Below are positions 1 to 48,743 of a stretch of DNA of 48,743 bases, piece after piece. Made by a program: the position numbers and the translations under genes. The notes below the pieces were generated by a model that had not been told where the DNA came from, did not search any database, and saw nothing but the letters and a program-made list of their open reading frames with translations. The stretch's first letter is position 1. Each line of letters opens with the position of its first letter. The stretch is from a virus. Its lineage: Duplodnaviria; Caudoviricetes. The stretch is taken from the IMG/VR virus record IMGVR_UViG_3300020120_000076, positions 1-48,743 of that record; one strand, written 5' to 3'.

Positions 1-127
1 GCGAGGTCGACCCCGTAGTCGGCGAAGCTCCATCGCTTACGCTGGGGGTCGAACAGGTGGAGCACGTAGGCCCACGAGCCGAACACGAAGCGCACCTCGC
101 GCGTGATCGGCTGGTAGACGGCGAACC
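1..127. repeat. Terminal direct repeat (copy 1), circular-assembly overlap
   Basis: Identical to 48617-48743. It lies inside a coding frame that continues across the join, and 127 is a common assembler k-mer size. Confidence 0.95.
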
Positions 128-1094
128 CCCGGTCGAAGTCGAGGTTGGCCGTCCGGGGGTCGGGCGGCGGCCCGGCGAGCCCGAGCAGGAGCGCCAGGTC
201 GACCGACTCCCCGGGGCCGCCCGATGCCCGAGGGCCTTCGAGCGACCAGTGGTAATTGACCTTCCCCACGGTGACCGAGAGGTGCGAGCCAGCGATCCCG
301 AAGTTGATGTCGCCGGGGCGGATCCCGAAGTTCTCGGGGCCGTAGCCCACGATGTCGTAGCTCGCCGTTTGCTTGCGCGCGACGAGCACGTCCCCGGCGA
401 CGTCGCAGCTCAAGACAGGGTCCCCGCGCTGGCCGGCGACGAAGTAGTGGTCCGGGTCCCACGTCAGCGGGTCCGCCGCGATCGAGTTGCGGACGATCTC
501 GGGATGGTCGGGCTCGCCGGCCGTGCCGTGGCCCCAGCCAAAGAGATAGTTCAAGTGCCGCCTGACGCCACGGAAATAGAAGTCCCCGAGCGCGACACCG
601 CCGTTGAGCACGGTGACTGTCATGGCGGTGATGTTCACCACCTGGGTTTTCTGCCGCTGGGCGAACAAGGGCTCGTCGTGGGCGACGAACATCTTGTCGT
701 AGCTGTCGGCCATGAACACGAGCGGGGGCACCAGGGCTGGGGCGACGATTCCGGTCCAGAACGTCCCGACCAGGGTGAGCGTGGTGAGCGTGCCCGCCAG
801 GATCCAGGCGGCGCATTGGCCGGCGACCGAGTCGAACGTGATGACGATATTCACGCCCTGGCTCCGGAGCGCCTCGATGCCGATCACATGGGTCACGGCC
901 GCGCCCACCACGGCGTCGGCCGCCACGAAGTCGGCCGCCGTGAGCTGGATCGCGAGGCCGTTTCGGACGGACATCCAGCCCTCGGAGAGCTTGACGTTCC
1001 GCTGGTCCTTGAACGAGGTCGCCTCGACGACCAAGGGCCCCGCGGCGCGGTCGATGCCGCCGCCAAAGGCGAGGGGGATGCGGGGCCTAGACAT
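1..1094 (-). CDS. Tail nozzle/stabilisation protein (P22 gp10/T7 gp12-like position), N-terminal part; continues at 48616->47896 (604 aa total)
   Basis: Not in the ORF track. ATG at 1094 reads MSRPRIPLAFGGGIDRAAGPLVVEATSFKDQRNV... and stays open to base 1, in frame with the 47896 ORF across the join. The FxGG...N start and beta-rich repeats are typical of podovirus nozzles. Confidence 0.7.
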   Translation of the reverse strand, partial: MSRPRIPLAFGGGIDRAAGPLVVEATSFKDQRNVKLSEGWMSVRNGLAIQLTAADFVAADAVVGAAVTHVIGIEALRSQGVNIVITFDSVAGQCAAWILAGTLTTLTLVGTFWTGIVAPALVPPLVFMADSYDKMFVAHDEPLFAQRQKTQVVNITAMTVTVLNGGVALGDFYFRGVRRHLNYLFGWGHGTAGEPDHPEIVRNSIAADPLTWDPDHYFVAGQRGDPVLSCDVAGDVLVARKQTASYDIVGYGPENFGIRPGDINFGIAGSHLSVTVGKVNYHWSLEGPRASGGPGESVDLALLLGLAGPPPDPRTANLDFDRGFAVYQPITREVRFVFGSWAYVLHLFDPQRKRWSFADYGVDL

Positions 1095-1096
1095 GG

Positions 1097-4000
1097 CTAC
1101 ACATCCCAGTAGGCCACTTCGAGGCCGAGTTGCGAGACCGATATCGTGCCGCCGGCCCCGAGCACGGTGACAACCATGCCCACCTCGGCCGCGCCAACGG
1201 CCGCCGCCGCGGCCCAGGCAAGCCCCGTGCTGGGGTCAAGCGGCACGGCCCAACGATCCTGAGTGTCGCTCGGGTTGACGCGGTAGCGGGCCGAATAGGA
1301 GGACGCGCTGGAGATGTCGGCCGACTGGCTCGTTCCGCCGCCCGACTTGACGAGCATCGCGAAAGTGCGCGTGACCGACGCGCCGCCCCGGATGACCTCG
1401 AAGAATGGGAGGACCGCGAGGATGGCGGCGATCGTCCCCGAGGGGGTGTCGAGCGTGAAGGTGTCCTTTTGGCTGAGTGCGGTGAAGGTGTTTTTGCTCG
1501 TCCCCTCATCGGCAACTTGGACGTTCACGGCCGAACCGCCCGAGTCGTTGAACGTGCCCACGGCCTGCGGAGTCGCGATCGAGAAGTGGACGTCGCCCGG
1601 GTGGTCGTCGTGATCGACCACGCCCGAGTCGTCAAAGCACGCGATGTCGCACCAACGCACCGCGGCCAGGCCGTGGACGTAGCCCGGCGGGGCGTAGTCG
1701 TAGTTGCCCCCGGAGCCGGTGCCGAAGGTGATAAAGTCGTTGACGAACGAGCCGCCGCCCGGGTTGACAGCGATCGGGTCGGCCGACAAGACCTCGCCGT
1801 TGATCCGCAACTTGGCGAACCCCGCGCCAATCGCGCCGTACCCGAAGCGCATGGTGCCGACGACCCAGCCCGTGCCGGGCACCGGGGCGGCCGTCTCCAT
1901 GACGTTGTTCCACGCGACGCCGTCCCAGGCGTAGACTCGAACCTTGCCGTCGGGTCGAAGCACGCACGCGAGCGTGTGCGCCCCGGCAACAAAGAGCGGG
2001 AGCTCGTAGCCGGGGAGCGTCGCCCCCTGGAGATCGAAGGCGAACTGGAACACATGCGGGTCGGCGACGCGGAAGGTGTACTGCCAGGTGCCGAAGTTGT
2101 CGCCCTCGGCGATGGCGTCCCGGCCGTCCCGGCCAGCGCCGGCCGCCAATGTCTCGCCGCCCCCGGTGAAGTCGTACCGGCGAGAGCTCTGCTGGAGCCC
2201 GGCGTGCGTCGAGTCCGAGAAGAGGATCGGCATCGAGACCCGGGAGCCCCCTCCCCCTCCCGCGAGCGGGAGGTCGATGTCCACGCTGGTCGACCCAGTG
2301 AGCGGGGGTTGGCCGCCCTCGCCGCCGTCGTCTGTTACCACCAGGACCACCGTGTAGGTGCCCGGCGCGGCGTAGACATGGACGGGGTTCTGCGTCGTGT
2401 CGTGCGGCGAGCCGTCGCCAAAGTCCCAGTCCCAGGCCGTGATCGTGCCATCGTCGACCGAGGTGTCGGTGAAGCCGACCGTCTGGTTGGTGATGTCCCC
2501 GGGGTCGGCCGCGACCGTGAAGTCGGCCGAGGGCGGGGTGTTCGGGATGAACGCATCAACGTCGTGGCTCACCGAATCGGCGAGGCTGTCCGAATCGAGG
2601 ACCGTGAGCGTGATCGTGTACGTGCCGGGCGCGGCGTAGTCGTGCGCCAAGGTGCCGCCCGCGGCAATCGGCTCGGGGTCCGAGCCGTCTCCCCAGTCGA
2701 CGAGTAAGGTCACGAGCGAGCCGTCCCAGTCGGTCGAGGCGTCACGGATCACGACGTGCCGAGCCGGCAGATCCGTTCCGGTCGTCGTAAAGAACGCGGC
2801 CACTGGCGGGAATGGCGCGTGCTCGGTGAACGCAACGACTTCGGGGTGGTAGACCACGTCGAACCCCGCCTCGACGACGTCGAGCTGGTTCCACCGCGCC
2901 TCGGGCGTGAAGTCCGGATCGGTGAGGAAGTTCGCGTCGAATCGCGAAAGGTCGCCCTTGAATCCGGCCTGGACCGCGGGCAAGTCCGACGGCTCGAAGC
3001 GGGCCGAGGTCGCCGGGTTGGCTTCGACGAAGTCGTATGGCGCGACGGTGTAACCGAGGAGCGTGTTCCACCGCGTACCCCACTTGGAGCCGACGTCTTG
3101 GTGGAGCGGGTTAGGTGCGCCGCGCACGGCAGTTCGGATCGCGCCCTGCGTGGTTGCGCCCCCGGCCTTGATGAGCGTTCGGAGGTCGTGGCGGTAGGCA
3201 TCGGCCCCATCGCCCAAAATTCCCGAGCCCGAGCCGATCGAGCCGTGGGCGTGGCGGCTCACGAGCGGGAAGATCATCGTCGTGGCGTCGAGCCCGTCGG
3301 CCGGTGCCCAGGTCCCGTCCAAGTGATCGCTCGCCGGCCCGAAGCGCGCGACACCGACGACCCAGCGCGCCCCGGCGCGAAGGTACGGGAAGAGGCCCTC
3401 GACGACAGCGATGTTGGTGCGGTTGACCGTCGTGCGGTAGAGCTCCGAGAGCTCGTCGTAGAGCGTATTCCTCGGCATGAGCTCATCCGCCGTCCAGTCG
3501 TTCCATCCGGCGGCCACGGTGGGATCGCTCGTTGGGAACGGCAAGGGCCCAAAGAGCCACGCGCCGGTAAAGGCGCTGATCTGCCCCAGCCACCAGTCGC
3601 CGCTCGTGATCTCGTCGATCGCCCGCGCAATCGCGCCCGTCACGTTCCGCCAGCGATCCGTCGAGCCGTGCGTGACCGTGACGCCCATGTCGGTCGCCGT
3701 GACGCCGAGCGGGTGCGGCGAGGACGTGTGCGCCACCTCGGAGTTGGTCGCGTCCCCAGCGCCCGACGGGACACCGACCCCGACGCGGCAGTCGCCGAGC
3801 CATCGCTTGACCGGGCCGTAGGGCCCGTACACAACCGAGTCGTCGATCCAGACCCCCGAGATCCCGACCGAGTTGCGGCGCACCACCTCCGAGCCCCAGG
3901 CGTAGCCGTGGTGCCCGTCTCCGGTGAGGTTGACGCCGAGCGCGAACACGATCGTCTCGCCCTCCGCCGGGCCGCCCTCGTGATAATACCGCGCGATCAC

Positions 4001-4792
4001 GAAGCCGCCTTCGGTGTTTCCGCCCGGTGCGACGAACGCCTGGGGCTCGATCGACCACCAGCCGTCGGCCGGCACCACGAGAGTCGACGTGGGCCCGAGC
4101 TGCGTGAAGGTCGCGAGCCCGCCCATGTCCACGCCGACCTTCATCACGCGCACCTTGCGGTCGGCGTCGCTCACCTGGAGCACCACGGAGGGGAAAAACG
4201 GCCCTGTGCCCGTGTTCGAGCCGAAACCGATGGCGTTGTGCGGCCGTGGAAGCGCGACCCCGTGGTAGTTGAATGCGTGGTGCTGGCCCGCCCCCCGGGG
4301 CGGTGTCTCGCCCGGCGCGAGGGGGAGCCACATATAATTCCCGACGTTGTCGGCCTGGGTCATCCCTGGCGCGCTTTCGACCGTCTCGACGTAGCCGCCG
4401 TTGTCCCGGCCGCCGGTCGCGTGGAACACGAAACCGCCCGTCACCTCGCCCACGGTCGAGAAGTCGGAGGGGTCGGGCGTCCCGGGGTTCTGGCCCACAC
4501 GGAACACCTGGCCCTCGATCTCGTACCCGTTCGACCACAGGAGCCGCGGACGCACGATGGCGTCTGACTCGGGGCCGCCTGGGCCGATGTCCAGCGAGCG
4601 GTCGAGACAGGGCCCGCCCTCGTCGGTCCCGACGCAATCCGGATCCTCGGGAACGATGGCCGTCCCGTCGCCGAGCCACACGGTGCCTACGAGCGCCGTA
4701 GCGGGATCGCACCCCTCGGGCAAGCAATCACCCGGGTCAAGGTCAGTTCGTTCGCCTGTGCCCCGTGCCCAGGCCGTGGCGGGGCGCGCCAT
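1097..4792 (-). CDS. 1231-aa virion adhesion/receptor-binding protein with two PKD domains and a C-terminal ConA/LamG-like region
   Basis: PKD signatures VDWGDGS...HDYAAPGTYTITLTV and WDWDFGDGS...NPVHVYAAPGTYTVVLVVTDD (about 2270-2815); LRING..., WCDIACFD in the C-terminal part; lies within the structural operon. Confidence 0.8.
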   Translation of the reverse strand: MARPATAWARGTGERTDLDPGDCLPEGCDPATALVGTVWLGDGTAIVPEDPDCVGTDEGGPCLDRSLDIGPGGPESDAIVRPRLLWSNGYEIEGQVFRVGQNPGTPDPSDFSTVGEVTGGFVFHATGGRDNGGYVETVESAPGMTQADNVGNYMWLPLAPGETPPRGAGQHHAFNYHGVALPRPHNAIGFGSNTGTGPFFPSVVLQVSDADRKVRVMKVGVDMGGLATFTQLGPTSTLVVPADGWWSIEPQAFVAPGGNTEGGFVIARYYHEGGPAEGETIVFALGVNLTGDGHHGYAWGSEVVRRNSVGISGVWIDDSVVYGPYGPVKRWLGDCRVGVGVPSGAGDATNSEVAHTSSPHPLGVTATDMGVTVTHGSTDRWRNVTGAIARAIDEITSGDWWLGQISAFTGAWLFGPLPFPTSDPTVAAGWNDWTADELMPRNTLYDELSELYRTTVNRTNIAVVEGLFPYLRAGARWVVGVARFGPASDHLDGTWAPADGLDATTMIFPLVSRHAHGSIGSGSGILGDGADAYRHDLRTLIKAGGATTQGAIRTAVRGAPNPLHQDVGSKWGTRWNTLLGYTVAPYDFVEANPATSARFEPSDLPAVQAGFKGDLSRFDANFLTDPDFTPEARWNQLDVVEAGFDVVYHPEVVAFTEHAPFPPVAAFFTTTGTDLPARHVVIRDASTDWDGSLVTLLVDWGDGSDPEPIAAGGTLAHDYAAPGTYTITLTVLDSDSLADSVSHDVDAFIPNTPPSADFTVAADPGDITNQTVGFTDTSVDDGTITAWDWDFGDGSPHDTTQNPVHVYAAPGTYTVVLVVTDDGGEGGQPPLTGSTSVDIDLPLAGGGGGSRVSMPILFSDSTHAGLQQSSRRYDFTGGGETLAAGAGRDGRDAIAEGDNFGTWQYTFRVADPHVFQFAFDLQGATLPGYELPLFVAGAHTLACVLRPDGKVRVYAWDGVAWNNVMETAAPVPGTGWVVGTMRFGYGAIGAGFAKLRINGEVLSADPIAVNPGGGSFVNDFITFGTGSGGNYDYAPPGYVHGLAAVRWCDIACFDDSGVVDHDDHPGDVHFSIATPQAVGTFNDSGGSAVNVQVADEGTSKNTFTALSQKDTFTLDTPSGTIAAILAVLPFFEVIRGGASVTRTFAMLVKSGGGTSQSADISSASSYSARYRVNPSDTQDRWAVPLDPSTGLAWAAAAAVGAAEVGMVVTVLGAGGTISVSQLGLEVAYWDV

Positions 4793-4798
4793 CGGGGG

Positions 4799-5527
4799 TC
4801 AGGCTCCGGCCGGTTGCACGGACGGCCCGGCGACCGCCGGGGCCTTGGCCGTGTTCCCCTGCGGCGGCCCGTCGAAGCGGGACTCCAGCGGCACGTAGGC
4901 GCGGACATGCGCGAGGTACTCGGACAAGACCGAGCCCTCCTCGGCGTTCAAGACCCCAAGGGCCCGTTGCAGCGTGGCGGCCTCGATGTACGGCGCTTTC
5001 ATGAGGAGCCACTTCGCCAGGTCGATCACCAAGAGCTCGTCGTACGGCGAGCGCAACCGGACGACCTCACAGTCATCGGTCGGGCAGTAGACGGGCGGCC
5101 GGTACACGTAGAAGATCCGGAGCGAGAACACGCCGGAGAGATCGAGCCCCACCTGTTTGACGAGGCGGTTCCGGATCGTCACGCGGGGCGGGATCGCCGC
5201 CCACTGATCGGCCACGGCCACGGGGTGGATCTTGGTCCCGGCCGGGAAGGGCGAGCTCCCGGGGTCGGCCACTTCGAGCCGCGTCAGCTCCTCGGGCACG
5301 GGCACGGGGTCCACGATCGTCGCCAGGTCGACCACGCCTCCGGTGATGTTCGCCGTCGCGGAGACGCCGTTGTACTCGTGGTTGGCCTTGTCGGCCATCG
5401 CGAAGAGCTCTTGCTGGCGGATCCCGATCCGCCGGTACGCGATCGAGCGCGTCGCGGGCACGTTGTGCGTGACCTCGTGTGCGCGCACCATTGCCTGGAC
5501 AACGACGCCTTCAACGGTCAAGCTCAC
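4799..5527 (-). CDS. Head-tail adaptor/ring-like protein 3 (242 aa)
   Basis: GTG start overlapping the upstream TGA, with a GGAGG RBS. Helix-beta-helix pattern LRIFYVYRPP...PYDELLVIDLAKWLLMK typical of podovirus adaptors. Confidence 0.6.
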   Translation of the reverse strand: MSLTVEGVVVQAMVRAHEVTHNVPATRSIAYRRIGIRQQELFAMADKANHEYNGVSATANITGGVVDLATIVDPVPVPEELTRLEVADPGSSPFPAGTKIHPVAVADQWAAIPPRVTIRNRLVKQVGLDLSGVFSLRIFYVYRPPVYCPTDDCEVVRLRSPYDELLVIDLAKWLLMKAPYIEAATLQRALGVLNAEEGSVLSEYLAHVRAYVPLESRFDGPPQGNTAKAPAVAGPSVQPAGA

Positions 5528-6213
5528 GACGCACCTCCCGGGATGGCCGAGCCGACGACGAGCTGGGCGAGCGAGGCGATCGAGCCCGGGTTGGCGTAGC
5601 GCGCGACACCGAACCGGCTCCTCACCTCGGCCGTCACGTGGTCCATGTGCGCCACGAAAAGCCCGACCCACTGGGTCGTATCGGCGAGGAGCGACGCCGC
5701 CTCCTCCGCTCGCCCGTCCTTCCGCGCCAAGTAGGTCGCAATGGCGAGGATGGGCAAGTTGTCGAAGTCGGTCGGCCACGAGTCGTCGAGCGCGGTGTTG
5801 ATCGTCGGGAGCGCCGGGTGCCGCCGCGCGTAGTACATGGTGAGCGTGCCCGACGTCGGATCGAGATCGTTGCCGGCCGAGAGATACTTGCCGCCGAAGA
5901 GGTACACCGCGGGCCGGCCGATCTCGGCCTTCCGATCGCTGAATGGGACGACCACCACCTCGGTCGGCACGGCGTTCTGGATCAAGAACACCGACTCGGC
6001 ATCGGCGGGGTAAGCCCAACCGCCCGACGCGAACGCCACGGCGGCCGACTTCCCGAAGTAGACGGGGTTGACCCGGGCGGCTATGGCGTACGCGCCCTTC
6101 ATCACCGAGTTGACGACGCGGAGAAGCTCGGTCCCGGCTGTGGCAATGCGGTCGGGCTGGTTCTTGGACGACTGGCCGTAGGCCCCGAGAACTAAGTCGA
6201 GCGCGGTGGTCAC
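5524..6213 (-). CDS. Head-tail adaptor/ring-like protein 2 (229 aa)
   Basis: ELLRVVN...YPAD...TLTMYYARRHP...PTDFDNLPILAIATYLARKD adaptor pattern; GTGA coupling. Confidence 0.65.
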   Translation of the reverse strand: MTTALDLVLGAYGQSSKNQPDRIATAGTELLRVVNSVMKGAYAIAARVNPVYFGKSAAVAFASGGWAYPADAESVFLIQNAVPTEVVVVPFSDRKAEIGRPAVYLFGGKYLSAGNDLDPTSGTLTMYYARRHPALPTINTALDDSWPTDFDNLPILAIATYLARKDGRAEEAASLLADTTQWVGLFVAHMDHVTAEVRSRFGVARYANPGSIASLAQLVVGSAIPGGAS

Positions 6214-6905
6214 GGCCCACCCCCGTCGCCGTAGACGTCCTGCGTAAAGAACGAGGTCCCAGCAAGCCGGTCGACCACTTGCTGGAGATACCGCTCCTCG
6301 GCCTTGGCCCCGCGACTCATGAGGTCGGCTCGCCGCTGGGCGTCGATCGTGTCCGAGCGCATCGCGAAGAACGCGGCCAGCCGCGCGATTACGGCCGGCG
6401 CTCCGTCGTCAGGAAGCGGGAGCACCGCGCCCGGCACCTGGAGCCCGAGCACACTCGCGTCCGAGAACACGGGGACCGACTTGACCTCGATCCCGGCGTA
6501 GGCATCCCATCGCGACGCGGGCCCCCGAAGGAACAGCACGTCGCCGTCCTGCCACGCCGCCATCCGCGGGCTGTTTCGGGCAAAGCGGCCGTCGGCGTTG
6601 ATGAGGGCGACCGAAAACTCCAGCGCGCCGTCCGATTGCGTGGGGCCCACGGCGACCACGTCCGTCACGAGTCGGCACGCGGGGAGCGCGAGACCGTCCG
6701 CGAAATCGGCCACGAAGGGGATCGCGAACGAGGTCACCACTTCGAGCTGACTGTACTCGGGCAGGAGCGAGATCGTCGCGTTCTGGAGCTCCTGGCAAAT
6801 CGTCGCGAGCTCGCGGTACGTCGGGCCCGTCGGATGGCGCTCCTCGTCGAACGTGGGATGTAAGTCCCGCGCCGACTGCACCACCATCTCGACGAGGCGG
6901 CTCAC
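6210..6905 (-). CDS. Head-tail adaptor/ring-like protein 1 (231 aa)
   Basis: Similar length and pattern (LALPAC...LPLPDDGAPAVIARLAAFFAMR); GTGA coupling. Confidence 0.55.
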   Translation of the reverse strand: MSRLVEMVVQSARDLHPTFDEERHPTGPTYRELATICQELQNATISLLPEYSQLEVVTSFAIPFVADFADGLALPACRLVTDVVAVGPTQSDGALEFSVALINADGRFARNSPRMAAWQDGDVLFLRGPASRWDAYAGIEVKSVPVFSDASVLGLQVPGAVLPLPDDGAPAVIARLAAFFAMRSDTIDAQRRADLMSRGAKAEERYLQQVVDRLAGTSFFTQDVYGDGGGP

Positions 6906-7420
6906 TTGCCGCCCTTGGCCGCCGCCGCTTTTTCGCGACGTTCGCGGTTCCGCTTCTGGCCCGGGGTCTCGGGCTCCTCGTCAGGCTCGGGCGCGCTCGG
7001 CACCGGAACCTCCGGCGTTGCGGGCGTCTCGGGCTCGGGCACCTGCTTGGATGCGATCAGGTCCTCGATCTCCGATCGCTCGCCCGCGTCCACCGGGAAG
7101 GCGTCGCGCAAGAGCACGAGCGCGGCCAACCGTGCGCCGCCGGGCCGAGCAAGCTCCTGCTCGTAGAACGGCTCGGCCAGGAGCGGGTTCTGTTCGAGCG
7201 ACCGCTCGATCTCTTCGACCGAGAGCCCTTCGGCCGGCCGGCGCTGCGCCGTGGCGGCGTTGGCGGGTCGCGCGACTGCGCCCGACTCGGTGCGGCGCGG
7301 CGGCGCGGCGGCGCTCTTGCTCGTGACGCGCGGCCCAAAGTAGTTCGCGCCAATCGCCTCGGCGGCGGCCTCGCGCGCGGCGGCCTCTTTCCCAATGACC
7401 CGATGTCCAAAATATGGCAT
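6902..7420 (-). CDS. Hypothetical virion-assembly protein (172 aa)
   Basis: Coupled ORF in the structural operon; duplicated YFGxRV motif; Pro/Glu-rich tail. Confidence 0.7.
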   Translation of the reverse strand: MPYFGHRVIGKEAAAREAAAEAIGANYFGPRVTSKSAAAPPRRTESGAVARPANAATAQRRPAEGLSVEEIERSLEQNPLLAEPFYEQELARPGGARLAALVLLRDAFPVDAGERSEIEDLIASKQVPEPETPATPEVPVPSAPEPDEEPETPGQKRNRERREKAAAAKGGK

Positions 7421-7429
7421 GAGTGTTCC

Positions 7430-8098
7430 CTAAAGAGAGTCGTGCAATAGCGCGGTGTACTCTTCGAGCGCGTCGCGGACCTGTGCCCCGGTGAGAATCG
7501 GCGATGGATCCTCCTCGAACGGGTACGGCGCGCCGGTCTGGTCGACGAGCTTCCCGCGGCCGCCCGTCATACCGCCGTAGCCGAACGTGGTCTTGCCCCG
7601 CATCTCGCGGGCGATGTGGCCCCGCTTGTCGTTCAAGGCGTCGTGGTAGTCGTACTCCGCCTTCGCCCGACGTGACTGGCCGCCCGACTCGGCCAACGCA
7701 TCGGCGAACACCGCCTCGCGCCGATCGCTCGCGTTCTGGTGCCGCCGGGTGAAGTTGGCGAGGATGGTGCAGCGTTCCTTGAGCTCGACGTCCTCGACCT
7801 CGCCCGCCGGGTCGCCGAAGTCGCGGTACATCGCGATCTGTGCGAACCCCTGTTCGAGCAACCGCCCGAGCATCACCGACTTGGGGTTGGCGTTCACCCC
7901 GAGCCGGTGTTGCTGGGCGAGGATGGCCTGCGCCGCTTGGTACCGGATGTCCGTGGGCCTAACCGCGCCCAGCCGCCAATCGCGCTCGCCGAAGTAGACG
8001 AGCTCGATCAGCGGATCCAGCTCGCGCAAGGACGCGAGGAGGAGGAGCGGCGTCGGCCGCCCCTCCGGGTTCTCGTGCCTCACCAGACGGTGAACCAT
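7430..8098 (-). CDS. Hypothetical protein (222 aa)
   Basis: Fills the operon gap and has a protein-like composition. Confidence 0.75.
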   Translation of the reverse strand: MVHRLVRHENPEGRPTPLLLLASLRELDPLIELVYFGERDWRLGAVRPTDIRYQAAQAILAQQHRLGVNANPKSVMLGRLLEQGFAQIAMYRDFGDPAGEVEDVELKERCTILANFTRRHQNASDRREAVFADALAESGGQSRRAKAEYDYHDALNDKRGHIAREMRGKTTFGYGGMTGGRGKLVDQTGAPYPFEEDPSPILTGAQVRDALEEYTALLHDSL

Positions 8099-8107
8099 TC
8101 TGGTGCC

Positions 8108-8929
8108 CTAGTTTCCGCCGCGATAGCCGCGTGCGCTGTAGTCGATCGTCAGCCGCCCGTCGACCAATGCGCCCGAGCCATCCGTGTTCACCAGCACGAG
8201 GAGATTTTCGTCCTCGGCCAGCGCGCCGTTGCCGGCCGTCATGACGGCGTCGACCGAATCCGCCGCAACCGGCGTGATGGAGGACGTCACCGTGGGGCCC
8301 GCGGCGGTGTTGACAAAATGCGCCGTGGTGCAATCCGACGTTGGCGTCAGATCGTCCGTGTTCGCGGTCCACTTCAAGCCGCCCGTCTTGGCCTGGACGG
8401 TGATGTAGCCCACGGCGACCTTGCCCGCGTCGGCGGCCGGGAGCGCCGCAATCGCCAACGCTTCCGTGGCGTAGTCTTGGTCGGCCGACACCGCTTTGGT
8501 CGATACCGTGCCCGAGGCGTTGATGCTGACCAGGAACGCGCCCCAGTGGGCCGTGCCCGCGCCCTGGGCGTTGTTGACCGTGTAGGCCGCCGAAAAGACG
8601 TTGGCCGTCGTCGGCGCTTTCCGAATGACCACGCCCGCGACCGTGGCGATGATCGTGTTCGTGATGAGCTTGAACTTCTCCGGCGTCGCGTCGATCGCGA
8701 GGAGGCCGGGGAGGACGATCTGCGTGTCGGTCGCTCTGTAGAGCTGGACCGCCACGGTGCCGGCCGTCGTGCGGCAATAGACCTGCGCCCCCAGGACTTG
8801 GAGGTTGTGCGGTGCGCGGTACAGGAACGCGCACTCGTTCACGAGCGAGATGGCCGGCGCAAGAGACATCGTCATCGAGCGGCGGACTAAGAGCGAGTTG
8901 GCGTCGACGTTTTGGTCGCGTGTCAACAT
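8108..8929 (-). CDS. Putative capsid decoration/minor capsid protein (273 aa)
   Basis: Directly downstream of the MCP; Ala/Thr/Val-rich, beta-type composition. Confidence 0.6.
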   Translation of the reverse strand: MLTRDQNVDANSLLVRRSMTMSLAPAISLVNECAFLYRAPHNLQVLGAQVYCRTTAGTVAVQLYRATDTQIVLPGLLAIDATPEKFKLITNTIIATVAGVVIRKAPTTANVFSAAYTVNNAQGAGTAHWGAFLVSINASGTVSTKAVSADQDYATEALAIAALPAADAGKVAVGYITVQAKTGGLKWTANTDDLTPTSDCTTAHFVNTAAGPTVTSSITPVAADSVDAVMTAGNGALAEDENLLVLVNTDGSGALVDGRLTIDYSARGYRGGN

Positions 8930-8954
8930 GAGAGTGGAGCTCCAGGCGGGAGGA

Positions 8955-8994
8955 GACGATGCCGGCAGCGCATGACCGCTGTACCGGCACCGTC
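8955..8994 (-). promoter_or_regulatory. Strong intergenic RNA hairpin after the MCP gene
   Basis: GACGGUGCCGG-UA-CAGCG/GUCAUG/CGCUG-CCGGCAUCGUC: 16 bp with one G-U pair and a 2-nt bulge; no U-tract. Confidence 0.65.
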
Positions 8995-9020
8995 ACGATT
9001 CTCGAATTACAGCGTCCTAA

Positions 9021-10466
9021 CTAGAAGTCGAACTGCCGCGCGAGTCCCTCGAAGCGGATGTTGCGCCGCGGGACCAGGCAACAGAGTTGCTCGTACATCT
9101 TACCGAAGGCGAAGTAGGCGTCTTTCCGCCCCGTCGCATCCGAGACCAGGTTCCAGATCGCGCCCGTGCGCTGCACCCAGGTCCAGGTGTTGAGCGTCAG
9201 ACGCCGCCACGACCCGCGGTTCAGGCCGAAGGCGATTTGCGGCGGGAGCTTCCGAGCGGTCTTGAACGGGATCGTCCGGTCCCCGAGCACGACACCGACT
9301 GAGTTGCTCAAGCCGCCCTGCGCCGAGCGGAGATCGTTCAACGTGCGGTCCTGCTTCATGTCGGCCCAGTACCCGATCGGCGCATGGGGGCTCGTGATGA
9401 GCGTGTCGATCTTGGCGTTGGCCGCCACGCGCGTCGCCGCATCGGCGGCGATCAAGAGCTGCTCGGTCATCACCCCGTTGTAGGGAGCGACCGAGGCGTC
9501 CACCACGCGGGCGTTGAACTGCCGCACCGAGGCGCGGACGACGTTCAAGTAGGTCCCGAGAATGGAGCCGTCGTCGACCCCGGCGAGCACACCCTGCACT
9601 TCGCGATCGACCCCGGCCAACTGGGACGATGCGCCGGCCGAGTCGCCGCCGAAGATGTAGTCGTCGATCGTGATGGCGGCGAGCAACGCGGCGTCGGCCG
9701 TGATCGTGAGATCGTTGTTGGTCTCGTCAATGTTCTCGACCAGCGCGGCCTGGGTCGAGCCCGCATTCCGGAGCGCCGTGCCGGCCGCCGTGGCCGAGAA
9801 CACGATCGTCTCCCCTTCGAGGAATTGGAGCCAAGCGTCCTCGTACCCGTCGACCCCGAGCGCGCGGTCCACGGGGAGCGGCGACGCGCCAGCCCAACCG
9901 GCCGCGACCCGGGCCTTGATGCCCGCGCCAAAGCCGATGTACATGCGGTCGACCTCGTTCAAGACGCGCTCTTTCGTGTCCGGGAGTGCGCGCTCCATGT
10001 AATTGATGAACGCGCCCTCGTCGCCCACGACGCGGTCCATCACGTCGCCCGTCATCTCGATCACGCCCATGATCTTCCGGAGGAAGATCCGGCCATTGAT
10101 TGCCTTGGCCGTTTGGGAGACCGGGATGTAGTCGTTCTCCGCGCGCGCGCCGGCCGCGCCAGCCAGCCGGAGATAGTGCGCGGTTTCGATGTACTTGCCG
10201 CCCGTCGTCTGCTCCGTCTGGATGTTCATGTCGGTCTTGAAGATCGACATAAACTCGGACTCGGCCACGATGTCCGTGATGAGCGGGTCGGAATAGATGA
10301 TCTTGGTCAGGGCGTCGATGTCGGCCGTGGCCGTCGTCGCGCCCAGCACCGCCGGCAGCGCCAGCGCATACGCGGGGTGGGCACCCGTACACGCGACGAG
10401 CACCGCCATTACCAGGGCGGCGATCATCGGGACCAGGTGCTCGAACCGTCCTACCAGTTTACGCAT
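9021..10466 (-). CDS. Major capsid protein (HK97-fold inferred), 481 aa with a hydrophobic N-terminal leader
   Basis: Follows portal and scaffold. ATTATADIDALTKIIY..., GARAENDYIP, VLNEVDRMYIGFGAG and a terminal PRRNIRFEGL are typical of this MCP type. GGAG RBS 7 nt before ATG 10466. Confidence 0.85.
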   Translation of the reverse strand: MRKLVGRFEHLVPMIAALVMAVLVACTGAHPAYALALPAVLGATTATADIDALTKIIYSDPLITDIVAESEFMSIFKTDMNIQTEQTTGGKYIETAHYLRLAGAAGARAENDYIPVSQTAKAINGRIFLRKIMGVIEMTGDVMDRVVGDEGAFINYMERALPDTKERVLNEVDRMYIGFGAGIKARVAAGWAGASPLPVDRALGVDGYEDAWLQFLEGETIVFSATAAGTALRNAGSTQAALVENIDETNNDLTITADAALLAAITIDDYIFGGDSAGASSQLAGVDREVQGVLAGVDDGSILGTYLNVVRASVRQFNARVVDASVAPYNGVMTEQLLIAADAATRVAANAKIDTLITSPHAPIGYWADMKQDRTLNDLRSAQGGLSNSVGVVLGDRTIPFKTARKLPPQIAFGLNRGSWRRLTLNTWTWVQRTGAIWNLVSDATGRKDAYFAFGKMYEQLCCLVPRRNIRFEGLARQFDF

Positions 10467-10489
10467 GAGAAAACTCCGAAGAGTGCGGG

Positions 10490-11785
10490 CTACCTCGTGA
10501 CGAGGCGACCCTTGTTTTTCTTGTGCCACTCGATCGTGGCTTCGATCCCAAGCGGTTGCCCGTCCTTGGTTCGAGGGGGAGTGACCGCGCCGGAGCCCGG
10601 CGACCCGGCCCCTGGGGGCGGAGCTGCTGCGCGAGCCTTGGCGTGGGCGGACGCGACGAACCGAGCGCCGTTAACCGCCGGCTTGGCCGGGGGCGCGGGT
10701 TTCTTCGGAGTCGCTACTACGGGGGGTTTCGCCGCGGCGGCGGGCCGGCCGTTGGCGGGCGCGGACGCTGCGGGTTTGGGTTTGCCGTTTTTGCCGTTCA
10801 CTGGAGCCTTGGACGGGTCGATCCCGTACGCCTCCAGGTGGTCGGCGAGAATCTTCGGGACTCGGGCGATCGGGAGCGTCAGGAGATCCTCGGCGAGCGC
10901 CACTCGTTGGAGCTCGCTCATGCACTCCCGGGTGAACACGCGCCGCTGGGCCTCGGTCATCGTCGGCGGCACGTAGCCCGCGATCGTCGAGGTGATCTCG
11001 GCCAAGTTGGTCTGGACCGCGCGTTGCTCGTTGATCGAGGTCGAGACCTGGTCGCGGAGCTCCAACTGGCGCGTCCGTTCTTCGGCGCGCGTGGTGCGAA
11101 GCTCGGTCGGGTCGTCGAGCGCGATCACGCGATCCCGCAAGCGGTCCCAGTTATCGGCCAGGAGCGCCAAGACAACGTGGTCGACCATCTCGGGTCGTGT
11201 TTGGAGTCCCAGCGACGCCAGGTAGCCGAGCGGGTTGGCCGCGGCCTCGATCCGCTCGGCGTCGATCTCCTGCGCCAACTCGGTCGCCCGTGCCTCGGCC
11301 GCTCGCGCCTGCTCGCCCGACTGATAGCCGTTCCGGAGCTGACGGAGGCGCTCGGCCACTTCGGGGGAGTCGACCTCGATCTCGACGTCCTCGCCGTTCC
11401 GGCCCGGGAGTGCCACGACGAGCTCCGGCTTGGTCTCACCTTCCTCGCCGCCGGCCTCGGCCCCAGCTTCCTCGCCAGCGCCCGCTTCGGCCCCGGCCGT
11501 CTCGCCAGCCTCGGCCGCACCAGCGCCCGTTTCCGCCGCCGTTTCTGCGGCCCCTACCTCTGACCCTTCCGTGGCCGTCCCATCGCCTTCCGTGACCTGC
11601 CCGGCCCCGGGCGCGGTACCTTGGCCCTCGTCGCCTGACTTGGCGACAAACTGGCCCGTGGTAGGATCGCGTCGGGCGGCGGAGCCCGTGTCTTTGACGG
11701 ACTGGAGGGCGGCCTTGGTGGCCTCCTCAACGGCGGACGGGGCGGGGGCGTTGGCTTCGGCGACAGAGGCGAGCGTGAGTGGCAT
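10490..11785 (-). CDS. Capsid scaffolding protein (431 aa)
   Basis: Between portal and MCP; RDPTTGQFV motif, acidic/Gly-Ala N-terminus, helical core, Pro/Lys-rich C-terminus. Confidence 0.8.
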   Translation of the reverse strand: MPLTLASVAEANAPAPSAVEEATKAALQSVKDTGSAARRDPTTGQFVAKSGDEGQGTAPGAGQVTEGDGTATEGSEVGAAETAAETGAGAAEAGETAGAEAGAGEEAGAEAGGEEGETKPELVVALPGRNGEDVEIEVDSPEVAERLRQLRNGYQSGEQARAAEARATELAQEIDAERIEAAANPLGYLASLGLQTRPEMVDHVVLALLADNWDRLRDRVIALDDPTELRTTRAEERTRQLELRDQVSTSINEQRAVQTNLAEITSTIAGYVPPTMTEAQRRVFTRECMSELQRVALAEDLLTLPIARVPKILADHLEAYGIDPSKAPVNGKNGKPKPAASAPANGRPAAAAKPPVVATPKKPAPPAKPAVNGARFVASAHAKARAAAPPPGAGSPGSGAVTPPRTKDGQPLGIEATIEWHKKNKGRLVTR

Positions 11786-11788
11786 CGG

Positions 11789-14152
11789 CTACCCGTTCTG
11801 GACGGTGGGGAGATTGTTCTGCGCCATGCCGCGAGGCGGGGCGGGAAGGGCCGGGCGGCCCGAGGGGCTGTTCTGTGGGAGGTCGGGGTTGACCCCGGGG
11901 GTCGTCGGTGTTCCGGGCGGGCCGCCGGAGGCCGGAGGGCCGCCCCCTGGAGATCCGCCGCCCGGCGGGCCGCCCATGATCTGTGACTGGAGCGCGCCCC
12001 GTTGGGCAACGGCCTTCTGGAGCTTCTGGCTCGCGTTGAACTGGTGCGCCGCGCGGTGAAGCGCGAAGGCGTCCTGGATCGGTGGGGGGAGCTTCCGAAA
12101 CTCGGGGGACTTCATAAACCGCTCGTGCGTCATGAGATGCACGGCGTCGTCGTACCACTCATACACGGGGATCGAGTCGGCCGGGACTCCTTGCAAGAGC
12201 TGGCCGTTCTCCTGCTCGGCCATCGTGCCGTCGATCCCGCCGGGCTTGGCGATCCGCGACAGATGCGGCATCGCGATCGACTCCCAGTATTTCTTGAGTG
12301 CCTCGGGCGACTGCGGGAGGCCAAAGCCGCCTTCGAGCCAGGTCTGACGGACAAAGGCTTGCTTCTCGCCGCGCCCCTCGGGGAGCATCGACTCGACGTC
12401 GGGGCGGACGTGAACCTTGCCGGCCTCGAAGATCTCAGGCAAGACGACCAGCGTGCGCCCGAGGTTGTCGTCGCCCACGTAGTCGAGCGTGGTCTCCATG
12501 TCCCAAATCATCGGGAACATGATGCGCCAGGTCTCGTACATCCGGCCGTACTCCCCGGCGGTGCGGCGCATGGTGGGGCCCAGGAAGCGGTCGGTGTTGA
12601 ACCGCGCCTCTTTGAGCTTCTCGCCCGAGTACCCCGGTGCGCCCGGATCCTGCGCGCCCTGCATGAAGCCGATGTCGTCAAACTCCTGCTTGTAGAGCCC
12701 CAAGAGCTGCGCGACCTCGGGCCCAAGGCGCGGGGGCGCGACGTACTCCACGGCGGGCACGTTGGGCCGGCGGTTGACGTAGTGGTTCTCGGCCGGCGCG
12801 TTGGTCCACGTTTTCTCTTTGATCCCCGAGCCGGTGTCGATCAGCGCCTTGGGGTTAGTGCAGAGGTTGACGTGGTCCTTGATTCGCGAGTGTGTGTCGT
12901 TGTAGCCGCGCTGGATCGGGTTCAACGCCTCCTGCGGGGTCGTGCCGCCGGGCCGCCCGGGGATTCGGATAAACTCGAACGTGGACAGGGGCGAGGTGTA
13001 CGGGAACGCCGCCGGCCGCGGGCCGTCGCGGAGCACCCGATCCGGTGTGCAGACGAGCCACCGGCCGCCGGGAGAGTCGCCCGTCCGAGCCGTCTCACCG
13101 TAAGTACACGGGGCTTCCCACAACTGGGTGAGCTCGACGTAGCCCTCGGTGTTGGTGGTGGTTCCCTGCTGCTGGCTGGGCAAGCCCTCAACGGCTCCGA
13201 AGAATCCAGTCCCGTACAAGAGACGCTCAAGCTCTCCGATGTCGCTGACGGCTCCGCCGCGCACAGTAGGATCCACCATGACCTGGAACCGATCATAAAT
13301 GTCCTCGACCGGGTGGTAGGAGCGGATGATGTGGCGCGGCTTCTCGTGCCACGGCGTCGGGCCCCAGCTCCCGCGCACCTGCATCGGCGACAACACGTCG
13401 ACCACCAACTGGCCGATCGGCGTCTGGTGGGCCTCGCCATCGTGGACGAGCTCCGTTTGGCCGGGGGCAACGAGCCGCGCGCGCGACAGCGGCTTCCCGT
13501 CTTTGTCGAACCGAACGCCCTGCGCCATGACCTGGGCCTGGCCGCCGTCGCCGTCATCCACGGGCTGGTCGTACGGATCGACCAAGGGGACCATGTCCTC
13601 GCCGACCCAGTCGCGGAGCTTCCCCTTAGTGGGGTCGATCCGGGTGAAAAGGTGCCCACGGCCCCCGGCGATCACCCAACCCATCACGCGGTCGTGGACG
13701 TCCTCCATGTTGGCCTCCCACCAGACGGCCTTGCACGCGATGTCGAGGAGCTCCGCGAGCTCGGCGTCCTCGGCGTCGGGGCCAGGGAGGAAGGTCACGA
13801 TCGGCGTGTTCTCGGTCGCGCGCGCATGGGTAATCATGAACCACGGGAGGAGCCGGTTCATCTTCGCGCGCGTGCGCCAGCGGCGCTCCGAGGCCGACAT
13901 CCAGTCGGCGACGTCGAGCCAGCGCCCCAGGACGGGGTGAAAAAATGCGTGCTGCTGGCCCGACAACATGCGGATGTTCTCCTCGATCTGCCGGTTCTGC
14001 GGCTGCACGAGGTCATCGAGCTCGCTCCACGCGCGACGCACGAGCTGGACTCGCTTCGAGTCCATCCCGTCGGGATCGCTCCCGTAGTCCGCTCCAGCCG
14101 GGCGGAGTGGGACTCCCGGCTGGAGGGACGTGGTCGTGGTGGAGGCGCTCAC
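11789..14152 (-). CDS. Portal protein, P22-like (about 787 aa; GTG start inferred)
   Basis: Size, position, ENIRMLSGQQH...MNRLLP...DAELAELL...IQRGYN motifs and a Gly/Pro-rich C-terminal tail. Confidence 0.85.
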   Translation of the reverse strand: MSASTTTTSLQPGVPLRPAGADYGSDPDGMDSKRVQLVRRAWSELDDLVQPQNRQIEENIRMLSGQQHAFFHPVLGRWLDVADWMSASERRWRTRAKMNRLLPWFMITHARATENTPIVTFLPGPDAEDAELAELLDIACKAVWWEANMEDVHDRVMGWVIAGGRGHLFTRIDPTKGKLRDWVGEDMVPLVDPYDQPVDDGDGGQAQVMAQGVRFDKDGKPLSRARLVAPGQTELVHDGEAHQTPIGQLVVDVLSPMQVRGSWGPTPWHEKPRHIIRSYHPVEDIYDRFQVMVDPTVRGGAVSDIGELERLLYGTGFFGAVEGLPSQQQGTTTNTEGYVELTQLWEAPCTYGETARTGDSPGGRWLVCTPDRVLRDGPRPAAFPYTSPLSTFEFIRIPGRPGGTTPQEALNPIQRGYNDTHSRIKDHVNLCTNPKALIDTGSGIKEKTWTNAPAENHYVNRRPNVPAVEYVAPPRLGPEVAQLLGLYKQEFDDIGFMQGAQDPGAPGYSGEKLKEARFNTDRFLGPTMRRTAGEYGRMYETWRIMFPMIWDMETTLDYVGDDNLGRTLVVLPEIFEAGKVHVRPDVESMLPEGRGEKQAFVRQTWLEGGFGLPQSPEALKKYWESIAMPHLSRIAKPGGIDGTMAEQENGQLLQGVPADSIPVYEWYDDAVHLMTHERFMKSPEFRKLPPPIQDAFALHRAAHQFNASQKLQKAVAQRGALQSQIMGGPPGGGSPGGGPPASGGPPGTPTTPGVNPDLPQNSPSGRPALPAPPRGMAQNNLPTVQNG

Positions 14153-14165
14153 GAGACCCTGACGA

Positions 14166-14492
14166 TTACGGGGTCGCGCTCGTGACCGGAACGATGATGG
14201 CCTTGACCTCACCGAGCGCGGCCGACAGCGCATCGCCGTCAATTGCGCCGGCCTTTTGGTCGGCGATGATCTTGTCGAGACGGTCGACCGCAGCCTGGTC
14301 GCCAGCCTGGTCGTCAATCGCGGCCTGCTTGAGATCGGCGACTTCCTGGAGTAGTTCGGTGTTCGTTTTCATGAGGAGCTCCGAAATGGTTTGGGACAAC
14401 GCGAACAACGTGGACTGCAACGCGGCGAGCCGGTGGACGCGCTTGATGCCGCGGGTAACGCGAGCCTGGGTGTCGGCGGGGAGTTGGGTCAC
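14166..14492 (-). CDS. Small coiled-coil protein (108 aa; alternative start at 14372 gives 68 aa)
   Basis: GTGA overlap with the upstream gene; internal ATG 14372 has a GGAG RBS. Confidence 0.6.
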   Translation of the reverse strand: MTQLPADTQARVTRGIKRVHRLAALQSTLFALSQTISELLMKTNTELLQEVADLKQAAIDDQAGDQAAVDRLDKIIADQKAGAIDGDALSAALGEVKAIIVPVTSATP

Positions 14493-15808
14493 AGGCCCGC
14501 CTCGGTCGCGGCGAAGCTGACGTCGTCGAGATAGCGATCCTCGATCAACTTGGCCGAGCCGTTCAACTGCTGGCCGACGCGATAGTCGACCCACTGATAG
14601 GTCGCCGGGTCGTCGAGCCAGTCGGGTGAGGTGAATTGCATCGTCGTCGACTCGAAGATCAAGACGCCGTCGAACCAGATCCGGAGGACGCCGTCGGCCG
14701 CGCCGAACGCGGTGTCGGGGATCAACTGGACCTTGAGCTCGTGCCACGCCTTGAGCGAGATCATCGGCCCGTACCACGTCGCCGGGCCCGCGTTCCCCTG
14801 AGCGCCGAATGAGCCGAGCTGCGTGCCATCGGAGCGGTTGCAGTGGGCGCTCACCAAGAACTGGATTGGCGTCCCCGGCGGGATAGGCGCTTGGACTGAG
14901 TTGGCCGAGGCGATGACGAGGTTGAAGGCGTGCGGGAACCCCCAGCCCGCATTCGACCAGCCCCAGTAGCAGAACTTCCGAATCGCCGGCTCGGTGCCGT
15001 CGGTGTCGCAGTAGAACTTCCACCGGGCCCACAGCTCCTCGCCGAGCTTCCGGCCGGGGTTGTTGGCGTCGGTCGGGGCGATGGCCTGGTTGCAGTCGAA
15101 GTTGCCGCCCTCGGGGAAGTTCTCGTAGTGGATCTTGCACACCTTCCCCGAGGCGCGCGGCGTTGGGTCGGCCACGACGCTCACGATGCCCTGCACTCCG
15201 GCGATGCCGAAGGGCCCCAGGGTGCCATCCTCGAAGTCGTGCCGGAGGAAGTTAGGGCCTGGCGGCGGGGGCGGCGGGGGCGGTGTTGTGTCGGGCACCT
15301 TGAGGGTGACCGTCACGCCGACCGGCGCGGAGTCGATCGTGTTGTAGTGCGCCCTCACGGTGACGACGCCGGCCACAAGGAACGAGACGAGCCCCGTGGG
15401 GTCGACGCTCGCGATCGTGGGATCGGTCGAGGTCCATCCCGTGGGCGCAAGCCCCACGATGACCGCGCCCGCTTGGTCGAGGATGGTGGCGGTGATGCGC
15501 TGCGACACGCTGCCCTCAACCCCTGAGAGCGTTTGCGGCGTGACACCGACCGAGGTGGGCGTCTGGACTGGAGGCGGCGGTGGGGGAGGCGGAGCTCCGC
15601 CCCCGCCGCCCTGGCCGGTGTGATGGCCGTGATCGTGATGCGTGGTGCCCACAGGACCCCCGGTGTCGCGGGTTTTCGATGAGGTGTCAGACATAGCGGC
15701 CAATGCAGCGGCGAGCGCCTGCGCGACGCGCGCCCGTGATGGGTAGTGGTACTTGAGCACCTTGTACGCGGCGTCGAGCGCGGACGTGGGGATCGCGGGG
15801 CGAGGCAT
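14489..15808 (-). CDS. Ig-like (Big_2-type) plus beta-jelly-roll (polysaccharide lyase/ConA-like) protein, 439 aa
   Basis: ITATILDQAG...WTSTDPTIASVDPTGLV Ig motif; DFEDG...WHELKVQL...DGVLRIWFDG...YLDDV jelly-roll motif; poly-Pro linkers. Confidence 0.75.
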   Translation of the reverse strand: MPRPAIPTSALDAAYKVLKYHYPSRARVAQALAAALAAMSDTSSKTRDTGGPVGTTHHDHGHHTGQGGGGGAPPPPPPPPVQTPTSVGVTPQTLSGVEGSVSQRITATILDQAGAVIVGLAPTGWTSTDPTIASVDPTGLVSFLVAGVVTVRAHYNTIDSAPVGVTVTLKVPDTTPPPPPPPPGPNFLRHDFEDGTLGPFGIAGVQGIVSVVADPTPRASGKVCKIHYENFPEGGNFDCNQAIAPTDANNPGRKLGEELWARWKFYCDTDGTEPAIRKFCYWGWSNAGWGFPHAFNLVIASANSVQAPIPPGTPIQFLVSAHCNRSDGTQLGSFGAQGNAGPATWYGPMISLKAWHELKVQLIPDTAFGAADGVLRIWFDGVLIFESTTMQFTSPDWLDDPATYQWVDYRVGQQLNGSAKLIEDRYLDDVSFAATEAGL

Positions 15809-17170
15809 TCAATACTCCCGCGCGAAGTCGGTGAAGTCGGCCACGGTGTTGCCGCCCGCGGCATTCTGCGACGAGACGCCGAGCATGATGACCTGGGGGT
15901 AGGTCGTACCCCCGCTCCCGGCCATCCACGATGACCAGTCGCCGTTGTACAAGAACTGCAACGCGCCCGAGCCGACCTGGTACCAGAACGTGACGTTGTT
16001 GTCGTCCCACATGGCCCAAATCGTCCACTCTTGATTCCAGTCGGCCGCGGAGAACCCGCCAACCGGGACGTCGCCGAACGAGAACCACGTCGTCAGGTTC
16101 GTGTCGCCCCACGCCTTGACCCGGATCTGGCGGTTGCCGTTCGCCGAGTCGTAGCCGACCTCGACGCTGAACGCTCGGTTGCCGGTCGTCTGGATCAAGT
16201 ACATGCCGGCGTGGTGCTTATCCGTCGCGCCGATGTTTGCGGGGACGATCTTGCACCGATAGACCTGGACGACGCCGTTGGTGACAGGCTGCGAATAGCC
16301 CCGGGCGGTGAAGTTGGACTCCTGCGGGAGCGTGAGGGAGAGCGTGCCGCCGGCCTGTGCGTTCGTCACCGCTCCGAGATTGAACGCGGTCCAGGCCGTT
16401 GCGCCCGCGCGCCGCGTGCCGGCGGTGTCGATCGCTGCGCCGACCGAGAAGTCGTCGTCGGCGTTGAAGCTCGCGGCCGGCAGGAGCGAGGTGATACCCT
16501 CGTTCACGGCGATCACGGCGATGAGCGCCTCCAGCTCGGCCTTGGTGAGCGCCTGGGCGATGATCGTGAGCCGCCAGTCACCCGAGAATATATGGCTGTT
16601 TGCGAATACCGACGCCCTGCTGCCGTTCACCATAGTCGGCGCGACTAGCGATAGGAGCGTCTTTGGCGCTCCATCCCGCCAGCCACGAATTAGCGTTCCT
16701 TCGATCTGCGCGATGTAGATGTGGCGGGCCGCCGCGTCGGCCGCCTGGTTCGCAATGAACCACGCGCCAGCGCCGGCGAAGATGCCCCACTTCCCGCTGG
16801 AACTTGCCTCGGCCGACAAAGCGAAGGTCTTTCCGCCCCCGCTAAACTCGCTGATAAAGCGGTCGCCTCCCGTTCCCGCGGGCTTCGCCACGCTAATCAT
16901 GCAGATTGCGTCATGCGAAGGGATCAGTGACAGTGGGTCGAGGTCATAGTGTTCTGTTCCGGTTCCTTGGATGACGTTCTTTCCGCCGACAACGACTGGT
17001 GCAGGCGCGGCGACGATGGCCGGGAGGTTATTGCCGCGTCCCGACTGATCCAGGAGAACGGTCGTGTTGCCGCCGCCCACCGAGACGTGATCGGCGTCCC
17101 AGTAGCCCGCCATCTTGGCGAGCGCCGGGATCCCACCCACGCCGAGGAGTCGCCGGAACGCCAGGCTCAC
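15809..17170 (-). CDS. LamG/ConA-like virion protein (453 aa)
   Basis: YWDAD...DQSGRGNN motif, then a second beta-sandwich (DDDFS...ADFTDF). Confidence 0.7.
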   Translation of the reverse strand: MSLAFRRLLGVGGIPALAKMAGYWDADHVSVGGGNTTVLLDQSGRGNNLPAIVAAPAPVVVGGKNVIQGTGTEHYDLDPLSLIPSHDAICMISVAKPAGTGGDRFISEFSGGGKTFALSAEASSSGKWGIFAGAGAWFIANQAADAAARHIYIAQIEGTLIRGWRDGAPKTLLSLVAPTMVNGSRASVFANSHIFSGDWRLTIIAQALTKAELEALIAVIAVNEGITSLLPAASFNADDDFSVGAAIDTAGTRRAGATAWTAFNLGAVTNAQAGGTLSLTLPQESNFTARGYSQPVTNGVVQVYRCKIVPANIGATDKHHAGMYLIQTTGNRAFSVEVGYDSANGNRQIRVKAWGDTNLTTWFSFGDVPVGGFSAADWNQEWTIWAMWDDNNVTFWYQVGSGALQFLYNGDWSSWMAGSGGTTYPQVIMLGVSSQNAAGGNTVADFTDFAREY

Positions 17171-18456
17171 GAGGCGGCCTTCCCGACCGTCCAGAGAAAC
17201 GTGGTGCCGTCGTACTCGAAGCCGAGGATGTCGATCACCCCAGCGCCCGTCGAGAGCGGGGCGGTCGTGCCGCCGCCGCCGACGATCTTGGACCCAGCGG
17301 GAAGCGTCAACCCCTGGCCGCCCGACCCCTGCGTCACGCGGATCTCGCCGGCTGAGCCGTTGACCGCGCCCACGATGGCAAGCGTGCGGCTCCCGCCCAG
17401 GGTGACCGTCGCCTTGGCCTCGCGCTTCCCCGACACGTCCCAGGTGATCGTCGCCCCGTCGGTCAGCGCGACCCAGGGCGAGATCGGGAGATCCGATTCT
17501 TTGATCGCCTGCGCGGCCGGCGTCTCGACCGTTGACGTCGATTCCAGGACGACGTTGTCCAGGTAGAACCCGATCGCCGCGCCCCCGCCGTTGACCTTAA
17601 ACTCCAGCCGGTCGACCGTGGTGCCCGCCGGCACGCCGAACGCGATGATTGGGATCACGATCTGCTGGTACCCGGTCGTGGTCTCCGAGGCGAAGCCGTA
17701 CTTGCCCTGAGAGAGCGTCGCCGACTGGCCCACCTTGGTCGTGCCCGAGTACCACGTCACCAACACGGACTTGGGGTTGGCCCAGGCCGCCTTCGAGCGG
17801 ATCTGGAACACGAGCTGCTTGGCCGTCGAGAGCGAGATCGCCGAGCCGTTCGTGAGTCGGACGTACGCGCCCGAGGCGGCGGCCGTAAACTCGATGTCCT
17901 TGGTCCCGGCGAACGGGTTGGTTGTCGAGTTGGCGACCACCGACGCGCCCGACACGGAGCTCGTCCATTCCGTGTTCTCTAAATAGAGATTCGTCAGCGT
18001 GATGGCGAGCGAAGAGGCGTTCGCCGGCACGAGCACGTAGCTCAAGACGAGCTGCGTCAGGCTGTCAGTGTCGGGGGTCGCCGGAGTCGCGGCCGCGGTG
18101 CCGGCCACGACGCTCAACGCGCCCGCGTTGCTGACCACGATGGCGTCGATCCGCGGGTTCGTGATGTCCGCGGTGCCGATCGTCACGAGCGCGGCGGCGA
18201 AGGGGACTAAGACGAAGTTGATGTACGCCGAGCCCGCGCTCACGCGGAACGAGAGCCCCGACGAGTACGCGACGTCCCCGCCCGCGGCGAGGAAGGTGCC
18301 CTGCCCGATCTGTGCCTGGGGCGGGTAGGGCGGCAACTGGGTGACCGGCACGACGCCGTTGAGGAGGTCGGCCTTGAGCGCCAGGGCGGCGGCGATCGAG
18401 CCCGAGCTCGCCGAGGCCGGTGACGCGAAGCCGATGGTCGACGCTCGGCGGGTCAT
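17167..18456 (-). CDS. Virion fibre/spike-like protein with a galactose-binding-fold (CBM-like) domain (429 aa)
   Basis: NPRIDAIVV fibre-type N-domain; NPFAGTKDIEF...YQQIVIPI...FYLDNVVL CBM-like domain; LTDGATITWD...QGSGG C-terminal module. Confidence 0.65.
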   Translation of the reverse strand: MTRRASTIGFASPASASSGSIAAALALKADLLNGVVPVTQLPPYPPQAQIGQGTFLAAGGDVAYSSGLSFRVSAGSAYINFVLVPFAAALVTIGTADITNPRIDAIVVSNAGALSVVAGTAAATPATPDTDSLTQLVLSYVLVPANASSLAITLTNLYLENTEWTSSVSGASVVANSTTNPFAGTKDIEFTAAASGAYVRLTNGSAISLSTAKQLVFQIRSKAAWANPKSVLVTWYSGTTKVGQSATLSQGKYGFASETTTGYQQIVIPIIAFGVPAGTTVDRLEFKVNGGGAAIGFYLDNVVLESTSTVETPAAQAIKESDLPISPWVALTDGATITWDVSGKREAKATVTLGGSRTLAIVGAVNGSAGEIRVTQGSGGQGLTLPAGSKIVGGGGTTAPLSTGAGVIDILGFEYDGTTFLWTVGKAAS

Positions 18457-18460
18457 GGCC

Positions 18461-18742
18461 CTAGACCCCGAGGATGTTCAAGTTCTGGCTGCTACCGTCC
18501 GACGACTTGGCGTAGATGTCGGCGAGCCGCTGGCACGGGAGCACGATGACCGCGCCGGGGATGAGCACGATCGGCTGGGCGCTGCTGTTGCCGACCAGGA
18601 TGTTCTTGGTGCTCGCCGGGTCGTTCTGGAGAATCACTTGCTCGACGTCGGCCGTGCTGGCGGAGATCGCCGCGGCGGTTGTGACGGCCTTGACTGCTGC
18701 GACGGGAATGTCGGCGGTCGACGGGGGCGTCCATTTTGACAC
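18461..18742 (-). CDS. Small beta-sandwich virion protein (93 aa)
   Basis: VILQND...NILVG...LIPG pattern; first gene of the adhesion cluster. Confidence 0.65.
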   Translation of the reverse strand: MSKWTPPSTADIPVAAVKAVTTAAAISASTADVEQVILQNDPASTKNILVGNSSAQPIVLIPGAVIVLPCQRLADIYAKSSDGSSQNLNILGV

Positions 18743-18846
18743 GGGCGGCGCTCGGGCGAGAGGGGAAGGCCATTACATGCGGCCCAACCTACACGCCCCC
18801 GGCCTCAAGCGTTACGGCTACGGTAGCGGGTCGCCCGGCCTCGGGC

Positions 18847-19140
18847 TTAGTCCACGGCGGCGCTCGGGACCCGAGGAGGGGTAAGGACCGCCTGGGTCGC
18901 GCCGCGGGCCCACACGGCGATCCTGGACGCAGCGGCGAGGTCGCTCGGGATGATGTTCGCCAGATCGACGATGTAGTGCCTGACGGTCCAGAGCGAGATC
19001 CCCAGGGCGTCGGCGACTTCGGCCGGCCGCTTGCCGTCAGCGAGCAACGCGGCCACGGCCCGCTCGCGCGCGGTCAGCGGGCGCTTGGTCTGGACCCGGG
19101 CGATCGTGTTGTCCCAACCGTTCGTGTTGTGCTCGCTCAT
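18847..19140 (-). CDS. LuxR/GerE-type HTH regulator (97 aa)
   Basis: LTARERAVAALLADGKRPAEVADALGISLWTVRHYI; ATG 19140 overlaps the upstream stop. Confidence 0.85.
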   Translation of the reverse strand: MSEHNTNGWDNTIARVQTKRPLTARERAVAALLADGKRPAEVADALGISLWTVRHYIVDLANIIPSDLAAASRIAVWARGATQAVLTPPRVPSAAVD

Positions 19141-19520
19141 GGCGCACCAAAGGGGTTGATCCCGGAGGCGATCATGACGGCCTCCTCGCGGAGCTCCTCG
19201 TCGGTCATGTTCATCACGCCGTTGGCCTCGTACCCCCGCCGGAGCTCGGCCATGCCGTTTCGGATCGTGTCCTCCGAGATCGCCGACTCCAGGCGCTCCT
19301 CGGGGCTCTCCGTGCGCTCGACGCGCGCGGGGCCGGGCTCGCCGCCGTAGATGGCCCGGGTCACGAGATCCCCGCCGATCGCGTGCTGCGCCGCCACGAC
19401 ATGCTCCCACCGCTTGGCCGCCGCGGTCTCGACGCGGAGGGCCATCTGCATCATGACCCAGCCGCCGGCCGTGGCACCCAGCACGAAGCCGAGCGACGCG
19501 CCCACGAGCACGAGCATCAT
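19137..19520 (-). CDS. Membrane-anchored hypothetical protein (127 aa)
   Basis: N-terminal hydrophobic helix MMLVLVGASLGFVLGATAGGWV; ATGA coupling. Confidence 0.7.
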   Translation of the reverse strand: MMLVLVGASLGFVLGATAGGWVMMQMALRVETAAAKRWEHVVAAQHAIGGDLVTRAIYGGEPGPARVERTESPEERLESAISEDTIRNGMAELRRGYEANGVMNMTDEELREEAVMIASGINPFGAP

Positions 19521-19756
19521 GGCGTCGGCCCGCCCGGGAGATCGACTGGCTTCCGCAAAGGCGACGTCAGCCAGCGCCAGAAGCGCCGGCTGGGCCGCTG
19601 GCGCTCGATGTGTACCAAGATCTGCGACAGCTCGTGTCGCGTGACGATCCGGTTGGCCTTGTCCGGGAACCGAGTGAAGTCGAAATACTCGCTCAGCCGC
19701 TCGGGGATCGGCTGGCCCCGAGCGTCCACGTAGGTCTTGCGGTCGGGAGGTTTCAC
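19517..19756 (-). CDS. Hypothetical protein (79 aa)
   Basis: Coupled overlaps at both ends. Confidence 0.7.
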   Translation of the reverse strand: MKPPDRKTYVDARGQPIPERLSEYFDFTRFPDKANRIVTRHELSQILVHIERQRPSRRFWRWLTSPLRKPVDLPGGPTP

Positions 19757-20022
19757 GCGCCCACCGTTGTCGCGCGATCGTACACCGAGACGCCGCCGTC
19801 GAGCGCCTGGAGCACCTTTCCCAGTCGCATCGACGCATCTTCGAGGTGCCGATAGGCGAGCGTGGCGTTGGCGATTGCCTCACCGTCGAGCGCGTTGGCC
19901 TTCATGTAGCCGATCTGCGTCTTGACCAGCTCGGCCGCGCTCTTCACGTCGGAGCGGCGCTGATTCGTGTCGCGGTAGACGAGCTGCGCGTCGGGGTTGG
20001 TGACCGTGGCGGGGATCTCCAT
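19753..20022 (-). CDS. Small helical-hairpin protein, possible Acb2/Tad1-like nucleotide sponge (89 aa)
   Basis: ANATLAYRHLEDASMRLGK resembles the Tad1 helix motif A..H[VL]E[ED]A.M; AGGAG RBS. Confidence 0.45.
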   Translation of the reverse strand: MEIPATVTNPDAQLVYRDTNQRRSDVKSAAELVKTQIGYMKANALDGEAIANATLAYRHLEDASMRLGKVLQALDGGVSVYDRATTVGA

Positions 20023-20024
20023 GT

Positions 20025-21557
20025 TTAGACTCCTGTAAACGCGGTGTAGGTATGCCCCTCGTCCTCGGACCCCTGGGGCTCCATCGGGGGCACGTCACGA
20101 TACTTGTGCTCGTACTCGTTGTGCAAACTCGCTTTCGAGAACGCTGATACCGGCGCATTGCGGAGATACGTGCCGATGGCGCGCTGGGGCCTGGAGGCGA
20201 CGAGCACGCGAAGGGCGTCATATCCGTCGTCGCCGCCCGCTCCAGTCTCGGGGTCGGCGTCCACCTTGAGCGAGTCCTCGGGATCCGCCGGGTCGGTCAC
20301 GATCGTCTGGAGCTGCTCGAAGAGCCAGCGGTTCCCCGGGGTGTCCATGAAGCGAAGCCAGGGCTCCTCGTCCCGGCCGCCTTCGCCAATGCCCCGCCAC
20401 GCGAGCGCGTAGCGGAGGTTGAGCAGTCCCGCCTTCCGATCGTTTGGCCCGTGGCTCAAGACGAGATCATAGTCCTCGGCGAGCAAGTGCTGGATCGTCG
20501 GGGTGTTGTCGTTGATCTCTTTCTTGGACCGGAAGGGGTAGGTGTCCGACACCGTGGTCGTGTAGCTCGGGTGTCGGATGACGTGGCCCAGCCGCCGCTC
20601 GACGCGCTCCGCGAGCTCGTGCGGCTTCTGCCGGCGGCCGCGCGCGGTGTCCATCACGGTCAAGCGGCCCTCCTCGTCCGAGGCCGCGACGGTCCAGACC
20701 CACCAGTGGGCGTAGCCGTAGTCGAAGCCACCCATGCGGGGCCAGTAGTCCGGGGGCTCGAAGGCGGGCACGATGTGAACGTGCTCATTCAACTCGTCTA
20801 ACGCCGTCCCCTCGCCCGCGTCCCAGTCGCCGTAGAGGAGCTGCTTCCTGAGCACCTCGGGCAACGTGGCGAGCTGCGCCAGGTACATCGGATCGTTGGC
20901 GTAGATCGGGTTGTCGAACACGGTGCCGGGGATGTAGCGCCGCGTGAGGATCGCGACCGCCCCATTCGGGAGCGTGACGTGCCGCCGGATGATGCGCCGG
21001 CCATCGACGCCGCACGGGACGACGAACCGGCGCTTGAACCACGCATGGCCCGCCTTCCCGGGGTTGGCCGAGCCGCGCCACATGCGAACGACCTTGGGGT
21101 TGGGGCACCGGATCTCGGCCTGGCCTAAGTCGATCGTCCGCTCCTCGGGGATGTTCCCGGCCTCGTCGGGGCCCCAGTAGGCGTACTCGTGGCCGTGGAT
21201 CTTTCGCACGTCGTCCGGGGTGCCGATCGACTCAAACACGACCTCGCTCCCGCCGGGGAAGATCCATCGCCCGTGCCCGTCGCCATTCCACGCGGGGCGG
21301 CTGGCTAGATACGGGAAAATGTTGTGCGACCGACGGCGGATCTCGGCGAGCTGGGGGCCCGTCTCGCGGGTGATGAGCGCCTTGTAGCGGGCCTTGTCCG
21401 TCTGCGTGACCGCACCCATCAAGATCAAGTCCGTCTTGCCCGGGCCTTTCGCGCCCCCGAGAGCGACCTCAAACTCGCGGGCCGCGAGCGCGCGCGTCTG
21501 CATCCCGGGGAAGGGGATCCATGCCGGCGTGTAGTCGAGCGCGTACGCGGCGCTCAC
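20025..21557 (-). CDS. terL: Terminase large subunit (510 aa)
   Basis: Walker A GGAKGPGKT, Walker B YWGPDEAG, SANPG, DNP, nuclease GFDYGY and DDGYDALR motifs; GTG start overlapping the upstream TGA. Confidence 0.95.
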   Translation of the reverse strand: MSAAYALDYTPAWIPFPGMQTRALAAREFEVALGGAKGPGKTDLILMGAVTQTDKARYKALITRETGPQLAEIRRRSHNIFPYLASRPAWNGDGHGRWIFPGGSEVVFESIGTPDDVRKIHGHEYAYWGPDEAGNIPEERTIDLGQAEIRCPNPKVVRMWRGSANPGKAGHAWFKRRFVVPCGVDGRRIIRRHVTLPNGAVAILTRRYIPGTVFDNPIYANDPMYLAQLATLPEVLRKQLLYGDWDAGEGTALDELNEHVHIVPAFEPPDYWPRMGGFDYGYAHWWVWTVAASDEEGRLTVMDTARGRRQKPHELAERVERRLGHVIRHPSYTTTVSDTYPFRSKKEINDNTPTIQHLLAEDYDLVLSHGPNDRKAGLLNLRYALAWRGIGEGGRDEEPWLRFMDTPGNRWLFEQLQTIVTDPADPEDSLKVDADPETGAGGDDGYDALRVLVASRPQRAIGTYLRNAPVSAFSKASLHNEYEHKYRDVPPMEPQGSEDEGHTYTAFTGV

Positions 21558-21859
21558 TGGCCCTCGAACCGCCCGAACCGCCGCGCGAGGAACGACGACT
21601 CGACGTCGTCCGGGATCTCGCGCTCGGGCGGGAGCTCGTCGTGTAGAGCGGGCGGCGGCGTGGTCAGCTCGCGAACGCCTCCGGTTAAGCGGATGCGCTT
21701 GATTGCCTCGCCGAGCGCCTCGCGCGCGATGGCGTTCCACGGATCGCGCGGCGGTGAGCCGTCGAGCATGTCCTCGATCACGGCGATGCACTTCTCTCGC
21801 TCGCGTCGCTTCGCGATGACCAGCGTTTTCGCGAGGTGCTCCGGGGTCATCTCAGGCAT
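21554..21859 (-). CDS. Hypothetical protein (101 aa)
   Basis: MPEMTPEHLAK...EREKCIAVIE, a common phage small-protein motif; coupled to terL. Confidence 0.7.
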   Translation of the reverse strand: MPEMTPEHLAKTLVIAKRREREKCIAVIEDMLDGSPPRDPWNAIAREALGEAIKRIRLTGGVRELTTPPPALHDELPPEREIPDDVESSFLARRFGRFEGQ

Positions 21860-22424
21860 GGCCCACTCGTCCGCGCGGGATGGTGACCGTTTCGAGCGAC
21901 GTCGTGATCTGCGCGCCGACGATGCCGACCCGAGCGGCGAGCTCGACGAGTTGCAACTCGACACGCAAGCGCACCGGGGTCCGGAGTTTCATCACCGCCG
22001 CGTTGGCCGTGTACCACTTGAGCGTCTCGACCACGGCCTCGCGCATGGTCAGCGGCCCGTTGATCTTCTGCCCCGCGCCGACCCAGTCGCAGACCATTTC
22101 GTCGACCACCACGGGCGGGATCAAGAGCACGAGCTGCTTGCCGTCGTCCTGCTGGAGCAACCAATGCTGCCAGTGGTGCGGGTTGCGGTGGATGTGCTTG
22201 AGCCAGGCGATCTCGAAGGGGTGACGGGCATCCGACCGCTGGCCGGGCACGCCGTAGAACATCGCCACGTACGGCCGCCACTCGCCCGGACGAAACTTCG
22301 AGAGATCGTGGACGAGGAGCCGAAGTACCCACGCGGGCCGCCAGCCGTTGAGCAGGAGGCCCGCGCGCAACACGTACCACTTGTGCCGGAGGACGTAGCG
22401 GAGGTACGAAAGGTGGGCGCTCAT
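21852..22424 (-). CDS. DUF5662-like HD-fold protein (190 aa)
   Basis: RHKWYV...HDLSKF...AWLKHIHRNPHHWQHW...EMVCDW motif set; GGAGG RBS. Confidence 0.8.
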   Translation of the reverse strand: MSAHLSYLRYVLRHKWYVLRAGLLLNGWRPAWVLRLLVHDLSKFRPGEWRPYVAMFYGVPGQRSDARHPFEIAWLKHIHRNPHHWQHWLLQQDDGKQLVLLIPPVVVDEMVCDWVGAGQKINGPLTMREAVVETLKWYTANAAVMKLRTPVRLRVELQLVELAARVGIVGAQITTSLETVTIPRGRVGHA

Positions 22425-22924
22425 GCGCCTCCCTCCGTGGTCCCATCGGGGCGCGCAACGGATGTCAATCCGCAGTCGCATCGTCCGCCATCATTCGCAC
22501 CGCACTCGGGGGCGTGATTCGTCAGCAACGTTTCCCCTGACTTGTTCGTGAGAAGATGTTTGAACGTCCGCACTTCATTCTGTGACTCATCGGGGCGGAT
22601 TGGCTCCGAGACCCGAGCGGCGTCGATTGCAGCGCGTAGCGACGAATAGCCTTTGCTCTTATGCGTCCACTTCGCGTCGACGACGTGGCCGCGCCCGAGA
22701 CCCAAGACGCCGTCCGTGAACACGCCGACGCTGACGGACATTTTCAGGCAATCGCGATCCATCCAATCGAGTCGCGCGGAATCTTTCTGTGCTTCGTCTC
22801 GTTGCGCTCTCGTGGTGGCGAGTTCGGCTCGGAGTGCCTCAATGGTCTCGGATTGCGATAGCACGACGCGCGAAAACGCTCGGCAGACTCTGCATGAGTA
22901 TTCCACCGTTGGATCGGGCGTCAT
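22421..22924 (-). CDS. Accessory hypothetical protein (167 aa), Cys-containing
   Basis: CxxC, a coiled coil, ARLDW...LRAAIDAA and HxxxC...CDCG motifs; more AT-rich codons than its neighbours. Confidence 0.7.
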   Translation of the reverse strand: MTPDPTVEYSCRVCRAFSRVVLSQSETIEALRAELATTRAQRDEAQKDSARLDWMDRDCLKMSVSVGVFTDGVLGLGRGHVVDAKWTHKSKGYSSLRAAIDAARVSEPIRPDESQNEVRTFKHLLTNKSGETLLTNHAPECGANDGGRCDCGLTSVARPDGTTEGGA

Positions 22925-22959
22925 TTCGGGGTCCTCGGGATGGACTGAGAGACGGCCGC

Positions 22960-23103
22960 TCACAGCTTGAACTGCCCGAGCGTCACCGCGGCCAAGATGG
23001 CGACGACGCACGCGGCCAGGAGATCGACGTTGCGTGGCCGGAGCACGAAGTAGAGGATCACGAGCAACCACGCGACGACGAGCAACACGAGTGACACGGT
23101 CAT
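22960..23103 (-). CDS. Small two-TM membrane protein (47 aa)
   Basis: MTVSLVLLVVAWLLVILYFVLRPRNVDLLAACVVAILAAVTLGQFKL; ATGA coupling. Confidence 0.65.
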   Translation of the reverse strand: MTVSLVLLVVAWLLVILYFVLRPRNVDLLAACVVAILAAVTLGQFKL

Positions 23104-23303
23104 GAGAAGTCCCCCCGATCGAGGCGACGGGCCGCGCGCTGGAACTCGGCCGTCCATTGTGGGTCGTGCCGCATATCCAGCTCCCGGTGAAAGACGCGGT
23201 ACCGCGCGTGCCAGATCGCCCACTCGGCGAAGAGGCCGCCTATGACGCCCGCTAGAATAGCGACCACGCCCCACAATAGCCAGAGGACGATGACACGGAG
23301 CAT
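23100..23303 (-). CDS. Small membrane protein (67 aa)
   Basis: N-terminal TM helix. Confidence 0.65.
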   Translation of the reverse strand: MLRVIVLWLLWGVVAILAGVIGGLFAEWAIWHARYRVFHRELDMRHDPQWTAEFQRAARRLDRGDFS

Positions 23304-23404
23304 CGGCTAGGGAGCCGGTTCGTACGGGCGTGGGATGAATCGCCGCCAGCTAGCGCGTCGCAACCGCGTGTCCGTTCGGTGGGCCAACTCCCTAGTCGAC
23401 ACCC

Positions 23405-23620
23405 CTAGTAATCCGTGTCGGGCTCCCGATCCGGCCGGCGCTCCAGCTTCTCGCCGATCGCCTTGCCGATGCCGCCCACGCGCTTGAGCCGGGGGTTGGC
23501 CCGCTTGGCGGCGGGGCTTGCCTTCCGCGCGGCGGCGGCCACGACTGCGCCCGCGTTTCGGATCCCGGGCTCCCGGGCAACCTTGGCTTCGACAGCGGCG
23601 AATCCTGGATGGGCCTTCAT
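23405..23620 (-). CDS. Small basic protein (71 aa)
   Basis: MKAHPGFAAVEAKVARE...ARKASPAAKRANPRLKRV; GGAG RBS, ATGA coupling. Confidence 0.7.
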   Translation of the reverse strand: MKAHPGFAAVEAKVAREPGIRNAGAVVAAAARKASPAAKRANPRLKRVGGIGKAIGEKLERRPDREPDTDY

Positions 23621-23829
23621 GTGCGGCTCCGTTTGAGAGTGTCGCCCAGCGCGCGGCCGATCGAGTGCGGCCGACGGTGACGCGGGGCGGGTGGGACGTC
23701 TTTGCCGGCGCGGCGGTCCTCGGAGAACCCGATCGCCAACGCCTGCTTCTGGCTCGTCACCTTTTGGCCCGAGCTCGACCGAAGCGTGCCGTGCTTCCAC
23801 TCGTCGAGGGTTGCCTGGAGTCCTGGCAT
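23617..23829 (-). CDS. DUF6496-like small basic protein (70 aa)
   Basis: EWKHGTLRSSSGQKVTSQKQALAIGFSE matches the remembered family motif. Confidence 0.75.
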   Translation of the reverse strand: MPGLQATLDEWKHGTLRSSSGQKVTSQKQALAIGFSEDRRAGKDVPPAPRHRRPHSIGRALGDTLKRSRT

Positions 23830-24617
23830 CACTTCCTCCCGTTGGTGGGGCGTGGGGTCACGGGCTTGGGGATTCCCTCGACCGGCCGGCGCGCGTGGCG
23901 GCGGGCGAGAATCTCCTGCTCTTTGGTGCGGGGCGCAATGGCGGGGTCGACTGACGGTTGAGCGTCGGGGTCGTCGGCCATGAGCTCGCGCGGGGTCTCG
24001 TCGACATCGACGTACTCGTACCCCGGGAGCTCCTCCATCGGCACGTCGGGCGAGCTCGACTCGGCGATCCGCTTCATGGCGTCGTCGCGGATTACGCGGC
24101 CCTCCACGAGCCCGGCCTCGGGCATGAAGATCACCGAGGGCCGTGCGGCCTCGTCGGCTGGCTTCTCGCCAAAGTCGCGCGGCGCGATCTTCGAGGTGAG
24201 CCACTTGCGCGTGTCCACACGGAGCCGATCGCGCTGGACCTGCATCTGCGTGAGCGCGGCCAGGACCCGCTCTTTGCTCTCCTCGTCCACACCCTGGATA
24301 TACTCGACCATCGCCTGCACTTCGCTCTTCGATTGCTCGTCGCGGCCGTCCGAGATCTCGATCGCATGTTCCGCCATCGCATGGGCCTGGAGCCGTCTAG
24401 CGCGGGCGTAGGCGTCAGATAGCGAGCGATCGGCCTCGGTCCATTTGTGCAACGAATCCCGAGAGATGCCGACACGAGCGCACGCATCTTTGACTAGGTT
24501 GCCCTTCGCGATGTCGTCGAAGATGGCCCAACAGATCTCCGCGCGTTGCTCCGGGGTGTAGCCGCCGTCGAAGGTGGACCGGGGGACAACGGCGTAGGAG
24601 CCCGCGTAGAGTGGCAC
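23829..24617 (-). CDS. terS: Terminase small subunit (Sf6/P22-like), 262 aa with a long C-terminal extension
   Basis: N-terminal HTH, YARAR...AMAE...EISD, RDRLRVDTRKWLTSKIAPRDFGEK. Confidence 0.88.
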   Translation of the reverse strand: MPLYAGSYAVVPRSTFDGGYTPEQRAEICWAIFDDIAKGNLVKDACARVGISRDSLHKWTEADRSLSDAYARARRLQAHAMAEHAIEISDGRDEQSKSEVQAMVEYIQGVDEESKERVLAALTQMQVQRDRLRVDTRKWLTSKIAPRDFGEKPADEAARPSVIFMPEAGLVEGRVIRDDAMKRIAESSSPDVPMEELPGYEYVDVDETPRELMADDPDAQPSVDPAIAPRTKEQEILARRHARRPVEGIPKPVTPRPTNGRK

Positions 24618-24619
24618 GC

Positions 24620-24838
24620 TTACCCCGCCCGCCGGATCGAGGTCTCGACGGCCACGATCGGCCGCGGCTCCCCGAGCACGGCCGCCTCAAGCCCGTCCTG
24701 GGCATCGCTCAACGTGCGCTCGATCTCACGGAACGCCTCGGGCACCGGCAGCAAGCGCACCGAGCGCGGGAAGGCGACCGTCAGGTGGATCTCTCCCTGG
24801 TCGGTGACGCGGATGTGCATGGCGCGGCGGGTCAACAT
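24620..24838 (-). CDS. Hypothetical protein (72 aa), first gene of the leftward packaging/structural transcript
   Basis: GGGAG RBS before ATG 24838, just downstream of the leftward promoter. Confidence 0.65.
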   Translation of the reverse strand: MLTRRAMHIRVTDQGEIHLTVAFPRSVRLLPVPEAFREIERTLSDAQDGLEAAVLGEPRPIVAVETSIRRAG

Positions 24839-24874
24839 GGCTGGCTCCCGGTCGTGCAACAGTGAACGGCGGCT

Positions 24875-24903
24875 AAGATAGCGGTCGGCCGGCCCAACCG
24901 CAA
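24875..24903 (-). promoter_or_regulatory. Leftward sigma70-type promoter TTGCGG-N17-TATCTT
   Basis: Exact 17-nt spacer, about 35 nt upstream of the first leftward gene. Confidence 0.65.
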
Positions 24904-24922
24904 ACCTGGTTCCACTTTACCA

Positions 24923-24951
24923 TTGACACCGGACATTCCGCCCGGTAAGAT
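24923..24951 (+). promoter_or_regulatory. Rightward early sigma70 promoter TTGACA-N17-TAAGAT
   Basis: Consensus -35, 17-nt spacer; 5' hairpin GCGGGCA-AAC-TGCCCGC at 24959-24975. Confidence 0.85.
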
Positions 24952-25008
24952 TAACGTAGCGGGCAAACTGCCCGCCGACAGACCATACCCAACACGGAGA
25001 GTCGCACC

Positions 25009-26130
25009 ATGTCACACGAGATCGAGCACCGCGCGGACGGCCAGGACAGTTTCTTCGAGATCGGCCGGATCAAATCGGCCTGGCACAACCTGGGTGAGCT
25101 GTGGGCCCAGCGCCCCAAGACGATCGAGGAGATGTTCGAGCGCGCGCCGTGGCTCAACTACCCGGTCGTGAAGAGCCCGACCACGATCACCATGACCGCG
25201 CCCGATGGGTCGACCTACGAGAAGCAGTCGGCCAAGGCGTTCGTCACGCTCCGCACCGACACCAACGAGGAGCTCGGCGCGGTCGGTCCCGACTACTCGC
25301 CCGTCCAGAACATCGACGCCTTCCGCGCGACGATCGGCCCGATGGTCGAGGCCGGGGTGATCCAGGTCGAGACGGGCGGCGTCTTGCGGGACGGCGCGGA
25401 TGCGTGGGTCCTCGGCTCGTTCGACGTCGCCCAGTTCGGGCCCGTCGTTCAAGAGGTGTTCCCCGGCGAGATCGTCCCCTACGCCCTGGTCGCGGTCAAC
25501 CACTCGGGCCGGCGCAAGAACCGGATCCAGTTGACCCCGATCCGCGTGGTCTGCGCGAACACCCTGGGCGCGGCGGAAAGCGCCTCCGAGATTGACGTCG
25601 CTCGCTCGATCGAAGTCGCGCACCGCGGCGACGCCGAGGCCAAGATGGTCGAAGCGGCCGAGCAGCTCTTCGGCGGCATCATCGAGAAGTACGAGGTCAT
25701 CGCCAAGCAGTACCGGCTCTTGAAGCACACGTTTGTCACCAACGACGCCTTCCGCGCCCTGGTGATCGTCCCAACGATCGGCATCCACCCCACCCAGCGC
25801 GACTCGTTCAACCCCGAGGCCAAGCTGGCCGAGCGCACGATCGAGCGGTACGAACGCCGCCGCGACACGATCACCGACCTCTGGCGCTCGGGCGCGGGGC
25901 ACACGGGCGACGACTCCGCGTGGGAAGCCTACAACGGCGTCGTCGAAGCGATCGACCACAACGAGGATCTCTTCCCGGCCCGCTCGGGCGTCTATCGCCT
26001 GGGTTCGCTCCTCGACGGCGAGCTCCGCGAGAAGAAACAGCGCGCCCTGGTCAACCTCGTGGACTACGCCACGGCCCCGGCAGACGCGCTGGACTACTGG
26101 AAAGACTCAGACCTCACGTACGCCAAGTAA
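25009..26130 (+). CDS. DUF932/DUF945 (phage/plasmid-like TIGR03299-type) protein, 373 aa
   Basis: MSHEIE...AWHNLG...YSPVQN...ETGGVLRDG...NHSG...TPIRVVCANT...AWEAYNGV. Confidence 0.88.
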   Translation: MSHEIEHRADGQDSFFEIGRIKSAWHNLGELWAQRPKTIEEMFERAPWLNYPVVKSPTTITMTAPDGSTYEKQSAKAFVTLRTDTNEELGAVGPDYSPVQNIDAFRATIGPMVEAGVIQVETGGVLRDGADAWVLGSFDVAQFGPVVQEVFPGEIVPYALVAVNHSGRRKNRIQLTPIRVVCANTLGAAESASEIDVARSIEVAHRGDAEAKMVEAAEQLFGGIIEKYEVIAKQYRLLKHTFVTNDAFRALVIVPTIGIHPTQRDSFNPEAKLAERTIERYERRRDTITDLWRSGAGHTGDDSAWEAYNGVVEAIDHNEDLFPARSGVYRLGSLLDGELREKKQRALVNLVDYATAPADALDYWKDSDLTYAK

Positions 26131-26232
26131 CTCGTTGCAGAGGGCACGCCCGCGCCACGGCGAGGGCGTGTAATGCACGGGGGCCGTCCCAAGTCGGCCC
26201 TGGTTGGTTCACCCGCAACACGGGAGGATGGA

Positions 26233-26400
26233 ATGACCCGCAAAGAGCGCGAGCGCGAGGCGTACCTCAAGCGCGAGTCGGCGCGCCGCGCAGAGGAGGA
26301 AGAGCAACGCTCGCTCCGGCGCGCCAACGCGCTCGATCGCTATGCCCGGCGACTGGACGAAACTGGTCGCGATTCCGACGAGGAGTTTGGAGACGAGTAG
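26233..26400 (+). CDS. Small highly charged early protein (55 aa)
   Basis: GGAGG RBS; MTRKEREREAYLKRE...DSDEEFGDE. Confidence 0.65.
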   Translation: MTRKEREREAYLKRESARRAEEEEQRSLRRANALDRYARRLDETGRDSDEEFGDE

Positions 26401-26435
26401 TTCACCGCACCACCACTTGCAACACGGAGACAGAC

Positions 26436-26546
26436 ATGCTCTACCGAGATGGATTCATCCGCCGGCTCCTCCGCGCCTTGGCGTGGATGCGCTGGCACCG
26501 AGACCGGCGCGCGGCGCTGGCTCGCCTGCGGGGGTCGGTGCGATGA
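26436..26546 (+). CDS. Small Arg-rich early peptide (36 aa)
   Basis: GGAG RBS; its stop overlaps the next ATG (ATGA). Confidence 0.6.
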   Translation: MLYRDGFIRRLLRALAWMRWHRDRRAALARLRGSVR

Positions 26547-27277
26547 CCCCGCTCTACAACCGCAAGGGCGCGATCGTCGAGCGCGTCCGGAACGATAAGA
26601 CGCGGCGCGAGGGCGTGGTGCGTCTCGACAAGAGCTCCATGACGTTCTTTGCGCGCGTGCCCGATAACGCTGCCGCGCACGACAGACCGGCGATGATGGA
26701 GTCGAAGGACGGGAGCGAGGTGGCGCGTTGGCTGCGCGAGCAGTTGGCGAAGTCGACCGCCTCCGAGCTCTTGACCTGGCTCCCGGTCGTTGAGGTGTCC
26801 GTGAGCGAGCCGGGCTATTACTACGGTCGCGATCGGTCGGCGACGCGCGCTGGCTTCGAGGTCACGCTCGCGCGGTTCTATCTGGCGCTTACGGCCGACA
26901 AGTCCGAATGGGTCCGCCTGTCGTGGGAGGAGGCCGACGCGGAGAGCGTGGCGGCGCTCCGTCCGGAGGATCGAGTCGCGAGCTCCAAGAAGTTCCGCGC
27001 CGGCCCAGGCAACGCGAAGGCGACGGAGACGCGGACGGCGTACGGCGACAAGATTATGCGCGCCCTTCCGTTTTTCGACAACGGCACCAATTACCTCCCG
27101 CACTCGGTCGAGCTGTGGGCCGGCCTGGTGCAAATCGTTGAGACCGTCAACGCGGCCGAGGCCCACATTCGACACCTAGTCGGCACCAAGGCTGGCCTCG
27201 CCCAGCTCCTCGACGACGGCGTGAAGCGGCTGGCCGCGGGCCCGGTGCCCACAACAAGCGGGGAGGACGACGAATGA
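26543..27277 (+). CDS. Hypothetical early protein (244 aa)
   Basis: Coupled start at 26543 (MTPLYNRKG...). Confidence 0.75.
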   Translation: MTPLYNRKGAIVERVRNDKTRREGVVRLDKSSMTFFARVPDNAAAHDRPAMMESKDGSEVARWLREQLAKSTASELLTWLPVVEVSVSEPGYYYGRDRSATRAGFEVTLARFYLALTADKSEWVRLSWEEADAESVAALRPEDRVASSKKFRAGPGNAKATETRTAYGDKIMRALPFFDNGTNYLPHSVELWAGLVQIVETVNAAEAHIRHLVGTKAGLAQLLDDGVKRLAAGPVPTTSGEDDE

Positions 27278-27573
27278 CCCCGCCCATTCGCCACGACTGG
27301 ACCGCGTTCGCCTCGACCACGTTGGCCGGCGCGCTCCTCTTGGCCGAGCACCACGCCCGAGAGATGCAGGCCGCGCACACCGTGGTCGCTCGCATCCAGG
27401 ACGGGATGCTCGGCTTCGACGTCATGCTGTCGGCGAGCTACGCCGAGCTCCGCGAGCAGGGCTCGGCCGACCGGATCTCGCCCGTCGCCTCGGCGCTGCC
27501 GAGCGGCGTGATCGACCTCTACCGCGTGCTCGCCGTCCCGTTCACCCCACTCACCCCCGTCCGAGGAGACTGA
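27274..27573 (+). CDS. Hypothetical early protein (99 aa)
   Basis: GGAGG RBS, ATGA overlap. Confidence 0.75.
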   Translation: MTPPIRHDWTAFASTTLAGALLLAEHHAREMQAAHTVVARIQDGMLGFDVMLSASYAELREQGSADRISPVASALPSGVIDLYRVLAVPFTPLTPVRGD

Positions 27574-27578
27574 CCGCC

Positions 27579-28067
27579 ATGTGTGTCAACTGTCGCAAGT
27601 ACGCGCTCAAGTACCTGGCGCTCATGATCGAGATCACCAACACGGCCTGCCGGGCCGGGGGCGACGCCCTGGGCGACGATCCAGATCCAGCCAAGACGCA
27701 AACGTACGAGGACCTAGAGCGTCTGATTCCGCTGGCGCTCCCGGTCATCCCCGAGGAGGGTGGCGAGCGGTCGGACCCGGCGACCTTGCCCGAGCTCGCG
27801 GGTTGGCTCTCTCTCCTCCCGGCCGACCGCATCCGCGAGATGCAGCACGAGCTCCGGATGCTGTCGATCGCCACGGGCGACATCGCGGGCGGCCTCTACA
27901 CGACCCTCGTGTCCCGGGCCGAGCAGGGCGACGAGGAGTCCCAGCTCATGGTCAACTCGTTGGCCGAGGGCGAGTCGACCGCGCTTCGGCGGAGCGCCGG
28001 CCAGCCGACGATCGTTCTCCACCAGGCTCCGCCTAAGCGCCGGCCGTCGCGCGGGAGCTTGAACTAA
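27579..28067 (+). CDS. Hypothetical early protein with N-terminal CxxC (162 aa)
   Basis: GAGGAG RBS; MCVNCRKY. Confidence 0.75.
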   Translation: MCVNCRKYALKYLALMIEITNTACRAGGDALGDDPDPAKTQTYEDLERLIPLALPVIPEEGGERSDPATLPELAGWLSLLPADRIREMQHELRMLSIATGDIAGGLYTTLVSRAEQGDEESQLMVNSLAEGESTALRRSAGQPTIVLHQAPPKRRPSRGSLN

Positions 28068-28246
28068 TGACCGCCCAGGAACTTCGCGCCTGGCGCGAGC
28101 GGGCCAAGGCGACTCAGGAGTTGGCCGCCGAGGCGGTCGACGTCAACGTGCGGACGTGGCGGAGGTGGGAGCGGGGCGAGTACCCCGTGCCCAAGTGGGT
28201 CGCCTACTGCCTCGCCGGAGTTGCGCGCGAGCGCACGCCGCCGTAA
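28067..28246 (+). CDS. Xre/Cro-family HTH protein (59 aa)
   Basis: Below the ORF-track cutoff: MTAQELRAWRERAKATQELAAEAVDVNVRTWRRWERGEYPVPKWVAYCLAGVARERTPP; TAATG coupling. Confidence 0.85.
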   Translation: MTAQELRAWRERAKATQELAAEAVDVNVRTWRRWERGEYPVPKWVAYCLAGVARERTPP

Positions 28247-28249
28247 GTT
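28221..28249 (+). promoter_or_regulatory. Sigma70-type promoter TTGCGC-N17-TAAGTT for the putative sRNA
   Basis: Exact 17-nt spacer; the -10 includes the HTH stop codon; same -35 as the yqaJ promoter. Confidence 0.65.
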
Positions 28250-28255
28250 GGACTC

Positions 28256-28360
28256 CCGCCAGCGGAACTCGCTTGTCCCTGCCTGGCTCCGTGTTGCGTT
28301 TTTGGGGAAGGGAGAAAACCGGAACACCCCAGCGGTCGCTCGCTGGGGTGTTTTGTTTTA
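28256..28360 (+). ncRNA. Putative trans-acting anti-RBS small RNA (about 105 nt)
   Basis: Own promoter and terminator, no ATG/RBS; 5' hairpin AGCG-GAACT-CGCT; pyrimidine-rich seed at 28278-28297 complementary to several phage RBSs. Confidence 0.6.
28323..28360 (+). terminator. Intrinsic terminator between convergent operons
   Basis: AACACCCCAGCG-GTCGCT-CGCTGGGGTGTT perfect 12-bp stem followed by TTGTTTT. Confidence 0.9.
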
Positions 28361-28633
28361 CTGGAGATTGGCCTGGGCGGCGAAGAGATCGCGGTGGAGC
28401 TCCTGCGCGCGGCGGCGGCGGAAGGCCGCACCTCGCCGGCCATAGTTGGAGGTCACCGAGGCCACGGCCAAGAGCTGGAGCATGTGGTCGATCTCGTCCT
28501 GGGTCTTGACCACCATCCACCACCGATAGCGCATCAAGACCCGGCGGTCGAGTGGGTCATCGGTGAGCGAGAGCAACCAGTCGCGGTAGCGATGGCTGAT
28601 CCGGTGCCGGTAGAGAGCGGGCGCGGCCCTCAT
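28358..28633 (-). CDS. Hypothetical protein (91 aa)
   Basis: ATGA-coupled last gene of the replication operon. Confidence 0.65.
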   Translation of the reverse strand: MRAAPALYRHRISHRYRDWLLSLTDDPLDRRVLMRYRWWMVVKTQDEIDHMLQLLAVASVTSNYGRRGAAFRRRRAQELHRDLFAAQANLQ

Positions 28634-29559
28634 ACGCGCACCGAGTACCGATCGACGGCCGTGAAGGTGATCGAGCTTGCTCCCGGGCACACCTTGGACA
28701 GCCAGGCGTGCTCCTCTGTGGCCGCGGGGCTCCCCAGGACCATGTCGCGGTACCACACTTTCTTGGTCGCCTCCCAGCGATAGCCCCGGCGTTTCAACTC
28801 GTCTTTCTGCGCGAAGGGCGAGCCCCAGGCGAGGAGCCGGGTGGTCGGGGTGAGCGCGTTGGCGAGGAGCTCGGCGAGGTAGGTCGACGCGCCGTCAGGA
28901 GAGCCCGCGAGAACGTGGACCCCAACCAGGACATCGTCCATCGCCCGGTGGGGCTCGTAAAACTCGCCACGGGTCTCGATCAGGAGCGTGCCGAGCTGCG
29001 CGTTCCTGACCTTGTGCCGCGCCCAGTCGATCCCGCGGTACGAGCAGGCCCACGGGAGCCGCTTGAACGCGAGCGCCGGAAAGCGGGCCTCGGCCACCTT
29101 CCGGTCGAAGTCGGCGTTGTGCGCCACGACGAGCGAGACGCCGTCGAGCATCCGGTGGACGTCGTCCTCGTTGAACGCCTGGCCCATGACGTCCGAGTCG
29201 GTGATGCCGGTCAGCTCCGTGATCTCCGGTGGGATGGCGACCCCGGGGTGCTCGAACGCCTGGTAGGTGCCGCCTACCCAGGCGACGAGCCCGTGTGCGT
29301 CGTACGCAAAGCGCGCCATCGCGAGCTCGATCGGCCGGTCGTGGAGCGGATCGAGGCCCGTGGTCTCGAAGTCCAGGTAGACGCCCTTGTGCAGCTCGCG
29401 CATTACGACCGGGTCCATGTAGCGCCGGTCCTCGTTCGGCTGAAAGCGCCGGAGCACGCGGTAGTCGGGGTTGCGGTCGAGCTCCTCGGCGATGGCCTCC
29501 GGGTGTACACGGAGCACGTCCATCACGTCGGCCGTTAAGTGTTCTAGGATCTCAGTCAC
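28630..29559 (-). CDS. DEDDh 3'-5' exonuclease (DnaQ/epsilon-like), 309 aa
   Basis: LDFETTGLD, VAHNADFDR, HRAMDD motifs; C-terminal KDELKRRGYRW domain. Confidence 0.92.
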   Translation of the reverse strand: MTEILEHLTADVMDVLRVHPEAIAEELDRNPDYRVLRRFQPNEDRRYMDPVVMRELHKGVYLDFETTGLDPLHDRPIELAMARFAYDAHGLVAWVGGTYQAFEHPGVAIPPEITELTGITDSDVMGQAFNEDDVHRMLDGVSLVVAHNADFDRKVAEARFPALAFKRLPWACSYRGIDWARHKVRNAQLGTLLIETRGEFYEPHRAMDDVLVGVHVLAGSPDGASTYLAELLANALTPTTRLLAWGSPFAQKDELKRRGYRWEATKKVWYRDMVLGSPAATEEHAWLSKVCPGASSITFTAVDRYSVRV

Positions 29560-29933
29560 AGTGTCCTCATGGCGGTGAGCCAGTGAGCGAGGACGTTGAC
29601 GCCCCCGAGTAAGTAGGTCTCGCCGCACGCTTCGGCGTCGAGTTGGAATTTGCGCTGCTCTTCGGATTGCTCGCCGCACTCGGCCTTGGCTTCCCACCAA
29701 CAGGTGAGCCGCCGGGCGCGGTGGTAGTATTTGCGATCGGGGATCCCGGGCGTCTGCTGCGTCGCGCGCGCCTGGGAGAAATGGATCGAGCGGAAGCCGT
29801 GGAGCTCCATCAACTGGTCGCCCTGCGGGACGACGACCTTGTTCTCGTTCGCGACCAAGACCCGCTTCCGCCCCTTGGGGGTCAAGAGCGGCGAGCCGGG
29901 GCCCAGCTCGACCCCGTTATGGCGTGGCATCAC
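29556..29933 (-). CDS. VRR-NUC family nuclease (125 aa)
   Basis: PGIPD...WEAKAECGEQSEEQRKFQ. Confidence 0.85.
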   Translation of the reverse strand: MMPRHNGVELGPGSPLLTPKGRKRVLVANENKVVVPQGDQLMELHGFRSIHFSQARATQQTPGIPDRKYYHRARRLTCWWEAKAECGEQSEEQRKFQLDAEACGETYLLGGVNVLAHWLTAMRTL

Positions 29934-30189
29934 GCACCTCCCCCGAGTCGAGCCACGACTCGATCGAGCTCCCTGAGTGCTTCGCCAAGGCGCGCAACAC
30001 GTCGAGGTTGGACCGGCGCGCGATCCCCAGGGCCATCTTCCGAAGGGCGTCGTACGAGACGTGAAGCTCCCGGGCGGCCGTGCTCAGGTTGTCGTCGAAC
30101 ACGATCGAGATGTAGTCGCTCACCGCCACGGCGAGCCGCCGCCGCTGGAGGTCGGCCGCGTTCCCCACCCGGGTCTTAGCTCTTGGCAC
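29917..30189 (-). CDS. Xre-like HTH protein (90 aa)
   Basis: NLSTAARELHVSYDALRKMALG...NLDVLRALAK...SIESWL. Confidence 0.75.
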   Translation of the reverse strand: MPRAKTRVGNAADLQRRRLAVAVSDYISIVFDDNLSTAARELHVSYDALRKMALGIARRSNLDVLRALAKHSGSSIESWLDSGEVRDATP

Positions 30190-31168
30190 GGCGCACCTCC
30201 TCGGTGATGAGCTCCTGGAGCCGGCCCCGGACCATCACCAGCCGGCCGCGTTGCTCGTGCGGAAACTCGTTCGCGATGTCCTGAATGGCTTGGTCATGGA
30301 GCGCGGCGTAGCGCCTCGGGTGTGTCTCAGCGAACCGGGCCACGGCGACCCGTTCGGCTTCGGCCGCCTTCGCGGCCTCGGCAAACTCCTCGGCCCGTCG
30401 CTCCTCGTGGAGTTTGATGTTGGCCGTCTCCCGGGCCTGGGCCTTCCGGCCCCGTGCGCGGCGAACAAACCCGGCGAAGTAGGACGGGTTGAACCGCCCG
30501 TCTTGCTCGGCGGCGGCATACTCCTGGACTGCGAGTCCGAGCTCGGCTGGCGTGGACGGGTCGTAGTCGAGGCCGTTTAAGTGGGCCTGTAGGATGGCGA
30601 CCACCGTGTGAGGGTTCCGGCACGAACGGAGAAACCCCTCGACCGCGCCCCCGTACGGCCCGAAGTCGATCGACTCGAACGCCTGGAAGTCGATCGGCCG
30701 AAACCCCCTCTCCTGCACCTCTCCCTCAAGATCAACAGACGGAGAAGTAGAAGGAGATACTTCGCGTGACAGTTGTGACATGTCACGCCCTGTCACACCG
30801 TTCCCGTTACGCGCCCGGTAGTCGGCCTGCCGCTTCGCGTCAGCAACTTGCTTAGCCGTCCGGAGCTCCCGGTACCGCTCGTAATTGACGAGCAACCAGC
30901 CGCCCGGGATGACGCGCAAGCGCCGGCCCTCGTCCACGCCCGAGCGATCGAACGCATCGGGTGAGGTCAACACCTCCAGCGCCTCCAAGGTCTTGTCGAG
31001 CGGGATGTTGGCCCGCCGCGCCAGGCCCGGCACCGACGCCATGACCTGGCCGTCGGCGTCGGCCATCGCGAGCATGGTCACCCACAAGAGCCGCGTCCAC
31101 GGGTCCTCGGACCAGATCGACGAGTCGAGGATCGAGCCGTAGAGCTTGACGAAATTGCCGCCGCTCAT
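30176..31168 (-). CDS. Phage replication initiator/replisome organiser (330 aa)
   Basis: FVKLYGSILDSSIW...LWVTMLAMAD...GGWLLVNYERYR...KRQADYR winged-helix initiator pattern; low-complexity linker carrying DNA repeats. Confidence 0.8.
   Translation of the reverse strand: MSGGNFVKLYGSILDSSIWSEDPWTRLLWVTMLAMADADGQVMASVPGLARRANIPLDKTLEALEVLTSPDAFDRSGVDEGRRLRVIPGGWLLVNYERYRELRTAKQVADAKRQADYRARNGNGVTGRDMSQLSREVSPSTSPSVDLEGEVQERGFRPIDFQAFESIDFGPYGGAVEGFLRSCRNPHTVVAILQAHLNGLDYDPSTPAELGLAVQEYAAAEQDGRFNPSYFAGFVRRARGRKAQARETANIKLHEERRAEEFAEAAKAAEAERVAVARFAETHPRRYAALHDQAIQDIANEFPHEQRGRLVMVRGRLQELITEEVRRAKS
30730..30812. promoter_or_regulatory. Putative replication origin (iterons inside the initiator gene)
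   Basis: GTGACA at 30766 and 30775, TGTCAC at 30781 and 30791, next to a purine-rich lower-GC tract. Confidence 0.6.
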
Positions 31169-31515
31169 AGCACCACCTCCCACACCCGCTGACGGTACCC
31201 GTCGACCGTCTCGTGCCGCCCCGTCCAGCGGATCTTGCCCATCCGGACGAGCTCGGCCCGGCGCGAGCGGATCCCTGACTCGCTTTGCGTGTGCTGCATT
31301 CCCATGTCCCGCTCCCACGCCTGCACGTACTCGACGAGCTGCTTGTCGATCGAGGGTCCGAGCACACGAAGCCCCGCCAGGACGCGGGCTTGGGTCGGCC
31401 TGACCTTATCCGGGGTGTGGGCTACCCCAGCGGCCTTCGACGTCTCCGGATCGGTCCTACGCGATCGTGGAGGGGTTTCTTGTTCGAGGAGATCGAGCTG
31501 CGGGTCGCCAATCAT
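31165..31515 (-). CDS. Winged-helix DNA-binding protein (116 aa)
   Basis: RRTDPETSKAA...SGIRSRRAELVRMG...VW motif. Confidence 0.7.
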   Translation of the reverse strand: MIGDPQLDLLEQETPPRSRRTDPETSKAAGVAHTPDKVRPTQARVLAGLRVLGPSIDKQLVEYVQAWERDMGMQHTQSESGIRSRRAELVRMGKIRWTGRHETVDGYRQRVWEVVL

Positions 31516-31877
31516 CGCGCCCCCCGTGCCCGCTTGGGGCGGGCTTTCGGTTTGGGCGCGTTGAGCTCAGCGAACCGCGCACGCACGGCCTCGCGGATGT
31601 CCAGCCAGGCGTGTTCCGAGACGGTGATGATGAGGCCGCACGCGCCACACTGGAGCGCCGGGGCGCGCACGGAGCGATCGAGCGCGGTCCAGCCCGACGT
31701 TGCGGTCATGACCTTGCCACAGTCGGGGCACCGCTCGGGCACCCCGGCCACGATGACGTCGTTCCGTCGCGGGCCCTCGGGCTGGACCGTTGATCCGTCG
31801 ATCGAGAGCTGGCCGGGGAGCTCGGTGCGGTAGTAAGCGGCGTCGGCCGCCTCCCGTCGGGTGAGTTTCTTAGGCAT
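31512..31877 (-). CDS. Zinc-ribbon protein (121 aa)
   Basis: CPDCG...CGACG. Confidence 0.7.
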   Translation of the reverse strand: MPKKLTRREAADAAYYRTELPGQLSIDGSTVQPEGPRRNDVIVAGVPERCPDCGKVMTATSGWTALDRSVRAPALQCGACGLIITVSEHAWLDIREAVRARFAELNAPKPKARPKRARGAR

Positions 31878-32787
31878 CGACCCGATCCTCCCCGAGCTCG
31901 TCCAGCGCGGCTTGCCGGCGGAGCTCGGCGGCCTCGTCGGGGTCGAGCTTGCGCTTGAGGTTGGCCGCCCGTTCTTGGGTCCGCTCCATGACGTTCGCCG
32001 TGACGTCCTCGACCGAGTCCAAGACGTCGGACGGTTCGTTGATCGTGCCGGTCTCGAAGCGGTTGTCGAGCTCGACGGCGGCACGAAACTCCGGCGAGAG
32101 GGGGACCATCTTCGACCCCCGCTTGACCACGGTTTTCTTGGCTTGCTCGCCCCACCACTCGACCCAGGGGCCCTCGTCTTTGGCCCGGCTCGTGGCCCGG
32201 ACGCGCTCGACCTCGTCGCGGGTCATCCAGTCGAAATGGAGCGCGCCGCCGGCCATCTTGAAGAGGGCGTAGACGGCGACGATCTTCGAGTCGTCGTTCC
32301 GCGCCCCCGTCATGAGCGGCCGGTGCATGATCTTGTCCTCGGTCCCGAGCGACACCTCGAAGTCGTCCCCCTCGAACACCGCCCGAGGGGTGATCGCCTG
32401 GACCGACCCCGAGCGGATCGCTAGGGTCGCCAGGCCGCGGACCATCGGGATGAGCTTGGCGACTCCCTTGTAGGGGATCAACGCCGCCTCACCCGCCGGG
32501 CCGCCGACCATGAGCCCCAAGCTCGCGGCCTGCATCACGGCCTGGACGATCGACATCTTCCCCTCGGCCGTGGCGGCGACCTTGGTAAGCGCGGGGGTCA
32601 TCGCCACCTGGAGGAGCGCCGAGCGGATCAAGGCCGGCGCTTCGATGGGCCCCCGAAGCGAGGCCGCAATCGAGCCCTCGGCTTTGGCGAGGATCATCTT
32701 GATCGGCGCGTTCTCGTCGAAGAGAGTCGAGACGGCGGCGCGGGTCTCGGGCTGGAGTCGGGAAACTGCCTGACGCGGGGCGCTCAT
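31870..32787 (-). CDS. recT: RecT-family ssDNA annealing protein (305 aa)
   Basis: QAASLGL...ALIPYKG...GLATLAIRSG...VFEGDDF...GPW...AKKTVVKR...PLSPE. Confidence 0.92.
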   Translation of the reverse strand: MSAPRQAVSRLQPETRAAVSTLFDENAPIKMILAKAEGSIAASLRGPIEAPALIRSALLQVAMTPALTKVAATAEGKMSIVQAVMQAASLGLMVGGPAGEAALIPYKGVAKLIPMVRGLATLAIRSGSVQAITPRAVFEGDDFEVSLGTEDKIMHRPLMTGARNDDSKIVAVYALFKMAGGALHFDWMTRDEVERVRATSRAKDEGPWVEWWGEQAKKTVVKRGSKMVPLSPEFRAAVELDNRFETGTINEPSDVLDSVEDVTANVMERTQERAANLKRKLDPDEAAELRRQAALDELGEDRVDA

Positions 32788-33791
32788 TCGGCACCCGCCT
32801 GGCTGACGCGGAGCACGGCGAACGACGCGCCTTGCTTCTCGAAGGCGGTGAGATCGAGCTCGCACCCGCGGAGCGCGGCGATGGCGTCCGACGCGACCCC
32901 GCCACAGAGCTTGAGCACCGCGGCCGACGTCGCGATCCGGTCGAACGGCTTGGCCCCGGCCAACGCTTTCTTGTCGAACGAGGAGCGGCCCCTGGAGAAC
33001 GTGTACGAAATCCGGACATCGCCGCCGATGTAGACGCCGGGCCCATCGGCGTACTCCAACACCTGCTCCCGCGCCTGTGCCTCCAGGATCTCGGCCTCGG
33101 CCTTCAACTGCTTAGCGTCCCGGAGCATTGCCGCGACCTCGCAGAATTGGCCGTTGCTCGACAGGTCGATCCGTGGTACCGCTCCCTCGGCGCGCTGGAT
33201 CTCCAGCCGGGCCTCGTCCAGCTCGACCGCCACGGGCGGGATCTTGGGGACGACGTGGTTCAACCAGAACGACGACACGCGGTCGACGATCTGCGTGTAG
33301 AGCTCGGGGTCAAACTCGACCGGGAAGTCCACCACCTCCATCTGGTCGGCGCAGAAAATAACCCAGTAGCCGACCTCGAACCCGGCGAGCCCGAGGTAGG
33401 TCTGCATCTGCGCGATGTACCCCTCGTGGAGCCCGGTGCGCTTGATCTTGGAGAACGCCCCGAGCGAGGGGCACTTGATCTCGGCCAGCGCCCGCTCGCC
33501 CACGACGCGGCGGTCGATCTTGCCGGTGAGGAAGGGATACACCGGGTGCTGGAGCCGGCCATGCACGCGGTGGAGTCGCTTCCCCGTCTTGGCGGCGTAC
33601 TCTTCGGCCGCGATCTCCTCCAACCGCGTGCCCCGTCGGGTGTGCGCGTTCCCGGTGAACGGGAGCACGAGCCCCACTTTCTCCTCGTACACCTGGAGCG
33701 CCGTCTTGTAGGGGTCGTGCCCCAGGATCGCCCCCACCTCGGACGCACCGATGAACTGCGTCCGGTCCTCGACTGCTTGCGTTACTTCCAT
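32784..33791 (-). CDS. YqaJ-like viral recombination exonuclease (335 aa)
   Basis: IGASEVGAILG...PYKT...RGTRLE...KIDR...EIKC...YIAQMQTYL. Confidence 0.92.
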   Translation of the reverse strand: MEVTQAVEDRTQFIGASEVGAILGHDPYKTALQVYEEKVGLVLPFTGNAHTRRGTRLEEIAAEEYAAKTGKRLHRVHGRLQHPVYPFLTGKIDRRVVGERALAEIKCPSLGAFSKIKRTGLHEGYIAQMQTYLGLAGFEVGYWVIFCADQMEVVDFPVEFDPELYTQIVDRVSSFWLNHVVPKIPPVAVELDEARLEIQRAEGAVPRIDLSSNGQFCEVAAMLRDAKQLKAEAEILEAQAREQVLEYADGPGVYIGGDVRISYTFSRGRSSFDKKALAGAKPFDRIATSAAVLKLCGGVASDAIAALRGCELDLTAFEKQGASFAVLRVSQAGAE

Positions 33792-33818
33792 ACCTGCCTC
33801 CGTGTTTTGTCAAACCTC

Positions 33819-33847
33819 AAAATGGAGCACACGGAGCGGGGGCGCAA
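33819..33847 (-). promoter_or_regulatory. Promoter of the recombination/replication operon, TTGCGC-N17-CATTTT
   Basis: 17-nt spacer in the only intergenic gap between the lysis cassette and yqaJ. Confidence 0.55.
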
Positions 33848-33857
33848 GGCCCGAGAT

Positions 33858-34370
33858 TTACCGCCGGATCAGGTGCGCGAGCTCGTCGGCCGCCGCGCCC
33901 GCGGCGAACCCCAGGAGCGAGGGTTGAACGCAGCCCGTCTTGATCGTCATCGGCTTGGCCTCCGCCTTGAGCTTCAAGGCGGCGATCGTCGCCGTGGCAT
34001 CGCGGCGGAACGCCTCGCACGAGCCCAGGAGCTCGGTACACGCTTTGATCGCCGAGTCGGTGCGCGTGATGAACTGCTTGACCAAGACGGTGTCGGTGAG
34101 GTGGGCGAGCACGGTGTCGTGGAGCACGCGCACGCGCTCGATCTCGACGGGCACGCGAACGATGCTCTGGACTAAGACCGTGTCCGTGTGGGCGAGCCGC
34201 TTGGCCGCATCGCGGTAGAGCGAGTCGGCGACCCGGTACCGCTCGGCCCACATCCCGCGGGCCTGTTCGGATTTATTGTGCTCGCGCCAGGCCACGGTGC
34301 CGTACGTGATCGCGAGCGCGGCGAGAGCGATCTGCCAATGCGCTTTGAGGAGGAGCCAGGCGGGGGTCAT
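33858..34370 (-). CDS. Putative spanin-like lysis protein (170 aa)
   Basis: N-terminal TM helix, helical body with DTV repeats and Cys residues; follows the endolysin. Confidence 0.55.
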   Translation of the reverse strand: MTPAWLLLKAHWQIALAALAITYGTVAWREHNKSEQARGMWAERYRVADSLYRDAAKRLAHTDTVLVQSIVRVPVEIERVRVLHDTVLAHLTDTVLVKQFITRTDSAIKACTELLGSCEAFRRDATATIAALKLKAEAKPMTIKTGCVQPSLLGFAAGAAADELAHLIRR

Positions 34371-34885
34371 AGCGTGATGTCGTCCGGGAGGAGAGTGATC
34401 CAACGGCCGAAGCGGTCGAGCGGGGCGACCGACTCCGTGCGGGTCCACTGGAGCCAGCCCTCGCGGGTGTCGCCGGGCTGGCCGGGACGGATCGTGTTGC
34501 CGGCCGAGACCTGGATCCGCTGCATGTCGGGCGCGACCGAAAGCACGAGGCCGACGTGCCCGAATCGTTTGAGCTCGGGATGCCACTTAAACCACAAGTC
34601 GCCACGCTGCGGCGTGGCGACCAAGACTCCTTTGGTTTTGCAGTAGTCGGCGCAGAGTTGACACGACGCCGTCAGCGGGAGCGGCCAGAGGCGGCCCAGC
34701 GCGATCTTGCCCGTGTCGGAGATGTCGGCCATGCACCACGGGTCGCCGGCTTTGTTGCCCGGCACGGCCAAGACGCGCTCGACGAACGGCCCCGCGTTGG
34801 ACGCCGGGGGCGATTCGGCCGCGCCCTCCGCCTTCAAGTGGATCCGGATGACGTACTCGACGATGTCGAGGGTGATCTTGCTCAC
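34367..34885 (-). CDS. CHAP-domain endolysin (172 aa)
   Basis: NAGPFVE...GDPWCM...GDL...GHVGLV...AGNT catalytic Cys/His motifs. Confidence 0.85.
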   Translation of the reverse strand: MSKITLDIVEYVIRIHLKAEGAAESPPASNAGPFVERVLAVPGNKAGDPWCMADISDTGKIALGRLWPLPLTASCQLCADYCKTKGVLVATPQRGDLWFKWHPELKRFGHVGLVLSVAPDMQRIQVSAGNTIRPGQPGDTREGWLQWTRTESVAPLDRFGRWITLLPDDITL

Positions 34886-35262
34886 GGCGTGGCCTCGAAC
34901 CCCGCGACGGGATCGCGGCGCTGGGTGATTTCGGTGACGTTATGCGTTGTGATATTTGTGTTCTTGTTCTCCTGCGAGAACCGCTCGGCGATCGACGCCT
35001 TCATCTCGTACTTGGTCAGGAAAAACGTGAAGGTCGCCTTGCCGAAGGCGACGGCGAAGTTGGCGATCTGCATGGCGAGCACGGTGCCGCTCACGGTGTG
35101 CTTGGCCTCGACGACGTGAACGATCAAGACCTGGACGGTGATGCAGAGGCCCTTGGTGAGCGAGAGCTCGTAGGTCGGCTTGTCCGTGAGCGGCGCAACG
35201 AGCGACCGGCGGAGGCGCGTTCGCCACGGGAGCTGGTCGCCCGCTCGACGGCGCGGTGTCAT
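34882..35262 (-). CDS. Putative holin (126 aa)
   Basis: Two moderately hydrophobic segments; immediately upstream of the endolysin. Confidence 0.5.
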   Translation of the reverse strand: MTPRRRAGDQLPWRTRLRRSLVAPLTDKPTYELSLTKGLCITVQVLIVHVVEAKHTVSGTVLAMQIANFAVAFGKATFTFFLTKYEMKASIAERFSQENKNTNITTHNVTEITQRRDPVAGFEATP

Positions 35263-35672
35263 GTGCGGTCCCCTTCCTCGTCGTCATACCGCTCGCCCTG
35301 GTGGGGCCGGCGCACCTCGGCTAGCATCCGAAGCGCGGTGTCGCTGTAGCGCCGGTCGTGCCCGTTCGCCGTGAGCAAGTCGGCCGCCGCCTCGATGATG
35401 ACGTCGACCTTGCGCTCGATCCGGCCGATGTTCTCCCGCGTGTACTTCCGATTCTCGATGTGCCGGCGCTCGACGTCCTCGCGGTCGCGCTCCATCTCGT
35501 CCCGAAGGCGCTGAATCGCCTCGGCGGTGCTCGTTTTCGCGTTCTTAAACTCAACGTCTTGCACGAGCTGCTTGGTGCGGAACCCGGTGAGGGCGGCAAG
35601 GAACGACAGCGCGCCCGTGCCCACCGAGGTCAAGATCACCTGCCAGATCGGGATACCCTCGGGCGTTGCCAT
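35259..35672 (-). CDS. Single-TM coiled-coil protein, holin/antiholin-like (about 137 aa)
   Basis: IWQVILTSVGTGALSFLAALTGF followed by a coiled coil; first gene of the lysis cassette. Confidence 0.55.
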   Translation of the reverse strand: MATPEGIPIWQVILTSVGTGALSFLAALTGFRTKQLVQDVEFKNAKTSTAEAIQRLRDEMERDREDVERRHIENRKYTRENIGRIERKVDVIIEAAADLLTANGHDRRYSDTALRMLAEVRRPHQGERYDDEEGDRT

Positions 35673-35685
35673 CGGCGTCACTCGG

Positions 35686-38600
35686 TCAGCGTTGGGGAGC
35701 ACGGGACGGTCCTTGCGATTGTCGCGGCTGTTGCATCTGCCGGAGCTGGCGGCGGATCGCCGGAAGCCCGGCGGCGTACTCAGCGAGGAGCTCTTGCACC
35801 TTCACGTTGACCGTCTCTTGAATCAAGCGGTCGCGGACCTCGGGCGCTATGGGCACGAGCATGATCCGGTCGACCGCCCGGCGGGCGGCTTGTGGCAACT
35901 CTAATGCGCGTTTGAGAATATCAGCCTTCGCATTGTCGTCGAGCCGGGGGTACGTGCGATCAGTGATGACCCGCTCCGCGGCGGCGCGCTTCTCGGGGCC
36001 CACCTCGCGGGACTCGGCGCGGCGCTCCTCGGGCGTCGTGGCGATCCGCTGGCCTTGATCCATACGCGCCGCTGTCGCGCCGGGGATCCCGACGCCTAAG
36101 CGGTCGATCTCTTTCAGCACGGGGTCGGTCGAGGCGGCCGAGGTCGAGACCGGGCTTGGGATCGCGGCCGCCCGGCCGAGCTCCGTCTCGCGCTCTTCCT
36201 GGCCGAACGCATTGACCCGCGCCGGCAGGCGCTTCGAGAGCCCCGGGATCCGGGACTCGACCTCTTGCACGACGCCCTGGCGCTCGCGCCGCACGGGGTC
36301 GACCGCCTTGGCCGCCCGGTTCACCATGCTCGGTACCGCGGAGCCGATCTGTGACTGGACGTAGGTGCCCCCGGCGCGCACGGGATCGTTAATCGACGCG
36401 AGCCCTGTGGCGATCCCCTTCAAGAACGGCTGGTCGGACACGGTCTTGCCGATCGCCGGGGCCATCCCCTTGAACAACGCCGAGGCGTCACCGTGGTTGG
36501 CCTTGAGCATCTCGTGGACCTCCGCGCCGAGGGCGACCATCATCCCCTGCGGCCCGAGCTGGGAGACGTTCACCCAGCGTCCGTTGAGCTTGACCGAGTG
36601 GGCGATCTTGCCCTCGGCCTCCCAGGTGTTCCGGTCTCCGGGGTTGGTCGGGTAGTCGCCCGTGGCGTTGTCCTGGCTTGCCAACCAGTAACCCAAAGCC
36701 ATAAACCCCGCCGTGCCGGTGAACGCGCGGGCGATGTCCTCGGCAAACCGCGCCTGTTTCGACGTGCCCCCGGCGGACTTGACGGCCGGGCTCGCCCGAA
36801 GGGCGGCCGTGACGAGCCCCAGCGGGGAGGCATCGACCGCCCGCATGGCGATGTTGGCCGGGATCTTGACGAATGGCACCGCGGTCTCGACGGCGACGCG
36901 GGCGGCGCTGCCACGAGCCCTCGCTTCACGCTGCACCGCGGCCCCCAGGCCGGCGAGCGCGCCCTTGTTCTGATAGACCGCCCGCTCCGCCCGGTCGATC
37001 GCCTTGACGGCCATCTCGTTCGAGGGTTGCGCGCGAAGGGCGGCGCGCGCCGTCTTGAGATCGAGCGAGGGGTCGGCCTTGACCGCTCGGGCGGCGTAGA
37101 CGTCGGCGAGCTCGTCGAGGCTCGCCTCCAGGGCGGCCATGTAAAACGGGCGGTACGCCAGGTTGTGAACGCCATGCACCAGGTGGACCCACCCGTTGAT
37201 GATCGGCGTGTCGTAGTGGACGTCCTTGACGTCCCAGCGGCCGGCCATCTCAGGCGTGATCGTCGAGCCCTTGCGGAGCATCTCCAGCCCCTCTTTCCAC
37301 CCCTTGACGAGCCCGCCCAACCGGGGGCCCGCGCGGAAGTTGAACGCGCCCGACTTCTCGCGCGGCGTGCCCCGGACGAGCGCCGCCAGGGCGTCCACGC
37401 CGACCGCCACGGGGGTCCCGATCATCTGGTCCGCCGTCTCGATCGCGTGGCTCGTGCCGACCTTGAGCACGGTGGAGAGCCCGAGCAGGTTGGTTTTCCA
37501 CCATGTCAACACCTTATCCACAGTCGACGACTCGTGGAGCGAGCTCACAAACCCGGTCAGGCCGGCGCGATCCTTGGCGGTGATGAGCCCCCGGATCTTG
37601 AGCTGCTCCTCCGGGGTGAGCGGGAGTTGCTTGGCGCGCTGGGCGAGCATCCCCCACGTCTGCTCGTCGAGCGTGGAGCGGGCGACGATCTTGTACGCAT
37701 TGAGCGTCCGCCCGGCCGCCTCGCGCTCTTTCGAGAGCTTGGCTCCCATCTCGCCGATGTCCGCCGTCACGCGCGCCATCTCGGCCGAGGCCGCGGCGCG
37801 ATCTTCGGCCGACGTCGCGGGGTCGGCCACGCGCTCGGACAAGATCTCCAGCCGGTCGACCGCCTGCTTCTGGAACATGCGCGCCGCCAGGGCCTCGGTC
37901 CCGGTCCAGGGCTTCTGTGTGAGCAAGTCCTGCGGGTCGGTCGCGCGCTCGGCGGCGGCGGCCTCGGTCTCGGCATGGCTCACCCGGTGCTTGGTGAGGT
38001 CGAGCTTCGAGACGACGTCGCGGAAGATCTGCTCGCCGTCGGGGGAGAGCCCCAGCTTGGCGATGTTGAACTGCGCTGCGCCCTTCCCCGAGGGCGTGTT
38101 GCTCACGTCGATCGGGGCCTTGTACTCGGTCCCTGTGGGTTCCCGGCGAGGGAAGAGGAAGCTCGGGCGCGCGGGCCCCCGTTGGTCTCGGATCGCCGTC
38201 TCTACGGCCGTCTTGGCCGTCGCCAACGCGGTCGCCGCGGGCCCGGCAAGGGCCGCCCGCGCCGCGCCCCGCTTCCGGAGGTACGCCACAGCGCCGGCCG
38301 CGATGGCGAGCCCCAGGCCCGACGTGAGCGCAATGGCGAGGTGGTGGGTCGGGGCGGTCGCGTACGGATTGTCGTCCGGGCCCTGGGCTCCCGCTTCCTG
38401 GTCGGGCGTGGCGAGCGCGAGCACACCGAGCACGGGCAGTCCGTACCGCCGGATCGCGCGGCGGATCTCGGGGCTGAGCTCGACCGACCAGTGGCCGAAG
38501 CCGCGGATAGAGATGTGCTCGACCGGGACGTCGAACCCGAGGCCCCGGAGGAGCCGCTTGATGGCGGCCGGGGTCATGTTGTCGTACCACTGGATCGCCG

Positions 38601-41600
38601 CCGTGGGACTCCCGCCCTCGCCGGCCAGGTTGGCGTTGGACATCCGGTTGGCCGCGTCCGACCACGCGATCCGGTCGTAGCCGCGCTCGGCCGAGTCGAC
38701 CAAGAACCGGGCGGCGTTGAGCGACAGCGCCGCTTTCTGGTCGTTCCCGAGCGGCGACAACGCCTCGAATTGGGCGGCGGTTTTCCAGGCACGCTTGGCC
38801 TCGTCGAGCTGGTCGCCGAGCTCGCGGCGCTGGGCCGTGAGCTCGGACTCGCGCACGCGAGCCTGACGCCAGGCTTCGATTGGCGCGGCCTGTTCGTCGG
38901 TGAACCTGGGGAAATCGGCGCGCCAGTTCTCGCCCCTCTGGTAGATCTCGCGGAGCACGTCCGGGGCGTAGTAGGGATGGTCAGGATCGGCGGTCGCCGC
39001 CGCACCGTGTGCCGCCTCCGCCAACCGCTCGCGCTCCGCCACCGCCTCGTCCTCGGCCTTGTCGACCTCTTTGTATCGGCGGTCGAGCTCCGCGTACTCG
39101 GCGTCGGTCGGCGCGGCGCGACCAGCGCGCTTCTGCTGCTCGGCGATCTGGTGCTGCGCGAGCGACGCCTGGGTCTCCAGCATGACCGCGATCGGCTCGC
39201 CGCGCTCGTTGCCGAGCGAGTTGAAGATCTGCGTCTCCTCGGAGGCGAGCGAATTGAGGTGATCCATCCGCGCGCGTATCTTCGCGCCGATGTCGCTCAG
39301 CTCGGGCGTGAGCGTGAGCTGGTCCTCGGGCACGCCGCGCGCCAGGCGCTCGGCCTCCTGCATCAACGCCGCGATATCCGAGCGCGTCGCCTCCTGCTGC
39401 CGGCGCACCACACGAAGATCGCGCTTGGCGTAGATAACGTCGGCCGGGTCGCTGTCCGCGTCCACGATCTCCGCTTTGTTCAAGCCGTACCGCTCGACCG
39501 CTTCGGGGATCGTGTGATCCTCGACCCGGATGTGGCCGACAGCTTTCTCCGCGCCCCGGCTCGACCAGTAGTCATGGCCGCCGAACGCCTCGCGCGTGAG
39601 CCGATCGGGCGCGTTGATCCAGTTGTTGATGAGCTCCCGGTAGTTGGTCCCGCCGCCGATCCGCTGGTATGAGGCGAACCCCGTGGGGCCTTTCACCTCG
39701 GGGGCGATCGGCATCAAATAGGGGTCCTTGGCCGCGAGCTCCTCGGGGCTGAGCACACGGGCCGGGTCATCCGCGCCGAACTGCTCGGTGACGGGCGGGA
39801 GGGCGAGCTGCGCGGGCCTAGCGACGTGGTTATCGAGCGCCGAGCGGAGGTGTTCGATCTCTTCTTTTAGCGTGTCGACCTGACCCTGCTCTTCCTCGAA
39901 ATACTCGCCCTCGTCCATGTAGTAGTGTTCGCTCTCCGCGCGGTTGTACTCCGAGCGCGCGTCGGCATAGTCGTTCAAGTCGCGCCGCACCGACTCGATG
40001 ATCGAGTCGGGCTCCAGGCCCTCCTCCTCCATCGCTTGCTGGAGCACGTCCGCCTCGTCGTCGCCCCGAGCGATCTCTTTCCCTCGGGAGTTGCGAACGA
40101 CCCACTCGTCGGGCCCGGGCTCGAAGTTGGCCCGCTCCTCGGCATTCCGGTCAATGATCTTGAGCGCGGCGTCGGGGCCATAGATCTCGCGCACCCGGTC
40201 GGCGATGCGGGCGAGGAAGCTCTCGCGCGACTCGCCCTCGATCGGGGTAGGCATCTTCCACTCGTCGGTGACGACGCCGTTCTCGACGCGGCGGCCCATC
40301 GGACCCTCGCGCGCCGCGGGGTTGGCGTGCGTCACCTGGACAAACTCGTCGGCCTCGGGCGGCGCTTGGGGCTCTTCCTCCCAGGTGTACCCCTCGCGGC
40401 TCAGGATCTCCGCCGGATCGCTCGACGGATAGAGGTCATCCTGGATCAATTCGAGCGCCTTGTCGACCGCGTCGCGCGGGACGTACTCGGCCTCGACGTG
40501 TTCGTCGAGATAGCCGATGGCCGGGTCGGCGAGCCGAAGGTCTAAACCAGCGCCCGAGAGCGTGTCACGGAGCTCGGTCTCGCGTTGGTCCATTACCTCC
40601 TGGGCGTCCTCCATTTCGCGCCGCGCCCCGGCGATGCGCGACTCAATCTCGTCCTCGATCTCGGTGATCTTGGCCGCGCGGTTGTCGATCTGCTCGGTCA
40701 CCGTCTCCGGCTCGACGCCCTCCGCCAGCCGGTAGTCGTGGCCCGGGGCCTCGCGGTCGATCAGCTCGTCGATGTCGGTGATCTCGTCGGCGTTGCCCGC
40801 GCCGAAGTTCTCGCCCCGCGCTTCGCGGACGGCCGAGGTGCCGAGCGTGACGCGCTCGATCTGCGGGCTCTTGGCGTCGATGAACCGCTGGACGTCGGCG
40901 CGCGAGACCTTGACCCCCTTGGTCTTGGCGTCCTCCAGAAGCGGGCGGATGAGCTGGAGCTCGGCCTTGGAGAACTTGGGGGCCTCGCTCCCGGTGAGCT
41001 TGCCGATCCAGTCGGCCGCCGGCCGCGCGGCGTCCCATGATTTGGGGAGCGCGTCGACCGCATTCCGGAGACGCGAGACAAACCCTCGGGACTGCGGGCC
41101 CTCGGGGACGAGCTCGCGCCCGCCCTCGCCGCCATGTGGGACGAGAGATGTCCCCGCCACGACCATCGCCCCCAGGGCGAGGAGCTTGTTCCGATCCTCG
41201 GAGTCGCCCTTGTCGAACGCGGCCAGCGCGGGGATCGCGGCCAGCGCCGCCCCTCGCTCGACCCCGAGCTTCCGAGCGGCGGCGACGGCGGCCTGGCCCA
41301 CCGGGGTCTCGGCCGCCGAGCGCCCAAGGGCGAGCGTCTTGGCGTACGCCGCAACGCCCCGCTGCCAGAGCGCCGCCCTGGGGTCGACCGATCCCGCCGT
41401 GGCCGCGCCGCCGCGTTCGGCGAGCAACCCCGCGAGGCGCGCGCGATCGGACGCCGACGCGCCCTCGATCACGGTCCCGGGGTAGACGACTCCCTTAGCC
41501 TCGGGCCCCAGGTGCTCGCGCGCCAACTCCAGCACGCGAGCGGCATCGGCCGCGGTGCGGCCCTCGGGGAGCGCCAACTGGATCTTGGCTTCGGGCCGAA

Positions 41601-43644
41601 GCTGGATCACCGAGGAGCCGTCCACATGGCCCTCGGGGTCGGCCTCGTGGATCGCGGTCATTGCCCGGCGATACTCCTCGGGGGTCATCTCGCGGCCCAC
41701 GTCCAGCTCGACCACCTGCCGCGCGCCCTCGGGATCCGGGACGGCGTGCATGAGTCCCGCCTCGCGGCCGGCATAGCTCGCCCGCTGCAACACGCGCTCG
41801 ATCGCCGCGCGGTCAAACTCGGGCGGAAAGTGAACCTCCTCGCCCGCGCCAGCCAGGCCGCCTGTAAGCGTTCTTGAAAGAGACTTCTGTGCCGTCTCCG
41901 GCAACGCTTCCTCACGCGACACCGGCTCGACCACGTTTCGCTGATAGAGCTCGGCCAACCGCTCGCGGGAGCCGTCGCCGACGGCGGCGTGCTCCTCGGC
42001 GCTGGGCTCGGGCCGTGGCGCGGGGGCCCGAGGTTCGGCCCCGAGCTCGCGCGCACTCGCGCCCTCGCGCACCGACTGCGCGGCCTGGTCGGTTGTGGCG
42101 AGCGAGCTAAGCGCCCGTTGCTCGCCCACCTGTTGCTTCGCTGCGCCGACCACCTCTTGGGCCGCCCCGCCCACGGCTTGGCCGGCCTGACGCGCCTGGG
42201 CCTCGGCCCCCTGTTGCACCTCGATCTGCCCGACGTCCATGAGCTGCATTTGCGTCACGGCGTCCGCCGCCTCGGCGGGCCGGAGGCGAGAAGCGAGGGC
42301 CTCGGTGGTGCCGCGCGCGACGCCCCCGGTAACGGCCGCCGCCCCTCGGACGGCCGACGCCAGCGCGCCGGTCCCGAGCTCGGAGACCGCGCCAAAACCC
42401 GCCTGGGCGACCATGTTCTCGATCGCGGCGTTGGCCGCCGTCAAGGGGTCCGCGCCGTTGAGCCGCGCCTCGCGGTACGAGATCCCCGCGCCCACGACCT
42501 GGCCCTGCGTCAACCCACGGCCCACGCGCGCCGGGAGCTGGGCCTGGAACTGCTGCATTTCGGTCCCGAGGTTACTCAAGACGTTGGCGGGCGTGGCGTT
42601 GAGCGGTCGGGGCCCGGCGACCATCGGGAGCTCCTCGGGCGCGGCCGAGCCAATCGCTTCGCCGATCGAGCGCACCCCGGTCCCCAAGGCGCGCACCGCG
42701 CCCGAGCGGCCCAGCGCGCCGCCCGTCTCCAGCGCCTCGCCGATGACGCGAGCGCCGCCGCCGAGCGCGCGGCCGGCCATGCCCCCGAGCTCGAAGTAGG
42801 GCGCGGAGCCGAGGACCGTGGCGGCCAAGTCCTGGCCCGGCGTCGCGCGCGGCGTCGCCCCCGTGGGGGCGGTGATCCCGACCCTCGCCTGCTCTTCGGC
42901 CGACGGGAGCGCGCCCGGCTGCTGCGCGCCCGCGATTGTTTCCTCCTGGGCCGGGAACGGGTTGAGGATCGGCCCCAGGAACGCCGAGGTCACCTTGCCC
43001 GAGAAGTCCCGCGTCTGCTCCAGCGCGTCGGCGTAGTTGTTGAGGCGGTTGACCGCGTCCTCGTAGCCGGCCGCCTCCTGGTGCCGGCCCGCCGCGCGAG
43101 CCGCCTGCATCGACTGCTGGAACTTGTCGGCCTCGGCGCGGAGCCGCTCCGGCGTGGCCGGCGGGAGCGCCCGCTGTGCCGACTCGAAGGTCGCCTGCTC
43201 GCGGGCGGGAGCGAACACCTCGTTGGTCGGCGCAATCGTCCCGCCGCCCCCACGCCCCCCACCGCGCGAGCCGCCGCGCGGCGTGCCGATGGGCACGGTC
43301 GTCTGACTGGGGAGCTTGGGGTAGATGGGGCCCGGTTCCACAGCGTCGCGCCCGGCCCCGGGCGTCGCCGCTGGCGCGCTCGAAGCGGGGAGATAGGGGT
43401 TGTCATCGACCGGCGCGGCGGGGGCCGTGGCGGGCCCCTGGCTCGCCTGGTCGGTCACGTTGTAGAAGATGTCCGGGTCCTGGTGCTTCCAGTCCGACTC
43501 GCCGGGCGGCGCTGGCCGAATGTTCGGCATCGTGTAGACCGCCGAGGGATCGGCACCGCGAGGGTGCCGCTGGGGCGCGCGACGCGGCCGGTAGGGATTC
43601 TCCGGATCTTGGGGCGGGAGGACTTCCTCGTCGGTGTCAGCCAT
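35686..43644 (-). CDS. Giant internal virion/ejection (polyvalent-type) protein, 2652 aa
   Basis: Last of the ejection cluster. Ala/Gly-rich helices; central FVSRL...GGTNYREL...GHIR...ETQ...GYDRIAW...YD module; helical C-terminal region (PFVKIPANI, NAFGQ). Confidence 0.8.
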   Translation of the reverse strand: MADTDEEVLPPQDPENPYRPRRAPQRHPRGADPSAVYTMPNIRPAPPGESDWKHQDPDIFYNVTDQASQGPATAPAAPVDDNPYLPASSAPAATPGAGRDAVEPGPIYPKLPSQTTVPIGTPRGGSRGGGRGGGGTIAPTNEVFAPAREQATFESAQRALPPATPERLRAEADKFQQSMQAARAAGRHQEAAGYEDAVNRLNNYADALEQTRDFSGKVTSAFLGPILNPFPAQEETIAGAQQPGALPSAEEQARVGITAPTGATPRATPGQDLAATVLGSAPYFELGGMAGRALGGGARVIGEALETGGALGRSGAVRALGTGVRSIGEAIGSAAPEELPMVAGPRPLNATPANVLSNLGTEMQQFQAQLPARVGRGLTQGQVVGAGISYREARLNGADPLTAANAAIENMVAQAGFGAVSELGTGALASAVRGAAAVTGGVARGTTEALASRLRPAEAADAVTQMQLMDVGQIEVQQGAEAQARQAGQAVGGAAQEVVGAAKQQVGEQRALSSLATTDQAAQSVREGASARELGAEPRAPAPRPEPSAEEHAAVGDGSRERLAELYQRNVVEPVSREEALPETAQKSLSRTLTGGLAGAGEEVHFPPEFDRAAIERVLQRASYAGREAGLMHAVPDPEGARQVVELDVGREMTPEEYRRAMTAIHEADPEGHVDGSSVIQLRPEAKIQLALPEGRTAADAARVLELAREHLGPEAKGVVYPGTVIEGASASDRARLAGLLAERGGAATAGSVDPRAALWQRGVAAYAKTLALGRSAAETPVGQAAVAAARKLGVERGAALAAIPALAAFDKGDSEDRNKLLALGAMVVAGTSLVPHGGEGGRELVPEGPQSRGFVSRLRNAVDALPKSWDAARPAADWIGKLTGSEAPKFSKAELQLIRPLLEDAKTKGVKVSRADVQRFIDAKSPQIERVTLGTSAVREARGENFGAGNADEITDIDELIDREAPGHDYRLAEGVEPETVTEQIDNRAAKITEIEDEIESRIAGARREMEDAQEVMDQRETELRDTLSGAGLDLRLADPAIGYLDEHVEAEYVPRDAVDKALELIQDDLYPSSDPAEILSREGYTWEEEPQAPPEADEFVQVTHANPAAREGPMGRRVENGVVTDEWKMPTPIEGESRESFLARIADRVREIYGPDAALKIIDRNAEERANFEPGPDEWVVRNSRGKEIARGDDEADVLQQAMEEEGLEPDSIIESVRRDLNDYADARSEYNRAESEHYYMDEGEYFEEEQGQVDTLKEEIEHLRSALDNHVARPAQLALPPVTEQFGADDPARVLSPEELAAKDPYLMPIAPEVKGPTGFASYQRIGGGTNYRELINNWINAPDRLTREAFGGHDYWSSRGAEKAVGHIRVEDHTIPEAVERYGLNKAEIVDADSDPADVIYAKRDLRVVRRQQEATRSDIAALMQEAERLARGVPEDQLTLTPELSDIGAKIRARMDHLNSLASEETQIFNSLGNERGEPIAVMLETQASLAQHQIAEQQKRAGRAAPTDAEYAELDRRYKEVDKAEDEAVAERERLAEAAHGAAATADPDHPYYAPDVLREIYQRGENWRADFPRFTDEQAAPIEAWRQARVRESELTAQRRELGDQLDEAKRAWKTAAQFEALSPLGNDQKAALSLNAARFLVDSAERGYDRIAWSDAANRMSNANLAGEGGSPTAAIQWYDNMTPAAIKRLLRGLGFDVPVEHISIRGFGHWSVELSPEIRRAIRRYGLPVLGVLALATPDQEAGAQGPDDNPYATAPTHHLAIALTSGLGLAIAAGAVAYLRKRGAARAALAGPAATALATAKTAVETAIRDQRGPARPSFLFPRREPTGTEYKAPIDVSNTPSGKGAAQFNIAKLGLSPDGEQIFRDVVSKLDLTKHRVSHAETEAAAAERATDPQDLLTQKPWTGTEALAARMFQKQAVDRLEILSERVADPATSAEDRAAASAEMARVTADIGEMGAKLSKEREAAGRTLNAYKIVARSTLDEQTWGMLAQRAKQLPLTPEEQLKIRGLITAKDRAGLTGFVSSLHESSTVDKVLTWWKTNLLGLSTVLKVGTSHAIETADQMIGTPVAVGVDALAALVRGTPREKSGAFNFRAGPRLGGLVKGWKEGLEMLRKGSTITPEMAGRWDVKDVHYDTPIINGWVHLVHGVHNLAYRPFYMAALEASLDELADVYAARAVKADPSLDLKTARAALRAQPSNEMAVKAIDRAERAVYQNKGALAGLGAAVQREARARGSAARVAVETAVPFVKIPANIAMRAVDASPLGLVTAALRASPAVKSAGGTSKQARFAEDIARAFTGTAGFMALGYWLASQDNATGDYPTNPGDRNTWEAEGKIAHSVKLNGRWVNVSQLGPQGMMVALGAEVHEMLKANHGDASALFKGMAPAIGKTVSDQPFLKGIATGLASINDPVRAGGTYVQSQIGSAVPSMVNRAAKAVDPVRRERQGVVQEVESRIPGLSKRLPARVNAFGQEERETELGRAAAIPSPVSTSAASTDPVLKEIDRLGVGIPGATAARMDQGQRIATTPEERRAESREVGPEKRAAAERVITDRTYPRLDDNAKADILKRALELPQAARRAVDRIMLVPIAPEVRDRLIQETVNVKVQELLAEYAAGLPAIRRQLRQMQQPRQSQGPSRAPQR

Positions 43645-44933
43645 TACCGGCCCGGCGGGGGATAGCCCTCGGTCGCCATTCTGCGGAGGATCGCGTTCCG
43701 GTCGAGCCCTTGTTGCCTGAGCTGGTCGTACCGCGCGGCGGCGTCAGGCCGGCCCGTGCGTCCGCCGCCCCGAGCGCCGTCCTTGGTGCGGTCCGTCGAC
43801 GGCGGCCCCGGTTGGTCGACCCGGCCGCCGCCCGAGGAGGGCGGCTCCGCGGGAGCGGCTGGCGAGGCGCGGTTCCCGAGCTCACGATCGAGCAAGCCGC
43901 CGAGGACCGTGCCCGTCGTGGGCGCGCGGTTGGGCGGGTTGTGGTAACGATCGAGCGCGGCATAGAGCTCGCTTTCCGGGATCGGTTGCCGGATTTTGCC
44001 ATTCCGGTAGAGACCCCCGGCGTACTGCGACAGCGCCTCGGGCGTGACCCGGCGGCCGGGATTCTGGCCGGCGAGCGACTGGACGATCTGATCGGCCTGG
44101 GCCTGGACCTGACGCCGCCCCAAGTCGGCCGTCTCCGCGTTGGCGTGGGCGGCTGTCGCGGCCCGGCTCGCCTGGAGACTTGGGGACTCCGCGCGCGGCG
44201 TCTGAGCTGCTCGCCCTCGGGACTCGGCGGCGATCTGTGCGGCGGTCACCCGTGCGCCCGCTCCGGTGCGCGCGATGCGCTCGGCCGACGCCCGGGTGTT
44301 CTGGTTCCGCATGTCCTCGCCCTGGTTGCGAATGATCTCCGCCAAGACCTGGGGACTCATGCCGCGCGGGATCCGGTAGTGCTGGCCGGTCGACGCTTCG
44401 ACGTCGTACGTGGGGCCCAAGCCCGTGAGGTCGCCCATCGCCGCACCGATCCCGCCCCGAGCGCCGGCCTGTGGCTGGACGCCGCCCTGGGGGATCTGCT
44501 CGTCCCACATCGTGCCCTGGCCGGTCGAGGGTTGCTCGTCGAACACGGTCCTCGGCGCGGGCCGGGTCGAGCCAGGCCGGGTGAGCTGGCTTCGGTCGAC
44601 GGCCATCTGCGGGGGTGGGAGCGCGGTGTTCCCGGTGGGGATCTGGTCGGCTTCTGTCTGGCGGTCGGCCTCGTACTGGCCCGGCCGGAATACGCGGTTG
44701 AACCCCGTCCGGACGGCCGAGCCCACCGAACGCATCCGGTCCATTGGCGACGGCGGAGCCTCGCCCACCTCATAGCCTCCCTGCTCGGAGATCTTGTTTC
44801 GCTCCTCGCGCTGGGCGTCTTGCTGGGCGACGTACTGGTCGATGGCGTGGCCGATCGCGCGCGTCGGGCCCTGGTCGCGGGCGTAGTCGCCCTCGTTGTA
44901 GATCGGGTCGAGCTGCAACGAATAGCGTGGCAT
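43644..44933 (-). CDS. Putative ejection protein (429 aa)
   Basis: ATG 44933 with GGAGG RBS; low-complexity Gln/Ala/Pro/Gly composition; TAATG coupling to the giant gene. Confidence 0.7.
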   Translation of the reverse strand: MPRYSLQLDPIYNEGDYARDQGPTRAIGHAIDQYVAQQDAQREERNKISEQGGYEVGEAPPSPMDRMRSVGSAVRTGFNRVFRPGQYEADRQTEADQIPTGNTALPPPQMAVDRSQLTRPGSTRPAPRTVFDEQPSTGQGTMWDEQIPQGGVQPQAGARGGIGAAMGDLTGLGPTYDVEASTGQHYRIPRGMSPQVLAEIIRNQGEDMRNQNTRASAERIARTGAGARVTAAQIAAESRGRAAQTPRAESPSLQASRAATAAHANAETADLGRRQVQAQADQIVQSLAGQNPGRRVTPEALSQYAGGLYRNGKIRQPIPESELYAALDRYHNPPNRAPTTGTVLGGLLDRELGNRASPAAPAEPPSSGGGRVDQPGPPSTDRTKDGARGGGRTGRPDAAARYDQLRQQGLDRNAILRRMATEGYPPPGR

Positions 44934-44937
44934 GTCG

Positions 44938-45570
44938 TCACCCTCCCGCGACGGAGCCGCCGAGGGCGGACCCGATGCCGTAGCCGATTTGCGGCGCGCC
45001 GAAGAGTGCGCCGGCCCCCGCGCCGAGGATGCCGCCGATCGCGGAGCCGATCCCCGCGCGGCGTGAGCGTTTGCGTGCTTCCGACTCCCGGTACGCATTC
45101 TCCATCTCCTGCCGACGGCTGGTGAGGAGGTCGTTGGCGTCCTCGGTCGAGCGTTGGCCGAAGTTGCCCAAGTCCTCGGTGTTCCGGAGGTCGAGGCCCG
45201 TGGCGGCGACCGCTTGCTGCGACACGCGGTTCGAGAAGTCGTCGAGCGCCGAGCGGACGAGCCGGCCCTGGTCGACATCGAAGTAGCCGGTGTCGAGCCG
45301 CCCCGCGCCGGCCGCCTGGCTCTTGAGCGTGTTGAGCTGCTGGCCGAGCGCCGAGGAGATCGAGCCCCAGGCCCCCTGTGCGTACTGGTTGACCGCTTTC
45401 GAGGCGTCGAAGTTTTGCGCCCGGGTCATGTACCCCGTCGTGGCGGCGTTCCCCTGGCCTTGCTCGAAGCCCTGCTGGTTGTCCTCGGCGAGCGCGGCCT
45501 CGTCGCGGGTGATCGTCCGCGTGCGGGGCGTGTACCCGTACCCGCTATACGGAACCATGCTGGTGCCCAT
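44938..45570 (-). CDS. Putative DNA-transfer/pilot ejection protein (210 aa)
   Basis: Gln/Ala-rich helix with a C-terminal glycine zipper GIGSAIGGILGAGAGALFG. Confidence 0.7.
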   Translation of the reverse strand: MGTSMVPYSGYGYTPRTRTITRDEAALAEDNQQGFEQGQGNAATTGYMTRAQNFDASKAVNQYAQGAWGSISSALGQQLNTLKSQAAGAGRLDTGYFDVDQGRLVRSALDDFSNRVSQQAVAATGLDLRNTEDLGNFGQRSTEDANDLLTSRRQEMENAYRESEARKRSRRAGIGSAIGGILGAGAGALFGAPQIGYGIGSALGGSVAGG

Positions 45571-45573
45571 AGG

Positions 45574-45738
45574 TCACTCGGTGAAAGAGATGAGAGCCAC
45601 GTAGTTCGCGCCAAGGACGAGCTTGATGTCAATGTACGTTCGCTGGGCCCCGCTCGCGAGGAACGTGTTGATCGACGTCTCCAGTGTGGCAGCGTCGGCC
45701 TCCTCAATGACACGTACCTTCACGATCGCCAGCTTCAT
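45574..45738 (-). CDS. Small hypothetical protein (54 aa)
   Basis: MKLAIVKVRVIEEADAATLETSINTFL...; ATGA coupling. Confidence 0.65.
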   Translation of the reverse strand: MKLAIVKVRVIEEADAATLETSINTFLASGAQRTYIDIKLVLGANYVALISFTE

Positions 45739-46121
45739 GCGGTAACCGCCTTGATGACTGCGAATGCGATGACGATGGCTTCCCCGAGGGAGCCGGCGGT
45801 GTTGTTCCGGACGTCGATCGTGGCCGAGCCCGCGGCACACCGCGCGTTGAGCGTGTACGAGCCCGGGGTGCCGCCCGACAAATGGTTCAAGATTATCACG
45901 TCGGTCGCCGCGATCTTGGAGTTGGTCAGGACGAACGAGACGATCGTGGCCGCCGCGAGCGCGGCGTTGTTCATCGTGATCGCGCCACAGATGTTGTTGA
46001 GCGTGACTCCGGTGGCCTTCGAGGTGAGCTGGGTGACCGCCGCTCCAGCTCCGGTGCCGTACCCGACGCCGTCGCCCGTCACTGAGAGGATGCCGCCCGA
46101 GGCGGTAATCGCGTTTGCCAT
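45735..46121 (-). CDS. Small virion structural protein (128 aa)
   Basis: VTQLTSKATGVTLNNICGAITMNNAALAA motif common in phage structural clusters. Confidence 0.75.
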   Translation of the reverse strand: MANAITASGGILSVTGDGVGYGTGAGAAVTQLTSKATGVTLNNICGAITMNNAALAAATIVSFVLTNSKIAATDVIILNHLSGGTPGSYTLNARCAAGSATIDVRNNTAGSLGEAIVIAFAVIKAVTA

Positions 46122-46124
46122 AGG

Positions 46125-47426
46125 TCAGGTCCCGTAGGGGAGAGCGAGGAGGATCAACTGGCCGCCCGAGGCGATCGTGAGTGTCACCGCGGCGGCGATC
46201 GTGAGCTGGCCGAACAGGACGCACCGCTGGGTTGCGCCGATCGTCTCGCTGTTGTTGAGCGTGGCGTCGAAGATCGGAAGCCCGATGGCCGAGTCCGATC
46301 CGCCGGCTAAGTGCGTGGTCGCGTGCGCGGTCGGCGTCCTGGCGTCGGTCAGTCGCGCGTCATTGCCCGCGACGGCCGTGGTGCCCGTGGCTCCAATGAT
46401 CGGGGGCTGTGGATCGGCGAGCTGGCCCGAGAGGCCGCCGACATTCAGCGCGTCCGAGCCCCCGACCTGGTGACTCGTCTTGTGCGCCGTGGGCGTCCTC
46501 GCGTCGGATAGCCGGGAGTCGTTGCCCGCCGCCGCCTGGGCCGCGCCCGTGCCGAGCGTGCGGAGCGATCCCGTGGACGCCGCCGCGTCGATCGCCAGGG
46601 CGTCAGATCCTCCGGCGTTGTGCGAGGTCGCGTGGGCTGTTGGGGTGCGGGCGTTGGTCAAACGCGAATCATTGCCGGCCACGGCGGTCGTTCCGGTCGC
46701 CCCAATGATCGGCGGCTGGGGGTCCGCCAACACGCCGCTCAACCCGGTGACGCTGATCTCGTCCGTCCCGCCGTCCTGGTGACTCGTGGCATGGGCGGTC
46801 GGCGTTCTCGCGTTGGTGAGCCGCGAGTCGTTCCCGGCGACTGCGGTGGTGCCCGTCGCGCCGATGATCGGCGGTTGCGGGTCGGCGAGTACCCCGCTTA
46901 GGCCGCCGACGTTGATCTCGTCGGAGCCGCCGTCTTGGTGACTTGTCTTGTGCGCGCTCGGCGTACGGGTGTCCGAGAGCCGGGCGTCGTCGCCAGCGGC
47001 CACGGTCCCGGCGACCGCGCCGACGTTCAACACGGCCGCGCCGCCCAGGCCAAGGGCCGTGCGCGCCGCGCTCGGACTGGCGAGGTCGGTGAGGTTGGAA
47101 GCGCGCTGGGCCGACACGGCGATGGCCGCCGCCTGGGCCGCCGCCGCCGCCCCTACGGGGTCGCTCGCCGCCACGGCGGCCGAGTAGGCTGCCGCCGCCA
47201 GCCCCGCCGCATCGAAGGCCGAGCTGGGCTGGAGCGCCGCGCTCCCGAGCCCGGCGACGTCGGCGTTGGGGATCGTCGCCGCGGGCACGTCGTACGCGCC
47301 GCCCGTGACGTGAACGTACCCCGAGCCGGCCGGAGGGACACCAGGCGCAAGCGAGGCGTCGATCTCAGGGGGAAGATCAGGGAGCGCCGAGGCGACAAGC
47401 GCGTTGAGGAGCTCGTTGCCGGCCAT
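46125..47426 (-). CDS. Tail fibre with five HxxxH-containing repeats (433 aa)
   Basis: SNLTDL...AARTALGLG, then five copies of AGND[SA]RL.[DN]ARTPTAH.TSH..GG.D. Confidence 0.8.
   Translation of the reverse strand: MAGNELLNALVASALPDLPPEIDASLAPGVPPAGSGYVHVTGGAYDVPAATIPNADVAGLGSAALQPSSAFDAAGLAAAAYSAAVAASDPVGAAAAAQAAAIAVSAQRASNLTDLASPSAARTALGLGGAAVLNVGAVAGTVAAGDDARLSDTRTPSAHKTSHQDGGSDEINVGGLSGVLADPQPPIIGATGTTAVAGNDSRLTNARTPTAHATSHQDGGTDEISVTGLSGVLADPQPPIIGATGTTAVAGNDSRLTNARTPTAHATSHNAGGSDALAIDAAASTGSLRTLGTGAAQAAAGNDSRLSDARTPTAHKTSHQVGGSDALNVGGLSGQLADPQPPIIGATGTTAVAGNDARLTDARTPTAHATTHLAGGSDSAIGLPIFDATLNNSETIGATQRCVLFGQLTIAAAVTLTIASGGQLILLALPYGT
46290..47000 (-). repeat. Five roughly 150-160-bp intragenic repeats in the fibre gene
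   Basis: Protein repeats of 50-53 aa, near-identical in amino acids but diverged in codons. Confidence 0.85.
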
Positions 47427-47899
47427 TATCCGGTCACCGCCGCCCGGCTCTCCCGGACGATCTCATGCTCGATCTCGACCCCGCCGACGTCGACCGCGCC
47501 CACGAACCCCGCGTCGAACATCTCGACCACCACCTCGATCCAGGTCCCGCGGGGCGCGTAGCGGAGGCGCTCGACGCCGGCCACGATATAGGGCTGCATG
47601 AGCGACACCTCGTGCTCGCGCACGGTGCCGGTGTCCCGGCCGCCCGAGAGAAAGATCACCTCGCTCGTCAACGTCTTGTCGTCGATCACGACTGAGACGC
47701 GGAGCACGACCGGGGTTAAGTAATGTCTCGTTGTGAAATACAAATTATAGAACGCGCATTCGCCCCCGATCCCCGCCGGGGCGGCGCGGTTCGTGTGGCC
47801 GAGGAAGGCGTACGCTACACCGCCGTCGTCGAATCCCTCGCCCGCGTGGAGGAGGGTGATGTCGTCGGCTTCGGCCACGAGCAGGATGGGGCGGCTCAT
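47426..47899 (-). CDS. Tail protein resembling a detached nozzle C-terminal domain (157 aa)
   Basis: GFDDGGVAY...RGTWIEVVVE...VGGVEIEHEIVR; ATGA overlap with the nozzle gene stop. Confidence 0.55.
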   Translation of the reverse strand: MSRPILLVAEADDITLLHAGEGFDDGGVAYAFLGHTNRAAPAGIGGECAFYNLYFTTRHYLTPVVLRVSVVIDDKTLTSEVIFLSGGRDTGTVREHEVSLMQPYIVAGVERLRYAPRGTWIEVVVEMFDAGFVGAVDVGGVEIEHEIVRESRAAVTG

Positions 47900-48743
47900 G
47901 GGTCCGTGGTCTCCGACAAGAACGAGATCGCCGGCCAGCTAAAGAGCGGTCCCGCGTAGGGCGGCGTCGGCACCCCGCCCCGGAGGAGGCGCGCGGCAAA
48001 GACGTAGCTCGTCGAGGGCGCGAGGCCGCCGAACAACCAGGTCTCGTTGGCCCCGACGGGCGCGGGTGTCACGGCGAGGCTCGGCACCGGGTCCTCGACA
48101 GGGAGCACGTTGTACCACTCGATCGACTCGGTCCCGTCTAGGGTCCCGAGCTGGTGGGCGTTCATCGTGATCGAGGTCGAGTCCTTCGCACTCGTGCTCA
48201 CCTCGGTCTCGGTCGCGGGCGATCCGGGATCAACGGGGCCCCCGGGCGACGACAGCGTGACGGCGGTTTTCCGCGCCGTGGCCGGCCAGAGGTTGGGGTT
48301 GTTCGAGGTGTAGCCCGCGCCCGCGAGGCCGTTTCGCTTGACGCGGACGGCCATCAAGTAGCCCAGGCCCGGCAAGAGCGCGGCGTAGAGGTTCTCGCTC
48401 GTCGCGTCCAGGAGCCCGATCGGGACCGTGGCGTAGACGCTCCAGACGAGAATGTTCGGGTCGAGCAACCACCACTCGGCGACCTCGCCGCCGAGGAGCG
48501 CCCCCACGACGTCGGCCGTCTGGTCGATCGTCGTGTCGGTCACCTCGGTCCCGTCCATTTCGAGATGGGCCTCGGGCGCGAGCTCACCTTGCGATTGGAA
48601 CACGATCCCGCCGCACGCGAGGTCGACCCCGTAGTCGGCGAAGCTCCATCGCTTACGCTGGGGGTCGAACAGGTGGAGCACGTAGGCCCACGAGCCGAAC
48701 ACGAAGCGCACCTCGCGCGTGATCGGCTGGTAGACGGCGAACC
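47896..48743 (-). CDS. C-terminal part of the nozzle protein (continues from 1094->1), ending in FN3-like domains
   Basis: In frame with the 1-1094 part; ALLPGLGYLMAVRV and FGGLAPSTSYVFAAR FN3-type motifs. Confidence 0.7.
   Translation of the reverse strand, partial: FAVYQPITREVRFVFGSWAYVLHLFDPQRKRWSFADYGVDLACGGIVFQSQGELAPEAHLEMDGTEVTDTTIDQTADVVGALLGGEVAEWWLLDPNILVWSVYATVPIGLLDATSENLYAALLPGLGYLMAVRVKRNGLAGAGYTSNNPNLWPATARKTAVTLSSPGGPVDPGSPATETEVSTSAKDSTSITMNAHQLGTLDGTESIEWYNVLPVEDPVPSLAVTPAPVGANETWLFGGLAPSTSYVFAARLLRGGVPTPPYAGPLFSWPAISFLSETTDP
48617..48743. repeat. Terminal direct repeat (copy 2)
   Basis: Identical to 1-127. Confidence 0.95.

Follow-up and report, generated by a model that had tools for sequence, protein, structure and literature searches.

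The uncultured-virus record studied here, hereafter the window, comprises 48,743 bases at 68.6% GC and is a whole record. Its genes include those for a terminase, a P22-like portal, a capsid protein, YqaJ, RecT, a DnaQ-like exonuclease, and a DUF932 protein. Because the nearest relatives of the DUF932 protein among named genomes lie mostly in Gemmatimonadota assemblies, we infer that the host of the phage belongs to this phylum. The stretch is contained in soil metagenomes, and no RNA run is listed among the sequencing runs that contain it; in four DNA runs, where coverage was patchy, the recovered pieces were identical to the window, with no listed variant in the seed or tags described below, a result that carries little information at this coverage. 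Two long proteins are also encoded in the window: one of 2,650 aa, weakly matching an internal virion protein (35686-43644), and one of 1,200 aa that contains a PKD domain (1097-4792).

Intergenic DNA accounts for 4.5% of the genome. By our own gene calling, the gap that holds the element described here is where a rightward early operon (25009-28246) and a leftward recombination/replication operon (33791-28358) meet in convergent orientation. The last gene of the early operon, at 28067..28246 on the plus strand, adjoins this element and encodes a 59-aa HTH protein (HTH_31; Aca2/YdiL-like; 39.1 and 25.8 bits, both above cut-off). The operon that it ends consists of small unknown genes and is a possible anti-defense cluster; family scans matched most early genes to no family and recognized no antirepressor in the window.

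A predicted sigma70-type promoter (TTGCGC-N17-TAAGTT; 28221..28249, plus strand) precedes the element, with its −35 box inside the HTH gene and its −10 box overlapping the HTH stop codon. It matches a strict pattern of our own, chosen after the promoters had been seen, and a stock promoter scan missed it. This pattern has eight matches genome-wide, and its four intergenic starts (binomial 0.0002) are the predicted early, late-side, yqaJ, and RNA promoters. Specifically, a divergent pair at 24876..24951 combines TTGCGG-17-TATCTT, reading leftward on the packaging side, with TTGACA-17-TAAGAT, reading rightward into the early operon (24923-24951, plus strand, upstream of DUF932 at 25009), and the predicted yqaJ promoter lies ahead of yqaJ at 33847-33819 on the minus strand.

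Transcription from 28221-28249 would yield a small RNA of ~103 nt (28256..28358, plus strand; start inferred from the −10 box), ending in a bidirectional intrinsic terminator between the converging operons (28320..28358; hairpin 28320-28355, with T tails on both strands). Within it lies a seed (28278..28298, plus strand) that is the complement of a ribosome-binding-site (RBS) tag, with the core CUCCGUGUUG at 28287-28296. In predicted folds the 5′ half of the RNA is weakly structured (z +0.93; whole RNA, z −2.5), and the expectation of an unpaired seed held in part, depending on the start chosen: GUGUUGCGUUU is mostly open, and GGCUCC is paired at some starts. Open reading frames at 28221-28445 (plus strand) and 28064-28327 (minus strand) overlap the element mechanically, and the gene caller calls none of them. 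By prediction only, the element has its own promoter and terminator and no coding frame, as a trans-acting anti-RBS sRNA would. No Rfam family reached its gathering score for the predicted RNA; a subthreshold hit to rnk_pseudo (28.1 versus 55 bits), driven by the terminator, was rejected. An earlier note on this DNA had described the promoter, the seed, the hairpin, and six target strings, all of which were located as described, and had called the RNA stand-alone. It is not strictly so: its promoter overlaps the end of the HTH gene, no terminator lies between that gene and the seed, and the RNA is therefore also the 3′ end of the early operon.

The seed mirrors a short repeated tag. The 9-mer AACACGGAG occurs four times in the genome, before DUF932, open reading frame 26436, and yqaJ, and once reversed at 28287-28295. 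The pattern AACACGGRG, with an expectation of 0.67 matches, has five, a number attained in none of 100 shuffles. At gene starts there are three exact copies and one variant (gene 26233), each 6 to 9 nt before the ATG. The tag is confined to nonstructural genes after intergenic gaps, in a single orientation except for the lone reversed copy. When all intergenic segments were compared with all starts, the segment containing the element came first, pairing with six starts for 8-nt words and four for 9-nt words. Of 300 dinucleotide shuffles, 2 (8-nt) and 3 (9-nt) produced a best segment as good. The seed pairs over at least 9 bases with 4 of 57 starts in its own genome and with none in 17 other phage sets, a comparison in which each seed had been picked on its own genome. 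Before an ATG, the tag occurs one to five times in each of five candidate-host metagenome-assembled genomes (MAGs).

Candidate targets were ranked among 56 starts with a home-made approximation of IntaRNA that charges the opening costs of both RNAs, the short yqaJ leader being padded; raw duplex energy without accessibility favored GC-rich starts and was not used. The four tagged starts took the first four places, with predicted energies of −20.3 (yqaJ), −14.4 (26436), −12.6 (DUF932), and −10.4 kcal/mol (26233), and the background began at −8.9 kcal/mol. The yqaJ site runs from the RBS through the start codon (33789..33808, minus strand) with a 13/14 core match, and the reversed seed is identical to this RBS and ATG at 15 of 20 positions. 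Before the 36-aa open reading frame 26436, the tag GCAACACGGAGACAG (26419..26433, plus strand) is identical to the reversed seed at 14 of 15 positions. The RBS of DUF932, the first gene after the promoter at 24923-24951, carries CAACACGGAG (24990..24999, plus strand) and forms a 10-bp helix matched by 0 of 300 shuffles. Before gene 26233, CGCAACACGGG (26214..26224, plus strand) forms 11 pairs including one G-U (2/300 shuffles), and this copy is predicted to lie in a small hairpin with a CAACA loop.

Two of the six targets originally proposed did not survive this ranking. The first leftward late gene (24838) scored −7.6 kcal/mol, 10th of 56, with a helix matched by 41 of 300 shuffles; recT scored −5.9 kcal/mol, 22nd of 56, its helix unusual by itself (3/300) but inaccessible. 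The proposal that the RNA covers the first gene of every operon thus holds for two of the three other promoters, the late/packaging start being indistinguishable from background, and the late/packaging operon is probably not a target.

The tagged starts also stand out in operon layout. DUF932, 26233, and 26436 are the only early-operon starts preceded by a gap of more than 5 nt, and nearly all replication genes downstream of yqaJ overlap a neighbor, the single 146-nt gap closing if the longer open reading frame 31165-31515 is a gene. These overlaps confirm the translational coupling of downstream genes that had been suggested, and the tag therefore marks independent initiation points, in two operons and not three. 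Two further features lie close to tagged RBSs. A Twister-P5 ribozyme (Rfam RF02684, 49.9 bits versus a gathering score of 37.6; 26136..26198, plus strand) follows the stop codon of DUF932 directly and ends 15 nt ahead of the tagged RBS of gene 26233; its cleavage would split the early mRNA just upstream of that RBS. In the spacer of the yqaJ promoter, the arm CTCCGTGT (33829..33836, minus strand) forms a perfect 8-nt inverted repeat with the yqaJ RBS; it is paired in minimum-free-energy and centroid folds, yet shuffled versions of the region fold equally well (z +1.0). The repeat (33798-33836) would hide the yqaJ RBS on lysis-gene read-through RNA, not on RNA from the yqaJ promoter.

The best reading of this arrangement, and one that we consider probable, is that the predicted ~100-nt RNA acts in trans on RBSs and lowers the translation of early and replication genes. 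The RBSs of DUF932, 26233, and 26436, which are all the uncoupled starts of the early operon, and of yqaJ, the head of the coupled recombination/replication operon, share the private tag AACACGG(A)G. The single mirror copy between promoter and terminator would give rise to the RNA, which would pair with the four tagged RBSs, presumably without Hfq (not found in any of five candidate-host MAGs, all incomplete), and block initiation of translation; coupling would carry the repression down both operons. Because the promoter is of the type that serves the targets and the RNA ends the early transcript, the RNA would accumulate while the early genes are expressed and would serve as a delayed brake. 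Trans silencing, as put forward in the earlier note, is thus the best-supported reading for the early and yqaJ/recT replication operons and not for the packaging operon. If the proposal is correct, one protein-free RNA switch, keyed to the phage's own RBS tag, coordinates two operons and spares most host genes.

RBS-occluding sRNAs and start-associated sequence (SAS) motifs are both known, and the element resembles each in part. RNAIII, RsaE, and LhrC are host trans-acting anti-Shine-Dalgarno sRNAs in which a CU-containing seed occludes Shine-Dalgarno sites on several mRNAs; unlike these, the seed in the window corresponds to a tag private to the phage and infrequent in candidate hosts. C4 RNA forms a cloverleaf, is processed by RNase P, and has cis targets. 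The predicted RNA shares with P1/P7 C4 and P4 CI the principle of a phage-encoded RNA acting on phage gene expression by short base pairing (for C4, the accessible text of PMC8201110). It differs in that no Rfam C4 match was obtained, no antirepressor was recognized, and it is directed at the RBSs of two operons and not at sites within an immunity transcript of its own. SviR of the Vibrio cholerae PLE, in the part of the report accessible to us (bioRxiv 10.1101/2022.04.08.487710), is likewise an sRNA of a mobile element that acts in trans on several targets and reduces phage translation, but it is satellite encoded and directed against the helper phage, whereas the RNA described here is phage encoded. 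Overall, the RNA would work like a trans anti-RBS sRNA and the tag is SAS-like, and neither is a member of the cluster K SAS or C4/CI classes. In the open-access literature, represented mostly by abstracts, we found no anti-SAS, no multi-operon phage anti-RBS RNA, and no private tag with a mirror RNA; Figs. S3 and S4 of Pope et al. and the Yasnaya_Polyana SAS table may list reversed sites.

No homologue of the predicted RNA was found in 26 related records or 239 DUF932 loci, and the same comparison of intergenic segments with starts was therefore extended to 14 related records, of which G007 was covered over 60,000 of its 64,152 bases. A significant mirror was found in two of them, G015 and G019, and none in the other 12. 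G015 carries a GCAACCCTGAGG-type tag on eight starts and one mirror (3/300 shuffles), which lies in a long hairpin behind a TTGCGC-17-TACCAT promoter upstream of packaging genes; of the nine matches to the strict promoter pattern in this genome, eight are intergenic promoters of the form TTGCGC-17-TAnnnT. In G019, an antisense extended −10 promoter is followed by a seed and a UUCG hairpin (0 to 2 of 100 shuffles). This case is filter dependent, two targets being left when two-letter words are excluded on half the genome, and its seed is near-generic anti-Shine-Dalgarno sequence, matching four starts in G011; by our reading, the opposite strand holds an RBS-like site with a 58-codon out-of-frame open reading frame. 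In each of the three phages, the local seed is able to pair with the RBS of DUF932. In G011, a complete genome, the tag stands on eight starts and no mirror was found. A candidate in G006 (+36260) was dismissed because it is the RBS of a leftward gene missed in gene calling. A long start tag of the AACCGCTTCCATCGAGGGA type stands on about nine genes in G013 (L009 3237-10071), with no mirror in this 33% fragment. Single-protein scans with DUF932 and YqaJ detected no close relatives in viral contigs; cultured phages matched these proteins only below 60% identity, at 26 to 34% among the best places listed. DUF932 proteins of 50 to 60% identity are present in Logan/ENA contigs. A scan for the tag with a DUF932-like start returned 119 loci, none from a close relative, and a search of 401 Gemmatimonadota genomes returned two genomes, both already in the comparison set.

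The closest described parallel to the tag is the SAS of cluster K mycobacteriophages. According to the accessible text of Pope et al. (PMC3203893), SAS motifs occur in cluster K, with a single reversed copy in four K1 genomes, and binding of RNA or protein was left open; later papers call the role of SAS unknown in their accessible portions (PMC11373665, PMC12699233, PMC7302621), which give no RNA reading of the reversed copy, nor does that of the former. Across these four sources, as far as their accessible text goes, SAS in clusters K and EF (Microbacterium) are, like the tag, private asymmetric motifs at the RBS before the ATG of nonstructural genes after intergenic gaps, with one reversed copy unlinked to a gene start. 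The tag in the window differs from them in sequence and host. It has 4 copies, as opposed to 11 to 19 of the cluster K SAS proper (consensus GGGATAGGAGCCC) with its ESAS inverted repeats, and no repeated inverted repeat was seen before the window tags; of 57 starts in the window, none pairs with the seed of Anaya.

In the K1 phages Anaya, CrimD, Validus, SgtBeansprout, and Adephagia, we found the SAS complement CUCCUAUCCC in a conserved hairpin loop. The intergenic RNA that contains the reversed SAS of Anaya is highly structured (z −6), has no Rfam match, and presents this copy as a hairpin loop; the Anaya-type hairpin lies behind a conserved promoter-like site, TTGnCG-17-TAGACT. All 16 predicted hairpin pairs are kept in four K1 phages, one of them through a two-sided change. 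In Adephagia, the loop falls in the gap between genes 92 and 93, given as the start of late transcription in the accessible text of PMC11373665. The K1 mirror thus sits in a hairpin loop at the start of a late transcript, whereas that of the window sits in a weakly structured seed 5′ of a terminator. Among 12 aligned cluster K phages, the SAS is constant, and the mirror loop is exact in four, a looser pyrimidine loop in four, and absent in four; TM4 has no such hairpin. Pairing with an exact loop therefore cannot be the only function of SAS. The conserved promoter-like site and multi-hairpin RNA lie at L284 48847-49231 (Anaya) and in matching gaps of L286-L298 and L374. This last intergenic gap of cluster K is matched by 193 records and contains an invariant GGCTGGTCACC loop with no Rfam match; the multi-hairpin RNA is probably a late-transcript leader.

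We give roughly even chances to the broader proposal that many unrelated phages, among them ones of the Gemmatimonadota type and of cluster K1, run a lock-and-key translational regulon composed of a private RBS tag on early genes and a mirror RNA, a pair that is re-keyed in each lineage, which would explain SAS. In that case SAS, unexplained since 2011, would be targets of an RNA that shuts off early translation, and their function would become a simple test in a cultured phage (Adephagia).

A protein site and an inverted relic, or chance, would predict the same sequence pattern as an anti-RBS RNA. We consider it rather unlikely that a protein, possibly the neighboring Aca2-like HTH protein, binds the tag as an asymmetric site, either in DNA, as at L5 stoperators, or in mRNA; the reversed copy would then be an additional site, facing leftward read-through that comes from the replication operon. 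The HTH gene does abut the element, a second reversed part-copy lies in the yqaJ promoter spacer, and the tag copies share a consensus beyond the Shine-Dalgarno core. The tag also resembles the CsrA site, ACANGGA, but CsrA was not found in any of five candidate-host MAGs, which are incomplete and depend on the inferred host. For SAS, the accessible text of Pope et al. leaves both kinds of binding open (PMC3203893). However, the spacing of the tagged copies is exactly that of an RBS, a predicted promoter and terminator flank the reversed copy, and the mirror lies in or at an RNA hairpin loop in G015 and the K1 phages.

Unlikely, too, is that the tags are simply the phage's favored strong RBS and the reversed copy an inverted relic of the yqaJ RBS, or chance, in an ordinary 3′ untranslated region. 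The 15/20 identity to the yqaJ RBS and ATG, with the ATG now AGG, would fit such a relic, as would the private tags without a mirror in G011 and the lack of conservation of the element in related records and DUF932 loci; moreover, the element was selected from a very large scan, so that p ~0.01 is weak alone. Yet a leftward gene at this place would be located past the leftward terminator and would run antisense to the HTH gene, which is intact. In addition, the other strand has, ahead of the copy, a promoter equal in quality to those of the operons, and the layout recurs in unrelated phages.

A purely cis-acting element, in which the early transcript folds its 3′ end back on its own tagged RBSs, or an RNA that is simply the end of the operon, is very unlikely. 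Three of the four targets are on the same operon, and there is no terminator between the HTH gene and the seed. The top-ranked target, yqaJ, is nevertheless on a different transcript, and the others lie 1.9 to 3.3 kb upstream, across coding sequence. Least probable of all is the full claim of the earlier note, in which the RNA is a master repressor for immunity, the packaging operon is silenced as well, and a carrier or lysogen-like state is maintained. This overstated claim drew on a 10/11 match before the first leftward gene and accords with P1 C4 RNA, which regulates an antirepressor in the lysis-lysogeny choice (accessible text of PMC8201110), but is contradicted by the background rank of that late target and left without support by the failure to find an integrase among 68 open reading frame translations scanned against PHROGs and Pfam. 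Timed early-gene shut-off by the anti-RBS RNA fits better than a lysogen-like state.

Finally, 133 viral DUF932 loci were surveyed, 27 of which had at least three targets and 17 of which were reached by at most 3 of 40 shuffles. Nine of these 17 were dropped for an open reading frame of at least 21 codons starting on the opposite strand, and five of the remaining eight belong to one low-GC family with anti-RBS hairpin loops. Such a loop is present in 17 of 30 loci of the family, and its type tracks the RBS type in 14 of the 17 (Fisher p 0.009). Specifically, the CUACUUUC loop occurs with GAAAGUAG starts in five loci and without them in three, and both are absent from all nine others; at 80 to 85% identity, the association is essentially one clade-level switch. 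Two different anti-RBS hairpins occur in one low-GC phage (L060, at 7857 and 14984; also L063, L068, and L076), each L060-type hairpin matching a different RBS class of the same phage and immediately preceding the next block of genes. At L042 246, L049 406, and L052 569 and in L064, L066, L067, L056, and L051, a hairpin loop is conserved as GGTGGGTATGAGAGACA or its complement, on stems that vary but still pair, beside a T-run. Further candidate anti-RBS elements lie at L059 4036, L019 19824, and L370 13744, and the complement in L059 forms the loop of a terminator-like hairpin.
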